Below the pieces are notes generated by a model. That model ran no database searches, was not told the origin of the DNA, and was given only the letters and a program-made list of their open reading frames with translations. This document shows, piece by piece, positions 1 through 58,403 of a DNA stretch of 58,403 nucleotides. The DNA is from Patescibacteria group bacterium (lineage in GTDB: Bacteria > Patescibacteriota > Microgenomatia > UBA1400 > 2-01-FULL-45-11). Position 1 is the stretch's first letter; each line of letters opens with the position of its first letter. The stretch spans positions 1 through 58,403 of the forward strand of contig JBHPHI010000003.1 of NCBI GenBank assembly GCA_042569595.1. Reading direction: 5' to 3'. The translations under genes were made by a program, and so were the position numbers.

Positions 1-2
1 TC

Positions 3-3000
3 TTTTTTGGAAATAATTTGTTTGTTTTTGGACCTAAAAGTAGCGTTCGTCCACTGAATTGCGCTGCCTGTTGTTATTAGTGTTAATAGGTCTGATTTTT
101 GTTTCGGATCACTAAGAATTTCTTGCGATTTTCCAACAAATACTATCTTCAACTTTCTATCTTTGTCTATAACTCTAACCTCATTAGAATTGTTTAGTAT
201 TTCATCTAGGTCTCTTTCAACTTGCGAAACCTCCTCTGCTTTTTTGATGATTCCAACATTAATAACAACCTTATTGTCCTTAATGCCCGCAAATTTGAAA
301 TCGCTCCAAGTTGCTCCTTGCTCGATTTCAAAAAGGTCATTTTTTATCCTTTCCCATGCAGACAGTTCTGATTTAACTATGTTTGAAAATGGGAGTAAGT
401 CTAATGCGTTATAGAAGGCAAGAAGTAGTGGAGGTGTTTTGGATTCTGTGTTTTCTCTATCCTCAGTTAATTCTTCTTGTTGTTGAGTGTTTTTTTCATC
501 AACCTCTCCTGCTTCAGATCTTTGAGTTCTAAACTCTTGAATGATTCTGTCCTGCTCTTCGAAGGCGTCTATAGCTTCGTACACTAAGTCTCTAATGAAG
601 AAGAAGGCTTTGGGAAAGAAGCTGACAAAATTGTTTCCTATTAAACTTAAGAAGGCTGAAAATGCTTGACCTGCTAGTTGAATCCTTCTTGTAATTGGAA
701 GCCTTGAAAGATCGATTCCTGTTTGCCCTCCTGGCTCATCGGTATCATCGTCGTCAACTTTTATTTGAACAGCGTTGGCTATTACAAATTTCTCTCTTGG
801 TTTTTGATATGAGAACTGACTTGAGTAAGTTTCATATGTTTGAGTGGTAGGAACTTGGAATCCGACCATGGTTTGTGAGACATCTACCTCTTCTGCGCCC
901 CTATATGCCTCACTGAGACCGTAATCTAATCCTACTGCCTTACCTCCAAAATGCTCACCAGCTGCACTAATACTGTGACCGAAATAAACTCTAGGAGCAT
1001 TAAATATTGCGTTGTATTCGTCAACAACCTGCTCATAAATAAAACCGTCTCTTCTGGTTAGGTTTTGGAATAGGCTTCTAGCCTCTGACCTGTTTCCAGA
1101 CCTTAATATTCCTTTTATATTTCCGTTAATTCTGTTTACTGTGTCCTGAGGAGATAAGCCTTCTCTTGCCGCTCTTGCTCTAAATTCCTTTAGATCTCTT
1201 AATACCTGATGATGGTCTATCCCTCCTTGCGGAGTTCTTGGTATCTGACCATATCTGTGGTCGTCTGGATATAGATAGTAGATGTAGGCTGGTGTGTCAG
1301 AATGTTGGAGAATAGAGCCATCTGATCTAAAACCAATAGCATCTAAATTAGCTAGAAAATCTCTAACTCCGCTAGTTCTGTTGGCTATTCTAATCTCTTC
1401 CCTACTAACTCCATTTTTTCTAAACAGAGTTCCTGGACCCCAAAGGTTCTCATTATTTTCTTCTAGCATGGCCCAAAGGAATTGGACTTCATGATTTCCT
1501 AGAAGCATCTCAACGTTGGCGCCCTGTTTTTTAAGATCAACCAGCCTTCTAATGATCTCTATTCCTGGGGAATAAGACCTTCCTCCCAGTCTTCTTACAA
1601 CAAATTGGGCGGGTTGGCCCGTAGCTTTATCAATACCTCTGTCGAAATAGTCTCCCAAAAAGGTGAGAATGTCGTGGTTTTTGTTTTTTAAGGTCCACGA
1701 TCCGTCACTGTTGACTGAAATGACACCTTGCCTGATTAGTATTTTTTCTAGTTTTGCCAAGTCTGAATGAACATCTGCAATTATCCTTCTAGTTGCTTGG
1801 GTGTATTGTGTTTCAGTTCCAACTTGCTTTGTGTGAGTTTGAACTGTGGTTTTGTGTGAAAGTCCGCTGATTACGTTATTGCTCATTTGAGCTGCTATTC
1901 TAGTAGCGTTTTGTGATAGCTGATCAACAATTCTTGTAATGTTTTCTTCTGAAATTCCAGCTTCTCGTAGTTTGTTGGTTAAATAATCAATAACTTTGGG
2001 TGAACTAAGGCGACTTATAATCCTATTGTAAGACTCGACCATAATTGTTTGTTGGACATCTGCCGGAGAAGCTTGAGTGTTTTGGAATTCTTGCTGAACC
2101 TGCCTGTTAACTGCAGTAGTTTCTTGGTTGATTATTGCCTGACTAAAATCATCTAGTACTCTGTCTGCCAATCTTTGCTGTGGGGTTTTAAATAGGTTTT
2201 GAACGTTGGATCTTAGTTGTTCTATTAAACTAATGGTTGGTTCTTGTTCCTCTTCCTGAGTGGTAGCTGGTGTGATTGGCTCTTCTGATCTATCTTTTGC
2301 TTGTTGACTTGGTGCCTTTGTTTCTTCTGCGAGTTTGTTGTTTAGATCATGATCAACCACCTTATGTCTTCCATATCTTCCTAAGAATGCTTCTGGGAGA
2401 GCTATTCCGTGCTCATTCATAAATAGAGCAACATCTGTCTCGTGATCTGATATAGATTGGTCGTGAGCAATTTGACTTAAAGCTCCAGAGTCGAGACCCC
2501 TGTCTTCTAACATAAATTGAAGTCCGTGTAACCATTCCTCAAGGTAAACTACAGCAATATTGTGCTGTTGGTTTCTAGTAAGCTCTCCATCAACTACTGA
2601 AGCCCAACCAAGCGTAATTTGTCCGTTGGTGTGATACATGGAGGCATAGGCTACATTGTTTGCAATTACTTGAGTCATTCCTTCTGTATCTTCTGCGTAA
2701 ATTTGACCTCTGCCCGTATCAACTAATATTCCTACTGCTTCTGCCTCTTTTTGACCAGTGCTTAAATGCTCTATTGCTTCTTTGTATTGACCGCTTTTGA
2801 TTAAGTCTACTGCTTGGCCAATGTAGTTTATGTACGCAGCCTCAGCTTCACTAAATTCTTGTCCCCTTAGGTTGGGTGACTGAGAAATAATCTTTTCATC
2901 TGTGGTTGGTGAGTCATCTATTTTGGCGGTTGTTCTTGCGGAGAATTCTAGGTTAATCTCTCCTTTACTAGTTTGCGTGATTATGACTGCCTGTCCGCCG

Positions 3001-6000
3001 ATTATTATTGTGTCTCCAGAGTTAATGATTTGAGTTCCAAGTTTTTCTATTAGTTTTCCGTTAACCAAAGTTCCGTTAGTGCTCCCTCTGTCTCTGATAA
3101 CCCAGTTTCCTTGATTATCTTTGTATATATCTGCGTGTTGTCTACTAATTTCTGGGTGACTAATAACAAATCTGTTGGCTGAGTTTCTACCAATTGTGAT
3201 TGGATTGTCTTGTGTGGCCCGATCAGAAGGTACTTTGTGTTGTGTATTTGAATCTAGATCTATTCTTACACTTGGTTCTGGTTGAGTTGTTGGATTGACA
3301 CTATCTATAACCTCATCTTGTGAGGATTCTTCAGTTTTTGGAGCTTCAGTTTCTTTGGGTGTTTCTTCAGTATCTGGAGTTATTTCTGATTCTGTAATAT
3401 CTTCTGTTGTCCCTCCCCTGCCAGTTTGCAAGGTTTGATCTGAGGGTGGTTTTCCGTCATCTGGGAGGGTATCGTCTGTTGGTGGAACTTCTTCTGGCGG
3501 TGGTTCTTGATCGTCAACATCATCCTCTCCTCCTTTTTCTTCTGAGTCAGGTTTTTCTTCCGTTGGCTTATCTTCCCTGGGTGACTCTTTTGGTTTATCT
3601 GGTTTTTCAGTCGTTGTTGCATCTGCTATTGGTCTGAATGGGCCATTAACGTCTTTGAAGCCTGCAATAATATCATCTTGTGTTGCTCCAGCTATTCCTA
3701 GATTTTCCAAAGCTTCTCTTATAGCCTGCTCATTTGCTCTGCCACTCTGGGCATATTCGTATTCTCTCTCAAGTTGTTGAAAATCACTCCTTCCTGACAA
3801 CCATGTGCTTAATGCAGCCCTAACTGATCTTTCACCCTCTGATCCTGTTAGGCCTCTTAAGAAATCTATGCCTTGATTTGAAGATATGCCGCCTTGAATT
3901 TGTTCTTGACTTAGTGCTCCTAATCCAATTACTGATCTACCAATATTGCTAAAATTACTAAATGCCCTGGCGATTGGTTGGACAACATTATAATTAAATG
4001 CTGGGCCCCATCTCTTTGGATTGATTATTGTTCTGGTTGCCTCTTGAACGGTTCTGGTAATAGAGGGTTTTGCTTTGGCTACATAAACTGCTGGCGGTGT
4101 ATCTAAACCCCTATTAACCACATCTGGCATATCAGATTTTGTATAAAATGAAGAGAATTCTTCAAATAAGGTAACGAAGTTTTTGGTTACATAAATCGGA
4201 GTGTCTGGTGTCGGGTTGTCTGAAAATCTTACTCTCCAAGCACCCTCTGCTTCATCGTAGGTTGCAAATCTGTTAATGTCTGGGTGGTCTCTGATTGTGG
4301 GAATGTCTGTATCCCACTGGCTCTTCATAAAATCAATAACTGACCTTGGAGCTCCTTCAACCTGTAGTCTGTCTACCAAGGCCCTAACTTGTTGATGGCC
4401 TGAGTCTATTAGATTAAATGCAACAATGTCGCTGTCAACACCTTTGTTTATAAGATTGGCGTTAAATTGTGAAGTTTCATCTATCTTAGTAAGTGCATTT
4501 TGGTATATTTTGTCCCATTTACCATGCTCTCTGCTTCCCGATCTTAGTGTGGATAAATGCTCGTCTCTAGCCCTTACTACTGCGTCTCTTTGCATGGCGC
4601 TGGTTAGGTCTGAGAAGTTTTTCCAGGCAATATCTTGGCTCTTGGCCTGAGTAGCTTTGGTTCTGTGACTTTCAAGGTCAAAAAGGCCTAAATCTCTTCC
4701 AGATGCAAACTCTTCCCAAGCAGTTGTTGCTCTGGCTGTTTCAACTATTTGATCAGCTTTTTCTGCAGCTAATCTTAATACTTCAGGATCGTTGGTGGGC
4801 CTTCCTGATTCTATAAGACGCGCTATCTCCGGGTCAGTTTCGATTAATTTATTAACTAATTGTCCATAGTCACCACCACCTTCACCAGTTTCAAAATTAT
4901 ATGTTTTTCTACCCCCATCTATATCGACCAATAAGGCAAGAAGTCTATTTCTTCCAACCCCCTGATTAACAAGGTCTCCATCTGAAGCTCTAATAACTAA
5001 ATCCCCTTCAAATGAATATTCTGTTAAGTGTTTCCAGGTAGGAATGTAGTTGCCCTCTACTACGTCTTTTATTGACACCCCTAAACTGACCCCCGTTTCT
5101 CTATTTAGTTGGTAAATAACTAGCAGCTCCTCCCCACTGTCAGCGGTTGAATCTTTAATAAACTTCCTCCAAGAATCGATGTCCGGATCGCCGTTTTTCT
5201 TTGTGAAATAAACCTTATCACCTAGTGAACCATCATCATTTCTGGTTCTTTGATAGAAAGATCCATCTGGGTCTGTGCCAGCAATAATTTTTCTACCTGG
5301 AAATTGCTTGTCTATGTAGGCGTCCATATCCTCCCAAGAAATGCCGCCGTTTTCGTTGACAATGGCAATTGGTTTGGTGATTTCATTAATCTCAGCCTGG
5401 AGAACGTTTGTTTTTCCTACATTGTTTATGTATTCAATGGAATCACTGTCTCCGTTAGTAATTCTTGAGATTTCAGCATCTAGCTCCTGAATCTTAGATT
5501 CGATCTGTTCTATAAGTTTTGTGTTACCAGAATTTCTGGCTGTTTCTGCTTCGACTAGTAATGCGTGCTTATTTTCTGATAATCTTACTGCCTCAACATA
5601 AACTTCTTCTCCTTTTATAGTTACTTCTTTTCCGCTTAGTATTCTTGTGGTTTCGGGGATTAATTCTGGCTTAGGCAAGTCTTGAATTCCTCCCCTGATT
5701 GAATCTAATTCTGTTTGAAGCCGAGGTGCATTGTTTGACACCTCTGATTGAGAGTGTCTTATCAATACCTGTTGTTGATCTGCGTCTAAATCTTGCCAAG
5801 ATACTTCTCCTTTTGATTTAATATTTCTTGCGTCTACGCCAGCATCTTCAATAATTCTTATAACTTGATTTGTATTTTGAAGCGTTTCTGCAACATGTCC
5901 TCTAGTGGCGTTATGAAGAATCATATCGGACATGTTTTCTCCTGTCTGACCAACTCTAGCTACTTCAATGTCTCTGGCAGTTCCCGAAACCTGCCCTCCA

Positions 6001-9000
6001 ATTCCCTTAAAGTTGTCGATTACGTCTCCTGGGGTGGCTGAGTAGCCAATCTTTGCAAGCAAACTTGCGTCGGTAATGACTCCTGCTTGTTCGAGTTTAA
6101 TGAACTCTTGGCGCTGTAGTTCTTGTTGTCTCATAATATCGATGGCATTGGTGGTGGATGAGTTTTTGCTAACTGAGAGTTTGGTTGGATCAAAATCTCC
6201 CCTAGGACTGTTGTTTTGGCCTCTAATTATGTCTACCCCCGTAGTGTTTTGAGCATATTGCTGCCAAAAGCTTTGCAGTTTTAGCTCGTTGTCCTGACCT
6301 TTTGTTCTTAGATTTGCTACTCCTTCTTCTACTGAAAAATCGTTTTGCCTAACCTGAGACATAACAAACAACTCTGCCTCCATAGCTGTGTTTTTAGCAA
6401 TAATTCTTTGCTGTAGAACCTCTAAGTCTCCGGTTTGATGAGAGTTTACAAACTCTTGCATAGCTTGCTTTATCTCATCTGGAGACATGTCTTTGGCTTT
6501 AGCTAGGGGTGAATCTCTGAAGGCTGGATGGTCTGACTCTGAAAGAACCATTTGTTTATAAATTTCGCTTTCGAAGTCAGGATTTAAAGGTCTTCCGCCC
6601 TCACCAAAAATAACACCAGCAACTCTTTGCTCGTTATTGTTGGCATCAATAACTTGTTTCCTAAGATTTTCAATTAATGGTAACTTTTGTACTTCATCAT
6701 GAATTTTCACTGGATCATAACTAAGATCTCCAGCAAAATCGATAAAATCTACTTCTTCTCCAGCGCTTCTATAGTAACCCCCGTCGGTAATTGGGGCTTC
6801 ATCTATAAGTTGGTGCTGTGAAGCAAGTTTTTGATACATGACTGCTTCTGGAGAAGTATCGTTCCCTCTAACGAATGAGAAGTTGTGTGATTTTTCGTCT
6901 GTCATAATGATAATTCTTTCACCACTTCCTAGCATTGCCTCTACTTCTTCCGTAATTATTGACCTGAAAGTGTCTCCATTTTTCCCATCTACTCTCTCTC
7001 CAGCGACCCTAATGGTAAACCCTTCATCTTGGTCATATGCGAGAACTCTAACCCCAGCTTGATCTAATAATTCTTGGTCTATAAAGTCGTTTTTAAAACT
7101 ATCTATTAATCCACCAGGGGCACGAATACTTACTGGGGCGCCTGTATCAGTAAGCACCAGAGCGGCAAGTGGTATTTGGACTAAGCTTTTTCCTGATCCT
7201 GCTCCTGATTCGATAACAACCTTTCCTTTAACGACTGCGTCAACAACATCAGTGATCTGGGTGAATCTTGCACCAGCTTCTGGGCCAAAAAGCCTTTGGA
7301 TATGAGTGTCCATAAGGTCAATATTGCTGTTTAGTTGATTAATTAAGGATTTTATTTCTGGAGGAGCTGACCTGCTGACTTCTATTCTTCTATCATTTTT
7401 GTCTATTTTGAGTAACCCATCGGACTCAAATTGCTGCAACTTAGCTATGAGATTTTTGCCAGTAAGTTCTGGGGTGAACGTTTTATCAGAATCACCCCGG
7501 AATCGGGATAAAAAGGTATCTTCAAACCACTGTCCCGCAGTTCTTCTGGTAGTTTGAATGTTTTCTGGTGTAACTGATCCTGATTTAATTTCTATCGCCT
7601 TTGGACTGTCACCAGTTGTTAGCTTGCTCATTGAGTCTGAAGAAATGGTGGCGTCAAGTCGATTTACATTTTCTGTTAATCGAATGGCGTGGCCTTCTGT
7701 GAGGAATTCTCCTGGTATCTTAGTTGAAGGATTGTTGTCGAAGGTAGCTCTAATTTGGTATTCGCCCGTACTTTCATTGAGTTTGTAGATGACTATTTGT
7801 TCACCGCTGTTTCTGCCTATTTCTAATGTTTTTCCGTTAATTTCAATTTTTGTGTCTTTGTTTAAAACTAAATCGTCTGGCGGGGCTCTGACAGGCGTGT
7901 CGTCTGTTGTTGTTTGGGTTCGTGTTGTTTCTTGCTCTGTTTGGTTTACTCTGGTTTCTTCAATGTCAGGTTGTGTAGGTTTAGATGATGGTAGATCCGT
8001 ATCTGTGGTTTCCGAATCAGCTAGTCTAGTTGTTTGTCCAGATATTTCTGTGTCTTGAGTTCTGTAACCACCAACTGGATTTCTCCAGCTGTCTCCGAAT
8101 CTACTCGTTCCAATTTGATTGGTTTGATTAATAAACCTATCTGCTGCAGCTTGGTGTGCATCAATGTCATCCACGTCAGTTGTGCGGATGGAGTTTTCAA
8201 ACTCTTCTTGAGCTTGCCTAAATTGAGCTGACTCCTCATTGTTTGTGAGTCTATCTATTGTTTTTCTTACTCCCGTTGTTAAACTAGCAGCCAAAATTGC
8301 TTGCTCCTGAGAAACTCTGCCGTATAGTTCTACTGATTTTTGTTTTGCATCAATGTCCGTTGGATTGTTCCTGTAGGCTTCATGCGCCTCAATATATGAT
8401 TGTTCTGTTGGTGTGGGGGTTTTCCCAACAGAACCTGCCAACCTTGTCATGTTGTTATCAAGTTCAACTTCTTTATATACAGAGAAGACGTTGTTTCTTA
8501 GATCAATATTTTCATTAAGGCTTGAAAGGGACTGACCTCTAACTACTTCTAATAGTCTTTGTTCGTTTAAGGTTAGGTTTCCATCATCTATTAATGATCT
8601 ACCATAGTTGATTCCCTGATCAATTGAAGCTTCAAACTGACCCTGAGCATATATTGCCCCCTGAAGCATTGCTTCTGCGTCTACTATTGTAAGTTTTATT
8701 GTTTGTCCATCTACTGGATTTACATAGTCTATAAACTCTGGGGCTCCTGGTTTTCGAAATTGCGCCATTAAATCATCTGCTTCTGCTAAGACAGGAAGTT
8801 TCCCAGTATAAGGGTCTGCTTGGACAGTTCTCATTGTGTGAATACCAACACCTAACTGCCCCGTATTAACCATAAGATTCGTCCAGGCTTGACTACATTG
8901 GGCAGGATTTGCGAGAGGCCCTCCTCCACAAGACATCATAATGTCCCACCCTGTTGCTGCTTCATCTATTACGTCGGTGCCTATATTCAGTCCTGTATCT

Positions 9001-12000
9001 ACAACCTGTGTTGCTCTATTGGATGATCCAGCAGGAATGAGAGACCCAGCAGTTCGAGCAAGAGCTAATCCAAGGTTAACTTTTGCTAAAGAACAGTTGC
9101 TTTCGCTGTAGTGTTCTGCGGAATCATCACATTGGATAGTCATATTTCCGTAAGCTAAACCACTTCCTGCGACTTGAGTGACTACGTTTGCAGCTCTAAA
9201 AGCATTTGAGGTTTGATTTGCCACTTGAGATGCTACCTTTTTAGCTGCCTCTAGTGAGCCTAAAGTTCCAGCTTTGGCAGCTGCTATGGCAGAATTTCCA
9301 ACAAGATTTGATATTAGAGTATCTCCTCCTCCAGCTCCCAGAAAAGCTCCTCCAACCTGAAGAACTGTTCCTCCAACAGCAAGCCCACACTGAAGACCAT
9401 CAAGCTCTTCTCCCCCACAAACGGTTCCTAAATTGTCTAAGCCAACGGTAGCGTTATAAATGCTAGCTCCAGTTTGAAGAGTGAAAGCTGTTTGAGCCAT
9501 GGCTGCCCATCCACCACCAGAAAGCCCTTGCCCTATTCCAGTAACTGCTCTTGTGAGAAGTCCTCCTGTTGAAGATGCTGCAATTGTCCCACCTGAAGCA
9601 ATGGCTGCCCCTGCCCCAAACACAGGAATGGCAATTGCTGCTATTTTGACTGCATCAGCTGCTGGGGCAGCTCCTTGAATGAGAGCTCCTCTTGTTCTGT
9701 CCCACCAAGTGTCTCCGTTTAGTAGTAGGTCATTTCCCCTCATGGTGGCACCGTTAGTTTTGTCGTTATAGTAGATTACAAATCTTGTTAATAGATCTCC
9801 ATTTTCTGCCATGTCATCATATGTTTGTTGCATTTCGGCAAAATTTACATTTATTTCATCTACTGTGATCCTTCCATCTCCGTTAATGTCTTCAAAATCA
9901 TCTACTTCTCCACTTTGCCACTTTTGATACCTTTCTACCTGAGCACATGCGTTGCTATCATTTTCAAAATTACAATTTATTACCTCTCCGGTATCTTCAT
10001 CAAATTCTATTTGTTGAAGATTCATAAGACTTGGAAGTATGTTTTGGTAAGCTAACGCTTGCTGTTGTTCAATGTTGTCTGATTCAAAATCGACTACACA
10101 ATTTCTTTCTGAATAATAATCTATGCCTCCGCTTTCATCGCATCTATAACCATCACTGCAACTGTTTTGTGTGCTGCCAATTAAATTTATGTTGCAGGTA
10201 CCAGCAGAGAGTCTTTGACTATCACTAACGACACAGCTCGTTCCCTCTACCTTATATCCATCTGGGCAACTAGGTCTGCCTTGACCAGTATTATATTGAG
10301 GATCAATTACACCATCGATTCCAAACGTATAACCATCATATATTCCTGGTACTCCCATTGCATCGTCTACCACACATGCGTTTTTATCCCCATCCCATCT
10401 AGCGTTAAGGCCCGGCATGGTTGCTCCACAGGCCTCTTGTCTGATTTCAAACCCTTCTTTTAGTTCTGTGTAGGTTTCATAACTTATTTCTCCTTGAGTG
10501 TACTGGTCTAGTAAATTGTCTCCGTATTCTTCATGTAGGTTTATGGCTGTATTTAGACTATTAATTGTTTCCTGGGGCAGAAATTGTCCGTAACTACCCT
10601 GTCCCATACAACCACCTGAATCGATTAAGCTTTCAATTCTAGCCATGCTGGTACCACCCTGCTCTCTTAAGCAGTCTTGCTGGACTGAAGACGATCCGTT
10701 AATCGCATAGTCTGCAAATTCACCCATGGGGTCTTTGCATCTTTCTCTATCTCTTCCTGGAGATGAATATTTTTCAAAACACATTTCAGCTAATCTCTCT
10801 ACATCTTGACTGGCAACTGCTGAGGCAATAGCTAAGGCATTGGCGTGAATTACTAAATCAGGATTTATTTCTCCTAATTGTTCTATTAGATTAGCTTGAT
10901 ACTCATCTCGATAAGTTGTGCATGCTTGTCCAGCATAACGAGCAGATTGTGCGTCCATACCCTGAATACTTGCCAAACATTCTTCTTGAGATTGTGTTGC
11001 TTGAGTCAGCATCCAAGAAGCTTCTGAATATATATAGTTAGTTTCTATGGCCTCTTTAATTTGATCCACCTGGTCTTCTCCAAACCTATCTTCTGCTTGT
11101 GTAAGTAGTTCTTCATATCTAATACAGCTTGGTGCTCCTGAGCTAGCTGTGCTGCCGCCGACGCCTTCACAAGCAGTTCCATATTCTTGTAAGTCTTCAT
11201 ATAATTCTTGGTTTTGTCGTGCAGTTTGTACTGTTTGACTTAAAGCTTCCTTCTGGTCATCGGATAATGCATTTCTTTCTTCTCTGTATTCAGCACAACC
11301 AGGAGCACTGTAGTTTCTCGAACATTCAACTCCTTGTTCTACTAAGTGGACTATACTTTCTTGTGCTTCGATTCTTTCTTGTGTGTCTGACAATATCCCA
11401 TCAAAAGCTCTTTGGTCGTCTCTTGACAGTGAGTCGTAGTCTGGCCAAAAACCCCTACAACCCTCATCCCACCTAGGCTTATCTGCGCATTCCAAACCCA
11501 ATTCAACTAGAGGACCTAGGGTGTAATTTATTCTGTCTTGTTCCTGAGCATAGGCTAAGGCTCTTTCGTACATTGCTTTTTGCTCATCTGTTAGGTTGCT
11601 TACTGTTTGCTCGTGACTGTAACACTCATAGTCTGAATAGGCTAAACTTCCTCTTTCTGGACAACTCAACCCTTCTTCAATTAATCCGCTTAATTGAGTA
11701 TCTATAAATATTTGAGCTTCTACTGAAGAACTGATAGCTTCTTGGGCTGCGGTAGATAATTGAGCCATTGCTGCAAAATGTGCCCTACACCTATCTTCTT
11801 CTCGACCATACATATTTTCAGGATCGGAACAAAAAATGCTATCTTCTAAAAGCCCCTCCCTATCTTCGTGAATAAGGTCTAAATCGCCTGCAGAATGCGT
11901 GTATCCAATTTCGACATTTTCTCTTTCAATAACGTAGTTAGGACCGTAAGTTACTTGACATCCTGGACACTCCATCCACTTACCATCGTTACATCTCCAT

Positions 12001-13100
12001 CTAACACCTGAGCTGTTTCTGGGTCCGGTTGCTGTTGTTCCGTGACCTACTGACCCAGCTTCTCCAGGACATGAGTCTCCAGTGTCTCCTCCAGCTGTTG
12101 CTGCTTCAAGTAAAGCTTGCCTTCTTAGGGCTTCTGCTTCTTGTGAAGCAACCTGCTCCCCATAGGCAGACAAAGCATCTCTTAAGGCTGCTCTTTTTTC
12201 TGGGTCCGCAACAAGAGCTATTTCTGCTTCAATATCAGGATTGCTTAAACCTACCCAACATCCACCATCTTTTTTTGCGCTACCATCTGGACAAGTTGAC
12301 GAAGATACTGGAACAAAAACTGTTCCTTCTGCGGCATTGTAATCTGGGATTGTGCCTGCGCATATTGTGCCGTTTGAATTATGACACTGACCATCACCTC
12401 CATAATGTTCGGTGGGGTTCCACTGACAACTTCCCCCAACACAAGATTGGCCACCACTACATTCTCCTGCTCCAACTCCACATACGCTGCACGTTGGTGG
12501 GTTTTGTTTATAGCAAGGAGCGCCAGCATATCCATAAAATTCCTCTGCTAGGGCGTTACAACCTCCACTTAATGACCCACCACAAAATCCTCCATCTGTT
12601 CCACCCGCACACCATTTGGTACAATTTTTTGCACAACCAGGATCTTTTCTGGTACAGACTCCTTTTGGCACTCCTGTTCCCGTAGAACGATTTCCCCAAT
12701 AATATATTCCACCGTTATAGTCTTTCATGTAAGAATCAGTAAGTTTGTTTCCTTTACAATTAGAGCTGTCCGAGACAATTCGCTTACTGTGACAGACTGT
12801 GCCGTTTGGAGTTTGCTTTCCAAGACCAAGATGCAGGCTTCCATCAACACACCTCTCGCTTCCGGTAAAATCCCATCCACCTGAGGCTGGTTCGCAAGAG
12901 TTTACCTCTGGGGGTGGAGTTGGAGGCGGGGTTGGAGGTACATGATCATCTGGAGTTGGAGCGGTGTATCCCGGCTCTTCAGGTTCGTAAGCAATTTCTG
13001 CTGCTTGAATGGGTTTGGCATATATAAAAGGAGTGAACAGATTTGCCAACAGAGAAATGAGGTTGATTATGGCGATGGTTCTTAGTTTTCTTTTATTCAT
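3..13100 (-). CDS. Giant multidomain membrane/exported protein, at least 4366 aa, running off the left edge of the window
   Basis: ATG at 13100 overlaps the upstream stop (ATGAATAA). Manual translation finds no in-frame stop down to base 3. Starts MNKRKLRTIAIINLISLLANLFTPFIYAKPIQAAE and ends in-window with ...KNKQIISKK. Probably absent from the ORF track because it has no stop in the window. Confidence 0.95.
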   Translation of the reverse strand, partial: MNKRKLRTIAIINLISLLANLFTPFIYAKPIQAAEIAYEPEEPGYTAPTPDDHVPPTPPPTPPPEVNSCEPASGGWDFTGSERCVDGSLHLGLGKQTPNGTVCHSKRIVSDSSNCKGNKLTDSYMKDYNGGIYYWGNRSTGTGVPKGVCTRKDPGCAKNCTKWCAGGTDGGFCGGSLSGGCNALAEEFYGYAGAPCYKQNPPTCSVCGVGAGECSGGQSCVGGSCQWNPTEHYGGDGQCHNSNGTICAGTIPDYNAAEGTVFVPVSSSTCPDGSAKKDGGCWVGLSNPDIEAEIALVADPEKRAALRDALSAYGEQVASQEAEALRRQALLEAATAGGDTGDSCPGEAGSVGHGTTATGPRNSSGVRWRCNDGKWMECPGCQVTYGPNYVIERENVEIGYTHSAGDLDLIHEDREGLLEDSIFCSDPENMYGREEDRCRAHFAAMAQLSTAAQEAISSSVEAQIFIDTQLSGLIEEGLSCPERGSLAYSDYECYSHEQTVSNLTDEQKAMYERALAYAQEQDRINYTLGPLVELGLECADKPRWDEGCRGFWPDYDSLSRDDQRAFDGILSDTQERIEAQESIVHLVEQGVECSRNYSAPGCAEYREERNALSDDQKEALSQTVQTARQNQELYEDLQEYGTACEGVGGSTASSGAPSCIRYEELLTQAEDRFGEDQVDQIKEAIETNYIYSEASWMLTQATQSQEECLASIQGMDAQSARYAGQACTTYRDEYQANLIEQLGEINPDLVIHANALAIASAVASQDVERLAEMCFEKYSSPGRDRERCKDPMGEFADYAINGSSSVQQDCLREQGGTSMARIESLIDSGGCMGQGSYGQFLPQETINSLNTAINLHEEYGDNLLDQYTQGEISYETYTELKEGFEIRQEACGATMPGLNARWDGDKNACVVDDAMGVPGIYDGYTFGIDGVIDPQYNTGQGRPSCPDGYKVEGTSCVVSDSQRLSAGTCNINLIGSTQNSCSDGYRCDESGGIDYYSERNCVVDFESDNIEQQQALAYQNILPSLMNLQQIEFDEDTGEVINCNFENDSNACAQVERYQKWQSGEVDDFEDINGDGRITVDEINVNFAEMQQTYDDMAENGDLLTRFVIYYNDKTNGATMRGNDLLLNGDTWWDRTRGALIQGAAPAADAVKIAAIAIPVFGAGAAIASGGTIAASSTGGLLTRAVTGIGQGLSGGGWAAMAQTAFTLQTGASIYNATVGLDNLGTVCGGEELDGLQCGLAVGGTVLQVGGAFLGAGGGDTLISNLVGNSAIAAAKAGTLGSLEAAKKVASQVANQTSNAFRAANVVTQVAGSGLAYGNMTIQCDDSAEHYSESNCSLAKVNLGLALARTAGSLIPAGSSNRATQVVDTGLNIGTDVIDEAATGWDIMMSCGGGPLANPAQCSQAWTNLMVNTGQLGVGIHTMRTVQADPYTGKLPVLAEADDLMAQFRKPGAPEFIDYVNPVDGQTIKLTIVDAEAMLQGAIYAQGQFEASIDQGINYGRSLIDDGNLTLNEQRLLEVVRGQSLSSLNENIDLRNNVFSVYKEVELDNNMTRLAGSVGKTPTPTEQSYIEAHEAYRNNPTDIDAKQKSVELYGRVSQEQAILAASLTTGVRKTIDRLTNNEESAQFRQAQEEFENSIRTTDVDDIDAHQAAADRFINQTNQIGTSRFGDSWRNPVGGYRTQDTEISGQTTRLADSETTDTDLPSSKPTQPDIEETRVNQTEQETTRTQTTTDDTPVRAPPDDLVLNKDTKIEINGKTLEIGRNSGEQIVIYKLNESTGEYQIRATFDNNPSTKIPGEFLTEGHAIRLTENVNRLDATISSDSMSKLTTGDSPKAIEIKSGSVTPENIQTTRRTAGQWFEDTFLSRFRGDSDKTFTPELTGKNLIAKLQQFESDGLLKIDKNDRRIEVSRSAPPEIKSLINQLNSNIDLMDTHIQRLFGPEAGARFTQITDVVDAVVKGKVVIESGAGSGKSLVQIPLAALVLTDTGAPVSIRAPGGLIDSFKNDFIDQELLDQAGVRVLAYDQDEGFTIRVAGERVDGKNGDTFRSIITEEVEAMLGSGERIIIMTDEKSHNFSFVRGNDTSPEAVMYQKLASQHQLIDEAPITDGGYYRSAGEEVDFIDFAGDLSYDPVKIHDEVQKLPLIENLRKQVIDANNNEQRVAGVIFGEGGRPLNPDFESEIYKQMVLSESDHPAFRDSPLAKAKDMSPDEIKQAMQEFVNSHQTGDLEVLQQRIIAKNTAMEAELFVMSQVRQNDFSVEEGVANLRTKGQDNELKLQSFWQQYAQNTTGVDIIRGQNNSPRGDFDPTKLSVSKNSSTTNAIDIMRQQELQRQEFIKLEQAGVITDASLLAKIGYSATPGDVIDNFKGIGGQVSGTARDIEVARVGQTGENMSDMILHNATRGHVAETLQNTNQVIRIIEDAGVDARNIKSKGEVSWQDLDADQQQVLIRHSQSEVSNNAPRLQTELDSIRGGIQDLPKPELIPETTRILSGKEVTIKGEEVYVEAVRLSENKHALLVEAETARNSGNTKLIEQIESKIQELDAEISRITNGDSDSIEYINNVGKTNVLQAEINEITKPIAIVNENGGISWEDMDAYIDKQFPGRKIIAGTDPDGSFYQRTRNDDGSLGDKVYFTKKNGDPDIDSWRKFIKDSTADSGEELLVIYQLNRETGVSLGVSIKDVVEGNYIPTWKHLTEYSFEGDLVIRASDGDLVNQGVGRNRLLALLVDIDGGRKTYNFETGEGGGDYGQLVNKLIETDPEIARLIESGRPTNDPEVLRLAAEKADQIVETARATTAWEEFASGRDLGLFDLESHRTKATQAKSQDIAWKNFSDLTSAMQRDAVVRARDEHLSTLRSGSREHGKWDKIYQNALTKIDETSQFNANLINKGVDSDIVAFNLIDSGHQQVRALVDRLQVEGAPRSVIDFMKSQWDTDIPTIRDHPDINRFATYDEAEGAWRVRFSDNPTPDTPIYVTKNFVTLFEEFSSFYTKSDMPDVVNRGLDTPPAVYVAKAKPSITRTVQEATRTIINPKRWGPAFNYNVVQPIARAFSNFSNIGRSVIGLGALSQEQIQGGISSNQGIDFLRGLTGSEGERSVRAALSTWLSGRSDFQQLEREYEYAQSGRANEQAIREALENLGIAGATQDDIIAGFKDVNGPFRPIADATTTEKPDKPKESPREDKPTEEKPDSEEKGGEDDVDDQEPPPEEVPPTDDTLPDDGKPPSDQTLQTGRGGTTEDITESEITPDTEETPKETEAPKTEESSQDEVIDSVNPTTQPEPSVRIDLDSNTQHKVPSDRATQDNPITIGRNSANRFVISHPEISRQHADIYKDNQGNWVIRDRGSTNGTLVNGKLIEKLGTQIINSGDTIIIGGQAVIITQTSKGEINLEFSARTTAKIDDSPTTDEKIISQSPNLRGQEFSEAEAAYINYIGQAVDLIKSGQYKEAIEHLSTGQKEAEAVGILVDTGRGQIYAEDTEGMTQVIANNVAYASMYHTNGQITLGWASVVDGELTRNQQHNIAVVYLEEWLHGLQFMLEDRGLDSGALSQIAHDQSISDHETDVALFMNEHGIALPEAFLGRYGRHKVVDHDLNNKLAEETKAPSQQAKDRSEEPITPATTQEEEQEPTISLIEQLRSNVQNLFKTPQQRLADRVLDDFSQAIINQETTAVNRQVQQEFQNTQASPADVQQTIMVESYNRIISRLSSPKVIDYLTNKLREAGISEENITRIVDQLSQNATRIAAQMSNNVISGLSHKTTVQTHTKQVGTETQYTQATRRIIADVHSDLAKLEKILIRQGVISVNSDGSWTLKNKNHDILTFLGDYFDRGIDKATGQPAQFVVRRLGGRSYSPGIEIIRRLVDLKKQGANVEMLLGNHEVQFLWAMLEENNENLWGPGTLFRKNGVSREEIRIANRTSGVRDFLANLDAIGFRSDGSILQHSDTPAYIYYLYPDDHRYGQIPRTPQGGIDHHQVLRDLKEFRARAAREGLSPQDTVNRINGNIKGILRSGNRSEARSLFQNLTRRDGFIYEQVVDEYNAIFNAPRVYFGHSISAAGEHFGGKAVGLDYGLSEAYRGAEEVDVSQTMVGFQVPTTQTYETYSSQFSYQKPREKFVIANAVQIKVDDDDTDEPGGQTGIDLSRLPITRRIQLAGQAFSAFLSLIGNNFVSFFPKAFFFIRDLVYEAIDAFEEQDRIIQEFRTQRSEAGEVDEKNTQQQEELTEDRENTESKTPPLLLAFYNALDLLPFSNIVKSELSAWERIKNDLFEIEQGATWSDFKFAGIKDNKVVINVGIIKKAEEVSQVERDLDEILNNSNEVRVIDKDRKLKIVFVGKSQEILSDPKQKSDLLTLITTGSAIQWTNATFRSKNKQIISKK
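900..1790 (-). other. PPP-family metallophosphatase domain in the giant protein
   Basis: Ordered motifs IADVHSD (DVH 1767-1775), LGDYFDRG (1635-1655), LGNHE (1488-1499), QHSD (His at 1302), FGHS (972-983) and GLDYG (918-929). Confidence 0.9.
2400..2560 (-). other. Zincin-like metal-binding motif (EExxH variant) in the giant protein
   Basis: VYLEEWLHGLQ (EEWLH 2526-2540), followed about 30 aa later by DHETDVA (2427-2444). Confidence 0.5.
2994..3200 (-). other. FHA domain in the giant protein
   Basis: ITIGRNSANRFVISHPEISRQHADIYKDNQGNWVIRDRGSTNGTLVNG...GDTIIIG has the conserved GR, SxxH and STNGT motifs. Confidence 0.92.
4900..7260 (-). other. SecA-like/SF2 (DEAD-type) ATPase module in the giant protein
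   Basis: Walker A VIESGAGSGKS (7185-7205), Walker B-like LIDEA (6795-6809), motif III GYSATP (6033-6041) and motif VI-like NQGVGRNR (4944-4964), in SF2 order. Confidence 0.75.
8820..9660 (-). other. Gly/Ala-rich hydrophobic helical bundle with three Cys-paired loops
   Basis: Segments such as AVKIAAIAIPVFGAGAAIASGG and GLAVGGTVLQVGGAFLGAG. Loops C-x9-C (9387-9419), C-x11-C (9093-9131) and C-x10-C (8895-8930). Confidence 0.65.
9855..9890 (-). other. EF-hand-type Ca-binding loop in the giant protein
   Basis: DINGDGRITVDE fits D-x-N-x-D-G-x-I-x-x-x-E. Confidence 0.65.
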
Positions 13101-13779
13101 TGAATGTCTTTTCTACTCTGATTGGTGGAAAAGGTGCATGTATTTTTTGATCAATTAGTTGTTGCCCGTCTAAATTAAGATTTCCAACTGCCCTAATGAA
13201 CAACTTATCTGCCTTGTACATAATTGGGCTTATGTCTACTGAAAAATTTCCAAAACTATTTGTCTCAGTAATTACTGGATGATGATATTCGGGTGTGGCT
13301 GGAGAAATAGTCACTATAGCTCCTGGAATTCCAACCCCCTCCTCATCAACTACGACACCATATGCTGGCTCTGGGAGTTGAGGAGCCTCTTCTCTTTGAG
13401 TAATCGTTTTTACTTTTTGGCTATATTTAGTAGTTTTGGTGCCAGAGATTATATAGATAGAGTAATTAGTGTCTGGGGTGAGGTTTTTTATTTCCAGTAG
13501 GTGTGTTCTTGTTTTGTTGATTGACTCACACGCAAATCTGAATTGATTAAATTTGTCTGTGTGAGCGAAAAGGCAGCTCCTATTTTGTTTCCCAGTTATC
13601 CAAGAAACATAAAGTGACCTTTCTCCAATATTTCCAACCTGAATTATTGAAGGCCTTTCTTTTGAAAACTGGAGATAGACTATAAATAATGCAATTGTTA
13701 ATTGAACAATTGAAATATAATGTTTTTTGATTAAATCTAAGATGATATTGATGATTTCTTTTGCTTTTATGTTTTTCAT
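13093..13779 (-). CDS. Membrane-anchored Fn3 (purple acid phosphatase N-terminal-like) plus carboxypeptidase-regulatory-like domain protein
   Basis: N-terminal TM segment; LYVSWIT...THLLEIKNLTPDTNYSIYI (Fn3); PAYGVVVDEEG...GAIVTI...TNSFGNFSVD. Confidence 0.7.
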   Translation of the reverse strand: MKNIKAKEIINIILDLIKKHYISIVQLTIALFIVYLQFSKERPSIIQVGNIGERSLYVSWITGKQNRSCLFAHTDKFNQFRFACESINKTRTHLLEIKNLTPDTNYSIYIISGTKTTKYSQKVKTITQREEAPQLPEPAYGVVVDEEGVGIPGAIVTISPATPEYHHPVITETNSFGNFSVDISPIMYKADKLFIRAVGNLNLDGQQLIDQKIHAPFPPIRVEKTFNE

Positions 13780-14525
13780 TTGAATTGATTTAAAATAATT
13801 TCTTGATTGGTTTTAACCATGTAGCCAATTCCTTCTTCTATCTTGAAATCGGTACCATACTCTTTGATGTTGTCTTGTGAATATAGTCTTTTTACAAATG
13901 GCTCCCATGTTCCTGATCGCCACCAGTCTATTTCGTTAGCATTTTCGTTCCCGTTGCTATTTAAGTTGTTTAAGATTGAACTGGCTGTTTTTTCTTGAGC
14001 AACAAATCCTACTGTATTCCAGCCTTTTTGAAGCAAGATTTCTCCAACATCATTTCTGGTGAGAGGCTCTCCAATAATTTTCCAATCAAAAGTTTTGTGA
14101 TTTCTTAAGAAGTATGCTTTTCCTGGCTCAATAGAAAAATTGCTTCCGTATTGCTCTTGTCCTCGTTGGGTGTATTCCTGCCACCTATCACCATCCCACA
14201 TGCTAACAGTGGTTACGTATCCTCCTTTGTCGGCTACATCCACAACCAGCTCTGCAGCGGTTCGAAAATTGAACGGCTTGTGTGGAAATGAGACAAGATT
14301 CCATCCATTTAGCATTTTTATTATCACCTTGTGATCTGATACCTCTTGTTTTTCGAATGGGACAACTGCTTCTTCATCAAAACTTGCTTGAGAAAGGTTT
14401 GTGAAAGTTGATGAGTATTCTTCTGAGGCTTTTGGTAATTGAGATTTTATTGTTATTCCAACAACTAGCAGGGCAAGTAATGTTGCGACAATTATGAATA
14501 TGATTTTTTTAGTGTTTTTATTCAT
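13776..14525 (-). CDS. Exported protein with two GWN(L/T)V-F repeat domains
   Basis: N-terminal TM segment then PKAS. Repeats GWNLVSFP...W...W..Y...F.IEPGKAYF and GWNTVGF...WW...W...F.IEEGIGYM. Confidence 0.8.
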   Translation of the reverse strand: MNKNTKKIIFIIVATLLALLVVGITIKSQLPKASEEYSSTFTNLSQASFDEEAVVPFEKQEVSDHKVIIKMLNGWNLVSFPHKPFNFRTAAELVVDVADKGGYVTTVSMWDGDRWQEYTQRGQEQYGSNFSIEPGKAYFLRNHKTFDWKIIGEPLTRNDVGEILLQKGWNTVGFVAQEKTASSILNNLNSNGNENANEIDWWRSGTWEPFVKRLYSQDNIKEYGTDFKIEEGIGYMVKTNQEIILNQFK

Positions 14526-14820
14526 AAAGCTTGAGTAATTTATTTACTTCCGTTAGTGATTCTTTTTTTGGAATTGTGTGATGCAGTAACCACCTTAGCG
14601 AGTTTGAATTTGTTGCTTTGCCAGCAGGTTGAATGAGTGAATTACCCCTAAACCTTGTTCTTGTAAGTGATGAAATAACTCCACCCAAAGATTTACCTTT
14701 TAGTTTGGTCTTTTTTTCTAGCTTGTTTTGAGTGACTACTTTAGTTTTTGACTGAAGAAAAACCTTGAGTACAAGGAGTTGGTTTTTGGTAAAGCGTCTA
14801 ATTTTATTTTGCATACACAA
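14518..14820 (-). CDS. Small basic protein, possible winged-helix DNA-binding protein
   Basis: QLLVLKVFL...VTQNKLEKKTKLKGKSLGGVISSLTR...LRWLL looks like HTH plus wing. Its stop overlaps the next ATG. Confidence 0.55.
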   Translation of the reverse strand: MCMQNKIRRFTKNQLLVLKVFLQSKTKVVTQNKLEKKTKLKGKSLGGVISSLTRTRFRGNSLIQPAGKATNSNSLRWLLHHTIPKKESLTEVNKLLKLYE

Positions 14821-15021
14821 ACAAGGCCACTATTCTGGCCTTGGATTAAGTACAGCATATCTTTGTGATCTAAATCAAGTATTGAATGTATATGTTCTTT
14901 AATATCTTTTTTGTCTATTTTTTCTTTTTGTACTACTTTATCTTTTATTTCTTTTTGTTCTTTTTGTTCTTTATTCTCTGAATACAATAGTGAAAATTAG
15001 CTTATTCGTAAATATAGTATT

Positions 15022-16812
15022 TTATTGAATAGTGGCGATTTTTGTAAGAATCTCGTCAGGAATGGAAACTCTGCCAAACTGAGCTAATCGCTTCTTTCCT
15101 TTTTTCTGCTTCTTTAAAAGCTTGTCTCTTCTAGTCCTATCTCCCCCGTAAAGCTTGGCCGTGACATCTTTCCTGCTTGCAGGCTTTGTTTCTCTTGCAA
15201 TTACTTTTCCACCTATAGCTGCTTGAATAGGAACAGCAAATGCATGCCTTGGTAGAAGTTCTTTTATTTCTGCAACTAGCTTCCTGCCTATTTGACTGAC
15301 TTTTTGTTTGACTACAATTCTTGAAAGTGGAAGTATTTCTTCGTGGTTTAATAAAACCTTTAGCTTTACAGCTTCTACTGGTTCTGGGTTTATCAACTCG
15401 TAATCTAGTGTTGCATATCCGCTGCTAGCTGATTTTAATTCATCAAAAAGTCCGCTTATAAGTTCTGACAAAGGAAGTTTATATGTTAATTGTGCTCTTC
15501 CACCAATGTACTGAGTGTCTTGGTAAATTCCCCGGTGTTGCTGTAAAAGATCCATGACTCCACCCATGTAACTCTCTGGCGAAATTACTGTGGTTTTTGT
15601 CATAGGTTCTTTTATTTGTTTAATCTCAGAAGGGTCTGGAAGCTCGTTTGGGTTTTGGATAACTAATTCTTCATCTGATGTGAGAGTGACTAAGTATTCG
15701 ACAGTGGGATTTGTAAGAATAGTTGATACTCCTTGCTCTCTAAATAGTCTTTCTTTGGTAATTTCCACATGAAACACACCCAAAAACCCCAATCTAAACC
15801 CGCTTCCAAGTATGGGAGAGTGAACAGTTTTTGTGGTAAGAGCTGCATCAGTAAGGCTAAGTTTTTCTACAGCGTCTTTTAGGTCATGAAAGCTACTATT
15901 TTCCGCTGGATACAGATCTGCATAAACAGTGTGCTTGGGTGGTTGATATCCGGGGAGTGGGGTTGTTTTTTGTTTTTCATCGACAGTAATAGTGTCACCC
16001 ACTCGTAAGTCTTTTATATCTTTTAGTCCTGTTGCTATATAGCCAACTGATCCTGTAGGTAAATTGTGCTTGGGAGTTCTTTTTGGCTTGAAAATTCCCA
16101 TTTCTTTTATTTCAAGGTGTTTTTCTGCTTGGGTGAGAAAAAGAGGTTGGTCACTATTTAGCTCTCCATCTACTATTCGAACAAAAGCAATAACTCCTAA
16201 GTGGGAGTCGTATGTGGAGTTGAACACTAACGCTCTAGTGGGGTCATTCTCTTTTCCGTTTGGACATGGAACTTCTTTTATAACTCTGGAAAATAGCCCC
16301 TCTATCCCCTTACCGCTTTTTGCGGAAAGTGTGGATATTTCTTCCTTATTGAATCCAAATACTTGTTTTAATTCTTTGGTTGTTTTTTCGATTTCTGCTG
16401 AATCAAGATCTATTTTGTTTAAGACCGGAAGAATGTTTAATCCTAAATCAACAGCCTTGTAGGTGTGCGCAACTGTTTGAGCTTGAACACCTTGCGACGC
16501 ATCTATTAATAATACTGCTGCTTCACACGCTGCTAAACTTCTTTCTACTTCGTATGCAAAATCAACATGGCCCGGAGTATCTATGAGATTAAGGGTGTAG
16601 TTTTGTTCACCGAACTGATAATCCATTGTTACTGGAGCAAGCTTTATAGTAACTCCTCTTTCTTGTTCTATGGGATTGGAGTCAAGCATTCTATCTGAAA
16701 TTTCTCTCTCGGAAACTGTGTTTGTAAATTGGAGAAGCTTGTCCGTTAAGGTGGTCTTTCCGTGATCAATGTGGGCAATGATGCTGAAATTTCTAATGTG
16801 TTTTTGATTCAT
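15022..16812 (-). CDS. lepA: Elongation factor 4 (LepA)
   Basis: IRNFSIIAHIDHGKTTL, ERGVTIK, LIDTPGHVDF and C-terminal KLYGGDRTR. Confidence 0.98.
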   Translation of the reverse strand: MNQKHIRNFSIIAHIDHGKTTLTDKLLQFTNTVSEREISDRMLDSNPIEQERGVTIKLAPVTMDYQFGEQNYTLNLIDTPGHVDFAYEVERSLAACEAAVLLIDASQGVQAQTVAHTYKAVDLGLNILPVLNKIDLDSAEIEKTTKELKQVFGFNKEEISTLSAKSGKGIEGLFSRVIKEVPCPNGKENDPTRALVFNSTYDSHLGVIAFVRIVDGELNSDQPLFLTQAEKHLEIKEMGIFKPKRTPKHNLPTGSVGYIATGLKDIKDLRVGDTITVDEKQKTTPLPGYQPPKHTVYADLYPAENSSFHDLKDAVEKLSLTDAALTTKTVHSPILGSGFRLGFLGVFHVEITKERLFREQGVSTILTNPTVEYLVTLTSDEELVIQNPNELPDPSEIKQIKEPMTKTTVISPESYMGGVMDLLQQHRGIYQDTQYIGGRAQLTYKLPLSELISGLFDELKSASSGYATLDYELINPEPVEAVKLKVLLNHEEILPLSRIVVKQKVSQIGRKLVAEIKELLPRHAFAVPIQAAIGGKVIARETKPASRKDVTAKLYGGDRTRRDKLLKKQKKGKKRLAQFGRVSIPDEILTKIATIQ

Positions 16813-16837
16813 GCCTGGTATTTTATCAGAAGAGAGC

Positions 16838-18517
16838 TTAAATTGGTTTAATTTCTTGAGATTGTGATGTTGGATCTATGACTTCATCGGTTTTGTTTAG
16901 AACTTTATTCCAGTTTCCGATTTTTTTTATTAACATGGAAAATTCCTGCAGTTCTGGAATTCCTAATATTTTTGAAATGCCTATATATACTACAAATCCT
17001 ATTGCTGCAGATATTATAGTTAGAAAAACTAATGGGACTGTTCTGGTGGTGTCAAACACAAAGTTGTCTAAAAGTTTCATTGGCATCCATAAGAAAATTC
17101 CAGTAAGTATGGACGCTAGTGTCATTTTGTATATTGGACGTAAAAGTTGTTTATGATTGAAGCCGCCCACTAACTTAGTTAAAGCAAATAATAAAATAAA
17201 AAAGTGAAGAACAGCTGAAAAAGTGAGAGCTAAAGCAATTCCCAACACTTCAAAGTTGTATTTAAAGGTGAATAGCCAAGCTAAAAAGATATTCACAACC
17301 ATTGAGACTAAAGCGGTAATGAATGGAGTTTTGGTGTTTTCTAGAGCGTAAAAAGCCCTGCTTATAATATGATGTGCGCCTTGAGCAAAAACTGACAGTG
17401 AAAGTATCGCAACGGTTTTTCCGGTGATAATAGTAGCACTCCATGGAAACCCTTTGGCTCCATACAAAATTCTAACAATTGGAATTCTTAAAATAAGAAG
17501 GATGACGGAGGCTGGAAGAGTAAGATAAATAATCTTATGTAAAGAGTTAAGTACTGTGAGTTTAAATTTTTCTAAGTCTTTTTTTGCACTTTCTTTAGAT
17601 AAAAATGGGAGTGAGGCCTGGCCAATGGGTACGGCAAAAATTCGAATAGGAGCACTCATAAGCCTTTGGGCGATTTCGAATATTGTAAGACTTCCTGAAG
17701 TCATGGCTGTGGCAAAAAAGCCCGTGGCAATAAACTCTAATTGATTAATTGATATCGTTAAGGTTCTTGGGGGCATAAGTTTTATCATTTCTCTTACCCC
17801 CTTATGAGAAAAGTTGAAAGTGAGTTGATATTTAAAACCTAGTTTTTTTGCCAGTGGAATTTGGAATATTAAATGCAAAAAAGACCCAATCACTATACCT
17901 ATTGCTGCTGAATAAATTCCAAAAGCGGGTGTTAAAAAAACAATTCCAGAAATAATTCCAATATTGTGAGCAAGGGGTGATAGGGCTGGAACTAAAAACC
18001 TGTGATGTGATTGAATCATTCCTGTTAAAAAATTACTTATGGCAAAGAAAAATTGCGCTAACAACATGACTCTGGTGAGATTTGCCGCAAGATGAATTTG
18101 TTCTAAGGTAAATTCGGCGGAAGTAATTAGTTTGATAAATGATTCTGCTTTAAAATAAATCACTGCTGAAACGATAAAAAACAATACAAGAATAATGTTG
18201 ATGACAGAAGACGAAATTTTATAGGCTTCTTCTTTGCTTTTGTTTAGATATTTACTAAAAACAGGAATGAATGCTGCGGAAAGAGCTCCAACTACTAGTA
18301 GTTGAAATGCAAGTTCAGGAAACCTTGATGCGATTCTGAAGGCGTCGAGCTGACTTCGATATTGGTCGAAAAAATAACTGATTAATATTCTTTCTCTAAT
18401 AAAACCTAAAGCAGCTGACAAGAAGCTGGCAAAAGTAATAATTGTTGCAGCTGATAAAATGCTGCTTTGTTGTTTTTGTAAAAGCTTTTGGCTTTGTTTG
18501 AATATATCTTTAACCAC
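16838..18517 (-). CDS. murJ: Lipid II flippase MurJ (MviN)
   Basis: LGFIRERILISYF, LDAFRIASRFPEL...GALSAAFIPVF and RAFYALENTKTP in a multi-TM protein. Confidence 0.95.
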   Translation of the reverse strand: MVKDIFKQSQKLLQKQQSSILSAATIITFASFLSAALGFIRERILISYFFDQYRSQLDAFRIASRFPELAFQLLVVGALSAAFIPVFSKYLNKSKEEAYKISSSVINIILVLFFIVSAVIYFKAESFIKLITSAEFTLEQIHLAANLTRVMLLAQFFFAISNFLTGMIQSHHRFLVPALSPLAHNIGIISGIVFLTPAFGIYSAAIGIVIGSFLHLIFQIPLAKKLGFKYQLTFNFSHKGVREMIKLMPPRTLTISINQLEFIATGFFATAMTSGSLTIFEIAQRLMSAPIRIFAVPIGQASLPFLSKESAKKDLEKFKLTVLNSLHKIIYLTLPASVILLILRIPIVRILYGAKGFPWSATIITGKTVAILSLSVFAQGAHHIISRAFYALENTKTPFITALVSMVVNIFLAWLFTFKYNFEVLGIALALTFSAVLHFFILLFALTKLVGGFNHKQLLRPIYKMTLASILTGIFLWMPMKLLDNFVFDTTRTVPLVFLTIISAAIGFVVYIGISKILGIPELQEFSMLIKKIGNWNKVLNKTDEVIDPTSQSQEIKPI

Positions 18518-18666
18518 AATCCCTTTCTGTCTTGCCTGGTTATTGTAACAAAGACTTGAAAATTTATGGAAAGATAAATTTTGATTGTAAGAGTTGTTCT
18601 TATCTGTTACAATACAGCCTGATTCATGCCTTGTGGCATGGTTTTTGTTTATTTAAATTAGGATAT

Positions 18667-18981
18667 ATGCCAGTAACGAAATCTGCAGCAAAATCTATGC
18701 GTCGAGATAGACGCAGGCAAACTGTAAACTATAGAGTGAGGGAGAAAATAAAGAGAGTTGTTGATGTGGTTCGAAAAGGTTCTGATGATGCTTCTGATTT
18801 ATCTAAGGCTTTTTCTGTTCTTGATGCTGCATCAAAAAAAGGTGTAGTTCATGCAAATAAAGCCTCTAGACTAAAGTCGCGACTAAATGCGCTAGTTAAA
18901 TCTCGCACAGAAAAAGTTTCAACAAAAAAATCTACCACTAAAAAGAAGCCCTCAACATCTTCTAAAAAAACTTCAAAATAG
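18667..18981 (+). CDS. rpsT: 30S ribosomal protein S20 with Lys-rich C-terminal tail
   Basis: MPVTKSAAKSMR...LDAASKKGVVHANKASRLKSRL. Start moved from the track's 18532 to the ATG at 18667. Confidence 0.95.
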   Translation: MPVTKSAAKSMRRDRRRQTVNYRVREKIKRVVDVVRKGSDDASDLSKAFSVLDAASKKGVVHANKASRLKSRLNALVKSRTEKVSTKKSTTKKKPSTSSKKTSK

Positions 18982-19063
18982 TTAATTCTTGCTTGTTACC
19001 TCATGTGAGCTGATCTATACTGTTTTTGTGCACCTTGTGGTGTGTTGTTTGTGTGGAGATATT

Positions 19064-19621
19064 ATGCCTGCCAAGAAAAAATATACTTCTGTAAATCTTT
19101 TATCTAAAGATGCTTTTTCGGAGAGTTTTGTTGGAAAAGCTTTGATGTGGGCTTTGTCTATTGGGAGATATATTGTGGTGCTAACTGAATTAGTGGTTAT
19201 TCTCTCGTTTCTTTCAAGATTTAAGCTTGATCGTGATTTAACTGATTTGAACTCAAGAATAAATCAACAACTTTTGGTTATTGAGTCATATGGAGACTTG
19301 GAACCAAAATTCAGAGCCTTGCAAAATAAACTTGCTTTTGTAAGAAAAACTTCTGAGGATGTTGATGTTGAAAATGTTATGGATCAATTGATTGGATTTC
19401 TTCCTCCTGATGTTCGATTATCAGAAATCTCAATAAGGCAAGACCGAGTTGTTTTGTCGGCAGTTTCTTTAAATTCAAGAGGTTTTGCTGATTATATAAA
19501 TAGCATTAGATCTAACCCTCAATTTAAGAATATAGATTTAAATAATATTACGTCAGATGAGGGCTCTGATGTTGGGGTGATGTTTGACATATCAATTGAT
19601 TTGAGTGGTGGAAAAAGATAA
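19064..19621 (+). CDS. pilN: Type IV pilus assembly PilN-domain protein
   Basis: VNLL motif, single TM, coiled coil, then LPPDVRLSEISI...VLSAVS...F...I.SNPQFKNIDL. Confidence 0.8.
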   Translation: MPAKKKYTSVNLLSKDAFSESFVGKALMWALSIGRYIVVLTELVVILSFLSRFKLDRDLTDLNSRINQQLLVIESYGDLEPKFRALQNKLAFVRKTSEDVDVENVMDQLIGFLPPDVRLSEISIRQDRVVLSAVSLNSRGFADYINSIRSNPQFKNIDLNNITSDEGSDVGVMFDISIDLSGGKR

Positions 19622-20271
19622 TGGAATCAGGATTAAAATACAAAACCCAATCAAGTTCTTTTACTCGTAATTTTCAAAAACTAAGAAACCAACCAGTAAC
19701 ACAGGTTTCTTCTGCCTTAATTCTTACAATATTTACTGTGATATTTTTTGCAGCATTTGCGATTCGGCCAACATTATCAACCATTACACAACTGATTAAA
19801 AAAATTGACGATCAGCGTGAGGTTTCTGAAAAACTTGATAAGAAAGCTACTGCTTTAGCAACTGCTCAATCAGAATATTTGTTAGTAGAAGATAGGTTGC
19901 CAATGATAGGTTCGGCTATTCCAGAATTAAGTAATTTGGATTTGCTTTTGAAACAAATTGAGGGTGTGGCTTCAGTGCTAGGAGTTCCAATTGAAAGCAT
20001 TAGGGTGGATGAGGTTTATTTTCCCGAACACTTGTCTAAGTCTGCAGATGACTTAGTATCTCTTCCTATCACTATAAATGTTTCCTCTGAATACCAAAAT
20101 CTAAGAGAGTTTTTGAGTCTTGCAACATCGATGCAGAGAGTATTGAGCGCTGAATCTGTCTCTTTGTCTTTGAGTGAGTCTGGTGGGGAAGAATCTGAAA
20201 TAAGAATGAATTTACAAATGAAAGCTTATTACCTACCACTGGAGGACACTTCTGATGCGGCTGATAATTAA
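19621..20271 (+). CDS. pilO: Type IV pilus assembly PilO-like protein
   Basis: TM segment, coiled coil, AIPE...LLKQIE, ITINVSSEYQNLREFL; directly follows pilN. Confidence 0.75.
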   Translation: MESGLKYKTQSSSFTRNFQKLRNQPVTQVSSALILTIFTVIFFAAFAIRPTLSTITQLIKKIDDQREVSEKLDKKATALATAQSEYLLVEDRLPMIGSAIPELSNLDLLLKQIEGVASVLGVPIESIRVDEVYFPEHLSKSADDLVSLPITINVSSEYQNLREFLSLATSMQRVLSAESVSLSLSESGGEESEIRMNLQMKAYYLPLEDTSDAADN

Positions 20272-20617
20272 AAATGTAAGTAAGTGGAAGGCAAGATTTG
20301 ATTTGATGCGTTTTGGTGTTTTGACATTGGTGGTGGTTTTATTTTGGGTAGGCATTGAGTTGTATAAAACATATTCAGAGACCACTATTCCTGAGGATTA
20401 TAGTATTCAAATTGAACCACTCAATCCTTCTTTGGATCTTGAGATGGTTGATTTGCTTTCTACTAGAGTGGAGTTGCCTGAGGAGTTTGAAGTGGTGGTT
20501 GACCAAGATGTTCAGTCTGATGTTTTAATACCCCTAGAATCTTCTCCTCCCTCTACTCCTTCATCGACTCAACCCCCAGCCCCCACAGCAACTTTAAGTG
20601 GTCAGGTAGAAAATTAA
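20255..20617 (+). CDS. Single-TM protein, possible pilus accessory
   Basis: TM segment then IEPLNPSLDLE and a Pro/Ser/Thr tail; overlaps the end of pilO. Confidence 0.65.
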   Translation: MRLIIKNVSKWKARFDLMRFGVLTLVVVLFWVGIELYKTYSETTIPEDYSIQIEPLNPSLDLEMVDLLSTRVELPEEFEVVVDQDVQSDVLIPLESSPPSTPSSTQPPAPTATLSGQVEN

Positions 20618-20710
20618 TGTTAGTCGCTATTTTTCTAATTGTTCTTACATTATTAAGTTGTTACCATTATGTTGACACACTCTGTGTGTCTGGTTTGTCG
20701 TGATGAATAT

Positions 20711-22075
20711 ATGAAAAAAAAGGGCCTAAAGAAAAAACTACCAGCTTTGTTGGGAATTCTACTGTTAGTTATTGGCTCTGGAGTGGGTATATTTTTAGTA
20801 AAAAGAGACACCGGCTTTATTCCTAGGGCCGCACCAGAATTTGCGCCAAAAGATTTAACTGTAACAAATATTAATGAAAATTCTTTTAGTATTTCTTGGG
20901 TTACTGATCAAAAAACAGTTGGTTTTTTGAGATATGGAAATAGTTCAAACTCCATAAAAACTCTTGAAAATGATGACCGCGACCAACTCACTGGAGGTAC
21001 TGGCACATACTACACTCATCATGTAACTATTCGAGATTTGGAGCCTCAGACTAAATATTACTTTAAGGTTGCTTCCGGAGGCGAAGGACAACTTTATGAT
21101 GATAACGGTCAACCATACGAGGTGGAAACTGCCCCAGTGCTTGGAACTCCCCCTCCTGCAGATACTGCTTATGGTGAAGTATTGACGGCTGCCTCTACTC
21201 CAGCTGAGGGTGCCATTGTATATGTTAGTCTTCCTGATGCAGGCAGGCTCTCTACCCTAGTAAGTGATGGTGGACAGTGGGCGCTGTCTATCTCTACAGC
21301 AAGGACTTCTAGTATGAGATCGTATGTTGAGTACGATAAAGAAAATACGTTGATGGATATATTAATCAAGTCCTCTCCGCTTGAAACCTCAAAAGTGGTG
21401 GTTTCAACTGGAAGTGACCAGCCAGTTCCTTCGGTGACGATTAGTCAAGATTATGATTTTTCTGAACAACAACAAATTGCTGCACCTGAAACTGAAGAAG
21501 AAAAAGAAGTTCTTGATAAATCTGCAACTGAGAGTGCAAAAGCTGTGACGAAAAGTGGCTTTAACCTTTCTCCTATTGGTGATGTAGTTGAGGCTACAGA
21601 AGAATTAACTATTTTAAATCCAAGTGATGATTTTGAAGCGGTTGATACGACTTTACCAGAGTTTTTAGGAACTGCTCCAGCTGGCACTCAGCTGATTATT
21701 GAGGTTAATTCTGAAAACGAAATTACCGATACTGTGGTGGTAGATGAATCAAACTATTGGTCATGGAGCCCTCCAGAAAACCTGGAGCCTGGAGAGCATG
21801 ATATAACAGTAAGTTTTACTGATGAAAATGGAATACTCCAGTCTATAAAAAGGTCTTTTACTGTCTATGCACAAGGGACAAATCCTGCATTTACCGCAAC
21901 TCCCTCAGCAACTCCCATACCAACACCCACCCCAACTCCCGCTCCAAGGGTTTCTCAGCCCGCTACTGGTTCTGGGGTGCCAGAATCAGGATCTGTTGAG
22001 GTTACTTTCGCGTTGTTGATTTTGGGATTGATATTAATTGGTGGTGGTATAGTTTGGGAAAAAAAAGTTGTTTAA
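20711..22075 (+). CDS. Surface protein: N-terminal anchor, Fn3, Ig-like domains, PT linker and LPxTG-like tail
   Basis: FSISWVTD...THHVTIRDLEPQTKYYF (Fn3); PEFLGTAPAG...W.W...LEPGEHDITV (Ig-like); ends VPESGS, hydrophobic stretch, EKKVV. Confidence 0.85.
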   Translation: MKKKGLKKKLPALLGILLLVIGSGVGIFLVKRDTGFIPRAAPEFAPKDLTVTNINENSFSISWVTDQKTVGFLRYGNSSNSIKTLENDDRDQLTGGTGTYYTHHVTIRDLEPQTKYYFKVASGGEGQLYDDNGQPYEVETAPVLGTPPPADTAYGEVLTAASTPAEGAIVYVSLPDAGRLSTLVSDGGQWALSISTARTSSMRSYVEYDKENTLMDILIKSSPLETSKVVVSTGSDQPVPSVTISQDYDFSEQQQIAAPETEEEKEVLDKSATESAKAVTKSGFNLSPIGDVVEATEELTILNPSDDFEAVDTTLPEFLGTAPAGTQLIIEVNSENEITDTVVVDESNYWSWSPPENLEPGEHDITVSFTDENGILQSIKRSFTVYAQGTNPAFTATPSATPIPTPTPTPAPRVSQPATGSGVPESGSVEVTFALLILGLILIGGGIVWEKKVV

Positions 22076-22160
22076 TAATATTTCCTTAGTTGACCAATTA
22101 GCCTTGAAATGTCTATCATGTATGTAGCCACAAAACGGTGGTGTTTTGTGTGATAAAAAA

Positions 22161-23714
22161 ATGAACGATAACAATAATCCAAAAAATACCCAAGACAACG
22201 CACCCCCTTCCTTTGGAGATGTAAAGGTTCCATCACCTCCTGCGCCTGTAAAAACCCCCCTTCCCCCAACCCCAGCATTTGGAGCTCCAGTTAATATTGA
22301 TAAAAATACAGAAGAAAAACCTGAAGTGAAAGACTCCCTTCCTACTGGGGATGAGGTAAAAAATAAAGAAGAGGAAAGTAAAGATCCTGTTATTGCTCCT
22401 CTACCAATAATCCCAAAAAAAAATGATGAGAAAAATATTGACAAAAAAACCAAAGAAGAAATTTCTCCTCCAAAAAAAGAGGATATGCCTGTAGAGTCAA
22501 AGTTTCCAGGACAACCAATTCCTAAATCTGACCAAGAAAAGTTAGAAAAAAAAGCAGAAACAGTAATTGCTGATGGAGGAAAACCCAAAAATAAAACTGC
22601 TCAAAAGAAAACTGTAAAAGTTTTACTTGGAGCTTTGGCTTTGTTGTTGGTGGGATCTGGTGTTTTTGTGGGAAACAGCTTAGTTCAACAAGATACAGAC
22701 AATAGAAGCCAGGCTTCGGATGATCATCATCAAGGATCATACTACGAAGGTTGTGATTCTGGGTGGTATGCCTGCAACACCGGATGCTGTGGTGTGGGCG
22801 GGACTGAAAATGAAGGTAATAGATATTCTCCATTATGTGGGTCTCCAGATGACGAAGATTGCACATGGAACTCAAACACCACTTTGGATGAGCTTCGAGA
22901 AGACCCTGATTTGTGGCAAGACATACTAGATGAGATGCAAAATAATGGCCTTGGAATAAATGACAATAATGGGATCGTTACTGTTATTCGAACTGATGTT
23001 CAGGACCAAATTGATTCTAATGAATATTTGCAGGCGGGACTTGATAGTGGTCTTTGTAGAGTAATAGCAGGTGGGTGGGTATTCTGCGGAAATGATGGTG
23101 GATATACCGATCCTTGTGCTCCAATTATTGGAGGTGGCGGTGACTGGTGTCAGGTTTTAGGCGGTGAAGGAGCTTTGTGTAGTGATATTGGGGCGGTTCG
23201 CTGTCACTGTAATAATGGGCAATGGGTAATCGGCTATGCAGATGGTTGTGATGACTTGTGCGGTGGAACAAATAATATTTGTGAGTCGTGCCCCCCTGAG
23301 GAACCACCTGAAGAGCCGCCTGTTAATCCAGGAAGTCACCTAGAATGTGTAGACTATGCCTGCATGAACGTTGCAGGAGATGAAGCTGATTCTTGTGATG
23401 ATGATTTGGATTGTATTCCAGACTCAACATTAACGTGCAACTCCCTACAGTCCACCCCAAATTTACCAGAGATCGGTGACTCTGTTCGTTTTGCTTGTTC
23501 AGGGAGCTCTTCTCCAGATCCTATAGATCACTATAATTTTGAATATTCTATTAACAACTCTCCCCTCCAGGCCCTAGCAGAAGATGGAAAAGGTTCCGGA
23601 AACTCGGTGCCCCTATTAATAGATAGTCCAGGAGATTATGTAGTTGCATGTCAAGCATGTAGGAGCAGCGATGAAAGTGATTGCACTAACTGGCAATCAG
23701 CTCATGTCCAATGA
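22161..23714 (+). CDS. Type II membrane protein with Pro/Lys/Glu-rich cytoplasmic N-terminus and Cys/Gly/Asp-rich outer domain
   Basis: About 150 aa of low complexity, TM VLLGALALLLVGSGVFVG, then many Cys, an HLEC module and a C-terminal beta domain. Confidence 0.85.
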   Translation: MNDNNNPKNTQDNAPPSFGDVKVPSPPAPVKTPLPPTPAFGAPVNIDKNTEEKPEVKDSLPTGDEVKNKEEESKDPVIAPLPIIPKKNDEKNIDKKTKEEISPPKKEDMPVESKFPGQPIPKSDQEKLEKKAETVIADGGKPKNKTAQKKTVKVLLGALALLLVGSGVFVGNSLVQQDTDNRSQASDDHHQGSYYEGCDSGWYACNTGCCGVGGTENEGNRYSPLCGSPDDEDCTWNSNTTLDELREDPDLWQDILDEMQNNGLGINDNNGIVTVIRTDVQDQIDSNEYLQAGLDSGLCRVIAGGWVFCGNDGGYTDPCAPIIGGGGDWCQVLGGEGALCSDIGAVRCHCNNGQWVIGYADGCDDLCGGTNNICESCPPEEPPEEPPVNPGSHLECVDYACMNVAGDEADSCDDDLDCIPDSTLTCNSLQSTPNLPEIGDSVRFACSGSSSPDPIDHYNFEYSINNSPLQALAEDGKGSGNSVPLLIDSPGDYVVACQACRSSDESDCTNWQSAHVQ

Positions 23715-24754
23715 AAAATAAAAAAAATAAAAAAACACTTGTATTAATAATTGTCTCCGTCGTAACAGTTTTGTTGGGTGTAATTGCTGTAGTAACCTCA
23801 CTGAGACTAAGAAAGATGGCTGAGGTGCCAGTGGCCCCAAGTGCTCCAACTAGCAAGCCTAGCGCATCAACAGCTACTGGGGCTTGCTTGACCAGCTTTT
23901 CTGTTTCCTATCCAGTTTGTGGGGAGCAGTGTGAGTTAGGATCTGGTTGTGGCGGTGGATACGAGTGTGATGTTTTGGATGGTGAATCGTATGGAACATG
24001 CATAAGTAATGAATGCCCTGCTGATGAGCAAGATGATCAGTGTCTGTGTCAAGAAGAACCTCCTCCTGTTTGTGGAGAAGTCTGCTCTGATACCGTTGCT
24101 TGTGGCGCTGGCCTTGCTTGTGACATTGCAACTGGAGAAATAGAAGGGGTTTGTATAAGCAATTCTTGTCCAGCAGACGAACAAGATGATGAGTGTGTTT
24201 GTGAAAATCCACCAGCTGTTTGTAATGAAGTTTGTTCTGATACCGTTGCTTGTGACGCTGGCCTTGCTTGTGACATTGCAACTGGAGAAATAGAAGGGGT
24301 TTGTATAAGCAATTCTTGTCCAGCAGACGAACAAGATGATGAGTGTGGATGTATAGATCCCACACCAACTCCAACCCCTACTCCCACACCAACTCCATCT
24401 CCTACTCCTCCCCCTGAAGAAACTCATCTTGAGTGCGTAGATGATGCTTGCGTGTCTGTTAATGGAGAAGGTCCAAACCTATGTGAAGATGATGCGGATT
24501 GCCTGAGAACATCTCACCTTGAATGTGTGGGTGTTTCCTGCCAATCAATAACAGGTCCTGGAGCAAATCTATGTGAAGATGACAGTGACTGTACTACTCC
24601 AATAGGCTCTGCCCCTACCGTCACGCCAACTCCTGTTCCAGAAATTCCTGAACAAAGCTTGCCTGAGGCTGGATCAATTATTCCAACTAGCGTTCTTCTA
24701 ACCCTGGGTGGCGCACTACTAATGTTTGGAGCAATGAGCTTGCTTATTCTTTAG
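23711..24754 (+). CDS. Cys-rich repeat surface protein with LPxTG-like tail
   Basis: N-terminal TM, three 50-51-aa six-Cys repeats, PT linker, two HLEC modules; ends LPEAGS plus a hydrophobic stretch. Confidence 0.9.
   Translation: MKNKKNKKTLVLIIVSVVTVLLGVIAVVTSLRLRKMAEVPVAPSAPTSKPSASTATGACLTSFSVSYPVCGEQCELGSGCGGGYECDVLDGESYGTCISNECPADEQDDQCLCQEEPPPVCGEVCSDTVACGAGLACDIATGEIEGVCISNSCPADEQDDECVCENPPAVCNEVCSDTVACDAGLACDIATGEIEGVCISNSCPADEQDDECGCIDPTPTPTPTPTPTPSPTPPPEETHLECVDDACVSVNGEGPNLCEDDADCLRTSHLECVGVSCQSITGPGANLCEDDSDCTTPIGSAPTVTPTPVPEIPEQSLPEAGSIIPTSVLLTLGGALLMFGAMSLLIL
23912..24360 (+). repeat. Three tandem coding repeats (153 and 150 nt period)
   Basis: 24086-24197 and 24236-24347 differ at one base (ggc vs gac). 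The copy from 23912 is diverged. Confidence 0.95.
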
Positions 24755-24760
24755 TTTTGT

Positions 24761-26023
24761 TTATTTCCAAGAAGATAGTAGGAACACAATGTCTTTGTAT
24801 TTTGGATTCATTGGAATCCCAGTCCATAATGGAAAAAGTAAAATAAATGAAATAAGCGAGAGACCTAGGATTGTTTTTCGTAAATTTGAAGGCGTGTTTT
24901 TATCCGTTAAATACTTTGCTATAAGAATGACTAAAAACGGAATTGCGGGAGCATAGTGATAGTAAAACATTATTCTCGGAGAAAACACCCAGGGAGCCCA
25001 AACGATAAAATACCCAAAGAGCGCAATAAGAGCCTCTGGTTTCTTTTTTCTTTGTTTTAATATTTGAACAAATTGAAGTGCTATGGCTACTAATCCAAAC
25101 CATGAAACCACTGGGTTGGAGAGAGCATAAATATTGCCAATTTTTTGTGGAATGCTGTAGTCAACGTGATACCAGACACCTTTCAGTAAGAGTGGCCACT
25201 CCCAAGCTTTTGATTGATAAGGGTGAGTTGCATCTAGGTTAAATTCATACAAAATAATTTGATTGTGAAGTTCTATGTATTCTTTTATAGTATGACCCTG
25301 CAAGAAGAATTGGGTGAAGGAGAGAAGATAAATAACAATTGGAGCAAGCACATAAGCTAAAAAAAGCTTAGGAACTCTCTCGGACCATTTTTTAAATTTT
25401 CTCCTTGCTAAAATTATTCCTTCAGAAAAACCTATGATTGCTAAAATGAAAATTCCTGACCATTTTGTGCTCATGCTTAATCCAACAAAAAGACTGGATA
25501 AAATGAGGTTTGTGTTTTTATTTGAGTTTTTCCATTTCAAGTAATATAAAAGTGAAGCAAGCATAAAGGCGATTACAAATATATCATTCATGGCTATTCG
25601 CGACTGAACAAGAAGAAGACCGTCCAGACAAGCTAAAAGCGATGCTATTAAGGATAGTTTTGGTTTTTTAAATAACTCTTGAGCTAGTAAATAAATAAGG
25701 TAAACAACTATTGTTCCAAATATTGCACTTGGTAACCTCCAAGCAAAAGAGTTTTTTCCAAAAATATTAATACTTGTAGCCATGATAAGCTTTGAAATCG
25801 GCGGATGAAGCCACTCATACGCTGTCCCCTCTTCTTCTGAGGTATTCCACCACTCATACCCCCTTGGATCGTTGTCTGCATAGGCTTTGGCTGTAAATGC
25901 GTGATAAACCTCATCGAAATAATACGTTTTTGGGGTTGAAATTCGATAAATTCGAGTGAGGAAAGTGATGAATAAGATTAATACTAAAAGTGCTTTTGGG
26001 GATATTTTAAGTTTTTTTATCAT
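24761..26023 (-). CDS. Protein O-mannosyltransferase-like GT-C enzyme (PMT/GT39)
   Basis: YFDEVYH, EWLHPPISK, AWRLPSAIFG, SRIAMND and HPYQSKAWEWPL. Confidence 0.9.
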   Translation of the reverse strand: MIKKLKISPKALLVLILFITFLTRIYRISTPKTYYFDEVYHAFTAKAYADNDPRGYEWWNTSEEEGTAYEWLHPPISKLIMATSINIFGKNSFAWRLPSAIFGTIVVYLIYLLAQELFKKPKLSLIASLLACLDGLLLVQSRIAMNDIFVIAFMLASLLYYLKWKNSNKNTNLILSSLFVGLSMSTKWSGIFILAIIGFSEGIILARRKFKKWSERVPKLFLAYVLAPIVIYLLSFTQFFLQGHTIKEYIELHNQIILYEFNLDATHPYQSKAWEWPLLLKGVWYHVDYSIPQKIGNIYALSNPVVSWFGLVAIALQFVQILKQRKKKPEALIALFGYFIVWAPWVFSPRIMFYYHYAPAIPFLVILIAKYLTDKNTPSNLRKTILGLSLISFILLFPLWTGIPMNPKYKDIVFLLSSWK

Positions 26024-26049
26024 ACGAAGAGTGTATTACAATCAAATAA

Positions 26050-27624
26050 ATGCGTAAACGAGAAATGTTCGAAACAAAATTTGATTTATTCAAAATTTAT
26101 TTAACTCTGTGGGGGGCTTATTTTTTGCGAGTGTGGTCAATTGCTCTTTTGCCAACCAAGGAGGGAATGCGGGCTGGCTGGTTATCTTCTTGGGCTGATG
26201 GGGCTGCTCATCTTTCGTATATGAGCTCTTTTGCTTATAGGAGCTCTTTCCCAAAGCAAAATATTATTTTTTTGGGAAAAGATTTTAGTTATCCGTTTGT
26301 AGCTGACATGCTAGGTGGAATGTTAATGAGGTTGGGAGTGCCTTTTTGGATTTCATATAACTTACTTGGTTTTGTGTTTAGTATGTTTTTAGTGGTGATG
26401 GTTTGGAAATTGTTTGATTACTTGTTTAAAAATAGTTTGGTGAGTTTTATTTCAAGTGCAATATTTTTTCTAGGCGCTGGCTTGGAAAACCTGGGAAAGT
26501 TTTTCTTTTCTGAAGATAAATCCTTTTGGAATACTTACGACTGGGTCGATATCATTAGCGCTCAAATAATGCCGCAAAGAGCGTTAATACTAGGAATGCC
26601 TTTGGCAATATTTGTTTTGCTTTATATTTTGAAAGTTGTGAAGGGTAAAAATGTAAATAAATTTTCTTTGTTTTTGCTAGGAACGTTGACTGGATTGATG
26701 CCAATTATTCATCCTCATAGTTTGTTGATTTTATTCATTTTGATTTTTTGGGTCTTTATCGTAGATGTTTTTAAAAGAAAAAAGATTCGTGCTTTTTGGT
26801 GGTGGTTTGGAGCACCTGCTGTATTGATTGGGAGTTGGTTTTTATTTAAGCAAACCAGCACTTTTGATGGTTCATTTGTAAAATATTTACCAGGCTGGTT
26901 GGCTGCGAGCAAGAACGAGAATTTGTTTTGGTTTTGGATAAAAAGTTGGGGAGTTTGGCCTATTGTAGTGTTGTTGGGATGGATTAAGCTACAAAGACAA
27001 AAAAAGTTTTTGTTCTTTCCTTTAATTTTAATGTTTGTTTTTTTGAATTTTTACACTCTGCAGCCCTATGATTGGGATAATACAAAAATATTTATTTGGA
27101 TATATTTATTTTTCTCTGGAGTTGCTGGTAGTTTTGTTTCCAGCTTGATTAATAAAAGAAAATTTTTTGGTGGTTTGTTATTATTTTTAATGATTTTTTC
27201 TGGATCAATAGACGCTTTTCGATTAGTTTTTCCTCAGAATAATCCCAAGCTTGTCCCTTTTACAAATGAAGAGTTGTTGTTGGCAAAATCAATTAGAAAT
27301 GAAACAGACCCTAACTCTATCTTTTTAACGTCTGATTATCATTTATCTATTATTCCAACACTTACAGGAAGACAGATTTTAATGGGCTATAGGGGTTGGT
27401 TGTGGACCTATGGGATTGATTATGGAAATAGAGAAAAAGAAGTTGAAGTAATGTATGGCGGTGGAGATGGGGGTGAGTATTTGTTGGAAAAATATGGAGT
27501 TGATTACGTGGTGTTTGACAACACTTTATTTTGGGGGTCAATGAATGTTGATGAAGATTATTTTAGAAATAATTATTCCCTAGATTTTGAGTCGAGTGGA
27601 TATAGAGTATATAAAATTAACTAA
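26050..27624 (+). CDS. Multi-TM GT-C-type glycosyltransferase-like protein
   Basis: WADGAAHLSY, FSYPFVADML, PQRALILG, many TM segments and a C-terminal periplasmic domain. Confidence 0.6.
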   Translation: MRKREMFETKFDLFKIYLTLWGAYFLRVWSIALLPTKEGMRAGWLSSWADGAAHLSYMSSFAYRSSFPKQNIIFLGKDFSYPFVADMLGGMLMRLGVPFWISYNLLGFVFSMFLVVMVWKLFDYLFKNSLVSFISSAIFFLGAGLENLGKFFFSEDKSFWNTYDWVDIISAQIMPQRALILGMPLAIFVLLYILKVVKGKNVNKFSLFLLGTLTGLMPIIHPHSLLILFILIFWVFIVDVFKRKKIRAFWWWFGAPAVLIGSWFLFKQTSTFDGSFVKYLPGWLAASKNENLFWFWIKSWGVWPIVVLLGWIKLQRQKKFLFFPLILMFVFLNFYTLQPYDWDNTKIFIWIYLFFSGVAGSFVSSLINKRKFFGGLLLFLMIFSGSIDAFRLVFPQNNPKLVPFTNEELLLAKSIRNETDPNSIFLTSDYHLSIIPTLTGRQILMGYRGWLWTYGIDYGNREKEVEVMYGGGDGGEYLLEKYGVDYVVFDNTLFWGSMNVDEDYFRNNYSLDFESSGYRVYKIN

Positions 27625-28322
27625 CTAATTTTCGCAGCTATTGTTATCATTTTTACCCACTCGTCTGGATTGATGCTGGCTGATCCCGGAAGTACTCCGT
27701 CGATTTCCTCTTGGCTTAAAAATTCTTTTATATTGTCTGACTTTATGGAGCCTCCATATATGCTGGCCTTGAAAGAGAATTCTGATTTTATTTTTTTAAT
27801 CATTTCAACAACCTCTTTAATAGGTGCTGCGCTGCCCTTTCCAACTGGGCCAACCTGTTGGCTGATTGCTTCTGGGGGTTCGTACATGACTAAACTTTGA
27901 GATAGTTGCTGGCTATTTATAATTGAAAGCTGTGAGTGCCAGTTTTTTTTGTCTACAGCAATAATTGGGGTAATTGATGACTCAATGGCTTGCGTAACTT
28001 GGTTGTTTATTGTGTTGTCAGTTTCCTTAAGATAAGTCCTTCTTTCTGAGTGACCCACAATAACATATTCTATGTAATCTTTTAGTGTTCTTGCTGATAC
28101 TTGACCCGTGTATGCTCCATCTGGGAAAGATGAAATTGTTTGAGCTCCTAAAGCAAGATCCTTTAAGTCGCTTTTGAAAATTGGAAGATGAGTATATCCA
28201 GGACACAAAATAATTTTTAGATTTTCTGAGTTTTCGGAAAGGGATTTTTTTACAGTTTTTATCCAGTTTTTTGTTTCAGTGATATTTAAGTTGCTTTTCC
28301 AGTTTCCTATTACATACTTCAT
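27621..28322 (-). CDS. tpiA: Triosephosphate isomerase
   Basis: IGNWK, GAYTGQVS, VGHSERR, YEPPEAI and YGGS. Confidence 0.93.
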   Translation of the reverse strand: MKYVIGNWKSNLNITETKNWIKTVKKSLSENSENLKIILCPGYTHLPIFKSDLKDLALGAQTISSFPDGAYTGQVSARTLKDYIEYVIVGHSERRTYLKETDNTINNQVTQAIESSITPIIAVDKKNWHSQLSIINSQQLSQSLVMYEPPEAISQQVGPVGKGSAAPIKEVVEMIKKIKSEFSFKASIYGGSIKSDNIKEFLSQEEIDGVLPGSASINPDEWVKMITIAAKIS

Positions 28323-28369
28323 CTTAAAACTACCTTTGTGGTGATTTGTAATCGTGCTACCATTCTAGC

Positions 28370-30244
28370 ATGGCAAAAACCTTTCTATCGGGCTTAAATG
28401 AGGAGCAAAAGCATGCGGTAACTCACGATAGTGGCCCTGTTTTAATACTTGCTGGGGCTGGGTCAGGTAAAACCAAAGCCTTGACTCATAGAGCTGCTTA
28501 TTTAATTTCAGAAAAAAAAGTTCCCGAGGGTAGAATTTTGTTGGTTACTTTTACAAATAAAGCAGCGCTTGAAATGAAGCAGCGCTTGAATGATTTGACT
28601 GGGGTTAACCTTCCTTTTGCTGGAACGTTTCATTCTTTTTGCGCAAGATTGCTGAGGATTGAAGGAGGACATATTGGCCTATCGCCTGACTTTGTTATAT
28701 ATGATGAAAAAGATAGAAATGCTGCAATAAAAATGGTAATGGGTCAACTCAATATTAATACTAGAGAACACTCTCCTAAGTCAATCCAGTATGCGATATC
28801 AGCAGCTAAAAACGAGCTTCTATCGCCTTCGGATTATGTTGGATTTGCTCATGGGCCTCACCAAAATATTGTGGCAAAAGTATATGATGCATATCAAAAA
28901 CTAATGAGAAAGTCCTGGGCAGTAGACTTTGATGATTTGTTGTATTTGTCTGTTCGCTTGCTTGGTCAAATAGATCAAGTTCAGCAAAAATATCAAGAAA
29001 AATTTTTACACGTTTTAGTTGATGAATATCAAGACACAAACAAAGCTCAATATGAGCTAACAAAAATATTGGCAAATAAACATAAAAACTTATGTGTTGT
29101 GGGTGATGCTTCTCAATCAATTTATAAGTTCCGTGGAGCTGACTATCGAAACCTAATGTCTTTAAAACGAGATTTTTCTGACCTAACAACTTATAAACTT
29201 ACAAGAAACTATAGATCAACTCAAAATATTTTGGATGCGGCATATGGCGTTATTGGAAACAACACCTCTCACCCCGTTTTAAAACTGTGGACAGATGTGT
29301 CGGCTGGAGAATCTGTGACTTCTTACGAAGCAAAAAGTGGAAGAGAAGAAGCAAGGTTCGTACTTAAACAAATAAAAAGGCTGATTTTAAGTGATCCAAT
29401 CTTAAAATTGTCTGATTTCGCAGTTTTATATCGAACCAATGCTCAATCAAGAGTTTTTGAAGACGTTTTTATGAGATCCGGAATGGCTTACGAGTTGGTT
29501 GGCGGGGTTGAGTTTTATCAAAGAAAAGAAGTAAAAGATGTTTTAGCATACCTTCGTTTGTGCTTGAATGAAAATGATGAGGTGAGTAATAAAAGAATAG
29601 AAAAAATAGGAAAAAGAAGAGCTGCTGCATTTTATTCATGGCTTGATGGTGTAAGCGTTTTGGAGAAAAAAAGTATTGATTTGTTGGATGAGGTATTAAA
29701 GGCAACAAATTATTTGGACAAATATAAAGAAGAGGTTGACGAGGATTTGATGAGAATTGAAAACATAAAAGAATTGAGAAGTGTTGCTGAAGAATTTGAT
29801 AGCTTGTCTGACTTTCTGGACAACGTATCTCTTGTTCAAAATAAAACTCTTCCAAACAAAGGTTCTGAGTTAGAAAATGATTGTGTAACTTTTATGACTC
29901 TTCATGCAAGCAAGGGTTTGGAGTTTAATACTGTGTTTTTGGTTGGGATGGAGGAAGGATTGTTTCCTCACTCAAGGTCGATGATGGATAAAGATGAGAT
30001 GGAGGAAGAAAGAAGACTCTGTTATGTAGGAATGACTAGAGCAAAAAAGCGGTTATTTTTGACTTTCTCTAAGCAAAGACTGTATTTTGGATCCTTGACT
30101 TCAAATACTCCGTCTAGATTCTTGTCTGAAGCCCCAAATCATGTATTTTCTGGCGTTGATGACAATTTTTTGAAAACTGACAATGATTTGCTAGATAAAC
30201 TTTTGAGTGATGATTTGGATGTTGATGAATTTTTAGATTTTTAG
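28370..30244 (+). CDS. pcrA: ATP-dependent DNA helicase PcrA/UvrD
   Basis: AGAGSGKT, VDEYQDTN, NYRST, TLHASKGLEF and EEERRLCYVGMTRA. Confidence 0.95.
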   Translation: MAKTFLSGLNEEQKHAVTHDSGPVLILAGAGSGKTKALTHRAAYLISEKKVPEGRILLVTFTNKAALEMKQRLNDLTGVNLPFAGTFHSFCARLLRIEGGHIGLSPDFVIYDEKDRNAAIKMVMGQLNINTREHSPKSIQYAISAAKNELLSPSDYVGFAHGPHQNIVAKVYDAYQKLMRKSWAVDFDDLLYLSVRLLGQIDQVQQKYQEKFLHVLVDEYQDTNKAQYELTKILANKHKNLCVVGDASQSIYKFRGADYRNLMSLKRDFSDLTTYKLTRNYRSTQNILDAAYGVIGNNTSHPVLKLWTDVSAGESVTSYEAKSGREEARFVLKQIKRLILSDPILKLSDFAVLYRTNAQSRVFEDVFMRSGMAYELVGGVEFYQRKEVKDVLAYLRLCLNENDEVSNKRIEKIGKRRAAAFYSWLDGVSVLEKKSIDLLDEVLKATNYLDKYKEEVDEDLMRIENIKELRSVAEEFDSLSDFLDNVSLVQNKTLPNKGSELENDCVTFMTLHASKGLEFNTVFLVGMEEGLFPHSRSMMDKDEMEEERRLCYVGMTRAKKRLFLTFSKQRLYFGSLTSNTPSRFLSEAPNHVFSGVDDNFLKTDNDLLDKLLSDDLDVDEFLDF

Positions 30245-30264
30245 TCAAGTGTTACAATTAGGTC

Positions 30265-31263
30265 ATGAGGGAAGATAATTTCCAAGAAAATTTTAATGCT
30301 GGGGCGCCCCATCCTGTTCAGTCTTTTGCGTGGGGGGAGTTTCGAAAGAGTAAGGGTGTTGTGGTTGAAAGATTTATGGAAGGCAAAAAAAGCTTTACCA
30401 TTCTCTTCCACAATCTTCCGATGACAAATAAAACAATTGGTGTTTTAACTCAATCGCACATGCCAACAAAAAAAACTCTATCCACTTTAAAAAAATTGTC
30501 TTTAAAAAATAATGCAATTTTTACAAAGATAGAGCCCTACGTTTACTCTTTAGCATCCGATGAACAATCGCTTGAGGCGCAGCGGAAGTTCTTTTTGGAT
30601 CATGGATTAAAAAAAAGCAAACCTCTTTACCCTGAACACTCTTTCATTGTTGACTTAACTTCTTCTGATGATGAACTTCTAAAAAACATGAAGTCGAAAT
30701 CAAGATATAACGTGCGTTTGTCAGAAAAAAAAGATGTAAAGATAGTGGAAGATAGTTCTGATGAAAGTTTTGCTGAATATTTAGAATTGCTGAGTGAAAC
30801 TACAAACAGACAATCTTTTTATGCTCATACGCTTTCTTATCAAAAAAAGATGTGGCAATTTTTGAGAAATCACAAAATGGCATATTTGCTCAAAGCGACC
30901 CATCAAGGAAAAACGCTATCTTCGTGGATAGTCTTTGTTTTTAACAATAGGCTTTATTACCCATACGGAGCCTCAACTAGAAGGAAAAGAGGTTTAATGG
31001 CTCCTTATGGCTTGTTTTGGGGGGCAGTTCAATTCGGTAAAAAAATGAAATGCGATGAATTTGAGTTGTGGGGATCTCTAGGGATTAGTCCTGACAAAAA
31101 ACACTCTTGGTATGGGTTTCATCGGTTTAAGTCTAGTTTTGGTGGAAAACATGTGACTTATGTTGGTTCATACGACTTTATCTTGAGTCCTATTCTTTAT
31201 AAATTATATGTATTGGCAAATAAAACTCGATGGTTGCTTCTAAGGGTAAAAAGGGCTTTTTAA
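30265..31263 (+). CDS. FemABX-family peptidoglycan peptidyltransferase
   Basis: HPVQSFAWGEFR, MKSKSRYNVRLSEKK, YYPYGAS and GFHRFKSSFGG. Confidence 0.9.
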   Translation: MREDNFQENFNAGAPHPVQSFAWGEFRKSKGVVVERFMEGKKSFTILFHNLPMTNKTIGVLTQSHMPTKKTLSTLKKLSLKNNAIFTKIEPYVYSLASDEQSLEAQRKFFLDHGLKKSKPLYPEHSFIVDLTSSDDELLKNMKSKSRYNVRLSEKKDVKIVEDSSDESFAEYLELLSETTNRQSFYAHTLSYQKKMWQFLRNHKMAYLLKATHQGKTLSSWIVFVFNNRLYYPYGASTRRKRGLMAPYGLFWGAVQFGKKMKCDEFELWGSLGISPDKKHSWYGFHRFKSSFGGKHVTYVGSYDFILSPILYKLYVLANKTRWLLLRVKRAF

Positions 31264-32126
31264 TGGATCTTCGCCAAACTGACTATTACGCAGAGTATTT
31301 ATCTAGATTGGGATGGGATGTAATAAAAGAAAAATCAGTAAAATCTTTTGTTTATGTTAGGAAAATTCCTCTCACTAATGTTTCTGTAATAAAAATTCAA
31401 AGACCAAATCAACTACTTTCTATGTCGAAATTGTCTGATTATGAAAAAAAATATAAGGTAATTCAATCAAATATAGAGCCGCTGCATGATAATCAAATCT
31501 CCACACTTGTTAAGAAGAAATATTTTAGAAACAATGTTCCATTTTTACCTGGAAAGACCATAATAATTGACCTGAAGATGTCGGATAAAATTTTATTGTC
31601 CAGCATGAAGCAAAAAACTAGATATAACATACGGCTTTCAGAAAAACGTGGCGTGGATGTAAAAATATTTGATGGAAATGAACTGAAAAAAAACACAAAA
31701 CTTTTTTCTGCTCTTTTTGACATGCAAAAACAAAATGCTAAAAGATTGGGTGTATTTTCTTTGCCAAAAAAATGGTTTTATCACCAAGTTTCTGCCTTTG
31801 GAAATAAGTGTTTTTCGAGTATGGCGTACTACAAAAATGATCTTGTAGCAGCAACTTTTTATATGCAAAGTGATGATGGGTTGTTTTATTCACACAATGG
31901 CTCAAACAGCCTTGGTAGAAGTTTGTTTGCTCCGACTTATTGTGTATGGAAAGGAATGCTGGAGGGAAAAAGAAGAAAACTATCTTCCTTTGACTTTGAA
32001 GGAATATTTGACCCTAGGTCAAAAGTTATAAAGTGGCAGGGTTTTACGAGGTTTAAAGAAGGTTTTGGAGGAAGAAAAATGATGTATCCAGGGCTTTATA
32101 GTAAATGGAATTTGTTTGGTAGATAG
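31263..32126 (+). CDS. Second FemABX-family protein
   Basis: DLRQTDYYAEYL, MKQKTRYNIRLSEKRG, FDFEGIFD and GFTRFKEGFGG. The ATG overlaps the upstream stop. Confidence 0.88.
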   Translation: MDLRQTDYYAEYLSRLGWDVIKEKSVKSFVYVRKIPLTNVSVIKIQRPNQLLSMSKLSDYEKKYKVIQSNIEPLHDNQISTLVKKKYFRNNVPFLPGKTIIIDLKMSDKILLSSMKQKTRYNIRLSEKRGVDVKIFDGNELKKNTKLFSALFDMQKQNAKRLGVFSLPKKWFYHQVSAFGNKCFSSMAYYKNDLVAATFYMQSDDGLFYSHNGSNSLGRSLFAPTYCVWKGMLEGKRRKLSSFDFEGIFDPRSKVIKWQGFTRFKEGFGGRKMMYPGLYSKWNLFGR

Positions 32127-32127
32127 T

Positions 32128-34974
32128 TTATTTGATGGCAAAGGGGCAAATGCGGTTGTATTCGCAAAAATTACTACACCGTCTTTTTTCTGGATTAGCT
32201 TTAAAATCTGAAGTTTTAATTTTTTGAATATATTTTGCAAACTTCTTCTTAGTGTTTTCTAATTGTTTCTGGCTTTTTGAGGTTGTTATTTTATTTCCAG
32301 AATCAATAAAGTATAGACTTGCTTGTTTTGGATTTAGTCCAAACACCTCACTACTAGCTAAAGCGTATAAAGATAATTGTTCGTCTCTGTCTACTGTTTT
32401 TTGATCCTTAGTTTTTCCAGTTTTATAATCGATGATTTCTACCCCTCCCTCTATTTCGTCTATTCTATCTATTTTCCCTTTTATAATTATGTCGTCTATT
32501 TTTATCTTGAAAGATCTTTCTAAATGAATTGGTTTGCCAAATAAGTTTTTATGAGTTTTATAATAGTTTTTTAAGTCTTCAATACCCTTTTTGTATCTGA
32601 GTTCTTTGTGTTCTTTGCTTTTGTATCCAGTTTCATTAAAGTGAGATTTGTATAAGTCAATAAATTCTTTTTGACTTAGTTTCTTGCCTTGTTGTGCAAG
32701 TCGGTGAAAATCATTTAGGGTTTCGTGTATGGTCCTGCCAAATGTAAGAGATTGTTTGGGTAACGTAGGAACTTTGAGGATATATCGATATTTGTATTTG
32801 AGAGGACATCCATTAAAGTCATCTATTTGGGTGTAGGAAAGTGATTTGATTTCTGTTTTTTTGTATTTGTCTAAATAGGTAATGGTGGATGGCTCTGTAT
32901 TTTTTGAATTAATGATGATTGTGGGCTCTACTTCTTTTTCTTTAAGGTCGGTTTCTGATAAAAATCCACTTGGTTTTCTCTTTCGAACTCCCCCATAATC
33001 ATCTGCATATGATAAATAAAGGTGGTGTTTGGCTCTAGTCATGGCCACATACAACAATCTTCTTTCTTCCTCTATGTGATAATTACCCTCTGGAAGAGTT
33101 TCTTTAATTAAGCCCTCTGGGAATGGAATTCTATTTTTTCTGTTGGTGGTGGGAAATCTGCCTACGATAAGGCTGGGGATAAATACAACTGGAAACTCTA
33201 GACCCTTGGCAGCATGAATAGTCATAAGGCTGACAGTGTCTATGTCTTCGATGGTGGCTTGAGCGGGATTTTCCCCTGCCTCAATCCATTGGTTTAGAAT
33301 TTCAATAAAATGCGTGATGTGAGTATTTGACTCATCTTGTTCAAACTTTTTGATGTGGTCGAAGAGCAGGTTTATGTTTTGTATCTTTAATGAATTTTCT
33401 ACAGAATCAATGTTGGCGAGTTTTTGAATATAATCTGTGTGAATAATATATTCGTGTAAAACTTTGCTTGTGGGGTATTTGCTGGCATAGTTTTGAAACT
33501 TGATAATAGTGTCAATTACTTTATTTATTTGTTTTTCGTCTTTAAAGCTTTGAAGAGTTTCATAAAGTGATTGGCTGTTTTTTCTGGATAGGTTTATAAG
33601 CTGAATAATTTGACTGGGATCGACATGAAAATAATCAGAGTGCATGAAGTGGAAAAGCGAGGCGGATTCTTCTGGGTTGCTAAGCACGTATAAGAAGTCT
33701 ATCAATGACTTGACCTCTTTTTGATCAAAAAGGCCTCTATTTCCAACTCTTTGATAAGGAATGTTGTGGGTTTTTAATGATTGAACAAATGGGTCTAGTT
33801 GGTTGTTAGCTCGAGTGAGGATGGCAAAATCTTTGAATGTATAGTTTTTGGTGGAGACCAAGTGCATAATGTTTTCGATGATTATATCTATTTCTTCCTG
33901 GTGAGATTTGGAGTGGTAAATGAGTTGTTCTGAATCATTATCTTTAGTTTCTGATGAAAGTTTTTTGTTTATTCCCAGCTTTGTTTCTAGCCTGTCTGGA
34001 TTGTTGTGTTGGATGAGTTTGTATGAATGATCCAATATTGATTGAACTGAGCGGTAGTTTTTGGTGAGAATTATTTCTTTGGCTTTTTTATAATCTTTTT
34101 TGAAACCTAAAATATTACTGATGGCAGCGCCTCTAAATTTATAGATAGACTGATCATCGTCGCCCACGACAATAAGGTTTGGATTGTTATTTGCTGGTGC
34201 AAGTAATTTAATAAGTTGATATTGCGCATAGTTTGTATCTTGAAACTCGTCGATGAGGATGTGAGTGAAAAGATCTTGGTATTTTTTTAGAATACTGTTA
34301 TTGCTTCTAAAAAGGTGGAGAGTTTGAGTGATTAAGTCTCCAAAATCGTAAAGAGAGTTTTTGATTTTTATTTGATGATATAGCTTAAAAGCTGTGGATA
34401 TCTCACTAATATGGGAGGCAGATTCTTTTTCTTCGTCGGTTATGGTGTTTTGGGAGGATTTTTTTGCGTAATTTATAAATTCTTTGGGAGGGGTGTCTTC
34501 GTCCTGGAGTCTAGAAAAAAACTTAATGAGATTTGAAATGAATGTGCTTGGGTTTCCAAGAGGCCTAAAGTGGTCAAGTCCGAGATCGAAGATATTGTCT
34601 CTTATAAACAACCATTGTTGAGTAGGAGTCATGACAGTAAAGTTGGGATCTATGCCTATGTGAAAACCTTCAAGTCGAAGAATGCGATCACACAATGCAT
34701 GAAAAGTGCCTATCCAAGGTTCTTCATACCCCAAAGGCATGATCTCATCTAGTCTATCTAACATTTCTTCTGCAGACTTTTGAGTGAAGGTGGCAGCAAA
34801 TATACGGCTTGGTTCTACTTTTTTTTGAGTAATTAGATATCTAATTCTTTCGATGATGGTGGTGGTTTTGCCTGTGCCGGCTCCCGCAACCACTAAAAGA
34901 GGATCTAAAGCGTGACGAACAACTGATTTTTGGTGACTATTTAATTTCTTTTCGCTACTCATTTTTTTCTGCAA
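32128..34974 (-). CDS. UvrD-type helicase fused to a PD-(D/E)xK nuclease with a 4-Cys Fe-S motif (AdnA/AdnB-like)
   Basis: AGAGTGKT, DEFQD, AAKGLEF, GKIDRID...IIDYKTG, CPLKY and CSNFCEYNRICP. Confidence 0.92.
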   Translation of the reverse strand: MQKKMSSEKKLNSHQKSVVRHALDPLLVVAGAGTGKTTTIIERIRYLITQKKVEPSRIFAATFTQKSAEEMLDRLDEIMPLGYEEPWIGTFHALCDRILRLEGFHIGIDPNFTVMTPTQQWLFIRDNIFDLGLDHFRPLGNPSTFISNLIKFFSRLQDEDTPPKEFINYAKKSSQNTITDEEKESASHISEISTAFKLYHQIKIKNSLYDFGDLITQTLHLFRSNNSILKKYQDLFTHILIDEFQDTNYAQYQLIKLLAPANNNPNLIVVGDDDQSIYKFRGAAISNILGFKKDYKKAKEIILTKNYRSVQSILDHSYKLIQHNNPDRLETKLGINKKLSSETKDNDSEQLIYHSKSHQEEIDIIIENIMHLVSTKNYTFKDFAILTRANNQLDPFVQSLKTHNIPYQRVGNRGLFDQKEVKSLIDFLYVLSNPEESASLFHFMHSDYFHVDPSQIIQLINLSRKNSQSLYETLQSFKDEKQINKVIDTIIKFQNYASKYPTSKVLHEYIIHTDYIQKLANIDSVENSLKIQNINLLFDHIKKFEQDESNTHITHFIEILNQWIEAGENPAQATIEDIDTVSLMTIHAAKGLEFPVVFIPSLIVGRFPTTNRKNRIPFPEGLIKETLPEGNYHIEEERRLLYVAMTRAKHHLYLSYADDYGGVRKRKPSGFLSETDLKEKEVEPTIIINSKNTEPSTITYLDKYKKTEIKSLSYTQIDDFNGCPLKYKYRYILKVPTLPKQSLTFGRTIHETLNDFHRLAQQGKKLSQKEFIDLYKSHFNETGYKSKEHKELRYKKGIEDLKNYYKTHKNLFGKPIHLERSFKIKIDDIIIKGKIDRIDEIEGGVEIIDYKTGKTKDQKTVDRDEQLSLYALASSEVFGLNPKQASLYFIDSGNKITTSKSQKQLENTKKKFAKYIQKIKTSDFKANPEKRRCSNFCEYNRICPFAIK

Positions 34975-36097
34975 TTACGGCAGACTCTTTTTTCGCCATA
35001 CTCTTTCCTTCATCTTCTTGAATTCTTCTAATCCTAAGTTGCATACGTTTATATCTAGTGGATTTTATTTTATCGAAATTATCTCTAAGCTTAGCAATAG
35101 ATTCATCGAACTTGTTGAATTCTCCTGTGAATCTTTCCCACTCCTCAATGAACTGATGAATGTGTTTGATGATTCCTCTTAAATTGTTTTCAATCATGAA
35201 GTTTTTATATGACTCCATAACTGTGCGGGCCACTACTAAAAAGGTGAAGGGTGAGGTGAGGATGATTTTTTTAGCCATAGCTTGATCAACTATGTGGGGG
35301 AATTGTTGATTGATGTAGGAAAAAAGCATTTCGTTGGGAACAAACATGATGGCATAATCTAAGGTTCCAGCCTCAATGTCTATATATCCTCTTTTTTCAA
35401 TTTGGGTGATTTTAGTTTTTAAATCTTTTTCAAATAGTTTTTGGTGTTCTTTTTTGGCACTTTTAGTTTCGGCTTTGGCCATGTGTTGGATTTGTTGGTA
35501 TGGAAATTTTACGTCGATAGCTACTTTTCTCTCGTTGGGAAGGAGAAGGGTAATGTCTGGAATCACCTTTGTTCCTGGAAGAGATTTTTGTTTTTGATAG
35601 TGAACATCTTCTATGAGTCCGGAGTCTGTAAGAATTGTTTCAATGATTCTTTCGCCCCATTCTCCGCGAGTTTGATTGTTTGAAAGAACCCGGGACAAGG
35701 ATTCTGTGGAAGTTTTTAATTCTCTGGTAATTTCTTTGTGTTCTGCTATGGAGCGACTAATGTCTGCAAACTTCTTATTTCTGTCTCTTTCAAGTTCGCG
35801 AATTTCTTCTTGACGAATTTTTAGTTCCTTTTGTAGATCTGTAACAATTTTTTCGATGACGTCTTTTTTGTGAATATTGTCTTTATATATCGCTTCTTTG
35901 TCTGTCTCTAAAACAGATTTAGCCTGATCAATAACCCTACTGCTCACTTCTCCAAAAACTTGATTTACAATGTTTTTTGTTTTTTCTTCTTCAATATCTT
36001 GGGATGAGATTGATTGTATTTTTCTATTTACAAACCAGCCTAATAGTGAAAATCCTGCAATTAATATCGCGCTGATTAGATACAAATCTTGATTCAT
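34955..36097 (-). CDS. rmuC: DNA recombination protein RmuC
   Basis: RGEWGE, PDITLLLPNERKVAIDVKFP, DYAIMFVPNE and ILTSP. Confidence 0.92.
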   Translation of the reverse strand: MNQDLYLISAILIAGFSLLGWFVNRKIQSISSQDIEEEKTKNIVNQVFGEVSSRVIDQAKSVLETDKEAIYKDNIHKKDVIEKIVTDLQKELKIRQEEIRELERDRNKKFADISRSIAEHKEITRELKTSTESLSRVLSNNQTRGEWGERIIETILTDSGLIEDVHYQKQKSLPGTKVIPDITLLLPNERKVAIDVKFPYQQIQHMAKAETKSAKKEHQKLFEKDLKTKITQIEKRGYIDIEAGTLDYAIMFVPNEMLFSYINQQFPHIVDQAMAKKIILTSPFTFLVVARTVMESYKNFMIENNLRGIIKHIHQFIEEWERFTGEFNKFDESIAKLRDNFDKIKSTRYKRMQLRIRRIQEDEGKSMAKKESAVIAEKNE

Positions 36098-36139
36098 GAC
36101 GACATTGTAACACTTGAAACAAACAACTAGTATAGATTT

Positions 36140-36499
36140 ATGAACGTTGTTTTAAAAAGAGAAAGAAAGCAGAGATCTCAAAAGAAAAATCTTGTTCCTT
36201 CTCTTGTTTTAACGGTGATTTTTTGGATATTGCTGTTTTTATTAATTTTCTTTGTTGACCCATTGCTGGTGAGAGATTTCATTTTAAAAGATAGTTACGC
36301 TTTGTTTTTTATTCTTTTTTTTGTTTCAACTTTTTTATCTTTTTCTTTCCTATTAAAATCTTCAAGAAGGGGTTTATTTTTTTCTTTTGGAATTTCATTT
36401 TTTTTAGTACTTCGCTTAATTGGGATTGGTTCTATTTTTAATATTGCTCTTTTGACTCTGTTTTTGATAACTCTTGATGTATATATATCTCGATCTTAG
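36140..36499 (+). CDS. Small multi-TM hypothetical protein
   Basis: Basic N-terminus and about 4 hydrophobic segments; fills an intergenic gap. Confidence 0.75.
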   Translation: MNVVLKRERKQRSQKKNLVPSLVLTVIFWILLFLLIFFVDPLLVRDFILKDSYALFFILFFVSTFLSFSFLLKSSRRGLFFSFGISFFLVLRLIGIGSIFNIALLTLFLITLDVYISRS

Positions 36500-36568
36500 T
36501 TTGACTTGCGTATAAATATCTAATATTCTACTTTTATTAATTAAACTTATCTGATTTATCAATCTTTT

Positions 36569-36937
36569 ATGCAGGTTTCTAAAAAGAAATTAAACCAAAA
36601 TATTCAAAAACAAATTGAGGGAATATTTTTCAAGTTAATATCCGACATCCGAACGGAGTCCGAGGCTAAAGTAGTTTTTTGGGACTTACTATCTAAAACA
36701 GAACAGCAGGCAATTGTGAAAAGAATCGCTATTGCAATATTTCTGGATAAAGGTAGGAGTTATGAAAATATAAAAAGCTATTTAAAGGTTTCGTCTGCAA
36801 CCATTGCTTCTGTAAACGAAAAAATGGGAGACCCGGGAATACAGTTGGCTTTGCAAAAAATTAAGGCAGAAGAATGGGCTGAAGATTGGGTGGAAAAAAT
36901 TGGTCAGTTTGTTGAAAATATTTTCTCAAGTAAATAA
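36569..36937 (+). CDS. TrpR-like YerC/YecD HTH protein
   Basis: DLLSKTEQQAIVKRIAIAIFLDKGRSYENIKSYLKVSSATIA. Confidence 0.85.
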   Translation: MQVSKKKLNQNIQKQIEGIFFKLISDIRTESEAKVVFWDLLSKTEQQAIVKRIAIAIFLDKGRSYENIKSYLKVSSATIASVNEKMGDPGIQLALQKIKAEEWAEDWVEKIGQFVENIFSSK

Positions 36938-36946
36938 ATTTTACTG

Positions 36947-37053
36947 TGCTACAATAACGCCATGAGAGCAAAACCTTCACCTTTGATGTGTAAAGTAAGA
37001 ATTTGAACGTGAAGGGGTTTTATTTAGAACTCCTTTCGCAGAGGAGTTTTTTT
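36947..37053 (+). promoter_or_regulatory. Extended -10 promoter, 14-codon uORF and alternative hairpins: attenuator-like metG leader
   Basis: TGcTACAAT at 36947-36955. uORF 36962-37006 encodes MRAKPSPLMCKVRI. Pairings 36970-80/37009-21, 37011-20/37027-36 and 37028-34/37042-48. Confidence 0.65.
37028..37053 (+). terminator. Intrinsic terminator-like hairpin upstream of metG
   Basis: AACTCCT-TTCGCAG-AGGAGTT running into a T tract. Confidence 0.75.
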
Positions 37054-37076
37054 ATTGGTAAAATTTAAGGACGTAA

Positions 37077-38519
37077 ATGAAAAAAAATAATTACTACATA
37101 ACTACTACCCTCCCTTATGTAAATGCAGAGCCACATATAGGGTTTGGGTTGGAGATTGTAGCAGCTGATGTAATTGCTCGATATCAAAAACTACTTGGTA
37201 AAAATGTTGTTTTTAACACAGGAACAGATGAGCATGGATTGAAAATATACCAAAAAGCTTTAGAGGAAAATAAGGATCCAAAAGACTATGTTGATGAGTA
37301 TGCGGTTAAATTTGATGAATTGAAAAACTTATTAAATTTGAGCTATACAAACTTTATTAGAACTACTGATGAACACCACATAAAAGCGGCTCAAGAGTTT
37401 TGGAATAGATGCAAAAAAAACGGCGACATTGATAAAAAACTATATAAGGTTAAATACTGCGTTGGTTGCGAGCTTGAAAAAACTGATTCGGAGTTGGTGG
37501 ATGGAAAATGTCATCTTCACCCAAACAGAAATCTTGAAATTCATGAAGAGGAAAATTATTTTTTTAAGTTTTCAAAATATCAAGATAAGTTGATGGAGCT
37601 TTATCAGCAGGGTGATTTTGTAAAACCTAGCAAAAAACAAAGAGAAATAAGTTCTTTTGTCGGTGGAGGTCTGCAAGACTTTAGTATTTCAAGACGTAAG
37701 GAGAAAATGCCTTGGGGGGTTCCTGTTCCTGGTGATGATGAGCATGTAATGTATGTTTGGTTTGATGCTTTGGTAAATTATATTTCAACCTTGGGTTGGC
37801 CTAATGATGAAGAAAATTTTGACAGTTTTTGGCCAGTAGTTCAAATTGCAGGAAAAGATAACCTTAGACAGCAGTCTGCTATGTGGCAAGCCATGCTTTT
37901 GTCAGCTGGATTACCAACATCAAAACAAATACTTATTAACGGATTTATCAGTGTTGATGATCAAAAGATGAGTAAGAGTTTAGGAAATGTAATAAGCCCT
38001 AAGCAATTGGTTAAGAAATATGGGGTGGATGGAGCCAGATTTCTATTAATTGATCTTGGGCCCGTATCAGATGATATGGATGTTTCATGGAGTAAATTTG
38101 ATGAGAGATATAATGCTTTTCTTGCAAATGGTTTGGGAAACTTGGTTAGCAGAGTTGCAAGATTGGCTGAGAAGAACAACCTTGATGTCTCGAGGCTAAA
38201 ACTTAATAGGCAAAATGTGATTTTAGAGGAAATGAGGTTATATGTGGAAAATTATGAATTTAATAAAGCTTTAGATTATGTATTTGGAGTAATTAGTGGA
38301 ATAGATAAATATATTGAAAAGAATGCTCCTTGGAAAAAATCACCTGAAGAGGCCAATAAAATACTTGAAAATATTGTGATTGGCTCTGAATCTACTACTT
38401 CTTTGATTGAAATTGCCAAGGCAATTGAGCCTATTATTCCTGAGTCTTCAAGAAAAATTGTTGATCTTTTTTCTGGCTCTAAAATTACAAAGGGTGAAAG
38501 TTTATTTCCAAGGATATGA
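37077..38519 (+). CDS. metG: Methionine--tRNA ligase (short form)
   Basis: YITTTLPYVNAEPHIG, NTGTDEHGLKI, YVWFDAL and KMSKS. Confidence 0.97.
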   Translation: MKKNNYYITTTLPYVNAEPHIGFGLEIVAADVIARYQKLLGKNVVFNTGTDEHGLKIYQKALEENKDPKDYVDEYAVKFDELKNLLNLSYTNFIRTTDEHHIKAAQEFWNRCKKNGDIDKKLYKVKYCVGCELEKTDSELVDGKCHLHPNRNLEIHEEENYFFKFSKYQDKLMELYQQGDFVKPSKKQREISSFVGGGLQDFSISRRKEKMPWGVPVPGDDEHVMYVWFDALVNYISTLGWPNDEENFDSFWPVVQIAGKDNLRQQSAMWQAMLLSAGLPTSKQILINGFISVDDQKMSKSLGNVISPKQLVKKYGVDGARFLLIDLGPVSDDMDVSWSKFDERYNAFLANGLGNLVSRVARLAEKNNLDVSRLKLNRQNVILEEMRLYVENYEFNKALDYVFGVISGIDKYIEKNAPWKKSPEEANKILENIVIGSESTTSLIEIAKAIEPIIPESSRKIVDLFSGSKITKGESLFPRI

Positions 38520-38929
38520 CCCAAATAAAAAGGGCTGCAGTTTTAATGATTGAGGATGATCAGGGAAAAATTCTTCTTTCAAAAAAAGGGCCAAAATCTA
38601 GATATGAGCCTGGTTTTTGGGAGCTGTGCGGTGGAGCCCTAGATAGTGGTGAAGATTTTTCTGATACTGCGAAAAGAGAGGCCTTAGAAGAATTGGGTGT
38701 TGAGGTGGAAATTGTAAATACCCTGTCACATGATACTTATCCTGACATGGGTGATGGCGTGGTTTGGGAAGTTAGGGTGTTTAAAGCAAAAACCAAAAAT
38801 GCACCCAAAATCATGGAGCCTGACAAGTGTGTTGAGCTTAGGTGGGTTTCTAAAGAAGAAATTTCTCTCATGAAGGGTGAATTGTCTGTCCATTTAAAAA
38901 TGGATCTGGAAAAACTTGGCTGGATATGA
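38516..38929 (+). CDS. NUDIX hydrolase
   Basis: GGALDSGEDFSDTAKREALEELG. Confidence 0.92.
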   Translation: MTQIKRAAVLMIEDDQGKILLSKKGPKSRYEPGFWELCGGALDSGEDFSDTAKREALEELGVEVEIVNTLSHDTYPDMGDGVVWEVRVFKAKTKNAPKIMEPDKCVELRWVSKEEISLMKGELSVHLKMDLEKLGWI

Positions 38930-39762
38930 TCGATACCCACACTCATTTAAATTTCGAAGTTTTTGAAAAAGACTGGAAAGAAGTGGTGAAAAGAGCTGTT
39001 AATGCCGGTGTTTCAAAAATGATTGTTGTCGGAACAGATTTATACTCATCAAAAAAGGCCGTAGAGATGGCGGAAGAGAACGATTCTCTTTTTGCTTCTG
39101 TGGGAATTCATCCGCACCATGCAAAGCAGTTTAAAGAAAATGATTTTTTGGTTTTGACTGAAAACCAATTAAGAGAGCTAGAAAAACTGGCTCAAAACCA
39201 AAATGTCGTGGCCATTGGAGAAATTGGATTGGATTATCATGAATATAAAAACTCAAATAAATACGACGATGTTTCAATATCAGAAGATTTGATTAATGTT
39301 CAGAAAAATATATTTGACTCTCAAGTGAGATTAGCAATTCAATTAAATAAACCCGTTATTGTTCATAGTCGAGAAGCAAAAGATGGCGTGTTGGTTGAAT
39401 TACTAAAACATGAAAGCACTCCTTTAGGCGTTTTCCACTGTTTTGAGGGAAGTAAAAAATTTGCGAAGAAAATAATTGATTCTGGTTTTTATATTAGCTT
39501 TACTGGAAATGTGACTTTTGATGAAGGTAGGTCTGTAGTCTCAAAGCAAGTTCCTCTAGATAAACTACTTCTTGAAACCGACAGTCCATTCATGCTCCCA
39601 AACCCTCTTCGTGATAAAAAAGTAAATGAGGGTCGATTTTTGCGATGTGAGCCTGAAAATGTTAAAATTATAGGACAATTTCACGCTAACTTAAGAGGTA
39701 TTTCTGAAGATGTTGTATTTGCTAAAACTTCAGATAATGCGCAGCGTTTGTTTGGAATTTAA
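38926..39762 (+). CDS. tatD: TatD-family DNase
   Basis: IDTHTHL, GIHPH, GEIGLD, HSRE, HCF and LETDSP. Confidence 0.95.
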   Translation: MIDTHTHLNFEVFEKDWKEVVKRAVNAGVSKMIVVGTDLYSSKKAVEMAEENDSLFASVGIHPHHAKQFKENDFLVLTENQLRELEKLAQNQNVVAIGEIGLDYHEYKNSNKYDDVSISEDLINVQKNIFDSQVRLAIQLNKPVIVHSREAKDGVLVELLKHESTPLGVFHCFEGSKKFAKKIIDSGFYISFTGNVTFDEGRSVVSKQVPLDKLLLETDSPFMLPNPLRDKKVNEGRFLRCEPENVKIIGQFHANLRGISEDVVFAKTSDNAQRLFGI

Positions 39763-39776
39763 ATAAAAGAATAAGC

Positions 39777-41210
39777 ATGCATGAATATAAAGATGACTGG
39801 GTCACTCAATGGATCCGTCGACATCCTGTAAGAAGTCAGCGTTTTCTGGAAATACTTCCTGGAGTTGTAAGTTGGTCATTGATAATTTTCCCTTTGTGGG
39901 GGTCTTTTTTTGTGCCAAAGTTGGTGGCTTACTACGTAATTGCCTTTAATGTTTATTGGATGGGAGATGTAAAAAATTTCCCCGACTGGAAAAAGGTTCA
40001 TCATATTATTGTAATCCCCTCATACAAAACTCCCTTAAAGACCCTAAGAAGAACTTTGACAGCTATTAAGAATCAAAGCTTTCCTGCAAAAAACATTGCT
40101 GTGATGGTTTCTTTCGAAGAAAGAGAGGGTGATGATGCAAAAAGAAAGGCAAAAATTGTAGAAAAAGAATTCGGAAAAGATATTGGCTATGTTTGGACTA
40201 CACTTCACCCAGATATTGAAGGCGAAGTAAAAGGAAAGTCATCAAACACAAGTTGGGGGGCAAAAATTGCAAAGAAAAAACTTATTGATGAAATTGGAAT
40301 AGACATTGATCATACAACCATCACTAGTGAGGATGATGACACCGTTATGCATCCTCATTATTTTGCGGCTTTAACATATAACTTTTTAGACAACCCTGCT
40401 AGATATAGAAGAATTTGGCAAGCCGCGATTATGTTCTATAACAATATATGGAAAATTCCTGCCCCAATAAGAGTGCTTGCATCAACTTTTTCCGTGTTTC
40501 AGTTGTATGTATTGATGAGGCCAGATAGTTTGATGAATTTTTCTTCTTATTCCATGTCCCTAAAATTGATTGATGAGATTGGATATTGGGATGTTGATGT
40601 TATTCCTGAGGATTATCGAATATTTTTTAAAGCTTATTTTGCCACTAAAGGAGAAGTTACTGTAGAACCTATATTTATTCCTTTGTTTAATGACGCTGCT
40701 GAATCAAATGATTTTTGGAGCACTATGGTGAATCAGTACGAACAAATAAAACGCTGGGCGTGGGGTGTTTCTGATGATGCATACATAATAAAAAGGTGGT
40801 TGTCTGTTTCTGGAATGCCTTTTTGGGACAAAACATTCAGAGTTCTTCATGTTTTGGAAAACCACTTTCTTTGGCCGGTAAACTGGTTTGCTATAACAGT
40901 GGGCGCTTTGTTGCCGCCGTTTTTGAATCCTGACTTTTCTAGAACCACGCTTGGAAAAACTCTGCCGCAAGTAAGTAGTGCAATACTTACCTTTTCTTTA
41001 ATTTCCTTGGTTGTAGTGTTTTTAATTGATGCTAAAAATAGACCACCTCGCCCAAATAAGGTTTCTATTATTAGAAAGTTGCTATCCCCTTTTGAATTTG
41101 TTTTGATGCCTGTGGTTGGATTTTTCTTTAGCGCCCTTCCTGGAATTGATGCTCATACTAGATTGATGTTGGGTCGGTATATTGAGTATAGGGTGACAGA
41201 AAAAGTTTAA
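39777..41210 (+). CDS. Membrane GT2 glycosyltransferase
   Basis: IVIPSYK, GKSSN, EDDD, IPED and QIKRWAWG, plus TM segments. Confidence 0.9.
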   Translation: MHEYKDDWVTQWIRRHPVRSQRFLEILPGVVSWSLIIFPLWGSFFVPKLVAYYVIAFNVYWMGDVKNFPDWKKVHHIIVIPSYKTPLKTLRRTLTAIKNQSFPAKNIAVMVSFEEREGDDAKRKAKIVEKEFGKDIGYVWTTLHPDIEGEVKGKSSNTSWGAKIAKKKLIDEIGIDIDHTTITSEDDDTVMHPHYFAALTYNFLDNPARYRRIWQAAIMFYNNIWKIPAPIRVLASTFSVFQLYVLMRPDSLMNFSSYSMSLKLIDEIGYWDVDVIPEDYRIFFKAYFATKGEVTVEPIFIPLFNDAAESNDFWSTMVNQYEQIKRWAWGVSDDAYIIKRWLSVSGMPFWDKTFRVLHVLENHFLWPVNWFAITVGALLPPFLNPDFSRTTLGKTLPQVSSAILTFSLISLVVVFLIDAKNRPPRPNKVSIIRKLLSPFEFVLMPVVGFFFSALPGIDAHTRLMLGRYIEYRVTEKV

Positions 41211-41259
41211 GTTTTTGTCTAGTTGCTCTTAAGTGTTTGTGTTTGCTAGACTTGATGTA

Positions 41260-42813
41260 ATGGGAACTAACAAAAAAACTCAAACTTTTAAGACATTTAT
41301 TGATTTTTTACACAAGCATGAATGGTTGGTGGTGTTGTTGTTTGTAGTATTTGTTCTTCGTGTTCCGTCTTTGCATGAGCCTCATTGGTATGGTGATGAA
41401 GAAATATATTTAGTGATGGGACAAGGACTAAGAAAAGGGTTGGTTTTTTATAGAGATATATTTGACCACAAAACTCCCCTAATATATGTGGTTGCTGCTT
41501 TAGTTCGAAATGTTTTTTGGTTCCGAATGCTTTTGATGGTTGTGCATGCCGTTTCTGTGGTGTTGTTTGCAAAATTGGCTGATCTTTTATTCAAAAAGAG
41601 ATCCAGCGTAATAACTTCTACAGTTTTATATTCAATACTTTCAACACTTCCTATGCTTGAGGGAAATATCGCAAATGGTGAAAACTTCATGACAGTTCCC
41701 GCTTTGGGAGGAATGCTTCTAGTCTATCAGCTGGCTAAAAAAGGTAAAAAGGCATCTAGTGTTCAATTTTTTGTGGTGGGCCTTCTTTTTTCTTTAGGAT
41801 TTTTAATAAAGGTTCCAATTGTTTTTGATTTTTTCGCAGCTGGATATTTTTGGTGGTTAATTTCGCAAAAAAAACTTACTATTAAAGCAACTTTTTCGCG
41901 ACTGCTTTCTAAAGAACTTTGGTTTACTATATTGGGTTTTTTGGCGCCAATCCTTTTGAGTGTGGTTTATTATTATGCAAAAGGAGCAATAGAGCCATAC
42001 GTAAGATCCGCACTTCTTCAAAACATAGGATATATTGAGTCTTGGGAAGGAAAGCAGTCTTCACCATTTGCAAATCCTTTGGTCTGGAGAATGCTTTTGA
42101 TAGCTGGTTTTGGTTTAATCTTTCTTGTTTTGAAGAAACATAAGAAGTCTTCAAATAGGGTGTTGTTTTTATCTATGTGGCTACTTTTGTCCCTTTATGG
42201 ATCTTTACTGTCTAACAGACCATACCCCCACTACTTACTCCAACCTCTAATCCCTGCTGTGTTTTTATTTGGTTTAATGTTCGATGTTTTTGCGTCAAAG
42301 AAAAACTATAGAGACCTGGCAGTTGGTTCGGGAATTTTTGGAATAGTGATTGTTCTTTTGATTGAAATTGGATTCTGGCATTACCCAACAATTCCTTATT
42401 ATAAAAATTTTGTTGAGTACGTGTCAGGAAAAAAGGATAGACAGGCGTATGAAAATTACTTTCCTTCCTCTTTAGAGCGAAACAAGAAAATTGCTTCTTA
42501 TCTTAGAAAAAGAACCCTTCCAGATGAAAGAGTGTTTGTTTGGGGGGAGGAGCCTGCAATTTACGATTTGAGTGACAGGCTGCCAGTAGGTAGATATATT
42601 GTGTCTTTTCATATCAGAGACTTTCCTAATGGGTATGATGAAACATATAAAGCCGTTGCAACCGAAAAGCCAAGATTTATTGTGGTAATACCCGGACAAC
42701 CTCCGCATTTTCCTGAACTTGAGGCTTTAATTCAAAATAACTACATAAAAGTTAAGACTATTGATGGGGTTGATGTGCACATGATTTTAGAGTCTGAGCT
42801 TGCTCGATGGTAA
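41260..42813 (+). CDS. GT-C (ArnT/GT39-like) glycosyltransferase
   Basis: YGDEEIY, YRDIFDHKTPLIY, ANGENF and YPHYLLQ in a multi-TM protein. Confidence 0.8.
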   Translation: MGTNKKTQTFKTFIDFLHKHEWLVVLLFVVFVLRVPSLHEPHWYGDEEIYLVMGQGLRKGLVFYRDIFDHKTPLIYVVAALVRNVFWFRMLLMVVHAVSVVLFAKLADLLFKKRSSVITSTVLYSILSTLPMLEGNIANGENFMTVPALGGMLLVYQLAKKGKKASSVQFFVVGLLFSLGFLIKVPIVFDFFAAGYFWWLISQKKLTIKATFSRLLSKELWFTILGFLAPILLSVVYYYAKGAIEPYVRSALLQNIGYIESWEGKQSSPFANPLVWRMLLIAGFGLIFLVLKKHKKSSNRVLFLSMWLLLSLYGSLLSNRPYPHYLLQPLIPAVFLFGLMFDVFASKKNYRDLAVGSGIFGIVIVLLIEIGFWHYPTIPYYKNFVEYVSGKKDRQAYENYFPSSLERNKKIASYLRKRTLPDERVFVWGEEPAIYDLSDRLPVGRYIVSFHIRDFPNGYDETYKAVATEKPRFIVVIPGQPPHFPELEALIQNNYIKVKTIDGVDVHMILESELARW

Positions 42814-42834
42814 CTTTGGGGTAAAATCCAGTTA

Positions 42835-43179
42835 ATGAACAAAGAAAAAACATCCTCAACACAGAATCTTTTATTACCTCTTAAACTGTCAGGTTTTGTT
42901 TTTGTTGTGACCTTAATACTCTTACTTGTTTTTGTGTGGCAAATGCCAAATGAAATTCCTTTGTTTTTTAGTAGATCTTTTGGAAAAAAACAGCTAGTGT
43001 CTCCGTTTGTTTTGGGAATTCTTCCTTTGATTCAATTGTTGGTTTTGGGTTCCTGTTTTTTAGTAAAAAAATATTGCAAACAATCAAAAGTTACTTTGTC
43101 TTTATATTTCTGGATTTCATTTAGTTCTGTTGTTTTGATGCTTGTTTCAATGTTGTATGTTTTATATTTGGTTTTTTAA
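42835..43179 (+). CDS. Small three-TM protein (DUF1648-like)
   Basis: QMPNEIPLFFSRSFGKKQL between TM segments. Confidence 0.65.
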   Translation: MNKEKTSSTQNLLLPLKLSGFVFVVTLILLLVFVWQMPNEIPLFFSRSFGKKQLVSPFVLGILPLIQLLVLGSCFLVKKYCKQSKVTLSLYFWISFSSVVLMLVSMLYVLYLVF

Positions 43180-43182
43180 ACG

Positions 43183-44277
43183 ATGAACACATTATTGTCT
43201 ATATTTATCTCCCCGATGATTTTATCTGGAATAGTTGCGTTCGTGTTAACTCCTCTGGTGTTGTTTGTTTATAGATTATTCGGATATGTAGATGACCCGA
43301 AAAAGAATAAGCATGTAAAAGTTACTCACAAAACAGCTGTTCCGAGGGGTGGTGGTCTTGTGGTGTTTTTTGCAATATTGTTTTCTTCTGCAGTTTTTTT
43401 AGGGTTTGATAAACACAGTGTGGGAATAATTTTAGGCGCTGCTCTACTAGCCGTAACTGGGGTGTTGGATGATATTTATGATTTAAGTCCATACTTGAGA
43501 ATATTTTTGGGTTTGGCTGCAGCGCTTATTGTAGTTGCTTCAGGTATTGGAATTGCTTTTGTAACAAATCCTTTTGGGGGAATAATAAACCTATCTACTC
43601 CACAAATTGCCTTTGAGCTTTTTGGTAAAACCCGAACAATTTGGGTGTTAGCTGATCTGTTCGCTGTGGTTTGGATATTGTGGTCTATGAACATGGTAAA
43701 TTGGGCAAAAGGTCTTGATGGTCAACTCCCCGGAATTGTGGTGGTGGCAGCTTTTGTAGTTGGTTTACTTTCTTTAAGGTTTACCGGGGATGTAACTCAA
43801 TGGAATGTAACTGTGTTGGCAGCTTTGACTGCTGGTGCTTATTTGGGATTTTTACCTTGGAATTTTTACCCTCAAAAAATAATGCCCGGTTATGGAGGTG
43901 GTGCTATTGCTGGATATATGTTGGCGGTTTTGTCTATTTTGTCAGGATCGAAGCTGGCCACAATGATGATTGTCTTAGGTGTTCCGATGATGGACGCTGT
44001 TTATACAATAATAAGACGTTTAGCTCACGGAAAATCTCCAGTTTGGGGAGATAGAGGACACCTTCATCACAAGCTTCTTGATTTGGGTTGGGGAAAAAGA
44101 AGGGTGGCTGTTTTTTATTGGATTGCTACAGCTATACTAGGAACTGCGGCATTGCAATTGAATAGTAGACAAAAACTGTTTACAATCGTGCTGCTAGTAT
44201 TAGGCGTTGGAGGTTTATTGTTGTGGCTAAACTACTTTATGACATACTCAAAACAGCCAGACCAAGACAGTGGGTAA
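43183..44277 (+). CDS. MraY/WecA-family (GT4) polyprenyl-phosphate GlcNAc-1-P transferase
   Basis: VPRGGG, GVLDD, NWAKGLDG and DRGHLHH. Confidence 0.92.
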   Translation: MNTLLSIFISPMILSGIVAFVLTPLVLFVYRLFGYVDDPKKNKHVKVTHKTAVPRGGGLVVFFAILFSSAVFLGFDKHSVGIILGAALLAVTGVLDDIYDLSPYLRIFLGLAAALIVVASGIGIAFVTNPFGGIINLSTPQIAFELFGKTRTIWVLADLFAVVWILWSMNMVNWAKGLDGQLPGIVVVAAFVVGLLSLRFTGDVTQWNVTVLAALTAGAYLGFLPWNFYPQKIMPGYGGGAIAGYMLAVLSILSGSKLATMMIVLGVPMMDAVYTIIRRLAHGKSPVWGDRGHLHHKLLDLGWGKRRVAVFYWIATAILGTAALQLNSRQKLFTIVLLVLGVGGLLLWLNYFMTYSKQPDQDSG

Positions 44278-45158
44278 AAAATGTTGCTTTATTTGCGCCA
44301 CTAATATTTTCTGGGTTTTTGTTTTTTCCTGGATATTTTACTAGGGTTTTTCAAGCGTTTTTGCTGTTTTCCACACTAGCTTCGGCTTTGTATTTTTTTA
44401 ATGATATTTCTGATGTAAGAAATGATAGGCATCATCCATTTAAGAAAAAGCGCCCGATTGCTGCTGGATCTCTCCCAATTCATACTGGGGCTTTTGTAGG
44501 AATGTTGTTGTTGGTTTTGAGCTTGATTGGTTCAAGAATGTTGTCTTTCTTTTTCTTTTTAACTCTTCTCTCTTATGCTTTGCTTCAATTTTCATACACA
44601 TTGCTTTTGAAAAAAATCCCAATTTTTGATGTGATTTCTATTGCAGCCAGTTTTGTTCTTCGTGTTTATGCGGGTGCATTTGTTGTAAATTTACACATGA
44701 ATGTTTGGTTTCTTTTAGCTGTATTATCTGCTTCGCTGTTCTTGGCTGTGGGAAAAAGACAAAGCGAAAGAACGCTTCTAAAAGGAGTGGGTATAAGCGT
44801 ATCTAAGCACCGAGTAGCCCAAGGACACTATACTCAAAGACTCCTTGATATATATACAGGAATGTTTGCGAATACAACCTGGCTTACTTATGCTCTATTT
44901 ACCTTTCAATTTCAGTTTCAAAAAACATCTGGCCCCCTGCCAACTTTGTTTTCTATATTGCCTCAAGCCTTAGTTGCTCAAAAATGGCTTATGATTACCA
45001 TTCCGATTGTGATTTATGGAGTAATGAGGTATTTGCAATTAGTATATGAGCAAAATAAGGGAGAAAGTCCAGAAAGAGTGTTGCTGTCTGATAAGCCGAT
45101 CCTTACGACTGCAATAATTTGGGTTTTGATGGTGATTGGAATTATTTATGGGGTTTAA
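44223..45158 (+). CDS. UbiA-family prenyltransferase, decaprenyl-phosphate phosphoribosyltransferase-like
   Basis: RPRQWVKN, YFFNDISD...DRHHPFKKKRPIAAG, AVGKRQSE and GESP. Confidence 0.88.
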   Translation: MAKLLYDILKTARPRQWVKNVALFAPLIFSGFLFFPGYFTRVFQAFLLFSTLASALYFFNDISDVRNDRHHPFKKKRPIAAGSLPIHTGAFVGMLLLVLSLIGSRMLSFFFFLTLLSYALLQFSYTLLLKKIPIFDVISIAASFVLRVYAGAFVVNLHMNVWFLLAVLSASLFLAVGKRQSERTLLKGVGISVSKHRVAQGHYTQRLLDIYTGMFANTTWLTYALFTFQFQFQKTSGPLPTLFSILPQALVAQKWLMITIPIVIYGVMRYLQLVYEQNKGESPERVLLSDKPILTTAIIWVLMVIGIIYGV

Positions 45159-45159
45159 T

Positions 45160-46047
45160 TTACTCGGTTACAGTTGCGTATTTGGTTGAAATCCAACCCT
45201 GTTTTCCAGTAAAGTATTCGATTTTATGCCAGCCTGTTTGGTTGGTTTCTATTAGTGAATATTTTTCTCCAACGTTCACTTTTGCAACTTCATTATCGGA
45301 AAATCCTGTTGGCTCTGATCTTACCCTAAGCCAACCTGTTCCTGTTTCTATGATGGTTACGTAAGGTTTTGTAACTGCAGACGATGTAGCTGTTTTGCTT
45401 GTTGGTTTTTCAGCTGTTGAATTGTTTGTGTCTGTTTTTGGAGAAGCTGATGGTGAAGAATCGTTTGCTTGATCACTCTTAAGAGTTAGGTCTTTGTCTT
45501 TTGCAAGCTGAGCTGTAATAACAAGGCTATGGCTTTGTATGGCTTTGACTGGAATTGTAAGTTGTTTATATCCAGGACTTCCAATAATAATCTGGTGATC
45601 TCCCGGGGAAATAGTGTCTATCTCTACTGGAGCAAATCCTACTGGCTGTCCATCCACCTTTACAACAGCACTATCTGGTAGGGTAATCATAGTTATTTTT
45701 GTTTCCTCAGTTTTAGATAGAGGCTCAAGAGATAAGGTGAAGTGACTGGAAACTTCTTCCGTCTCCCCAAAAGATTTGGTTATATTGGTAAGCAACTGAG
45801 GCTTGAGTGATGTTTGAGTTTGCCAGGTTCTCCCTGGGTCTGACTCTAAGGAAAGTTTGACCGTGTAATCTCCAGGCTTGAGATCGTCTTTGTAAAATGG
45901 TGTTGAACCAACATGATCACCATTTAGAAATACAGCAGCCTTTGGTTCAGACTTTATATCTAGGGCTGATTTTTTGGTTTTGGTGAATGGAACTGTACAA
46001 GCACCCAATAAAATACTCAAAAGGGCAATTGTTATAATTTTCTTCAT
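45160..46047 (-). CDS. PEGA-domain lipoprotein-like protein with C-terminal SH3 domain
   Basis: LLGAC lipobox-like motif; IKSEPKAAVFLNG and TLPDSAVVKVDG (PEGA); LRVRSEP...WHKIEY..GKQGWIS (SH3b). Confidence 0.85.
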   Translation of the reverse strand: MKKIITIALLSILLGACTVPFTKTKKSALDIKSEPKAAVFLNGDHVGSTPFYKDDLKPGDYTVKLSLESDPGRTWQTQTSLKPQLLTNITKSFGETEEVSSHFTLSLEPLSKTEETKITMITLPDSAVVKVDGQPVGFAPVEIDTISPGDHQIIIGSPGYKQLTIPVKAIQSHSLVITAQLAKDKDLTLKSDQANDSSPSASPKTDTNNSTAEKPTSKTATSSAVTKPYVTIIETGTGWLRVRSEPTGFSDNEVAKVNVGEKYSLIETNQTGWHKIEYFTGKQGWISTKYATVTE

Positions 46048-46109
46048 TTCGGAGTTGATGATATCAAACTCGAGTATCGTTGACAAATTTGTAAAACAAA
46101 ATGTTTGAA

Positions 46110-46138
46110 TTGATATGTGCGTTTATGCTTGATACAAT
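46110..46138 (+). promoter_or_regulatory. Sigma70-type promoter for tRNA-Cys
   Basis: TTGATA-N17-TACAAT. Confidence 0.65.
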
Positions 46139-46150
46139 TCGGAAGTAATT

Positions 46151-46225
46151 GGCCTGGTGGCGAAGATGGCTAACGCGGCGGTCTGCAAAACCGCTATTCC
46201 ACGGGTTCGAGTCCCGTCCAGGCCT
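46151..46225 (+). tRNA. tRNA-Cys (GCA)
   Basis: Acceptor stem GGCCTGG/CCAGGCC, anticodon arm GCGGT-CTGCAAA-ACCGC, T loop TTCGAGT and U discriminator. CCA is not encoded. Confidence 0.97.
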
Positions 46226-46231
46226 CAAATT

Positions 46232-47287
46232 TTATTTTGTTCCAACTTCAATAGCTTGTTCGAGTAGTCTATTTGAATATCCCCACTCGTTGTCGTACCA
46301 GGTCATGATTTTAACTAAATCCCCCCCTACCACCTGAGTAAGGCTTAGGTCCACAAGAGTGGATTCTTGCATTCCTACAATATCGCTACTAACTATTGGT
46401 TCTTCAGTCCAAGCGATAATGCCTTTATATCTACTTGAGTCGGCAGCTTCTTTTATGGCTTTGTTTATTCCCTCTGGGGTTGTTTTGGTTTCTACTAAGA
46501 AAGTTAAATCTGAAATTGATCCCGTAATAACAGGCACCCTTATAGCAAGTCCCTCGAATAAGCCCTGAAGCTCTGGAATTACTTTTGTAGTGGCTTTGGC
46601 TGCTCCGGTAGTAGTTGGAACAATGTTTTGAGCTGCTGCTCTAGATCTTCTCAGGTCTTTATGCGAGCCATCTTGAAGTTTTTGATCGTCTGTGTAGCCA
46701 TGGATTGTGGTAAGAGTTGCTTTTTTGATTTTAAATTTATTGTGAATGACTGCAGCAACAGGAGCGACACAGTTTGTGGTACATGAGGCGTTGTCGGCTA
46801 TTGGATTGTCTCCTTGGTATTCATTTACTCCCAAGACGTGAGTTCCGATGCCTCCACCTTTGGCTGGTGCGGAAATAAGAACTTTTTTTGCCCCAGCTTT
46901 TAGATGTTTGCCTGCGCCTTCCTCATCTCTAAATACTCCTGTAGACTCGAGCACTAAATCAACTTGATACTTTTTCCATGGAAGTTTTTCGGGATCTCTT
47001 TGAGCTAAAATGGGGATTTTCTTTCCTGAAACCCTAATATGTCCAATAAGAGGATCCTCATCTGTGGCTCCTTTTGAAGATTTAATTTCATCAACTTTTA
47101 TTTCTTGTTTTATTGTGCCGTAACTAGTGTCGTGTTTTAAAAGATGGGCCCAACCTGAAATCTCAAGTGATCCTGATGTGTTTATGGCTACAATGTCAAT
47201 TTTTTCTTGAAGATCTTTTCTTTCCAGCCAAACCCTGGTGGCGACTCTTCCGATCCTGCCGAATCCGTTTATTGCAACTTTAATCAT
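46232..47287 (-). CDS. gap: Type I glyceraldehyde-3-phosphate dehydrogenase
   Basis: INGFGRIGR, NASCTTNC and WYDNEWGYS. Confidence 0.98.
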   Translation of the reverse strand: MIKVAINGFGRIGRVATRVWLERKDLQEKIDIVAINTSGSLEISGWAHLLKHDTSYGTIKQEIKVDEIKSSKGATDEDPLIGHIRVSGKKIPILAQRDPEKLPWKKYQVDLVLESTGVFRDEEGAGKHLKAGAKKVLISAPAKGGGIGTHVLGVNEYQGDNPIADNASCTTNCVAPVAAVIHNKFKIKKATLTTIHGYTDDQKLQDGSHKDLRRSRAAAQNIVPTTTGAAKATTKVIPELQGLFEGLAIRVPVITGSISDLTFLVETKTTPEGINKAIKEAADSSRYKGIIAWTEEPIVSSDIVGMQESTLVDLSLTQVVGGDLVKIMTWYDNEWGYSNRLLEQAIEVGTK

Positions 47288-47351
47288 ATGTCTCCTTGAG
47301 ATAATTTACTTCTTCATACTAGCATTTTATAAATACAATTTCTATCAGTTT

Positions 47352-47440
47352 TTTTTGCCTATTTATAGGTGTTTTTGATCTTTTGTATGAAATTTTCTTA
47401 CTTTTATGCCTAAGGTGGGTGTTTTTGCCTATTTATAGGT
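47352..47440. repeat. Two identical 19-nt direct repeats with a palindromic core
   Basis: TTTTTGCCTATTTATAGGT at 47352-47370 and 47422-47440; core CCTAT-TT-ATAGG. Confidence 0.9.
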
Positions 47441-47452
47441 CTTTTTGCACGC

Positions 47453-47480
47453 TTGACATGGTATAGATATGGGGTATAAT
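47453..47480 (+). promoter_or_regulatory. Consensus sigma70 promoter upstream of the M23 gene
   Basis: TTGACA-N16-TATAAT. Confidence 0.85.
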
Positions 47481-47642
47481 CTCTCAATCTTCCCAAGAAA
47501 TTGATTTAAGGGAAGATTTTTGTTTAATAAGTAGTTTGAACGCCTGGTGTCCAGGGACACTATCGAGGAAAACCAAGGTTTTCCGGGAAAGTGTAAAAAC
47601 AAATTACCCAACAACGACCTGACAGCCTGTGTGGGCTGCAAT

Positions 47643-48353
47643 ATGATACAAAAGAAAAAAAATATAAACACACTCAAATCCAGATTGTCTGGTTTGGTGC
47701 AAAAAATTTTCAATTATTCTCGATATTTATCCCCCACCTATCTAAACTCTCGTTTTAGAAGTGGAAATGTTTTTAGTCGAGTTTTAAGGCTAGTATTTGA
47801 AAAGCGCATTGTCCGCAAGGTTTTCGGAGCTCAGCTGGCTGCTTCTGTGTTGATGTTTAGCCCATTTTTAACAAGCCAACACCCAGATGAACTAGCTTAC
47901 CCCGGCATTGGAACTGCAAATGTAGTCCTTGAGGTGCCTGTTGAGGCTAAAATCGCTACTGAATCTGTATTAATGCAAAACCCCGTATCTGGATTTGTGG
48001 GGGTTTCTACAAGGTTTAGGGGCGGTCACGCTGGTTATGACTTAAGAGCTCCTCTGGGCACCGGAGTATATCCTGTACTTGAGGGAACTGTTGATAGGGT
48101 AATTCATTCTACTCATGGTTATGGAAGAAGAGTGATTTTAAAACACGATGATGGTTTTGAGTCATTATATGCTCATATGGGTCTAGTTTCTATTAATGAA
48201 GGCGATGTTGTTGATCTTAATACTAGATTGGGAGAGGTTGGGTTGACTGGATTGACTACAGGACCTCATATCCATTTAGAGCTGTATAAAGATGGAGTGC
48301 CTGTAAATCCTGGATTTTATCTAAATTTGGAAGACTTACCTAGCGAACAATAG
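47643..48353 (+). CDS. M23-family peptidoglycan endopeptidase
   Basis: [14 protein letters not shown]...H, YAHM and TTGPHIHLE. The start codon is uncertain. Confidence 0.9.
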
Positions 48354-49056
48354 TTCCAATATCCTCGCCTGAAACCACTCTTTTAAGATTTCCGTTTTTA
48401 AACAAGTTAAATACGTAAATTGGAATGTTGTTGTCCATACAGAGACTTAGGGCTGCAGTGTCCATGACCTGAACACCGTCTTGGCTGATGGCGTCTATGT
48501 AAGACAGTTTGTCATATCGTTTTGCGTCATCAAATTTCATTGGGTCTTTATCGTAAACTCCGTCCACCTTTGTCGCCTTTATTAAGATTTCACAATTCAA
48601 TTCCAATGCTCTCAAGGCTGCTCCTGAGTCCGTAGTAAAGTAAGGGCTGCCTGTTCCTGCTGCGAGGATGACTACTCTACCTTTTTCCATATGTCTTAAA
48701 GATCTTCTTCTAATGAATGGTTCTGCTACTTCTTGCATCTGGATTGCTGATTGAACTCTAGTATCAACACCTGCTTTTTCTAAAGCGTCCTGAACAGCAA
48801 GTGAGTTCATTATGGTGGCCAACATGCCCATATAGTCTGCAGTAGCTCTGTCTATGCCCTGTTGAGCGGCTGATAAACCCCTGAAAATGTTACCTGCTCC
48901 GATAACTAAAGCAACTTGAACTCCGAATTCTCGAATGCTTTTTATTTCTTCTGCTACATTTTTTGCTGCGTCTGGGGAAATACCATACTCTTTATCGCCT
49001 AGAAGGGACTCGCCACCGATTTTTAGAAGGATTCTTTTGTATTTAGGTTCTGCCAT
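48340..49056 (-). CDS. pyrH: Uridylate kinase
   Basis: [26 protein letters not shown] and [10 protein letters not shown]. Confidence 0.98.
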
Positions 49057-49106
49057 AAATCTATCTTAACGGATTTTATCAAGTAAGCATCTGGTTTACA
49101 AGGGAT

Positions 49107-49679
49107 TTATTGGAATAGTTCTCCAAGCGTGAGTCCAAAAGTTGAGGTGAGAGTGTATTTAATAAACGATCCCATCCATGTTGCAAAAAAGAATTGAAAA
49201 TACGTAATCCCTAAAGCTCCCGACATAATTCCAGCAAGATCAAATAAAGGATTTGGAATGCTGGCTAGAAACACTATTCCCCAATATCCATATTTATCGA
49301 TTTGATTTTTTATTTTTTTGTACGTGTCCGACTTTTCTACGACAATGTTTCCACCCAGGCCCACAAAATAACCAACAGACTCCCCAAGTGCGGCCCCAAG
49401 AGAGGCTATTAATCCGACCATGATTGGGTTTAGTGCTGCTCCTAGCGCTGCTGTGGTTATGAGGACTGGAGTAGGTAAAAATAAGGTTGCATTACCAATG
49501 AGACTAATTATAAATATCCCCATGTATCCGTAATTTTTGAACTGATGAATATAATCTCTGCTGAAAATAATTGCAATAGAAATGGCGATTGCCAAAATCG
49601 TAGACAATAGTTTGTATTTTTTTTGAGACTTTTCTCTGCTTTTGTCTGTGATGGTGGTTTTTGTCTTTTTCTTTGTCAT
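49107..49679 (-). CDS. DedA/VTT-domain membrane protein
   Basis: GAALGESVGYFVG and SIPNPLFDLAGIMSG. Confidence 0.88.
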   Translation of the reverse strand: MTKKKTKTTITDKSREKSQKKYKLLSTILAIAISIAIIFSRDYIHQFKNYGYMGIFIISLIGNATLFLPTPVLITTAALGAALNPIMVGLIASLGAALGESVGYFVGLGGNIVVEKSDTYKKIKNQIDKYGYWGIVFLASIPNPLFDLAGIMSGALGITYFQFFFATWMGSFIKYTLTSTFGLTLGELFQ

Positions 49680-49990
49680 TATTTACTCAAGGTAAGAGGG
49701 ATTAAAAATCCAAATGTCATGGTAATTGTAATTATGAACAGAGGTAGTTGAAACCATAAAATCGGTTTTTTGTGTTGTTTGGTTCTGATGGCAATAGAAA
49801 ATACATAAAGATATAAAGAAGCCCCCACCAACCCCGACAAACTAGTAACCCCTGATGAAAATCTGAAAAAAATATATGCGGCTTTTGGTTGGAAAAATCT
49901 TACAAGAAAAACTGGATGGAGAAATAGTACAAAAAATAATACTACCCAGCCCATTAGAGCTAAACTTGTGATTTGAATTTTTTTAGTCAT
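49679..49990 (-). CDS. Small three-TM hypothetical protein
   Basis: Hydrophobic ORF coupled to the downstream gene. Confidence 0.6.
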   Translation of the reverse strand: MTKKIQITSLALMGWVVLFFVLFLHPVFLVRFFQPKAAYIFFRFSSGVTSLSGLVGASLYLYVFSIAIRTKQHKKPILWFQLPLFIITITMTFGFLIPLTLSK

Positions 49991-50018
49991 TTTCTAAAGA
50001 TTATTGTAGCAATCTGGT

Positions 50019-50780
50019 TCACACCAATTGATCAACTTCTTTTCTTCTTTGCCCTAGAAGCTGCCTTGCTTTATCTTTGCCTTTTAGAGTAATAAAGTAT
50101 CCGTCAATATCTTTTTCTAGATTTTCTAAGTAAGTTTGTGGCTCTACGCCCTTTCTAACAGTGTCTTGCCAGAAATTTTGATGAGTATACGACCATAAAT
50201 GGTCTAGGTCTGCCAGCAGTTGAACTTCTTTGGGTGTTTCTCCATTTTGTTTTATTTCCCAAGGGATGTCGTGAAGACGAACGCTTTTTAAGATGAGTTC
50301 TTTTTCATGATCTGGAAGCGGGTATTCGTTTAAAATTTCTTTGGAAATCTTTTCTCCCTCAACAGCATGCTTGGTCTTTGGTTTTGAAGCCTCGTCCGAA
50401 AGTTCAAGCACTCCCTGCACACCAAGACTGCTAGTAATTTCTACGTCTGACAATTTATCCCAGCCTACATCATGAAGAATAAGTGATATTGCTAATACTT
50501 TTTTATTAATTTCTTCTCCTTGAGATAACTCATCTAAAAATCCTAAGCATATGGCTGTGTGTACGTCTGTGGTTCTTTTTGATAGTTTTGGTAGAATTTT
50601 TTGAAAAAAATCTTTGTATTCTTCTGGAATGTGTTCAAAGTACTTATCGTTCCAGGGAATATATGCAAGAAAATGTAAGTCCTTTTGGGAAACTGTTTTT
50701 GATTCTGGAAAGATTAAGGTAATATCTTCTGGAATTTGATATTTTTTTCCATCAGGAGTAGTAATGTTTTTGAACTTCAT
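50019..50780 (-). CDS. HD-domain phosphohydrolase
   Basis: DVHTAI...ILHDVGW, KHAVEG, RLHD and ADLDHLWS. Confidence 0.85.
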   Translation of the reverse strand: MKFKNITTPDGKKYQIPEDITLIFPESKTVSQKDLHFLAYIPWNDKYFEHIPEEYKDFFQKILPKLSKRTTDVHTAICLGFLDELSQGEEINKKVLAISLILHDVGWDKLSDVEITSSLGVQGVLELSDEASKPKTKHAVEGEKISKEILNEYPLPDHEKELILKSVRLHDIPWEIKQNGETPKEVQLLADLDHLWSYTHQNFWQDTVRKGVEPQTYLENLEKDIDGYFITLKGKDKARQLLGQRRKEVDQLV

Positions 50781-50839
50781 AATGACCGTATTCTAACAAA
50801 AAAGCTCCCGTAGTACTCCAGGAGCTATTTGTTAGCTTT

Positions 50840-51316
50840 TTACCTTCCAAAGTGTTTTCCCATTCCTTTTCCACGACCCCTTTGTTTCGCCCAATCAATC
50901 TTGGCTTGAATGTCTTCTTCTGATAAACCCATCTCTCTCATGTGTTCTTTTCTGGCTTCGAGTCTATACTCTCTCCATTCTTCTATGGTTTTATCTGAGT
51001 CTTCGGCAATATCCCTAGGTTTTTCACCATTTTCGAGCCTTGATCGAACCTCTTCAATGTCCATGCCGAAAAAATCAGCTAGAGTCTGGAGTCTTTCTTC
51101 CATGTGGGTAGCTCTATGTTCTTCTCTTTTTTGAATCTCTTCTGGAGAAAGGTTTTGAAGTCTTTTGCCCCATGCTGGAGCGTCACCCTGCAACCCTACT
51201 TCGCTTTTGTCTTTTGCTTGATCAAATGGCCAGAAGGCTCCTACAAGCTTTGGGGTGGACAAACCTACAACAACAAGACTTAAAAGGCTAAGTGTTGCTA
51301 CGTTTTTCTTATTCAT
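50840..51316 (-). CDS. Exported helical protein (Spy/CpxP-like composition)
   Basis: Signal peptide ending VGAF, an E/R/M-rich helical body, a GRGKGMG tail and a strong SD (AGGAGGTG). Confidence 0.75.
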   Translation of the reverse strand: MNKKNVATLSLLSLVVVGLSTPKLVGAFWPFDQAKDKSEVGLQGDAPAWGKRLQNLSPEEIQKREEHRATHMEERLQTLADFFGMDIEEVRSRLENGEKPRDIAEDSDKTIEEWREYRLEARKEHMREMGLSEEDIQAKIDWAKQRGRGKGMGKHFGR

Positions 51317-51340
51317 TTATTTCACCTCCTTTCTACATGT

Positions 51341-51368
51341 AATACAAAGAAGGCTGCAAAATCTTTCA
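51341..51368 (-). promoter_or_regulatory. Putative ECF sigma promoter
   Basis: TGAAAG-N16-TGTATT on the minus strand. Confidence 0.6.
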
Positions 51369-51384
51369 GTTTAGGTGCTTGAAA

Positions 51385-52173
51385 TTATTTACGAAGGGGC
51401 GTGGGACGATGAGCTCCTTTTACTCTTGGTCTTGGGAGGGCGCTACCGGAAGATGGTTTGATTTGTTTTTTCCACATCATTCTGCCTTTGTGAATTCCTT
51501 GAGCATATATGACGCCTTCGTAGTATTTGCCCACGACTCCCACTCTGTCTCCGACTTGAAATTTTTCATCACCAGGGATTATTGTATTTTCATCCCAATA
51601 AACTGGAATCGATGTTTCTGAGGTGGGTTTTTGAATTTCTATATGATCTTGATGCACGCTAATTACTTCCCCCATAATTACGTTTTCTTTTGAAAACTCT
51701 TGTTTATATAAAGGTTTTAAGGTTCTTAATTTTTCTAACCTGTCACTTGCTCCGAATTTATCGATAATAAAAGCCATTACGATGACGGATCCCACTATTG
51801 CAAAAATAATTCCTAAAAAGTTTTTCTTGTAAGAAATATCGTACTTTTTCAAAAGCCAAGCTCCTAAAGAAATGCTGAGGATTGAAACTAGCGTGAGCCC
51901 GAATGGAAATATTCTAAGAAATGCTGGTCCACCTACGATTCCTAGTCGTAAAAACCCCATCGGGTTTTGGGTGCGAATATGGAACATAGAGATGGATAAA
52001 AAGAGTAAAGCTAAGAGAATGGTGGATGTGATCCCGGCACCCAACAAAACTGACCCAACTACAAAATATGCCTTGGGTTTCATCTTTACTTCTTCTGATT
52101 TTATTTTTGACATCACGTCTTTGGTGATGCTTTGTGGTCTTTTGGTTTTTTTGGAAGTTTTTGTTTTACTCAT
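51385..52173 (-). CDS. Membrane protein, putative anti-sigma factor with C-terminal OB-like domain
   Basis: The ATG at 52173 follows SD GGAGGTG and overlaps the sigma stop. Three TM segments, then GEVISV...GDRVGVVG. Confidence 0.65.
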   Translation of the reverse strand: MSKTKTSKKTKRPQSITKDVMSKIKSEEVKMKPKAYFVVGSVLLGAGITSTILLALLFLSISMFHIRTQNPMGFLRLGIVGGPAFLRIFPFGLTLVSILSISLGAWLLKKYDISYKKNFLGIIFAIVGSVIVMAFIIDKFGASDRLEKLRTLKPLYKQEFSKENVIMGEVISVHQDHIEIQKPTSETSIPVYWDENTIIPGDEKFQVGDRVGVVGKYYEGVIYAQGIHKGRMMWKKQIKPSSGSALPRPRVKGAHRPTPLRK

Positions 52174-52726
52174 GACCACCTCCTTCTTGGATAATAGTTT
52201 TTAATAATTTTTTACCTCTGTTTATTTTTGTGCCCACAGTTCCTGAGGGCATTCTTAATATATCGCTAATTTCTTCATAAGATCTTTCCTCAAGAAAAAA
52301 TAGAGTCATGACGGATTTGTAACCTATGGGTAATTTGCCCACTGCTTTTCTTACCATGTTTTTCAACTCTTCTTTTGAGTATTCATCTTCAATATTCTGT
52401 GTTGATTCTACTTTTTTCCAATATTCTTGATCTAAATTAATTATCCTGTTGTTTTTTTTCGCTGCGTTTATGGCCTGATTATGAGTAATGCGATAAATCC
52501 AGCTGCTAAATTTCTTTTTAGTATCGAATCCGAATAAATTTTTATAAGCATTTATAAAAGCTGTCTGAACTACGTCTTCGGCTAAATCCAAATCGTTAAT
52601 TAGGTACTGCGCATACCGCAATAGCTTTTCTTGATATCGATTGACTAGGTGGACGTAAAGCTCTTGGTCTTTGCTTCTAACAAGAACCACCACCTCTTCG
52701 TCTGTGAGAGAGTTTATTTGTTTCAT
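52166..52726 (-). CDS. ECF RNA polymerase sigma factor (SigW/RpoE-like)
   Basis: AEDVVQTAFINAY, FSSWIYRITHN and SYEEISDILRMPSGTVGTKINRG. Confidence 0.95.
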   Translation of the reverse strand: MKQINSLTDEEVVVLVRSKDQELYVHLVNRYQEKLLRYAQYLINDLDLAEDVVQTAFINAYKNLFGFDTKKKFSSWIYRITHNQAINAAKKNNRIINLDQEYWKKVESTQNIEDEYSKEELKNMVRKAVGKLPIGYKSVMTLFFLEERSYEEISDILRMPSGTVGTKINRGKKLLKTIIQEGGGHE

Positions 52727-52738
52727 TGGCTAATAAAT

Positions 52739-52767
52739 AATACAAAGAAAGTGAAGGTTTTCTTTCA
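52739..52767 (-). promoter_or_regulatory. Putative autoregulatory ECF sigma promoter
   Basis: TGAAAG-N17-TGTATT, the same motif as at 51341-51368. Confidence 0.6.
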
Positions 52768-52772
52768 TTTTG

Positions 52773-53141
52773 TTATGGACACTCGCTTCTGAAATATTCC
52801 CACTCATCACACTCTTGCCCCGATTCTATAATACAAACTCCCCTAACACCCCCTTCTCCTGCTTCATAACGAAGTGTGCCGTTTTGATCTAAGCAGTAAA
52901 TGGCGGCTGGATTCGCAAGACCAGCTGGCGTAGCAGAGTCTGTCGATTCTTTTATTTCCTCCCGAATCTCTTCTTTTTGTTCGCCTTTACATCCTGTTTC
53001 TGGTGGTGGGTCTTTTGGATTGCCGTGCTTGATCCATTCTCCCTCTTGACAAATCCAGGTGTCTTCGCTGCCGCCAAATAAAAATCTTGCTGCAAATAGG
53101 CTTAAAATAATCAGTCCCAATATTAGAATGGTTTTTTTCAT
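52773..53141 (-). CDS. Small exported protein with DUF333-like domain
   Basis: Signal/anchor, WICQEGEWIKHGNP, then LANPAAIYCLDQNG...GVC...CDEWEYFR. Confidence 0.85.
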   Translation of the reverse strand: MKKTILILGLIILSLFAARFLFGGSEDTWICQEGEWIKHGNPKDPPPETGCKGEQKEEIREEIKESTDSATPAGLANPAAIYCLDQNGTLRYEAGEGGVRGVCIIESGQECDEWEYFRSECP

Positions 53142-53269
53142 TTGAAGAGACCGTAAAGTTGAGTTGGGAGAAAAAGTCTTAGAATTGCAGTAGCTGCCGA
53201 AGTGATAATGGCTATGCGGTTAACTTTTTTCTTGTGTTTTGTTCGCCACTTTTTGAATTTTTTTATCAA
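53138..53269 (-). CDS. 43-aa basic/hydrophobic microprotein (not in the track)
   Basis: TTG start; MIKKFKKWRTKHKKKVNRIAIITSAATAILRLFLPTQLYGLFK. Its TGA overlaps the next ATG (ATGA). Confidence 0.5.
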   Translation of the reverse strand: MIKKFKKWRTKHKKKVNRIAIITSAATAILRLFLPTQLYGLFK

Positions 53270-53277
53270 GTTATTGT

Positions 53278-53297
53278 TGTGGATAAGTTGTGGAAAA
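53278..53297 (-). promoter_or_regulatory. Tandem DnaA boxes
   Basis: TGTGGATAA (perfect, 53278-86) and TGTGGAAAA (one mismatch, 53289-97) in an AT-rich intergenic region. Confidence 0.6.
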
Positions 53298-53338
53298 CTA
53301 TTATTTCTCATTTGAAGTTATTTTATCAAATAATTTAA

Positions 53339-55057
53339 TTAGTTATATGACTCTACCCAAACAACCCCATGCGGACTAAGGTGAGCAACTTGATTTTGGA
53401 TATGAGAATCATTTAAAGCTAAAAGGGTTTCTCCAGGATTTTTGAGAGAGATTTTGTCTTCTTGGTTGGATAAGTTGATATACACCTCAAGGTCTGGCCC
53501 GTCTAGAGAAAATCTGGCTGCAAATACGTGCTGATATGGAGTGTCTATTTTTTCTGGAATGGTGGTTGAAAAGTCTTTAATTTTTGATCTGGTGTTTAAG
53601 ATTTTTGAAATACCCTCCAAAATAACCTTCCCTTGTTCGCTATTAAGTTTTTCTTGTTGAAATGGTCCCCTATTTATATCTCTTGTGTCGTGAGATACGT
53701 CTTTGTTTCTTGGATCTTCTTTTTTTAGAAGGGTTTGTTGTTCCATGTATTTGTGGTTGTTTTCCTGGCCAATTTCGTCTCCATAGTAAATAGCTAAAGA
53801 TCCAGAAATAGAGGCTAGTAAAGCGTGGGCCATAATTACTTGTTTTTCATCATTGTCTAAAAAACTAGCTGTTCTTCCAGCCACTCCAAACCCCTCAGAA
53901 AATGACAATCCTCTTGCAGTAAGGTCTTCATATAAAACTAGCCTTGTGTCTTCGTCTATAAAATCAAGCATTATTTGATCGTGGTTTCTTAAAAACATTA
54001 TCCACTGCGCCCAATCTGGAATTTTTTTTGTTTCATCTAACGCATCCCAAATGTGCTGGGGATTTTTTCCCACTATTGAGGCCCAAAGAGCGCCGTTTAA
54101 ATGAAAGTTGTAGGCAAGCTCAGACTCAATATGGTCACTGGAGCCAAAATATTTCTTGGTTATTTCTACAGGCTGAACAGCCTCTACTAAAAATGCACTG
54201 TTTGGGGCGGTTAGTTTATTGACTTGATGAAGAGATTTGACCAAAACGTGAGTAGATTCTGTAGTATCCGTTTCCCCTACAAACACATTTTTTCCAATGT
54301 GGGGAATTGCGTCTAGTCTGAAGCTGGCACCTTTTTTGTTCCAATGGATTAAAATTCGAGAGAACTCCTTGAATACCTGGGGGTTGTGCCAATCTAAATC
54401 TATTTGATGGGGATAGAAAGTATGAAAATACCAATAACCATCTTTGGCTTGCTCCCAATGAGGTATTGGCCCTGCCTGTTCGGGAAAAACTATTCTCATT
54501 TTCACCTGTTTACCATTTAGAACATATTCTGCCCAAACACCTTTGTCGTTGGTGAATTTTCGTAAAAAATCTGGTTTGCTGGCGGTATGTGTGTAAAAAT
54601 TTCTGTATTTTTCATCTCCGTTTACAGCCTTTTGAAACCACTCGTGTTGGACTGATGTGTGGTTTGAAACAATATCCATAAGAACTTGGGTGTTTTTTTC
54701 TTTCGCTGAGGTTAGTAATTTTTCAAAAGAGTTGTTTCCTCCTAAATTGTCCCTAACTTTCAAGTAATCAGAAACATCAAAGCCTGCGTCAATCATGGGA
54801 GACTCTAAGAAAGGCAGGATGTGAATGGCGTTGCAGCCTAGGTTTTTGATGTGATCTAATTTTTGTGTGAGAGCGGCTAGGCTGTTTTCTTTTGAAAATA
54901 CTTCTGCGTAGGTAACGTAAATTTGAGAATTTTTGTACCATTCAATATTTTTTTCATCTAGGTGTTTTGAGGGAACTAACTCTGGCTTTAGTTCTTCAAC
55001 TATTTCACCAGCTTCTTTTGGATAAATTTGCTTTAACAGCTCTTCTAAAACCTGCAT
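53339..55057 (-). CDS. GH13 glycoside hydrolase, trehalose synthase (TreS)/amylosucrase-like
   Basis: DAGFDVSDY, SNHTS, QIDLDW, FRLDAIPH, LVEAVQ and FLRNHD. Confidence 0.9.
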   Translation of the reverse strand: MQVLEELLKQIYPKEAGEIVEELKPELVPSKHLDEKNIEWYKNSQIYVTYAEVFSKENSLAALTQKLDHIKNLGCNAIHILPFLESPMIDAGFDVSDYLKVRDNLGGNNSFEKLLTSAKEKNTQVLMDIVSNHTSVQHEWFQKAVNGDEKYRNFYTHTASKPDFLRKFTNDKGVWAEYVLNGKQVKMRIVFPEQAGPIPHWEQAKDGYWYFHTFYPHQIDLDWHNPQVFKEFSRILIHWNKKGASFRLDAIPHIGKNVFVGETDTTESTHVLVKSLHQVNKLTAPNSAFLVEAVQPVEITKKYFGSSDHIESELAYNFHLNGALWASIVGKNPQHIWDALDETKKIPDWAQWIMFLRNHDQIMLDFIDEDTRLVLYEDLTARGLSFSEGFGVAGRTASFLDNDEKQVIMAHALLASISGSLAIYYGDEIGQENNHKYMEQQTLLKKEDPRNKDVSHDTRDINRGPFQQEKLNSEQGKVILEGISKILNTRSKIKDFSTTIPEKIDTPYQHVFAARFSLDGPDLEVYINLSNQEDKISLKNPGETLLALNDSHIQNQVAHLSPHGVVWVESYN

Positions 55058-55086
55058 GGGGTAAGTATATCCGGAAGAAGAACTAG

Positions 55087-55536
55087 TTATCTAGTGATAA
55101 GTTGTTGGCCTATTTCATCCCAACACTCTGGCACCATGGTGGTGGGAAAGTTAAAAGGGTCAATGTCCCCACACAAGACTGTGCCGTTGCCGTCTGCAGC
55201 TATTTGCCATGGTCCTGTGGTTTTGACTGCTAAAAACCATCCCCCAGCTATTTCGCCGGCAAATTTTACTAGTCCTTTGGCGTGCACGCCTGTGTTTGTT
55301 TCGATAGTGATTTGGGTATCTGCAACAGATTTGCTGTGTTTTGTAGCCATGGCTTGTTTGATCTCGTCCATATCCGTTGCTTGTGGAGCTGGAGCAAGAG
55401 TTGCTTCTGGAACTATTGTAGGTTGAGTAGTGGAAGTGGGCGTGGGAGTAGGGCCTAATTTTTTCGTGCCGAATTGATAGGCGCCTCCCGCTAAAACTAT
55501 AAGAAGTAGAATAAAAATAATAATATTCTTTGCCAT
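55087..55536 (-). CDS. Membrane-anchored hypothetical protein
   Basis: TM segment, PT linker and a small domain HAKGLV...GGWFLAVK...WQIAADGNG...C...C. Confidence 0.8.
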   Translation of the reverse strand: MAKNIIIFILLLIVLAGGAYQFGTKKLGPTPTPTSTTQPTIVPEATLAPAPQATDMDEIKQAMATKHSKSVADTQITIETNTGVHAKGLVKFAGEIAGGWFLAVKTTGPWQIAADGNGTVLCGDIDPFNFPTTMVPECWDEIGQQLITR

Positions 55537-55580
55537 ATCTTCCTTTTTTATTTATTTGGGGATATTGTAGCAAAAGTTGG

Positions 55581-55907
55581 TTATTTCCAAATAGCTGCAA
55601 TGCCGGTGATGAAAATAGAAAGAATTAGAAGAAAGTAATATGAATTATTCGATAGTGTTTTTGACTTGTTTTTGACTACTAGAAAAACTATCGGCAAAAG
55701 TAGGCAGAGCTTGATGGTGACTTTGAAATGATTTACGTCTGATCCTTTTATTCCTGTGAGAATAATGCCTGTAGCTAATTGAGTCATGCTTCCATGAAGG
55801 ATGGCTTTGGTGATTTTTTTGTTTTTATCAGAAAACTGATTTGCTAGTCCACCCAATAATACAGCCAGGCCGAAAAAATTTAAAAATCGAAAGATGCTTA
55901 TGATCAT
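55581..55907 (-). CDS. Small four-TM membrane protein
   Basis: Hydrophobic ORF containing HGSMTQLATG and NHFKVTIKL. Confidence 0.75.
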   Translation of the reverse strand: MIISIFRFLNFFGLAVLLGGLANQFSDKNKKITKAILHGSMTQLATGIILTGIKGSDVNHFKVTIKLCLLLPIVFLVVKNKSKTLSNNSYYFLLILSIFITGIAAIWK

Positions 55908-55921
55908 ATGTTGATTTTAGC

Positions 55922-55948
55922 AAAAAGGGCCGGTCAAAACCGGCCCTT
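55922..55948 (-). terminator. Intrinsic terminator after groL
   Basis: AAGGGCCGGT-TTTG-ACCGGCCCTT followed by a T run on the minus strand. Confidence 0.88.
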
Positions 55949-55980
55949 CTTTCTTTTAATCTAATTAACTTTTTATAAAG

Positions 55981-57639
<1,659 letters not shown>

Positions 57640-57642
57640 TTA

Positions 57643-57954
57643 TTACTTAACTACTGCTAATATATCTTCGAACTTGAGGAATTGGTATTCGATGTCACCA
57701 ATTTTGACCTCATTCCCACCCCATTTTTTGTAAACGACTATGTCGCCCTTTTTGACTGGAGATTTGATGGTGGCTCCGTGTTCGGTAGCCCAATCATCGC
57801 CAGCTGCAAGAACATTGCCTTGCTGAGGCTTCTCATCATGACTATCTGGTAAATAAATGCCGGAATCTGTTTGTTTTTGAGCTTCGGCGGGCTCAACTAA
57901 AATGTAACCTGGTAGAGGTTTTAGGTTGCTTGGCTTTAATGTTTTGGTAGCCAT
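57643..57954 (-). CDS. groS: Co-chaperonin GroES
   Basis: LKPL...ILVEP, SGIYLPD, EKPQQGNVLA and EDILA. Confidence 0.98.
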   Translation of the reverse strand: MATKTLKPSNLKPLPGYILVEPAEAQKQTDSGIYLPDSHDEKPQQGNVLAAGDDWATEHGATIKSPVKKGDIVVYKKWGGNEVKIGDIEYQFLKFEDILAVVK

Positions 57955-58001
57955 AGATTTTTTCTCCCTACTATTTGTAATTTATAAGATAAAAAAGCGC
58001 T

Positions 58002-58054
58002 TTAGCAATTAAAGCGTTCGACTGCTATTTTAGCAACTGAAACAGAAGTGTCAA
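58002..58054 (-). promoter_or_regulatory. groSL promoter with CIRCE-like operator
   Basis: TTGACA (58049-54), N16, TAAAAT (58027-32) on the minus strand. TTAGCAATT-N9-GACTGCTAT at 58002-58028. Confidence 0.7.
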
Positions 58055-58069
58055 GCGTTGGAAATGGGT

Positions 58070-58402
58070 TTAGAGCTTTGCTCTGACGTCTGAAAGGAGA
58101 ACACCTTCGCAGTTTAGGCCCTTGTTGGCAAACTCTTTGTTTATGTCTGACTTGAGTTGGTTTTCAACTTTGGTTCGGTCTGACCTAATCTCTTCTGAAG
58201 TAAATTTGGAAACTGCTGAAGCAATTCTTGATCTACTGAAAGGCCTTACAACTTTACTGACAAAGTTTTCACCGATATTTTCCCAAAGCTCTGGGGCGTT
58301 AGCTTTGTCGATCCTGAAAAGAATAGATCCCTCGATTTCAACGTTTTTACCATCTTTGGTGGTGGATTTGATTTCTTCATCTCCCAAGATTTCTTTATTG
58401 CC
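58070..58402 (-). CDS. SPFH/prohibitin-family protein, 5'-truncated by the window
   Basis: STTKDGKNVEIEGSILFRID...VVRPFSRS...RTKVE...L..V. The frame is open to the right edge. Confidence 0.85.
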   Translation of the reverse strand, partial: GNKEILGDEEIKSTTKDGKNVEIEGSILFRIDKANAPELWENIGENFVSKVVRPFSRSRIASAVSKFTSEEIRSDRTKVENQLKSDINKEFANKGLNCEGVLLSDVRAKL

Positions 58403-58403
58403 C

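What the first reader, a model, noticed from the sequence alone, without database searches (positions are those of the whole stretch)
3..13100. Hidden giant gene (at least 4366 aa) linking an extracellular Cys-rich head to intracellular enzymes
Seen: one stop-free frame covers the first 13.1 kb and continues past the edge. Its order is signal-like N-terminus, Pro linker, Cys-rich region, EF-hand loop, helical bundle, SecA-like ATPase, acidic linker, FHA, EExxH motif, PPP phosphatase and more. Established: giant multidomain genes occur in symbiotic or predatory lineages such as Omnitrophota and Patescibacteria and are mostly uncharacterised. Inference: either a host-contact effector delivering enzymes into a host cell, or a huge transmembrane sensor. 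I do not recognise this domain combination as a described system.
Basis: partly seen in the sequence, partly recalled or inferred. Interest (0 to 1): 0.95.

Follow-up and report, generated by a model that had tools for sequence, protein, structure and literature searches.

The report
Giant envelope gene with conserved cassette
The 13-kb stop-free frame is a real gene and very probably the first 60% of a roughly 7,375-codon membrane protein of an ultra-small (Microgenomates/Patescibacteria) bacterium; it belongs to an unannotated family of 4,000-8,800-residue envelope proteins that always follow the same three small genes, and it probably mediates cell-surface contact.

Summary
Observation confirmed: window 3..13100 (minus strand) is one stop-free frame of 4,366 codons that runs off the contig. 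The window is a whole contig (C3). Its first 55 nt equal the end of contig C23, in frame with a 3,026-codon 5'-open frame, which gives 7,375 aa. The nearest genome (G001) has the same split and the same flanks (murJ-lepA-cassette on one side, hrcA-grpE-dnaK on the other), so the join is about 90% likely.

Domain claims:
- FHA and PPP/Metallophos pass Pfam cut-offs.
- The signal/anchor, Pro linker, Cys-rich head, Ca-loop (EF-hand pattern) and membrane segment are present.
- "SecA-like" fails every statistical test (Pfam HMM, PDB, hhalign, 1.84-billion-protein phmmer). What is conserved across five relatives is a Walker A ... DEA(H) NTPase core with SF2-like spacing.
- "EExxH" has no support.

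New finding: a conserved four-gene cassette (about 100-aa wHTH-like protein, two single-pass beta-rich proteins, then the giant gene) occurs in 9 of 286 genomes of the order and on metagenome contigs. Its giants include single called genes of 4,084 and 8,774 aa. All share a conserved N-terminal helix, a Cys-pair ectodomain, a TM region and a Cys-poor tail.

Verdict: a new variant of the known theme of giant membrane proteins in ultra-small bacteria. Function is inferred, not shown.

The parts
3..13100 (-). Giant gene, N-terminal 4,366 codons (P0001). It continues past window position 1 onto contig C23 (L001:3774-12851, minus strand), for 7,375 aa in total.
1..55 (.). 55-nt exact overlap with the end of contig C23 (in-frame continuation) and with the end of the reverse complement of C42 (which gives a stop after 17 codons and lands inside a truncated SBP_bac_5 gene). 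This is a de Bruijn fork at k=55.
12999..13100 (-). aa 1-34: positively charged N-terminus plus a hydrophobic helix carrying the family-conserved motif ..NLISLLANLFTPF..; a signal peptide or signal anchor.
   Evidence: 62% identical over 32 aa to a homologue whose remainder is unalignable
12903..12995 (-). aa 36-66: Pro-rich linker (PPTPPPTPPP).
   Evidence: also present in G001
12111..12902 (-). aa 67-330: Cys-rich head (20 Cys, 7.6%). It is 33% identical to the G001 head, with all aligned Cys invariant.
9921..12071 (-). aa 344-1060: acidic, mostly helical ectodomain with Cys pairs. In aa 424-790 the pairs recur about every 55-65 aa.
   Evidence: weak collinear BLAST matches to G001
9852..9890 (-). 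aa 1071-1083: DINGDGRITVDEI, the only PROSITE EF_HAND_1 match in 7,375 aa. G001 has DSDGDGQREWVP at the equivalent place, before WWDRT and the TM segment.
   Evidence: (EF-hand_5, E 0.044)
8895..9686 (-). aa 1139-1402: membrane region. It has one strongly hydrophobic helix (aa 1139-1176, KD 1.96), a weaker one (aa 1236-1258), Gly/Ala-rich helices and three Cys pairs. The last Cys before a 4,618-aa Cys-free run is at aa 1402.
6111..7283 (-). aa 1940-2330: P-loop NTPase core. Motifs are GAGSGKS (aa 1968), a motif Ia-like RAPGG, a motif Ib-like IIIMTDE and LIDEA (aa 2100). It is conserved in G001, G035 and two metagenome homologues.
   Evidence: no family-level hit
3231..3653 (-). aa 3150-3290: acidic, Pro/Thr/Glu-rich linker. 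It weakly resembles a second such linker at aa 1683-1798.
2997..3200 (-). aa 3301-3368: FHA domain with GR, SRQH and STNGT intact.
   Evidence: PF00498, 1.4e-19, 70.7 bits against a cut-off of 20.7
2526..2540 (-). aa 3521-3525: the EEWLH ('EExxH') motif. No supporting evidence.
   Evidence: single occurrence; no HExxH anywhere; no HMM or PDB hit
921..1784 (-). aa 3773-4060: PPP-type metallophosphatase with DVH, GDYFDRG, GNHE and GH motifs.
   Evidence: PF00149, 31.6 bits against a cut-off of 21.5; NinI-like Ser/Thr phosphatase PHROG, 6.5e-5
366..698 (-). aa 4135-4245: two moderately hydrophobic segments (KD about 1.3), a possible membrane hairpin after the phosphatase.
13093..13779 (-). Cassette gene 3 (partner 2, 228 aa): N-terminal TM plus Ig-like domains. 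Its stop overlaps the giant gene's start.
13776..14525 (-). Cassette gene 2 (partner 1, 249 aa): N-terminal TM plus two beta domains. It is the marker used to find the family.
14518..14820 (-). Cassette gene 1 (100 aa, basic, winged-helix-like by eye). It is 50-56% identical in three metagenome cassettes.

Best explanation
The frame is the 5' 60% of a real gene of about 22 kb (7,375 codons, 2.4% of this 0.9-Mb Microgenomates genome). It is the last gene of a conserved four-gene cassette.

Shown:
- The gene family and its cassette.
- A conserved N-terminal hydrophobic helix.
- A Cys-pair-rich ectodomain, a membrane segment, and a long Cys-free region.
- A conserved Walker A/DEAx NTPase core.
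- In this genome only, an FHA domain and a PPP phosphatase.
- Further hydrophobic segments, then a C-terminal Cys-containing region that is homologous to the C-terminus of the G001 orthologue.

Inferred mechanism: a multi-pass envelope protein. Its disulfide-stabilised, Ca-binding head and stalk project from the cell, together with the two small membrane-anchored partner proteins, and contact another cell surface (host or prey). Its very large cytoplasmic portion acts as an ATP-driven scaffold and signalling platform: an NTPase motor, a phosphothreonine reader (FHA) and a phosphatase eraser. This links surface contact to the cell's response or to assembly of the structure. Extracytoplasmic loops in relatives carry cell-wall enzymes (VanY in G001). 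The enzymatic payload varies between lineages.
For: Gene reality.

Join:
- The 55-nt overlap is in frame with a 5'-open 3,026-aa frame.
- G001 has the same two halves next to the same flanking genes: murJ-lepA-cassette and hrcA-grpE-dnaK.
- A C-terminal match lies 419 versus 425 aa from the end, E 1e-4.
- Single-contig relatives are about 6,600 aa, 8,774 aa and 4,084 aa.

Cassette: 9 of 286 genomes of the order. All four metagenome or NCBI contigs read show the same gene order.

Shared architecture.

Cys partition: 56 Cys in aa 69-1402, none in aa 1403-6020, and 10 in aa 6021-7338 after the hydrophobic cluster at aa 5497-5902. G001 shows the same pattern.

NTPase core: conserved in five members. 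G001 versus jgi2587 is 38% identical, E 2e-64.

FHA and PPP: above Pfam cut-offs.

VanY in the orthologue sits between two TM segments.

Literature: CPR genomes encode large Cys-rich extracellular proteins thought to mediate attachment (PMC4736985). Vampirococcus has giant membrane proteins (PMC8080830). Giant genes elsewhere combine TM regions, divergent NTPase domains, Ser/Thr phosphatases and GGDEF, and are linked to cell-wall attack (bioRxiv 10.1101/2023.11.21.568195).
Against:
- Topology rests on hydropathy and the Cys distribution only. Only one segment per cluster is strongly hydrophobic. 18% of this genome's longer ORFs also lack Cys. Other giant ORFs here are Cys-free in regions that look extracellular.
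- FHA and PPP are not seen in any relative, so the signalling part of the model may be specific to this lineage.
- The NTPase class is unresolved.
- More than 85% of the protein has no detectable homologue or fold.
- The partner 1 model (pLDDT 84) has no structural neighbour that hints at a ligand.
Confidence: 0.5

Rival explanations
1. Self-exporting or contact-dependent effector. The head binds a host cell. The embedded NTPase, acting like the SecA-type domains proposed for Omnitrophota giant proteins, drives export of the Cys-free portion, so the FHA and phosphatase modules act in or on the host.
For: - A 4,618-aa Cys-free run is typical of proteins that must stay unfolded for translocation (my knowledge).
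- The NTPase lies downstream of the membrane segment, as described for giant proteins with SecA-like domains.
- The weak best hits of the phosphatase include an effector-type family: WipA_Phos at E 0.19 and T4SS_Wip at 0.0012, both far below cut-off.
- The payload varies between lineages.
Against: - No SecA signature by any test.
- No secretion-system genes in the cassette.
- No cleavage or toxin modules detected.
- Cys-free proteins are common in this genome.
- Additional TM segments argue for a resident membrane protein.
Confidence: 0.15
2. An own-envelope or cell-shape scaffold rather than a host-contact device. On this reading the protein organises the bacterium's own peptidoglycan synthesis, remodelling or division. 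FHA and PPP would act as in the actinobacterial FhaA/FhaB-PstP-MurJ circuit, and VanY-type peptidases would trim the wall.
For: - The cassette lies next to murJ and lepA in G000 and G001.
- It lies next to mreB on three metagenome contigs.
- VanY is present in the G001 orthologue.
- The best NCBIfam resemblance of the FHA is FhaB/FipA (44.9 bits, below cut-off).
Against: - The neighbourhood is not conserved beyond these genes.
- Housekeeping wall machinery would not be restricted to 9 of 286 genomes of the order, nor diverge to about 23% identity while LepA stays at 61%.
- A 7.6%-Cys head is typical of attachment proteins.
Confidence: 0.2
3. Assembly artefact or decaying pseudogene. Either the long frame is a chimera of unrelated genes, or C3 truly ends at the C42 junction, giving a 4,383-aa product.
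For: The contig end is a graph fork with two possible neighbours. Reads could not be inspected. No second assembly of this sequence exists in the collections searched.
Against: - The C42 path lands in the middle of a truncated SBP_bac_5 gene.
- The C23 path is in frame with a 5'-open 3,026-aa frame.
- G001 reproduces both halves and both flanks.
- Relatives carry 4,084-8,774-aa single genes on long contigs.
- There is no stop in 22 kb.
Confidence: 0.05

Closest known systems
Giant multi-domain membrane proteins of Omnitrophota and Actinobacteriota (West-Roberts et al. 2023, bioRxiv 10.1101/2023.11.21.568195)
   Same: - Ultra-small or host-dependent bacteria.
- Huge single ORFs that break assemblies.
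- Extracellular regions plus TM segments followed by a divergent NTPase.
- Accessory Ser/Thr phosphatase or GGDEF domains.
- Cell-wall-degrading domains (VanY in the G001 orthologue).
- Most of the sequence has no annotation.
   Different: - Those proteins give Pfam SecA_DEAD and preprotein-binding hits; this one does not.
- This one is 7.4 kaa, not 30-85 kaa.
- Different phylum.
- No dockerin or glycosyl-hydrolase repertoire detected.
- It has a conserved three-gene leader cassette and a Cys-partitioned layout that the passages of that paper I searched (keyword search only) do not mention.
Large cysteine-rich extracellular proteins of CPR bacteria (Peribacteria, Anantharaman et al. 2016, PMC4736985) and the giant membrane proteins of Vampirococcus (PMC8080830)
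   Same: Signal peptide; a head with 7.6% Cys, similar to the 7.2 +/- 2.4% reported there; no functional annotation; strong sequence variation; proposed attachment role.
   Different: Those average about 1,650 aa (up to 4,163 aa in Vampirococcus) and are described as extracellular. Here the Cys-rich part is only the first 15-20% of the protein. It is followed by membrane segments and more than 4,600 Cys-free residues carrying NTPase, FHA and PPP modules.
SecA (SF2 translocation ATPase)
   Same: Walker A GxGK[ST], a following helix-strand pattern and an LIDEA string. The position just after a membrane segment recalls the SecA-like domains of other giant proteins.
   Different: No SecA_DEAD HMM hit. 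No PPXD, scaffold or wing. hhalign probability below 1%. The genome has its own canonical SecA (C9, 401 bits).
FHA / PPP Ser-Thr signalling modules (e.g. FhaA/FhaB with PstP-type phosphatases; lambda/NinI-like PPP phosphatases)
   Same: An intact FHA phosphothreonine-binding signature and all PPP metal-binding motifs lie in one polypeptide.
   Different: They are embedded in a 7,375-aa membrane protein. No HMM-supported partner kinase domain was found: a DFG-containing kinase-like stretch at aa 6270-6345 has no HMM support. Neither module is present in any relative found.

Membership tests
SecA / SecA_DEAD (PF07517) | Match to the SecA_DEAD profile | tested here: not met
   No Pfam hit on P0001 at E<=1, or on pieces at E<=10. 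A six-frame search of the own genome at E<=10 hits canonical SecA (401 bits) and RecG (28 bits) but not this gene.
SecA / SecA_DEAD (PF07517) | Profile-profile similarity to SecA over the nucleotide-binding domain | tested here: not met
   hhalign of the query, and of 3- and 5-sequence family profiles, against a 12-sequence Patescibacteria SecA alignment gives probability 0.3-0.7%. That is no better than control segments, and SecA ranks about 42nd among own-genome ORFs.
SecA / SecA_DEAD (PF07517) | Preprotein cross-linking domain, helical scaffold and wing | tested here: not met
   No Pfam or PDB sequence hit for aa 1901-3149. Single-sequence AF2 was unusable (pLDDT 38), so the fold could not be checked.
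SF2 helicase/translocase superfamily | Motifs I, Ia, Ib and II in order with SF2 spacing, conserved in homologues | tested here: inconclusive
   GxGK[ST], xxP, hhh(G/T)T..(G) and hhDEA(H) align in ours, G001, G035, jgi2587 and jgi8774. The strict PROSITE Walker A pattern is not matched. The best long hhalign alignment is to the genome's DEAD-box helicase, at only 8-9% probability.
SF2 helicase/translocase superfamily | Second RecA-like domain with motifs IV-VI | tested here: inconclusive
   GYSATP (aa 2354) and QGVGRNR (aa 2713) exist but do not align across homologues. No Helicase_C hit.
FHA domain (PF00498) | Profile match above the gathering score, plus the GR / SxxH / NG phosphothreonine-binding residues | tested here: met
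   70.7 bits against 20.7, full-length match 1-67/67. IGRNS, SRQH and STNGT are visible in the sequence.
PPP / calcineurin-like metallophosphatase (PF00149) | Profile match above the gathering score, plus the DxH, GDxxDRG, GNHE and GH motifs | tested here: met
   31.6 bits against 21.5. PHROG NinI-like phosphatase at 6.5e-5. DVH, GDYFDRG (aa 3816), GNHE (aa 3868) and FGHS present.
EF-hand Ca-binding loop | 12-residue DxDxDG-type loop; helix-loop-helix profile match | tested here: inconclusive
   A single PS00018 pattern match at aa 1071, against about 0.03 expected by my estimate. A DxDxDG loop sits at the equivalent site in G001. Pfam EF-hand_5 scores only E 0.044, 13.7 bits, against a cut-off of 25.9.
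Zincin (HExxH) or LAS/VanY-type metallopeptidase at the 'EExxH' site | HExxH, or SxHxxGxAxD plus ExxH, with a profile match | tested here: not met
   No HExxH in 7,375 aa. No peptidase HMM hit. No SxHxxGxAxD upstream of EEWLH (read). VanY is present only in the G001 orthologue.
New 'cassette-linked giant envelope protein' family (defined here) | Follows the partner 1 / partner 2 genes; conserved N-terminal ..NLLTPF.. helix; Cys-pair ectodomain, TM, Cys-poor tail | tested here: met

The most novel reading that the evidence does not exclude
The cassette encodes a previously unrecognised envelope-spanning contact machine of Patescibacteria. It would be a single polypeptide of 4-9 kaa with both ends outside the cell and a multi-thousand-residue cytoplasmic loop that contains its own SF2-type motor and lineage-specific enzymes. 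It would be assembled with two dedicated membrane partners and a small regulator. It would serve as the attachment, feeding or injection device that these secretion-system-poor episymbionts use on their hosts.
Probability: 0.12. Interest if true: 0.9.

Novelty: new variant of a known kind. Interest (0 to 1): 0.62.

Why it matters
Patescibacteria make up a large share of bacterial diversity and live attached to other cells, yet the molecules that make and use that contact are largely unknown. This gene takes 2.4% of a genome of about 0.9 Mb. It is tied to a conserved, easily recognised four-gene cassette and recurs as 4-9 kaa genes in several families of the order. That gives a concrete, searchable marker (partner 1 or the 100-aa protein) for finding such genes even though the giants themselves are invisible to homology searches and break assemblies. 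It also offers a test case for how giant bacterial proteins are inserted, and for whether embedded NTPases and Ser/Thr signalling modules couple surface contact to cell physiology.

Tried and rejected
- An exact 74-mer across the contig end was absent from metagenome contigs.
- Word-based search of the whole 4,366 aa found only itself. Exhaustive phmmer of aa 1901-3100 against 1.84 billion representatives also found only itself.
- PDB phmmer on four segments covering aa 1-1500, 1901-3149, 3401-4366 and the whole C23 part found nothing.
- Pfam on pieces at E<=10 gave only noise. PHROGs gave only the phosphatase.
- No paralogue in the own genome. No internal repeats by BLAST except the two acidic linkers.
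- AF2 of aa 1941-2800 without an alignment gave pLDDT 38 and was unusable.
- Searches with the head alignment in genome contigs, metagenome contigs and the 5.8-billion-protein set found only G001 or nothing.
- Searches of G001 and G017 with our aa 2801-4366 and with the C23 part returned nothing. A direct BLAST later found one weak C-terminal match.
- A kinase-like reading of aa 6270-6345 (HIDFTRIN ... LLDFG) and an alpha/beta-hydrolase reading of GYSAG (aa 6708) have no significant HMM support; Abhydrolase_3 scores E 0.012.
- The partner 1 model (pLDDT 84) has no PDB or BFVD structural neighbour.
- The genes downstream of the G031 giant are not hrcA/grpE.
- The rest of the 8,774-aa gene could not be fetched because the record is not held.
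Full report
**1. The observation**

The window is a complete contig (C3) of a 0.91-Mb, 47-contig genome bin. The ORF listing with open ends shows one frame on the minus strand from 13100 (ATG) down to 3. It is 4,366 codons long with no stop before the contig edge. The longest competing frame inside it is 218 aa. At about 40% GC roughly 6% of random codons are stops, so chance is about e^-280 (my estimate).

The ATG overlaps the stop of the upstream gene (ATGAATAA). The frame is coding. Pfam FHA and Metallophos match above their cut-offs, and the N-terminus has a syntenic homologue with conserved cysteines.

**2. Where the gene ends**

The first 55 nt of C3 are identical to the last 55 nt of contig C23 and of the reverse complement of contig C42. 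This is the only fork involving C3 in the contig-end graph at k=55; one other overlap links C11 and C41.

- *C23 path.* It is in frame with a 3,026-codon frame that is open at its 5' end. This gives one ORF of 7,375 codons that stops at C23 3771-3773, followed by hrcA-grpE-dnaK.
- *C42 path.* It gives a stop after 17 codons and lands in the middle of an SBP_bac_5 gene that lacks its N-terminal half. That arrangement is implausible. It is probably a chimeric edge or a rare variant.

No other assembly of this sequence exists in the collections searched.

Independent support comes from the nearest genome, G001. It is the only other member of the same family-level group, and its record title is 'Microgenomates group bacterium RIFCSPHIGHO2_01_FULL_45_11'.

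- Its contig C9 carries murJ-lepA-partner1-partner2, then a 3'-open giant frame of 335+2,892 aa that is split at a masked N run.
- Its contig C34 carries a 5'-open 4,620-aa frame directly upstream of hrcA (69% identical to ours), grpE and dnaK.
- Our aa 6956-7040 match G001-C34 aa 4195-4289 (E 1e-4). These lie 419 and 425 aa from the respective C-termini.

Relatives on single contigs reach about 6,600 aa (G031), 4,084 aa (NCBI JBFOMW010002721.1) and 8,774 aa as one called gene on a 251-kb contig. I put the C3-C23 join at about 0.9.

**3. Domain claims**

*FHA.* PF00498, E 1.4e-19, 70.7 bits, aa 3301-3368, with GR, SRQH and STNGT present. Supported.

*PPP phosphatase.* PF00149 scores 31.6 bits against a cut-off of 21.5. 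A NinI-like phosphatase PHROG scores 6.5e-5. DVH, GDYFDRG, GNHE and GH are present. Supported.

*N-terminal features.*
- N-terminal hydrophobic helix (aa 8-28), Pro linker and Cys-rich region are present.
- All 66 Cys of the 7,375-aa protein fall in two blocks: 56 in aa 69-1402 and 10 in aa 6021-7338. Between them is a 4,618-aa Cys-free run that spans the contig junction.
- The proteome Cys frequency is 0.66%, although 37 of 208 ORFs of at least 400 aa also lack Cys.

*EF-hand loop.* DINGDGRITVDEI at aa 1071 is the only PS00018 match. G001 has DSDGDGQREWVP at the equivalent place before WWDRT and the TM segment. The Pfam EF-hand_5 hit is sub-threshold. A Ca-binding loop is plausible; a canonical EF-hand is not shown.

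*'Helical bundle'.* One strongly hydrophobic helix (aa 1139-1176) and one weaker helix (aa 1236-1258) sit in a Gly/Ala-rich stretch with three Cys pairs. Homologues have one to three hydrophobic segments at this position. The number of membrane passes is not determined.

*'SecA-like ATPase'.* Not supported.
- There is no Pfam hit on the whole protein or on pieces.
- A SecA_DEAD six-frame search of the genome at E<=10 finds canonical SecA and RecG only.
- There is no PDB hit.
- Exhaustive phmmer of aa 1901-3100 against 1.84 billion proteins finds only itself.
- hhalign against a 12-sequence Patescibacteria SecA alignment gives probability below 1%, the same as control segments. With 3- and 5-sequence family profiles SecA ranks about 42nd among own-genome ORFs.
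- Single-sequence AF2 failed with pLDDT 38.

What is real is an NTPase core conserved in five otherwise barely alignable homologues:
- The shared elements are GxGK[ST], a following xxP strand, an hhh(G/T)T strand and hhDEA(H), with SF2-like spacing.
- G001 versus jgi2587 is 38% identical here (E 2e-64).
- G001 versus the 8,774-aa protein gives E 7e-10.

I call it an SF2-like (DEAH-type) P-loop NTPase of unresolved family.

*'EExxH'.* A single EEWLH. There is no HExxH anywhere, no HMM or PDB support, and no conservation. Not supported.

*C23 part.* There are no significant domains. It has hydrophobic segments at aa 5497-5524, 5548-5569 and 5867-5902. By eye there is a kinase-like DFG stretch and a GYSAG nucleophile elbow; these are leads only.

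**4. The family and its cassette**

Sequence searches with the giant protein found nothing. The upstream 249-aa gene (partner 1) proved a good marker. It occurs in 9 of 286 genomes of the order and in 17 further protein clusters from metagenomes.

Wherever enough contig is available, the order is the same. A basic, winged-helix-like protein of about 100 aa comes first (50-56% identical). It is absent in G001. Partner 1 follows (TM plus two beta domains), then partner 2 (TM plus Ig-like; weak fn3/CarboxypepD_reg hits), then a giant gene.

The giants share these features:
- A conserved N-terminal helix (..NL.SLL.NLLTPF..), which is better conserved than anything else in the protein. The two closely related JGI Ga0309788 members (jgi8774, jgi2587) lack the motif.
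- A Cys-pair-rich ectodomain of 800-1,700 aa.
- Membrane segment(s), then a Cys-poor remainder.

None of the relatives examined has a Pfam hit except G001's C-terminal half. That half carries VanY (34.7 bits against a cut-off of 25) between two hydrophobic segments, and a sub-threshold GGDEF. FHA and PPP were seen only in our gene.

Divergence between G000 and G001:

| Protein | Identity |
|---|---|
| LepA | 61.5% |
| MurJ | 55% |
| partner 1 | 44.5% |
| partner 2 | 29% |
| giant head | 33.6% |
| rest of giant | about 23-25%, essentially unalignable |

The gene evolves faster than its neighbours. The two genomes are themselves distant.

AF2 of partner 1 with 18 sequences gave a confident model (pLDDT 84). 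It has no PDB or BFVD neighbour.

**5. How it probably works**

*Shown:* gene, family, cassette, motif conservation, FHA and PPP.

*Inferred:* the Cys-rich, Ca-loop-bearing N-terminal 1,100 aa and the C-terminal Cys-containing region are extracytoplasmic. The Cys-free middle with NTPase, FHA and PPP is cytoplasmic. The protein is therefore a multi-pass envelope protein. It projects a disulfide-stabilised head, probably together with the two membrane-anchored partners, and carries a very large cytoplasmic ATPase and signalling scaffold.

Given the episymbiotic lifestyle inferred for CPR bacteria, and published views on their large Cys-rich and giant membrane proteins, host or prey surface contact is the most likely role (0.5).

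Rivals:
- A self-exported or injected effector (0.15).
- An own-cell-wall or cell-shape scaffold (0.2), suggested by murJ and mreB neighbours, VanY, and the FhaB-like best hit of the FHA.
- An artefact (0.05).

**6. Comparison and novelty**

The theme is published: giant genes with TM regions, a divergent NTPase and accessory phosphatase, GGDEF or cell-wall domains in ultra-small or predatory bacteria. So are large Cys-rich surface proteins in CPR bacteria.

Features absent from the passages I searched in those three papers (keyword searches only, not full readings) and from the annotation libraries used:
- This family.
- Its conserved four-gene cassette.
- The conserved N-terminal helix.
- The Cys-partitioned 'outside-inside-outside' layout.
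- A DEAH-type core that is not SecA by any test.
- The FHA and PPP insertion.

I class it as a new variant of a known kind, interest 0.62.

Noticed in passing
window 1-55; L002 (contig C42) 1-799: Contig C42 starts with the same 55-mer as the giant gene, then continues straight into the C-terminal half of an SBP_bac_5 gene (profile positions 171-363). The N-terminal half is nowhere in the bin. This is either a chimeric graph edge or a rare rearranged variant.
   Followed up: partly
genome contigs C7 (9501-20147), C33 (2-5344), C7 (3-8981), C20 (3-5234), C16; also L033 1-4756: The genome holds several other giant ORFs (3,549 aa, 2,993+ aa, 1,781+ aa, 1,744+ aa, and 1,629 and 1,474 aa). Two begin with a MerR/excisionase-like HTH followed by a TM segment and are Cys-free. 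A 3,916-aa MerR-HTH giant lies next to the cassette on the 251-kb JGI contig. None is similar in sequence to the gene studied.
   Followed up: partly
L039 (G001 contig C34) 3373-17232, minus strand: The C-terminal half of the G001 orthologue carries a VanY D-Ala-D-Ala carboxypeptidase domain (aa 728-821) between two hydrophobic segments, and a sub-threshold GGDEF match (aa 2315-2372).
   Followed up: partly
window 13776-14525 (partner 1): The confident AF2 model (pLDDT 84; TM helix plus two tandem beta domains with repeated GWN...W...GYM motifs) has no significant neighbour in PDB or BFVD.
   Followed up: yes
window 14518-14820: This 100-aa basic protein with a winged-helix-like pattern is the best conserved cassette member (50-56% identity in metagenome cassettes). 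It has no Pfam hit and is absent from the G001 locus.
   Followed up: partly
L033 8418-9467; L035 4501-5553; L037 4669-5679: An mreB-like gene lies immediately upstream of the cassette on three independent metagenome contigs. In G000 and G001 the neighbours are lepA and murJ instead.
   Followed up: no
L029 (G031 contig C11) around 12666-12885: The G031 giant is read as two overlapping frames (1,816 and 4,295 aa) around a masked stretch. It contains an internal duplication (52% identity over 232 aa).
   Followed up: no
window 28370-30244 (+) and 32128-34974 (-): These two ORFs (624 and 948 aa) gave the best, P-loop-only, hhalign matches to the giant gene's Walker A region. They were not annotated here.
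   Followed up: no
giant protein aa 1683-1798 and 3185-3293 (window about 7707-8051 and 3222-3545): Two similar acidic Thr/Glu/Pro-rich linkers. The second precedes the FHA domain. The first precedes a degenerate FHA-like stretch (IGRNSGEQIVIY...) that lacks the SxxH motif.
   Followed up: no

What the first reader, a model, noticed from the sequence alone, without database searches (positions are those of the whole stretch)
4900..7260. Divergent SecA-like ATPase embedded in the giant protein
Seen: GAGSGKS followed by a hydrophobic helix, LIDEA, GYSATP and NQGVGRNR, in SecA/SF2 order. Long insertions lie between motifs II and III, where SecA has its preprotein-binding domain, and before motif V. 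Inference: a built-in translocation motor just after the membrane bundle that could thread downstream cargo, or a nucleic-acid helicase.
Basis: partly seen in the sequence, partly recalled or inferred. Interest (0 to 1): 0.8.

Follow-up and report, generated by a model that had tools for sequence, protein, structure and literature searches.

The report
Orphan helicase-like P-loop in giant protein
A giant membrane-anchored protein of a tiny-genome (CPR-like) bacterium carries one credible ATP-binding lobe of the helicase type, but the claimed complete SecA-like two-lobe motor cannot be shown, and the whole segment has no detectable relative in any database searched.

Summary
The four strings are present, in the stated order, in a minus-strand ORF of at least 4366 aa: GAGSGKS aa 1966, LIDEA 2098, GYSATP 2352, NQGVGRNR 2712. 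Only the first part passes testing. Residues about 1945-2105 behave like the first RecA-like lobe of an SF1/SF2 helicase-type P-loop NTPase. The Walker A context is highly non-random. DEAD-box and UvrD motif blocks find their best match in the whole protein just downstream of it.

There are two rival Walker B candidates: IITEEVE (2047-2053, DEAD-box-like) and LIDEA (UvrD-like, with SecA-like spacing). GYSATP is marginal. NQGVGRNR is no better than chance, and its spacing is GRxR, not GRxxR. No second lobe, PPXD or SecA-specific signal was found with Pfam, NCBIfam, PDB, custom HMMs or hhalign.

AlphaFold2 failed twice (pLDDT 34-38), because the segment has no homologue among about 15 billion proteins, so the fold test could not be run.

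Divergent SecA-like domains next to membrane regions of giant proteins are already published. That makes the SecA idea plausible but not new. It is unproven here.

The parts
3..13100 (-). Giant ORF (P0001, at least 4366 aa, runs off the contig start). Order: signal peptide, Cys-rich ectodomain, Gly/Ala-rich membrane segments (aa ~1140-1400), then a Cys-free part holding the P-loop lobe, FHA (aa 3301-3368) and a PPP phosphatase (aa 3773-3893).
6786..7268 (-). aa ~1945-2105: the credible P-loop NTPase lobe (helicase-type RecA-like lobe 1).
   Evidence: hhalign vs DEAD-box gave 105 collinear columns. HMMER and hhalign shuffle tests. Block scans.
7185..7205 (-). Walker A / motif I, GAGSGKS, in the context KGKVVIES-GAGSGKS-LVQIPLAALVL (strand, loop, helix).
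   Evidence: The UvrD motif I block has its top hit in the whole protein here (16 bits). hhalign vs PcrA gave P = 0.0022 over 29 columns.
7110..7136 (-). aa 1989-1997, PVSIRAPGG: motif Ia-like strand and turn.
   Evidence: Aligned to PTRELA by hhalign. The DEAD 'hhhGTPGR' block has its top hit at aa 1987 (p per position 2.9e-5).
6918..6968 (-). aa 2045-2061, FRSIITEEVEAMLGSGE: Walker B candidate 1 (DEAD-box motif II-like, with EEVE in place of DEVD). It could instead be an amphipathic helix.
   Evidence: Top hit of the DEAD motif II block in the 4366 aa (18.1 bits, p per position 3.3e-6). The same segment aligned to the RFC4 Walker B in the PDB search (E = 0.27). Low-confidence AF2 secondary structure calls it a helix.
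6861..6914 (-). aa 2063-2080, IIIMTDEKSHNFSFVRGN: motif Ib-like, resembling SecA ITYGTNNEFGFDYLRDN.
   Evidence: SecA Ib core block ranks 4 of 4350, window-corrected p 0.009. Collinear in the hhalign alignments.
6795..6809 (-). aa 2098-2102, LIDEA: Walker B candidate 2 (canonical D-E).
   Evidence: Top hit of the UvrD motif II block (10.4 bits, p per position 6.1e-5). Chance-level against SecA and DEAD motif II blocks.
5301..6785 (-). aa 2106-2600: orphan segment, mostly helical with a coiled coil, and no family signal. Contains GYSATP (window 6030-6047), whose motif III status is marginal.
   Evidence: Low-confidence AF2 secondary structure. Coiled-coil-type hit to ABC_tran_CTD at aa 2529-2576 (E 0.002-0.006). 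PPXD, NBD2 and DEAD lobe-2 HMMs score at the shuffle median. GYSATP PSSM test.
4881..5300 (-). aa 2601-2740: strand-rich module ending in NQGVGRNR (window 4944-4967). It could be threaded by eye on an SF2 lobe 2, but has no statistical support.

Best explanation
Residues about 1945-2105 of the giant protein form a real but extremely diverged P-loop NTPase lobe of the helicase (SF1/SF2, RecA-like lobe 1) type. It has a strand-GAGSGKS-helix Walker A, a motif Ia-like PVSIRAPGG, and an acidic box that is either IITEEVE (aa 2047-2053) or LIDEA (aa 2098-2102).

It sits about 550 residues after the membrane segments, in the Cys-free part of the protein. I infer that it binds ATP and probably hydrolyses it slowly, acting as a nucleotide-dependent switch or motor for the giant protein.

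The following 630 residues (helical/coiled segment plus a small strand-rich module) are orphan sequence. GYSATP is at most marginally motif-like, and NQGVGRNR is probably a chance string. A second RecA lobe, a PPXD and SecA membership are not demonstrated.

Shown: the Walker A context, the co-location of motif blocks, and the absence of any family-level hit. Inferred: the fold, ATPase activity and role.
For: Lobe-1 piece (aa 1941-2135) against custom profiles:
- DEAD-box lobe-1 HMM: 6.0 bits, reached by 2 of 2000 shuffles. It matched aa 1951-1995 and aa 2043-2060.
- UvrD N-terminal HMM: 4.8 bits, reached by 1 of 2000 shuffles.
- hhalign z-scores: UvrD 7.1, ABC 5.4, FtsK 3.4, DEAD 3.1. Only DEAD gave a long collinear alignment (105-106 columns covering motifs I, Ia, Ib and II).

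Block scans over all 4366 residues:
- DEAD motif II block best at aa 2045 (p per position 3.3e-6).
- DEAD Ib-type block best at aa 1987.
- UvrD motif I block best at aa 1962.
- UvrD motif II block best at aa 2094.
All four lie within 140 residues of the Walker A.

Other points:
- A four-motif series in this order occurred in 0.02% of shuffles.
- None of the nine other giant ORFs of the genome has even a loose Walker A.
Against: - No Pfam, NCBIfam, PADLOC, PHROG or PDB sequence hit at any useful E-value.
- Absolute scores are tiny: 6 bits in HMMER, and hhalign probabilities of 1-13%.
- Much of the signal is the P-loop alone, which also scores against ABC and FtsK profiles.
- The Walker A starts with S.
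- Both Walker B candidates are imperfect: one has E for D, the other has a weak hydrophobic strand.
- No lobe 2 or arginine finger was detected, so hydrolysis may be absent.
- There is no homologue to show conservation.
- Both AlphaFold2 models are unusable.
Confidence: 0.5

Rival explanations
1. One reading: the whole of aa 1947-2734 is a very diverged SecA-type motor. NBD1 would carry a PPXD-like insert between LIDEA and GYSATP, and NBD2 would end in NQGVGRNR. Anchored through the giant protein's own membrane segments, it would help export or thread part of the protein, as proposed for SecA-like modules of other giant proteins.
For: - Spacing fits SecA better than DEAD-box. Walker A Lys to the Ib Thr is 96 residues here, 95 in SecA and 74 in DEAD-box. 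Ib Thr to the D-E is 33 here, 31 in SecA and 24 in DEAD-box (positions).
- A low-stringency hhalign gives a 138-column collinear NBD1 alignment (28% identity).
- hhalign against a divergent CPR SecA-like family gives 127 collinear columns.
- The SecA Ib block ranks 4 of 4350, and the SecA motif III block at GYSATP ranks 8.
- Published precedent: most giant Omnitrophota proteins, and some actinobacterial ones, carry divergent SecA_DEAD plus preprotein-binding domains next to transmembrane regions and lack the scaffold and wing domains (bioRxiv 10.1101/2023.11.21.568195).
Against: - PF07517 does not hit the region, either by hmmscan or in the six-frame genome search that found the canonical SecA on contig C9.
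- hhalign against 30 SecA sequences gave probability 0.4% and a non-collinear alignment.
- The SecA NBD1 HMM scored 0.7 bits, reached by 76 of 2000 shuffles. The divergent SecA-like NBD1 HMM scored -0.3 bits, reached by 196 of 2000.
- PPXD, NBD2 and whole-SecA HMMs score at the shuffle median.
- LIDEA and NQGVGRNR score at chance against SecA blocks.
- The published giant-protein SecA modules are Pfam-detectable; this one is not.
Confidence: 0.15
2. The strings are remnants or coincidences. The segment has no working nucleotide site and serves as a structural or spacer part of a fast-evolving giant surface protein.
For: - No homologue and no family hit anywhere.
- A loose Walker A pattern alone appears in 27-40% of shuffles of a protein this long.
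- Both Walker B candidates are non-canonical, and no arginine finger or lobe 2 was found.
- The genome holds about nine other giant ORFs, and the three scanned had no informative Pfam domain, so orphan filler sequence is common here.
Against: - The Walker A sits in a textbook strand-loop-helix context that beats 1999 of 2000 and 70 of 70 shuffles.
- Independent motif blocks from two helicase families have their best whole-protein matches right next to it, in the correct order.
Confidence: 0.2
3. It is a nucleic-acid helicase or translocase (SF1 or SF2) tethered to the membrane, acting on DNA or RNA rather than protein.
For: The best-matching profiles for the P-loop lobe are UvrD/PcrA and DEAD-box helicases.
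Against: - No helicase lobe 2 or 2A domain was found with DEAD-box or PcrA C-terminal profiles.
- UvrD motifs Ia and III are at chance.
- No nucleic-acid-binding domain was found in the protein by Pfam.
- The neighbouring domains are signalling ones, FHA and a PPP phosphatase.
Confidence: 0.1

Closest known systems
DEAD-box / DEAD-like SF2 helicase lobe 1 (Pfam PF00270)
   Same: The context upstream of and around motif I matches (KGK-VVIES-GAGSGKS-LVQIPL here, against GKDVVG-ANTGTGKT-AAFLIPL). There is a motif Ia-like strand followed by Pro. The box IITEEVEAMLGSG resembles IVLDEVDxMLDMG. hhalign gives 105 collinear columns.
   Different: PF00270 does not reach any reportable score. Motif II would be EEVE. 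Motifs Ia to III are more tightly spaced than in DEAD-box proteins. No SAT strand lies at the expected distance, and no Helicase_C lobe is detectable.
SecA (PF07517 SecA_DEAD, PF01043 PPXD) and the SecA-like modules of giant proteins described in bioRxiv 10.1101/2023.11.21.568195
   Same: It lies in a giant protein with membrane segments. Spacing of motifs I, Ib and II is SecA-like. There are FSFVRGN and LIDEA look-alikes of FDYLRDN and ILIDEA. A long insert follows the acidic box. The genome also has a separate canonical SecA.
   Different: No SecA HMM or profile signal appears for NBD1, PPXD or NBD2. The P-loop is GAGSGKS, not TGEGKT. The motif VI look-alike is at chance level. The published modules are Pfam-detectable, and this one is not.
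UvrD/PcrA-type SF1 helicases (PF00580)
   Same: The P-loop (S)GAGSGKS is nearly the UvrD AGAGSGKT. The UvrD motif I and motif II blocks have their best whole-protein matches at aa 1962 and aa 2094.
   Different: Motifs Ia and III are at chance. No 1B or 2A/2B domains are found. The distance from motif I to motif II is 129 residues, against 184 in PcrA.
Divergent SecA-like paralogues of Patescibacteria (alignment A7; L116, P0002-P0010, 940-1014 aa)
   Same: They come from the same lineage. hhalign gives a collinear 127-column alignment through motifs I, Ia and Ib.
   Different: The score is not significant: hhalign P = 0.073, z = 2.3, and HMMER -0.3 bits. Those proteins keep TGEGKT, AEAD and SSGS, and are Pfam-positive for PF07517. 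None is found in this genome.

Membership tests
SecA | Match to the SecA_DEAD profile (PF07517), or to a profile of SecA NBD1 | tested here: not met
   No Pfam hit. The genome-wide PF07517 search finds the canonical SecA on C9 but not this ORF. hhalign probability was 0.4%. The NBD1 HMM scored 0.7 bits, reached by 76 of 2000 shuffles.
SecA | Preprotein cross-linking domain (PPXD) inserted after motif II | tested here: not met
   A 250-residue insert exists between LIDEA and GYSATP. A PPXD HMM built from 30 SecA sequences scores -0.7 bits, reached by 386 of 1000 shuffles.
SecA | NBD2 with motifs V and VI (RGRSGRQGD arginine fingers) | tested here: not met
   The NBD2 HMM scores at the shuffle median. 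NQGVGRNR ranks 130 of 4352 against the SecA motif VI block.
SecA | Two RecA-like folds in a 3D model | not testable with these tools
   AlphaFold2 on a single sequence gave pLDDT 38 (900 aa) and 34 (195 aa). Foldseek on the model returned nothing with E <= 0.001. No homologues exist to build an alignment.
SF2 helicase (DEAD-like) | Motif I (Walker A) in a strand-loop-helix context with motif Ia downstream | tested here: met
   HMMER scored 6.0 bits (2 of 2000 shuffles), and the alignment is collinear.
SF2 helicase (DEAD-like) | Motif II DExD/H | tested here: inconclusive
   IITEEVE is the best DEAD motif II match in the protein (p per position 3.3e-6) but has E for D. LIDEA has D-E but scores -0.4 bits against the DEAD block.
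SF2 helicase (DEAD-like) | Second lobe (Helicase_C; motifs IV, V, VI) | tested here: not met
   The DEAD lobe-2 HMM scored -0.2 bits, reached by 210 of 1000 shuffles. The best hits of blocks IV to VI are scattered over the protein. There is no Pfam Helicase_C hit.
SF1 helicase (UvrD/PcrA-like) | Motifs I and II | tested here: met
   The whole-protein best hits of both blocks are at aa 1962 and aa 2094. hhalign on the P-loop gave P = 0.0022.
SF1 helicase (UvrD/PcrA-like) | Motifs Ia and III, and the 2A domain | tested here: not met
   Motifs Ia and III each rank 60. The C-terminal PcrA HMM scores at the shuffle median.
P-loop NTPase (ASCE division) | Walker A GxxxxGK[ST] after a hydrophobic strand, plus a Walker B acidic residue after a strand | tested here: inconclusive
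   Walker A is met apart from S at position 1. There are two imperfect Walker B candidates. The fold itself could not be tested.
SecA-like modules of giant proteins (bioRxiv 10.1101/2023.11.21.568195) | Giant ORF with transmembrane regions, plus Pfam-detectable SecA_DEAD and SecA preprotein-binding domains | tested here: not met
   The giant ORF and membrane segments are present. The two Pfam domains are absent. The sequences of the published modules were not available for direct comparison.

The most novel reading that the evidence does not exclude
The segment is a self-contained protein-translocation motor derived from SecA or SF2 but diverged beyond recognition, fused to its own membrane anchor. 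It would thread the downstream Cys-free part of the protein (at least 1600 residues in the window, carrying the FHA domain, a zincin-like module and a WipA/NinI-like phosphatase) out of the cell, possibly into the host cell on which this reduced-genome bacterium lives. That would make it a one-polypeptide secretion system plus effector.
Probability: 0.06. Interest if true: 0.85.

Novelty: new variant of a known kind. Interest (0 to 1): 0.4.

Why it matters
Giant proteins of ultra-small bacteria are largely uncharacterised. Published work suggests that many carry their own SecA-like module next to membrane segments.

This protein would extend that theme to a CPR-like genome, but with a module so diverged that only the nucleotide-binding loop and its immediate surroundings are recognisable. 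It also has no relative among about 15 billion proteins.

If the lobe is an active ATPase, it marks where energy enters a protein of at least 4366 residues that joins a disulfide-rich surface head to Cys-free signalling enzymes. If it is inactive, it is an example of motif decay in fast-evolving giant genes.

In either case, motif reading alone over-called a complete motor here.

Tried and rejected
- **Library scans.** Pfam, NCBIfam, PADLOC and PHROGs on the whole protein and on sub-pieces gave nothing for aa 1900-2800, apart from a 27-residue UvrD P-loop hit (E = 0.19) and a coiled-coil hit.
- **PDB sequence searches.** Only RFC4 Walker B at E = 0.27.
- **Homologue searches.** Only the protein itself was found in every one:
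  - word-indexed search on the region and on the whole protein;
  - exhaustive phmmer against 1.84 billion representatives;
  - six-frame search of 60 relatives and of 200 genomes of the same order;
  - Genome contigs and metagenome contigs;
  - phmmer --max against the organism's own ORFs;
  - BLASTP against the genome's other giant ORFs.
- **AlphaFold2.** Run on 900 aa and on 195 aa. Both models were unusable, and Foldseek on the first was meaningless.
- **Custom profiles built from relatives.** SecA (A1), DEAD-box (A2), UvrD N-terminal (A3), RecD (A4), ABC (A5), FtsK (A6), divergent SecA-like (A7) and full PcrA (A8). RecD and ABC HMMs scored at shuffle level.
- **By-eye threading.** A threading of aa 2600-2720 on an SF2 lobe 2 (KIIAGT = motif IV, LLVIYQLNRETGVSL = motif V, NQGVGRNR = motif VI) was considered and dropped, because no profile or block test supports it.
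- **RecD-type reading.** A GDxxQ reading of FAGDLSYDPV was rejected.

Full report
**Setting.** The window is one whole contig (C3) of a 912-kb, 47-contig genome, 88% complete by the tool's estimate. Its gene content and size suggest a CPR/Patescibacteria organism. Relatives of a side family I retrieved are labelled Roizmanbacteria and Patescibacteria.

The finding lies inside a minus-strand ORF at 3..13100 that encodes at least 4366 aa and runs off the contig. Pfam recognises only an FHA domain (aa 3301-3368) and a calcineurin-like phosphatase (aa 3773-3893). The N-terminal 1402 residues hold a signal-like segment, 56 Cys, and Gly/Ala-rich hydrophobic segments. The remaining 2964 residues hold no Cys at all.

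**The observation.** GAGSGKS (aa 1966), LIDEA (aa 2098), GYSATP (aa 2352) and NQGVGRNR (aa 2712) are all present in that order. A loosely defined series of this kind turned up in 1 of 5000 whole-protein shuffles. That overstates significance, because the motifs were chosen after the fact.

Closer inspection weakens three of the four strings:
- The Walker A begins with Ser.
- LIDEA follows polar residues.
- QGVGRNR has the spacing GRxR rather than GRxxR.

**No relatives.** This segment has no detectable homologue.
- The word-indexed search of 5.8 billion clusters returned only the protein itself.
- So did an exhaustive phmmer of 1.84 billion representatives.
- Six-frame searches of 60 relatives and of 200 genomes of the order were empty.
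- Two contig collections were empty.

With no alignment available, AlphaFold2 gave pLDDT 38 for 900 aa and 34 for the 195-aa core.

**Library tests.** Pfam, NCBIfam, PADLOC, PHROGs and PDB sequence searches gave nothing for aa 1900-2800, apart from a 27-residue UvrD P-loop match (E = 0.19), a coiled-coil-type match, and an RFC4 Walker B match at E = 0.27. The genome has an ordinary SecA on contig C9. The same PF07517 search did not touch the giant ORF.

**Custom profile tests.** I built profiles from relatives of this organism: 30 SecA, 15 DEAD-box, 13 UvrD/PcrA, 4 RecD, 14 ABC, 12 FtsK, and 10 members of a divergent SecA-like paralogue family found in passing.

For aa 1941-2135, tested against 2000 shuffles with HMMER:

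| Profile | Score (bits) | Shuffles reaching it (of 2000) |
|---|---|---|
| DEAD-box lobe 1 | 6.0 | 2 |
| UvrD N-terminal | 4.8 | 1 |
| FtsK | 1.6 | 33 |
| SecA NBD1 | 0.7 | 76 |
| Divergent SecA-like NBD1 | -0.3 | 196 |
| ABC | -0.7 | 334 |
| RecD | -1.1 | 359 |

The DEAD-box hit came in two pieces, aa 1951-1995 and aa 2043-2060. The ABC and RecD scores are at background.

hhalign z-scores were UvrD 7.1, ABC 5.4, FtsK 3.4, DEAD 3.1, divergent SecA-like 2.3 and SecA 2.1. Only the DEAD-box profile gave a long collinear alignment, 105-106 columns through motifs I, Ia, Ib and II.

For aa 2100-2800, DEAD lobe 2, SecA PPXD, SecA NBD2, whole SecA and the PcrA C-terminal domains all scored at the median of shuffles.

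**Block scans.** I scanned ungapped position-specific blocks over all 4366 residues, using the genome's own ORFs as background.
- The DEAD-box motif II block scores best at aa 2045, FRSIITEEVEAMLGSGE (18.1 bits, p per position 3.3e-6).
- The DEAD 'hhhGTPGR' block scores best at aa 1987.
- The UvrD motif I block scores best at aa 1962.
- The UvrD motif II block scores best at aa 2094, SQHQLIDEAPITDG (10.4 bits, p per position 6.1e-5).

Four independent blocks from two helicase families thus have their best match in the protein within 140 residues of the Walker A, in the correct order. This is the strongest evidence that a helicase-type nucleotide-binding lobe is really there.

GYSATP ranks 8th against SecA motif III (window-corrected p 0.047). 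NQGVGRNR ranks 113-130th against motif VI blocks.

**Which acidic box is the Walker B?** This stays open.
- IITEEVE is the better residue match to DEAD-box motif II, and it is also what RFC4 aligned to. However, it has Glu for Asp, its hydrophobic pattern fits an amphipathic helix, and both low-confidence models draw it as a helix.
- LIDEA has the canonical D-E and the best UvrD-type score.
- LIDEA also gives SecA-like spacing. Walker A Lys to the Ib Thr is 96 residues, against 95 in SecA and 74 in DEAD-box. Ib Thr to D-E is 33 residues, against 31 and 24.

**The SecA idea.** It is not absurd. A low-stringency hhalign gives a 138-column collinear NBD1 alignment. IIMTDEKSHNFSFVRGN resembles ITYGTNNEFGFDYLRDN, ranking 4 of 4350.

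A preprint reports that most giant Omnitrophota proteins, and some actinobacterial ones, carry divergent SecA_DEAD and preprotein-binding domains beside transmembrane regions. These lack the scaffold and wing domains and coexist with a normal SecA (bioRxiv 10.1101/2023.11.21.568195).

Those modules are Pfam-detectable, though, and this one is not. No test specific for SecA (NBD1 profile, PPXD, NBD2, motif VI) passed here.

**Verdict.** One credible, extremely diverged helicase-type P-loop lobe lies at aa about 1945-2105 (window 6786-7268). It is followed by about 630 residues of orphan sequence whose 'motif III' is marginal and whose 'motif VI' is at chance level. I give the readings these weights:
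- Lone, or at least only demonstrable, nucleotide-binding lobe acting as a switch or motor: 0.5
- True SecA-like motor: 0.15
- Non-functional remnant or chance: 0.2
- Nucleic-acid helicase: 0.1

Even if SecA-like, the kind is already described for giant proteins. The unusual points are the depth of divergence and the complete absence of relatives.

Noticed in passing
window 1-55 (start of contig C3); L033 (C23) and L036 (C42): The first 55 bases of the contig are identical to the ends of two other contigs, an assembly fork. Joined to C23, the giant ORF continues to 7375 aa. Joined to C42, it stops after 17 more residues, at 4383 aa. The C23 continuation has 10 Cys, whereas the window's C-terminal 2964 residues have none.
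   Followed up: partly
window 3-8894 (aa 1403-4366 of the giant ORF): There are no Cys in 2964 consecutive residues after 56 Cys in the first 1402. At the genome's Cys frequency of 0.63%, the probability is about 8e-9. Other giant ORFs of the genome are also nearly Cys-free (C7 3549 aa: 1; C16 1474 aa: 0; C33 1781 aa: 0). This could mean that these parts are exported or translocated unfolded rather than being ordinary cytoplasmic domains.
   Followed up: partly
genome contigs C7, C16, C20, C23, C33 (L033-L039): The 912-kb genome holds about nine further ORFs of 1200-3500 aa, several cut by contig ends. None resembles the window's giant ORF by BLASTP. The three scanned (C23, and two on C7) have no Pfam domain except a MerR-type HTH at the start of the 3549-aa ORF on C7. 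None of the nine has even a loose Walker A.
   Followed up: partly
L116 (relative G004, contig C21, 1049-2890) and proteins P0002-P0010: A family of divergent SecA-like paralogues (940-1014 aa) occurs in Patescibacteria alongside canonical SecA. Features are LPTGEGKT, IVYxDPNSLGFDYLED, VAEADS in place of DEVD, SSGSL in place of TGTA, and QALQRAxRGD in place of motif VI. No copy was found in the window's own genome.
   Followed up: partly
window 1400-1800 (aa 3767-3895): The PPP phosphatase gives weak matches to the Legionella Dot/Icm effector WipA family (NCBIfam T4SS_Wip, E = 0.0012; Pfam WipA_Phos, E = 0.19) and to phage NinI-like phosphatases (PHROG 246, E = 6.5e-5). It therefore resembles effector-type or phage-type enzymes more than housekeeping ones.
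   Followed up: no
window 1-14000 versus the rest: GC content is 0.39-0.43 over the giant gene and its two upstream genes. It is 0.32-0.38 over most of the remaining window. The cause may be amino-acid composition or foreign origin.
   Followed up: no
window 5373-5516 (aa 2529-2576): A coiled-coil-like stretch (LIEQIESKIQELDAEISRI...) gives the only Pfam signal inside the finding: ABC_tran_CTD, E 0.002-0.006, below the cut-off.
   Followed up: no
window 28370-30244 and 32128-34974: The window holds two ordinary UvrD-family helicases: a PcrA-like protein of 624 aa and a 948-aa paralogue on the minus strand. They served as positive controls for the helicase profiles.
   Followed up: partly

Follow-up and report, generated by a model that had tools for sequence, protein, structure and literature searches.

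A sharp cysteine boundary at a predicted membrane segment of giant proteins from ultra-small Microgenomates

Giant proteins of ultra-small Microgenomates, which form a previously unrecognised family with a four-gene operon, share a cysteine boundary that divides a head full of paired Cys from a body with few or none. We describe this boundary in a giant open reading frame (ORF) of the window (the whole 58,403-nucleotide stretch of DNA analysed here), where it lies at a Gly/Ala-rich hydrophobic segment. The ORF is open at the contig end and continues in frame on another contig of the same assembly (C23), via an exact 55-nt end overlap, to a total of about 7,375 aa. We slightly favour the interpretation that the segment serves as membrane module in an envelope-spanning protein residing in the bacterium's own cytoplasmic membrane, with five passes as the most consistent arrangement.

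A preliminary description of this DNA had counted by eye about 56 Cys in codons 1-1402 and none over the next ~2960 codons, the last six forming three closely spaced pairs. Our automated count over the 4,366 aa in the window gave exactly 56 Cys, all within residues 69-1402, and 0 in residues 1403-4366 (2,964 codons), and it confirmed the three final pairs as 1228/1238, 1324/1336 and 1391/1402 (spacings 10, 12 and 11). After the contig join the Cys-free run that begins beyond C1402, the second Cys of loop 3, amounts to 4,618 aa (residues 1403-6020). At the proteome-wide frequency of 0.64% about 30 Cys would be expected in this run and none is seen (Poisson P of none ~1e-13), so the contrast in Cys content exceeds chance. 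Within the in-window part, a single substitution would turn 408 of the 2,964 codons into a Cys codon, and random codons with the base composition of the in-window body would give about 2% Cys. C-terminal to the run, after three more hydrophobic segments, come 10 further Cys that are mostly paired (in 4 of the 5 consecutive pairs the two Cys are no more than 30 residues apart, P=0.004); in the whole giant this holds for 32 of 33 such pairs.

Searching with the conserved upstream genes, and using the 249-aa partner as marker, we recognised the family at six loci from Microgenomates or metagenomes (the window, L005, L086, L087, L088/L089 and L090). Genes for proteins of ~100, 250 and 225 aa stand before a giant gene that encodes a head with paired Cys; in the stretch seen at L087 there is no ~100-aa gene. 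The relatives' giants reach 4,084 and 8,774 aa, and pairwise matches range from E=1e-119 (L086-L088) through 5e-65 (L005-L088) to 1e-13 (L005 and the window giant). An N-terminal signal or anchor after a K/R-rich start is present in 5/5 relatives, and the head Cys form short-range pairs throughout in every giant. A Gly/Ala-rich hydrophobic stretch separates head from body in 4/4 readable relatives (24-37 uncharged aa, KD 1.48-1.9), with 34-78 Cys upstream of it, always an even number at a median spacing of 8.5-9, and 0-2 Cys over the 1,100-1,700 residues visible downstream. The giants of L005, L086, L088 and the window have in common a hydrophobic run, a centre of the (S/T)(A/G)GG type and then another hydrophobic run. 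In the window giant (stretch a, Table 1) and its relatives, the Walker A motif follows 500-1,000 aa after the stretch. Alignment of the relatives' module to that of the window giant by hhalign was not significant (E=0.77).

Table 1. Features of the giant gene and its operon in the window (aa, residues of the giant ORF; KD, Kyte-Doolittle hydropathy)
Feature	Position	Strand	Remarks
Operon partner, 100 aa	14518..14820	-	49-55% identity in three loci
Operon partner, 249 aa	13776..14525	-	N-terminal anchor, no Cys; 35-51% identity, other five loci
Operon partner, 228 aa	13093..13779	-	N-terminal anchor, Fn3-like and beta-sandwich parts; 26-35% identity, other five loci
Giant ORF	3..13100	-	4,366 aa in window, open at contig end
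N-terminal signal or anchor, aa 8-28	13017..13079	-	follows K/R-rich MNKRKLR; KD 1.9
Cys-rich head, aa 69-1052	9945..12896	-	50 Cys, each in a short-range pair
Seven helical repeats, ~55 aa each, aa 394-812	10665..11921	-	one C-x9-19-C loop apiece
DINGDG calcium-type (EF-hand or dockerin-like) loop, aa 1071-1076	9873..9890	-	
WWDR motif, aa 1132-1135	9696..9707	-	common to syntenic orthologue L005
Stretch a, aa 1153-1183	9552..9644	-	31 uncharged residues, KD 1.77-1.96
Stretch b, aa 1185-1221	9438..9548	-	37 uncharged residues of weak hydrophobicity, KD 0.53
Cys loop 1, CGGEELDGLQC, aa 1228-1238	9387..9419	-	acidic
Stretch c, aa 1235-1259	9324..9398	-	25 uncharged residues, KD 1.48, two GxxxGxxxG runs
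K/R-bearing helical loop, aa 1260-1302	9195..9323	-	4 K/R, 2 D/E
Stretch d, aa 1303-1324	9129..9194	-	22 uncharged residues, KD 0.72
Cys loop 2, CDDSAEHYSESNC, aa 1324-1336	9093..9131	-	
Two charged helices, aa 1337-1390	8931..9092	-	K1340, R1349, then five acidic residues
Cys loop 3, CGGGPLANPAQC, aa 1391-1402	8895..8930	-	
Stretch e, aa 1403-1423	8832..8894	-	uncharged, KD 0.43
Cys-free body, in-window part, aa 1403-4366	3..8894	-	
P-loop ATPase region, aa 1930-2950	4251..7313	-	GAGSGKS at 1966, LIDEA at 2098, NQGVGRNR at 2712
FHA domain, aa 3301-3368	2997..3200	-	Pfam E=1.4e-19
Calcineurin-like / PPP phosphatase, aa 3773 to about 4050	951..1784	-	Pfam E=2.8e-7, above cut-off; PHROG NinI-like

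The head had been placed outside the cell in the preliminary description, and its features are those of a Sec/Dsb-type exported domain: an N-terminal signal or anchor, paired Cys in even number, and a genome that encodes two DsbA-like membrane-anchored oxidoreductases of the Thioredoxin_4 type, with active sites CPAC and CPFC (VKOR was not found in the genome). We suspect that the signal or anchor exports the 1,100-aa head through Sec, after which the anchored DsbA-like enzymes would introduce short-range disulfides as staples of its helix-loop-helix units. HMMER returned no head homologue among 1.84 billion representative proteins. The calcium-type loop (DxNGDG) that stands upstream of the membrane segment has counterparts in L005 (DSDGDG) and L088 (DTDGDG).

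The segment itself (positions 8820-9660, aa 1147-1427) is 33% Gly+Ala and 9% charged, the body being 27% charged; no sequence homologue of it was found. It contains five stretches free of D/E/K/R (a-e). As a yardstick we used MurJ and PMT, both encoded in the window, whose TM helices have Kyte-Doolittle 19-residue means of 1.37-2.67. This range is reached only by residues 1153-1171 (KD 1.77-1.96) and 1238-1256 (1.48), whereas stretches b, d and e (0.43-0.72) fall under every real TM helix compared. The seven helices proposed earlier thus hold approximately at most: there are five uncharged stretches, and AF2 draws about ten helices at a confidence so low (pLDDT 38.6) that structural support is absent. 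Seven membrane passes, in turn, do not fit, since the helix at 1337-1358 has K and R, the one at 1363-1390 has five acidic residues, and just two of the five uncharged stretches reach KD >=1.48; the charged helices at 1337-1390 are, judged by their residues, unlikely membrane spans. Glycine-zipper transmembrane helices were set aside as a candidate, the motifs being no more frequent than composition predicts (GxxxG, 7 vs 5.9 expected, P=0.37; GxxxGxxxG, 3 vs 1.2 expected, P=0.14).

Stretch a is the most probable membrane-spanning anchor, and its position matches the long Gly/Ala-rich stretch of the relatives. In the arrangement that we favour, stretch a, between the calcium-type loop and the ATPase, would act as a stop-transfer anchor, and the juxtamembrane helices of this lineage would have lost charges and gained three C-x10-12-C loops. 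The five passes would be a, b, c, d and e, which puts the three Cys loops on the outer side of the membrane and the body on the inner side. Cys loop 1 would form the outer turn of a hairpin of b and c, the loop at 1260-1302 with its 4 K/R would lie on the cytoplasmic side, and, between d and e, loops 2 and 3 would fasten a hairpin of acidic helices (aa 1337-1390) on the extracellular side. We note that the low hydropathy of b, d and e, the lack of conservation of the Cys loops and the acidic flanks of the relatives' stretch stand against five passes. The relatives' equivalents of the loop-bearing helices are charged and Cys-free, and the residues directly after their conserved stretch are acidic, not K/R-rich.

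The main rival, which we regard as unlikely, is a single-pass anchor in which stretch a alone crosses the membrane and the chain from R1184 onward is cytoplasmic, as a Gly/Ala-rich juxtamembrane or membrane-peripheral region; the three Cys pairs would then be reduced and might bind metal, sense redox, or do neither. Consistent with this alternative, in L086 and L088, and in L005 apart from its gap, a single long uncharged stretch leads into charged helices that look soluble; stretches b, d and e are more polar than ordinary TM helices; and one crossing suffices for odd parity. Hydropathy fixes the crossing parity in no member, because the stretch of L086 and L088 is accompanied by an extra hydrophobic 19-mer ~130 aa upstream and by another, Gly-rich and acidic, ~75 aa downstream, a second hydrophobic 19-mer occurs in L087, and L005 has a 27-residue assembly gap. 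A single pass is, however, hard to reconcile with the loops of the segment, which repeat the C-x9-19-C design of the exported head and are acidic (0-4 acidic residues each) and without K/R; region 1325-1402 as a whole has 9 D/E vs 3 K/R. Moreover, a content of 9% charged residues, with 16% Gly in what are predicted helices, would be unusual for a soluble cytoplasmic region, and inside one compartment six Cys and then a 4,618-residue run without any would be odd.

Beyond the segment, the Walker A, Walker B and motif-VI-like motifs of the ATPase are kept across four family members. The ATPase region had no Pfam match and no PDB sequence match, the family profile included, and neither SecA_DEAD nor the SecA preprotein-binding domain was matched in Pfam at E<=10 in the four members. 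Because it combines these conserved motifs with an FHA domain and a PPP phosphatase, we argue that the body, thousands of residues of which carry no assignable domain, works in a cytoplasm, and on the five-pass arrangement the ATPase, FHA, PPP phosphatase and remaining body would lie in the cell's own. Further along are three late hydrophobic segments (aa 5498-5898), among them the strongest of the whole protein (KD 2.08), after which the paired C-terminal Cys come; these segments may re-export the last ~1,450 aa.

The preliminary description had gone further and read the lack of Cys itself as the mark of a reducing cytoplasm. This step is unsafe, because the cytoplasmic-class proteins of this genome carry 0.66% Cys (with an even count in 46% of those that have Cys); its N-anchored proteins carry 1.11%, with an even count in 72% of those that have any. 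The total absence of Cys from the body is, in this respect, unlike the genome's cytoplasmic proteins. Furthermore, the genome encodes two more giants, each with a MerR-HTH, one TM and then 3,300 or 1,600 aa, whose Cys-free parts are probably extracellular. Daniels et al. reportedly described in 2010, in J Biol Chem, that Cys is kept out of exported proteins in Firmicutes and is paired in those of Actinobacteria. The present genome resembles the type with paired Cys outside, in that its exported proteins are enriched in Cys, usually in even number, and it has DsbA-like enzymes; the contrast described here, by comparison with that compartment signal, lies inside one polypeptide, and the Cys-free part is far below the average of either compartment.

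The two MerR-HTH giants lend themselves to another explanation, that no part of the segment spans the membrane: it would be an extracellular Gly/Ala-rich helical or re-entrant region of a surface fibre held solely by the N-terminal anchor, or perhaps also by the later segments. The central (S/T)GG of the conserved stretch could form a short re-entrant hairpin, and the flanks break the positive-inside rule. We nonetheless consider such a fibre improbable, since the ATPase motifs, FHA domain and PPP phosphatase would be without substrates outside the cell, exported proteins of this genome are Cys-enriched rather than Cys-free, and stretch a and its counterparts have TM-level hydrophobicity.

It had also been suggested that the membrane crossed could be that of a host. 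On this reading the module would insert like a toxin translocation domain or fusion loop, and the body would be exposed or delivered to the host cytoplasm. Patescibacteria are often episymbionts, and exported RTX toxins and colicins are Cys-poor. In keeping with such a role, five of the seven helices are only marginally hydrophobic, 4,618 aa without Cys surpass the need of a resident cytoplasmic protein, the body varies among relatives (no FHA-PPP part turned up in the L005 genome) and the head evolves very fast, as its lack of HMMER homologues indicates. The suggestion did not gain support from our searches, and we give it a low probability. Pfam, NCBIfam, PHROGs and PDB sequences yielded no match to toxin, translocation, pore-forming or secretion families, diphtheria-T-like, colicin-like and RTX domains included, there is no Gly-zipper enrichment, and no secretion-system genes are conserved beside the operon. 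In addition, the N-terminal hydrophobic segment of L086 and L088 (KD 2.5 over 24-27 residues) resembles an uncleaved anchor, which would keep the protein on its producer, more hydrophobic segments follow 4,000 aa further downstream, and passage of 6,000 aa across two envelopes has no known precedent. A VirB6/TrbL-type T4SS platform was also considered and rejected (no PF04610 match at E<=0.1).

The translocation or pore domains of AB toxins and colicins, the Gly/Ala-rich fusion peptides of viruses and disulfide-flanked fusion loops are functional analogues only. Like them, the segment has moderately hydrophobic Gly/Ala-rich helices and predicted disulfide-closed loops, and by analogy with AB toxins and colicins it may be seen as sitting between a binding head and enzyme modules; no sequence or profile match links it to them, and nothing indicates exit from the producer cell. 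Receptor-type envelope proteins include bacterial sensor kinases, FHA/STP-linked envelope proteins and eukaryotic receptors with Cys-rich ectodomains. The window giant is like these in its predicted combination of a disulfide-type Cys-rich ectodomain and a membrane crossing with phospho-signalling modules in the cytoplasm (FHA, PPP phosphatase), but it exceeds them ten- to twentyfold in size, none of the profiles identified a kinase in it, and its body adds an ATPase and thousands of domain-less residues.

The giants of Omnitrophota, very long chains of ultra-small bacteria that include a 'dockerin-type', have a very divergent SecA/DEAD-like ATPase immediately after their TM anchors, with TM predictions that their authors call ambiguous (West-Roberts et al. 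2023, bioRxiv 10.1101/2023.11.21.568195). That preprint is silent on a Cys boundary, as the word 'cysteine' has 0 occurrences in its main text. The window giant resembles these proteins in being a single ORF of thousands of aa, in its long, presumably extracellular part with dockerin or calcium-type elements, and in its hydrophobic segments upstream of an ATPase. It differs from them in belonging to another phylum (Microgenomates) with no detectable sequence relation, in having only Walker A, Walker B and motif-VI-like motifs in place of a Pfam-recognised SecA_DEAD, and in its head of putatively disulfide-stapled helical repeats, its body with FHA and PPP phosphatase, and its fixed four-gene operon.

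The window corresponds to a complete contig in an assembly of 47 contigs and 0.91 Mb. Its giant ORF takes up the first 13.1 kb on the minus strand and is open at the contig end, and a second contig of that assembly (C23) carries it onward in frame from an exact 55-nt end overlap through 3,026 more residues to a stop codon. The complete giant protein, after joining the two contigs, is therefore about 7,375 aa long. A manual count in the preliminary description had placed about 56 Cys up to codon 1402 and none in the next ~2960 codons; an automated count bears this out, giving exactly 56 Cys between residues 69 and 1402 and 0 in residues 1403–4366 (2,964 codons), with the final six Cys arranged, as described, in three close pairs (1228/1238, 1324/1336 and 1391/1402). 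In the joined protein the Cys-free run spans 4,618 aa (residues 1403–6020), where ~30 Cys would be expected at the proteome frequency of 0.64% (Poisson P of zero ~1e-13). A total of 408 of the 2,964 in-window codons sit one substitution from a Cys codon, and random codons of the same composition predict ~2% Cys. Chance does not explain the Cys-free run, and the 22-kb open frame together with the conserved operon rules out both a non-coding frame and an artefact of assembly. We also rejected the idea of a phage tail or tape-measure protein, for which the sole hint is a PHROG tail match (E=0.006) far downstream. The neighbouring genes are chromosomal, encoding LepA (best match 60% identical, from a Microgenomates MAG), MurJ, S20, PilN/O, FemAB, PMT, TIM and UvrD-type helicases.

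The segment at which Cys usage changes (window 8820–9660) translates to residues 1147–1427, and its composition is 33% Gly+Ala with 9% charged residues, against 27% charged residues in the body that follows. Five stretches in the segment lack D, E, K and R, and we scored each by its best 19-residue Kyte-Doolittle mean (KD); reference TM helices of MurJ and PMT, measured with the same window, give 1.37–2.67, a range within which stretches a and c lie. We give little credence to the reading in which no part of the segment crosses a membrane. The seven-helix bundle proposed in the preliminary description is not supported as seven passes, since two helices presumably among the seven are charged: helix 1337–1358 carries K1340 and R1349, and helix 1363–1390 bears five acidic residues. 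Prediction by AF2 from the segment as a single sequence returned ~10 helices at a pLDDT of 38.6, too low for the model to be of use. The segment contains no excess of GxxxG-type or Gly-zipper motifs over composition and no internal repeats.

The three Cys loops of the segment (CGGEELDGLQC, CDDSAEHYSESNC and CGGGPLANPAQC) share with the head a C-x9-19-C helix-loop-helix design, and seven such loops in the head lie in tandem helical repeats. The same helical-repeat theme is seen in the heads of relatives. We considered and rejected the idea that the segment duplicates the head repeats in hydrophobic form, as an HMM of the seven repeats gives no match to it even at E<=100.

Coordinates of the giant gene, its features and related loci. 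G000 is the source assembly and C7, C23, C28 and C33 are its contigs; L005, L086, L088 and L087 are the four relatives with a visible hydrophobic region, in which later Cys were counted over the next 1,100–1,700 visible residues.
Feature	Location	Strand	Details
Giant ORF	window 3..13100	-	4,366 aa in window, open at contig end
Continuation of giant gene	G000:C23 (L002 3774-12851)	-	joins window 1-60
Operon, window copy	window 13093-14820	-	genes of ~100, ~250 and ~225 aa with the giant gene
Seven tandem helical repeats, ~55 aa	window 10665-11921 (aa 394-812)	-	one C-x9-19-C loop each
Stretch a	aa 1153-1183		KD 1.77-1.96
Stretch b	aa 1185-1221		KD 0.53
Stretch c	aa 1235-1259		KD 1.48
Stretch d	aa 1303-1324		KD 0.72
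Stretch e	aa 1403-1423		KD 0.43
FHA and PPP-type phosphatase part	window 801-3230	-	
C-terminal hydrophobic segments	aa 5498-5516, 5548-5566, 5879-5898		last is strongest in protein, KD 2.08
L005 hydrophobic stretch	1087-1118		KD 1.9; 46 Cys before, 2 after
L086 hydrophobic stretch	1343-1379		KD 1.69; 34 Cys before, 0 after
L088 hydrophobic stretch	1426-1460		KD 1.48; 34 Cys before, 0 after
L087 hydrophobic stretch	1883-1906		KD 1.71; 78 Cys before, 0 after
DsbA-like (Thioredoxin_4), membrane-anchored	G000:C28:3495-4272 and G000:C7:28869-29526		CPFC and CPAC sites
MerR-HTH giants, second giant class	G000:C7:9546-20147 (L092) and G000:C33:1-5311 (L093)		both copies without Cys

Homology searches with the protein itself were uninformative. 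Word-based searches with aa 1090–1470 and aa 60–1140 recovered the query alone, as did an exhaustive phmmer search with aa 1100–2299 against 1.84e9 representative proteins. No match emerged when the genomes of 60 relatives were searched in six frames for the segment, or when 200 genomes from the order were searched likewise for the ATPase region; the segment has no match among PDB sequences and no paralogue elsewhere in its own genome. Searching both halves of the protein with Pfam, NCBIfam and PHROGs returned FHA, Metallophos and otherwise weak noise.

Although searches with the segment, head and ATPase recovered no relatives, synteny uncovered a family. In the nearest Microgenomates MAG (L005), MurJ, LepA and two small genes are followed by a giant ORF; the two partner proteins share 51% and 33% identity with ours, and the giant N-terminus matches at E=9e-14. 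The 249-aa operon partner has 17 homologues, and the operon, made up of genes of ~100, ~250 and ~225 aa and the giant gene, occurs at at least six loci, flanked by MurJ-LepA in ours and L005 and by MreB in L086, L088/L089 and L090. The giants measure 8,774 aa in L086, 4,084 aa in L087, at least 2,587 aa in L088/L089 and at least 845 aa in L090. The small operon proteins are 26–55% identical across loci, whereas the giants have diverged almost past detection, with pairwise links of E=1e-119 (L086–L088), 5e-65 (L005–L088) and 1e-13 (L005–ours). In the public L005 record (MHDE01000009.1), N gaps at 9575–9584 and two further runs break the giant gene; one shifts the frame, so that the giant reads as two ORFs, of 335 aa and at least 2,522 aa, and one coincides with the possible counterpart position of stretch a.

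Every member carries an even number of head Cys, all in short-range pairs. In the relatives the last head Cys lies 175–465 aa ahead of the hydrophobic stretch, and the boundary therefore follows the head domain and not the bilayer itself. In the relatives, charged sequence without Cys follows the stretch and includes a second Gly-rich but acidic portion. Our protein has lost the charges at this place and acquired its three Cys pairs, a lineage-specific elaboration. An extra hydrophobic 19-mer lies ~130 aa upstream of the stretch in L086 and L088, and a second hydrophobic segment is present in L087. The L005 sequence is interrupted by a 27-residue gap immediately past its WWDR motif, the flanks following the relatives' stretch are acidic, and the relatives' membrane module does not align significantly with ours by hhalign (E=0.77). 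Given these features, hydropathy alone is not enough to settle the parity of crossing for any family member.

Evidence on sidedness comes from the organism's own proteome. The genome encodes two DsbA-like proteins, and no VKOR was found in it. When proteins were assigned crudely to classes by hydropathy, the N-anchored or exported class had 1.11% Cys and an even count in 72% of its Cys-bearing proteins, compared with 0.66% and 46% in the cytoplasmic-type class and 0.26% and 43% in the polytopic class. Paired Cys are indeed a marker of the outside in this organism. A single pass that would leave the Cys pairs in the cytoplasm is the main rival reading, though an unlikely one. The converse argument, that the absence of Cys places the enzymes in a reducing cytoplasm, does not hold: absent Cys is no inside marker, because cytoplasmic-type proteins contain Cys and two other giants (3,534 and 1,770 aa) are Cys-free although large parts of them are likely extracellular. 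These have a MerR-type HTH and one TM helix followed by 3,300 and 1,600 Cys-free residues, respectively, which should be extracellular; across this class the 1,600–3,900 residues after the TM helix contain no Pfam domain. We note that a 3,916-aa MerR-HTH giant is encoded two genes upstream of the operon on the L086 metagenome contig (1-4756). A further giant ORF in our assembly (G000:C7:2-8981; at least 2,993 aa) contains 16 Cys, regularly paired at distances of 16–32 residues, lacks a hydrophobic segment in its visible part, and looks like another disulfide-built surface protein.

Within the body, a Walker A motif (AG.GK[ST]), a Walker B motif (h-h-DE) and a motif-VI-like TQG..RNR are kept in four members. 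The predicted ATPase domain went unrecognised against Pfam and PDB sequences, the designed PPR repeats that are the sole PDB matches of the family profile being spurious, and an AF2 model from the four-sequence alignment reached a pLDDT of 37.7, again too low to be of use. After the ATPase come an FHA domain (E=1e-19) and a PPP-type phosphatase. No counterpart of the FHA-phosphatase part was detected in the L005 genome, so the enzymes that follow the ATPase seem to differ from one family member to another. The C23-encoded part bears GYSAG (GxSxG) and LLDFG motifs and matches no Pfam family, and the C-terminal part has only chance-level matches among PDB sequences, all above E=0.3. Ten Cys lie beyond the last hydrophobic segment, and four of their five consecutive pairs fall within 30 residues (P=0.004).

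The most likely reading, which we hold with modest confidence, is an envelope-spanning protein resident in the bacterium's own membrane. The head would be exported and then disulfide-stapled, stretch a would serve as the conserved anchor, and stretches b-c and d-e would form two additional hairpins of our lineage with the Cys loops on their outer turns. Five passes of this kind would leave all Cys outside, turn the K/R-bearing loop 1260–1302 inward and keep the enzymes in the cytoplasm, and the C-terminal 1,450 aa may re-emerge outside. The FHA, PPP-type phosphatase and ATPase modules need cytoplasmic substrates. The preliminary description had suggested that the membrane crossed might be the host's; insertion into or translocation across a host membrane is improbable. 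More improbable still is its most specific form, in which the Gly/Ala-rich, disulfide-stapled module would be a host-membrane inserter, resembling a fusion loop or translocation domain, within an episymbiont host-contact machine, and the 4,618-aa body would be purged of Cys for unfolded passage to the partner cytoplasm. Were this true, the body would cross an oxidising, DsbA-patrolled space, and its ATPase, FHA and phosphatase modules, among others, would function in the partner cytoplasm. No reading, including residence in the bacterium's own membrane, accounts for the full purge of Cys from the body.

Taken together, our analyses newly identify in Microgenomates a family of giant proteins of 4,000 to 8,800 aa, with a fixed four-gene operon, that is invisible to ordinary homology search (HMMER found none among 1.84 billion representative proteins) and within which Cys usage switches abruptly near a membrane-type segment. 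The absence of Cys over thousands of residues, enzyme domains included, is explained by neither compartment's average and points to a selective pressure undescribed for these organisms, candidates being oxidative cross-linking of huge scaffolds and the need to stay export-competent. The layout of disulfide-rich head, membrane module and cytoplasmic ATPase with phospho-signalling domains might suggest surface-to-interior coupling in ultra-small symbiotic bacteria. An overall plan of this kind is shared with the giant proteins of Omnitrophota, which have long extracellular parts, carry very divergent SecA-DEAD domains after their TM anchors, and yield unreliable TM predictions (West-Roberts et al. 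2023, 10.1101/2023.11.21.568195). If the Cys pattern tracks topology, it would offer a cheap check on such proteins. The Omnitrophota giants belong to another phylum and have no sequence relation to the Microgenomates family, which, unlike them, has a paired-Cys helical-repeat head, a conserved four-gene operon and a sharp Cys boundary, the word "cysteine" occurring 0 times in the main text of that preprint.

Follow-up and report, generated by a model that had tools for sequence, protein, structure and literature searches.

The 139-nt spacer upstream of metG in the window, that is, the whole 58,403-nt stretch of DNA analyzed here, probably houses a ribosome-mediated attenuator. In the reading we favor, to which we assign a probability of about 0.6, the element acts on transcripts from a candidate promoter, P1, and adds metG transcripts when charging of Met-tRNA falls, atop the supply from a second candidate promoter, P2. 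The switch itself is probably real, judging from its parts and from clearer copies on four leaders of the same genome and on the metG genes of three relatives. While the mechanistic class is well supported, sensing of Met by a single codon is something we infer from context, and among leaders that otherwise form a convincing group, the one before metG in the window is the weakest. The sequence elements, their energetics and geometry, and the recurrence of the design were computed directly; their coordinates are collected in Table 1.

The source genome, of an uncultured member of the Patescibacteria (CPR), measures 0.91 Mb (a 912-kb assembly) and has 38% G+C. Local gene order runs from rmuC (minus strand) through a 119-aa ORF, a gene for a TrpR/YerC-like protein and the spacer to metG, a NUDIX gene and tatD. 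Throughout the order, many relatives have a gene of the TrpR/YerC-like family directly 5' of metG, and in the window this gene is without a terminator of its own ahead of the metG leader. Read from its 5' end, the spacer comprises P1, 6 bases, the ATG of a 14-codon frame closed by TGA, segment 2, the terminator hairpin, U7, P2, and 12 bases that include AAGGA before the metG ATG.

Table 1. Features of the metG leader region and of comparable leaders. Promoters, RNA segments and the sensor codon are predictions; C, G and L numbers are our handles for contigs, genomes and loci.
Feature	Position	Strand	Sequence	Basis and remarks
TrpR/YerC-like small DNA-binding protein, 122 aa	36569-36937	+		Pfam PF01371 Trp_repressor, E=4e-11
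P1, extended -10 element	36947-36955	+	TGCTACAAT	sequence; 6 nt before uORF ATG
Leader ORF (uORF), 14 codons + TGA	36962-37006	+	MRAKPSPLMCKVRI	sequence; no Shine-Dalgarno; ATG 36962, stop TGA 37004-37006
Met9 codon, proposed sensor	36986-36988	+		sequence and masked fold; only internal Met, followed by Cys10 (36989-36991)
Segment 1	36974-36980	+	CCUUCAC	pairs with 37009-37015 (GUGAAGG) as anti-antiterminator helix 1:2; RNAfold minimum-energy and centroid
Segment 2	37009-37021	+	GUGAAGGGGUUUU	begins 3 nt after stop; pairs with segment 1 or segment 3
Segment 3, terminator 5' arm	37026-37039	+		pairs with segment 2 (antiterminator) or segment 4; constrained folds, shuffle control
Segment 4 and U tract	37040-37053	+		segment 4 at 37040-37050, seven U at 37047-37053; terminator scan and fold
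P2, second extended -10 element	37056-37064	+	TGGTAAAAT	promoter scan; 3' of terminator, 12 nt before metG ATG
SD-like motif	37067-37071	+	AAGGA	sequence; 5 nt 5' of metG ATG
metG, methionyl-tRNA synthetase (MetRS), 480 aa; regulated gene	37077-38519	+		Pfam PF09334 tRNA-synt_1g, E=9e-98
pheS leader, same genome	C5:34678-34716		MTNTKTFFFFKL	Phe run FFFF
leuS leader, same genome	C20:9030-8983	-	MKRKSNSLKLLLSLY	LKLLLSL
hisS leader, same genome	C1:50682-50756		MKNTYKTTKHHHTHTFRRVSFVMH	HHHTH; begins MKNTYKTTKHHHTHTF
Lys-rich leader, same genome	C34:201-157	-	MNNTFVAKKKKNHS	KKKK; regulated gene lost at contig end
metG leader of L034/L035			MINISLISDMMMTNS	TATAAT, 6 nt, ATG, uORF
metG leader of L091			MNIRVSIMMEMKLS	TGGTAAAAT, 7 nt, ATG, uORF
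metG leader of L196 (genome G041)			MNQTPQTTMEMSMMYHN	TGTTAAAAT, 7 nt, ATG, uORF

P1 lies where the first-pass annotation had put an extended -10 element, upstream of a uORF whose ninth and tenth codons are, as it stated, Met and Cys. The spacing to the ATG implies a leaderless uORF transcript with a predicted start at, or 1-2 bases from, the AUG, which would put a short ORF, predicted to be translated, at the very 5' end of the RNA; at the other leaders, too, the -10 box stands 6-10 nt from the ATG. Leaderless initiation is, on the counts from this genome, a major mode: a -10 box is found 5-9 nt before 17.6% of first ATGs (550 long ORFs) versus 1.2% of internal ATGs, and SD-like motifs accompany 20.7% of long-ORF starts versus 9.2% of internal ATGs. 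In place of several, usually tandem, regulatory codons, the uORF offers a single internal Met, and one such Met in 13 codons is not significant alone, arising by our estimate about one time in four by chance. Because P2 lies between the terminator and metG and is conserved in relatives, the attenuator is unlikely to be the sole control of metG. P2 had been missed in the first-pass annotation. The SD-like AAGGA is absent from two relatives without an attenuator (L031 and L033); it would be usable only by transcripts arriving from upstream, namely P1 read-through, a presumptive functional link.

The leader RNA can adopt mutually exclusive folds: helix 1:2 together with the terminator, or the antiterminator. 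Helix 1:2 folded alone reaches -11.3 kcal/mol, including an inner 5-bp helix (36982-36986/37003-37007). The antiterminator, helix 2:3, contains 13 bp and one bulge (37009-37021/37026-37039; -13.9 kcal/mol by RNAfold), and the terminator, helix 3:4, pairs 37026-37036 with 37040-37050 around a 3-nt loop (-10.9 kcal/mol) and is followed by U7. An intrinsic terminator is thereby predicted between leader ORF and gene, and the antiterminator that shares its 5' arm is the more stable of the two. Much of this architecture had been described in the first-pass annotation: its hairpin of segments 3 and 4 ahead of a U tract is recovered, and its ten contiguous 2:3 pairs, three of them G-U (37011-37020/37027-37036), are correct as far as they go, RNAfold extending them. 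Its pairing of segment 1 (36970-36980) with segment 2 (37009-37021) holds as a pairing, with the extent redrawn to 36974-36980/37009-37015 plus the inner helix.

For free RNA, the minimum-energy fold and the centroid fold of RNAfold agree in predicting helix 1:2 plus the terminator. With a ribosome footprint whose size is an assumption, the antiterminator becomes the fold of lowest energy once nt 1-39 (A site at Met9 plus 12 nt) are masked, and masking to nt 57 (ribosome at the stop plus 12 nt) blocks segment 2 and lets the terminator form, coupling ribosome position to the choice of structure. Covers of 39-42 nt all yield the antiterminator, and helix 1:2 gives a wide stalling zone. The earlier proposal that a stall at Met9 favors 2:3 pairing, and arrival at the stop termination, is upheld in its structural part by masked folding and by recurrence of the design; specificity for Met is suggested by context.

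That recurrence begins within the genome itself. Eight sites in the 912-kb assembly fit a strict pattern (a -10 box, an ATG after 5-9 nt, 8-30 codons, a stop and a terminator), among which are the leaders of metG and leuS and the K-rich one, and relaxed searches added the pheS and hisS leaders. The pheS, leuS, hisS and K-rich leaders have four to five regulatory codons each, have their antiterminator arm where the uORF ends or just beyond, and switch alike in masked folds; in the first three, the codon run is of the amino acid handled by the downstream synthetase. Elsewhere in the order, Phe-run uORFs precede pheS in at least four other genera (L311, L319, L327, L331). The metG leader appears to resemble these leaders in design, not in sequence: an nhmmer profile built leave-one-out from the pheS, leuS and K-rich leaders did not detect it, whether or not hisS was included, and a profile of all leaders found no further members in the genome. 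A broad scan for uORF plus terminator under relaxed promoter rules returned mostly noise, from which only matches whose codon run fits the downstream aminoacyl-tRNA synthetase (aaRS) gene were kept. ARAGORN called no tRNA after the K-rich leader or after a candidate leader on contig C2, one of these regions lying at a contig end.

More telling for Met is a screen of about 290 regions upstream of metG, drawn from 30 order-level genomes, 80 metagenome loci, 80 species-representative loci and about 100 more order-level genomes. It yielded three further independent leaderless uORF leaders in unrelated relatives (L034, L091 and L196), with 3-4 Met codons each. Their uORFs span 14-17 codons and the leaders 97-109 nt, versus 94 in the window; just after the stop, a G-rich arm pairs with the 5' side of a terminator stem that is followed by U6-7, and constrained folds switch as those of the window leader do. 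Most of these Met-rich leaders make do with three segments and show no clear 1:2 helix. Altogether 25 distinct leaderless-type uORFs lie 5' of metG in these regions; 3 of the 25 have at least three Met within 7 codons, where by our estimate fewer than 0.1 would be expected by chance (at a Met frequency of about 2%), and no other rare amino acid is similarly enriched among them. Because the metG leaders share no sequence among themselves or with the window, because relatives of L034 at 74-77% MetRS identity (L307-L309) are without a Met uORF, and because the gene upstream of metG in G041 is not TrpR-like, the design has apparently been gained and lost repeatedly. The metG leaders thus seem to be evolutionarily labile.

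Set beside these leaders, the one in the window invites a different interpretation: a translation-coupled attenuator that is not Met-specific, or the decaying descendant of a Met-rich leader. On this interpretation, any slowing of the lead ribosome over codons 2-12 (R-A-K-P-S-P-L-M-C-K-V) would free segment 2, and the element would report general translational stress or lost coupling, with Met incidental or the last of a former run. The first-pass annotation had already cautioned that a single Met is a weak sensor, and the comparison bears this out: the window leader is an outlier to the 3-5 regulatory codons of every clear case, has one Met codon against 3-4 in its three counterparts before metG, and places Met9 23 nt before segment 2, a gap that in other leaders, counted from their last regulatory codon, is 12-18 nt. 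The wide stalling zone conferred by helix 1:2, the quick gain and loss of leaders among relatives, and the capacity of P2 to supply metG independently point the same way. We nevertheless judge this interpretation unlikely. Decay sits poorly with a promoter, start codon, four segments and U tract that are all intact, and with strong pairing; the element is, moreover, placed exactly where the Met-rich leaders of other lineages sit, and every other leader of the genome with a known regulated gene matches the amino acid of that gene.

The Met-responsive attenuator must also be weighed against a simpler account of the spacer, in which attenuation plays no part: the hairpin with its U tract would be the terminator of the TrpR-like gene, P2 the sole promoter of metG, and the P1 box, uORF and pairings products of chance in an AT-rich spacer. 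At the closest loci the gene order is likewise rmuC, small ORF, TrpR-like gene and metG, and three of them (L031, L032 and L033) have exactly this layout, with spacers of only 52-77 nt: after the stop come a terminator hairpin, TTTTTTTATTG and, at 7-8 nt from the metG ATG (8 nt in L031 and L033), an extended -10 box. The hairpin and GGAGTTTTTTTATTG are kept in all three, the stem differing in sequence yet staying complementary, and a 22-nt stretch, GGAGTTTTTTTATTGGTAAAAT (37043-37064), is identical in L031 and L033, whose MetRS are 67% and 64% identical. The conserved core would on this comparison be the terminator and P2; since these two stand alone in the three spacers, the terminator would serve the TrpR-like gene and metG would have its own downstream promoter. 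In most of the roughly 290 relatives, too, a leader is missing and a TG-n-TAnAAT box stands 6-9 nt from the metG ATG, and metG mRNA is therefore probably leaderless in most of them. Relative to the three short spacers, the window has some 85 extra bases, which hold P1, the uORF and segments 1 and 2, and a slightly longer, SD-containing approach to metG. L031-L033 have neither the uORF nor helix 1:2, and the family-level relative G001 has no uORF and no leader; conservation of the uORF and Met9, which the first-pass annotation had proposed checking in related leaders, is not found in these genomes. Because the best MetRS match in a search of 5.8 billion proteins reaches 67% identity and the closest syntenic loci are without the uORF, homology and covariation cannot test the leader.

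With the terminator fixed and 36962-37023 dinucleotide-shuffled, the full switch, defined as terminator in free RNA, antiterminator with 39 nt masked and terminator with 57 nt masked, appeared in 9 of 1000 shuffles (0.9%), and the antiterminator in 23 (2.3%); on this model the structural switch is unlikely to be chance. The folding z-score of the whole region, at -1.4, is unremarkable and agrees with the simpler account, as do Rfam leader models that score below threshold. Against it stand not only the shuffles but also the rarity of the strict pattern, matched only eight times in the assembly; by our estimate, about 2% of random sites would be followed by an aaRS gene. The extra 85 or so nucleotides, furthermore, carry a good-match extended -10 at leaderless spacing, and the SD-like AAGGA before metG would make sense only for a longer transcript. 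We consider it quite improbable, on balance, that the spacer lacks attenuation.

An Rfam scan of 36000-38000 at E<=10 gave only sub-threshold matches, with no T-box (RF00230) and no SAM riboswitch (RF00162 and its clan), and none of the leader families (Phe_leader RF01859, Trp_leader, His_leader, Leu_leader, Thr_leader) reached its gathering threshold in the metG leader. The best leader match, Phe_leader over 36956-37056, scored 17.9 bits against a threshold of 55 (E=8.9); the clear Phe, Leu and His leaders of the genome are likewise sub-threshold, at 20-26 bits. RNA-level control appears well used in this genome, because it also has a T-box (the only strong one, 92.7 bits, at G000:C5:41020-41309) and, upstream of metK, a SAM-I riboswitch (44.2 bits). 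An independent small gene unrelated to metG, whether a 95-nt small RNA from P1 to the terminator or a 14-residue peptide, is very improbable: P1 and the terminator do delimit a compact unit, and in Sinorhizobium the terminated attenuator RNA rnTrpL and the leader peptide peTrpL are reported to act in trans (PMC7298713, PMC7968998), but protein, locus and profile searches found no conservation of the metG leader peptide or RNA sequence, and such a gene would leave unexplained both the alternative pairing that overlaps the terminator and the recurrence of amino-acid-matched leaders before aaRS genes. The uORF was also considered as a remnant of a former metG 5' end (MRAK... compared with MRKKFY... 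in relatives), an idea that was rejected: the present metG N-terminus is full, and there is no nucleotide similarity between the starts.

For the Met-responsive attenuator, we infer transcription start sites, uORF translation, termination and the response to Met from the elements and folds described above. In the proposed sequence of events, 70S ribosomes would translate the 14-codon leader ORF on the P1 transcript without a Shine-Dalgarno. A ribosome reaching the UGA would cover segment 2, allowing the 3:4 terminator to form and ending a transcript of about 95 nt in U7. A ribosome held in codons 2-12 would instead cover segment 1 and leave segment 2 free; because Met9 is the only cognate codon in codons 2-12, scarcity of charged elongator tRNA-Met is the likely cause of such a stall. 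Free segment 2 would pair with segment 3, the difference in stability favoring it over the terminator, and RNA polymerase would enter metG, MetRS being translated on the read-through transcript from the SD-like AAGGA. In the event that no ribosome engages, helices 1:2 and 3:4 would form and transcription would terminate. Inducible read-through from P1 would, in this way, add to a basal, near-leaderless metG mRNA from P2, and the same terminator would also end transcripts of the TrpR-like gene.

Ribosome-mediated attenuation, a textbook mechanism, is documented mainly in biosynthetic operons of Proteobacteria and Actinobacteria, and at few synthetase genes (pheST, trpS, leuS and hisS paralogues). 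In E. coli pheST, the pheM leader ORF is coupled to a choice between terminator and antiterminator, and expression rises when charging of the cognate tRNA, which the enzyme itself carries out, falls. Together with the aaRS attenuators predicted in Streptomyces and Bacilli (see below), this system is the closest in function to the proposed metG element, sharing a short ORF read by the ribosome and competing terminator and antiterminator structures before an aaRS gene. However, pheM has a Phe codon run, a Shine-Dalgarno and a 5' UTR, whereas the window uORF would be leaderless and has one Met codon; the window also has a second candidate promoter after the terminator, and its organism is a CPR bacterium. 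The enterobacterial trpL leader provides the template for the four-segment logic that the metG leader follows: segments pair as 1:2, 2:3 and 3:4, a stall leads to 2:3, a ribosome at the stop masks segment 2, and without translation 1:2 and 3:4 form. trpL, though, has two tandem Trp codons and serves biosynthetic genes, as opposed to one Met codon and a synthetase gene. T-box and SAM-I elements, too, are cis-acting leader RNAs with a terminator on aaRS or Met/SAM genes, but at 95 nt the metG leader is too short for a T-box, and a translatable ORF replaces the ligand- or tRNA-binding fold.

Leader peptides on aaRS genes have been predicted outside the Proteobacteria, and in this the metG leader has company. 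Comparative genomics, in a study that cites the pheST attenuator as a gamma-proteobacterial example, predicted classical attenuators with runs of own-amino-acid codons for trpS and leuS of Streptomyces (PMC1262725), and His leader attenuators were predicted in the same manner for hisS paralogues of Bacilli (PMC2965389). Unlike the candidate described here, none of these predictions concerns metG or methionine, none lies in Patescibacteria, and no leaderless leader ORFs are described. Leaderless mRNAs that start with a tiny ORF tuning downstream genes do have a counterpart in mycobacteria, where leaderless polycysteine short ORFs are reported to be Cys-responsive attenuators (bioRxiv 10.1101/834739). 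These differ in phylum and amino acid, and the window has an explicit predicted intrinsic terminator and antiterminator. A literature search found no published Met-specific leader peptide and no leader-peptide attenuation in CPR bacteria, in line with what the first-pass annotation had said of Met attenuators in this group.

A broader proposition, one on which we stand evenly divided, concerns Patescibacteria as a group of bacteria that make few amino acids and rely much on leaderless translation. Here a fast-evolving toolkit of leaderless attenuators would provide the main sensors of tRNA charging on aaRS genes (Met, Leu, Phe, His and perhaps Lys), arranged in series with a constitutive leaderless promoter and including the first Met-specific ribosome-mediated attenuator, with the metG leader of the window as a minimal, one-codon version. 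It is also possible that the GGAG-like arm just after the stop holds the terminating ribosome, via the anti-SD. If the switch before metG is real, bacteria that are ultra-small, dependent on a host and poor in biosynthesis would still track how well each tRNA is charged and set their supply of synthetases accordingly, and leaderless mini-genes would do the sensing without a Shine-Dalgarno. Such switches would arise and vanish fast, given that 4 of about 290 metG loci carry one without mutual sequence homology, and the leaders would make it feasible to study how a regulatory RNA evolves de novo again and again. Units of this kind, 90-120 nt in length, would also explain many of the unannotated spacers and "orphan" terminators in CPR genomes.

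The metG leader design, in which a leaderless uORF (a short leader ORF whose ATG sits a few nucleotides after a -10 box) is followed by antiterminator and terminator, recurs elsewhere in the window's own genome, G000. At pheS, TGATAGAAT follows the leader terminator, 6 nt 5' of the second pheS ATG; this placement gives pheS the same layout as metG, namely an attenuator and then a leaderless promoter. uORFs with Phe runs also lie upstream of pheS in at least four further genomes of the order (G001, G004, G025 and G037). The leuS leader carries the segments GGGGAGTT, AACTCCCC and GGGAGTT-U7, and because its 3' half nearly matches the pheS leader in sequence, the leader cassette seems to have been duplicated within G000. 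Contig C2 holds a further candidate leader, with GGAGGT/ACCTCC as its antiterminator and TTTTTTATTG at the end of its terminator. The uORF of this candidate shows no obvious codon run, and the pheS/leuS leader profile matches the leader weakly (E=0.006).

Features at metG and in related leaders (C numbers, contigs of G000; L numbers, loci examined)
Feature	Locus	Position	Strand	Remarks
pheS leaderless uORF MTNTKTFFFFKL	L301 179-217	C5:34678-34716	+	with antiterminator and terminator; upstream of pheS
pheS leader terminator		C5:34740-34765	+	
leuS leaderless uORF MKRKSNSLKLLLSLY	L302 184-231	C20:9030-8983	-	upstream of leuS (846 aa)
leuS leader terminator		C20:8959-8936	-	
Lys-rich leaderless uORF MNNTFVAKKKKNHS	L303 157-201 (further region 49-130)	C34	-	with antiterminator and terminator
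52-nt element, copy 1	L300 310-361	C1:50809-50860		3' of hisS leader terminator
52-nt element, copy 2	L303 49-100		-	3' of Lys-rich leader terminator
Candidate leader: TGATATTAT, 9 nt, ATG, MKLSSKTHQLINRFALIKS	inside L298	C2:23902-23769	-	
SAM-I riboswitch	L304 213-315	C9		upstream of metK at C9:26905; 44.2 bits, threshold 44.4
T-box	L306 121-410	C5:41020-41309		92.7 bits, threshold 93; sole strong T-box of G000
TrpR/YerC-like gene adjoining metG	L004, L011-L014, L016, L017, L020, L022-L031, L033, L034, L091	window 36569-36937		

Downstream of the Lys-rich leader, a sequence resembling the 5' portion of a tRNA gene reaches the contig end, and because it is cut there ARAGORN calls no tRNA in this stretch. 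The Lys-rich and hisS leaders are each followed by a copy of a 52-nt element, which consists of GACC, a 9-bp hairpin and GGTACGCAAGAT, in that order. Between the two copies the flanks are conserved. In the stem two pairs differ: C-G is replaced by U-A, a compensatory change, and G-C by G-U. The element matched none of the Rfam families.

Gene starts without a leader are common in G000. Across the whole genome, a -10 box lies 5-9 nt 5' of the first ATG in 17.6% of 550 long ORFs, as against 1.2% of internal ATGs, and SD-like motifs precede only about 21% of these first ATGs.

Among the order-level genomes, two divergent MetRS types (approximately 55-67% versus 40% identical to that of the window) occur in the same order and even in the same families, which suggests that metG has been replaced or laterally transferred among these lineages. 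In a large share of the order's genomes a TrpR/YerC-like gene (PF01371) lies directly 5' of metG, with stop and start codons overlapping in some. Its product may regulate metG, at the second promoter, P2, or the two genes may be linked in function.

Beyond leader peptides, G000 carries a T-box, about 320 nt past which the contig ends, and, at metK, a SAM-I riboswitch with two terminator-like hairpins in succession. SAM therefore appears to be sensed by a riboswitch at metK in this organism, and we infer that Met-tRNA is sensed by a leader peptide at metG.
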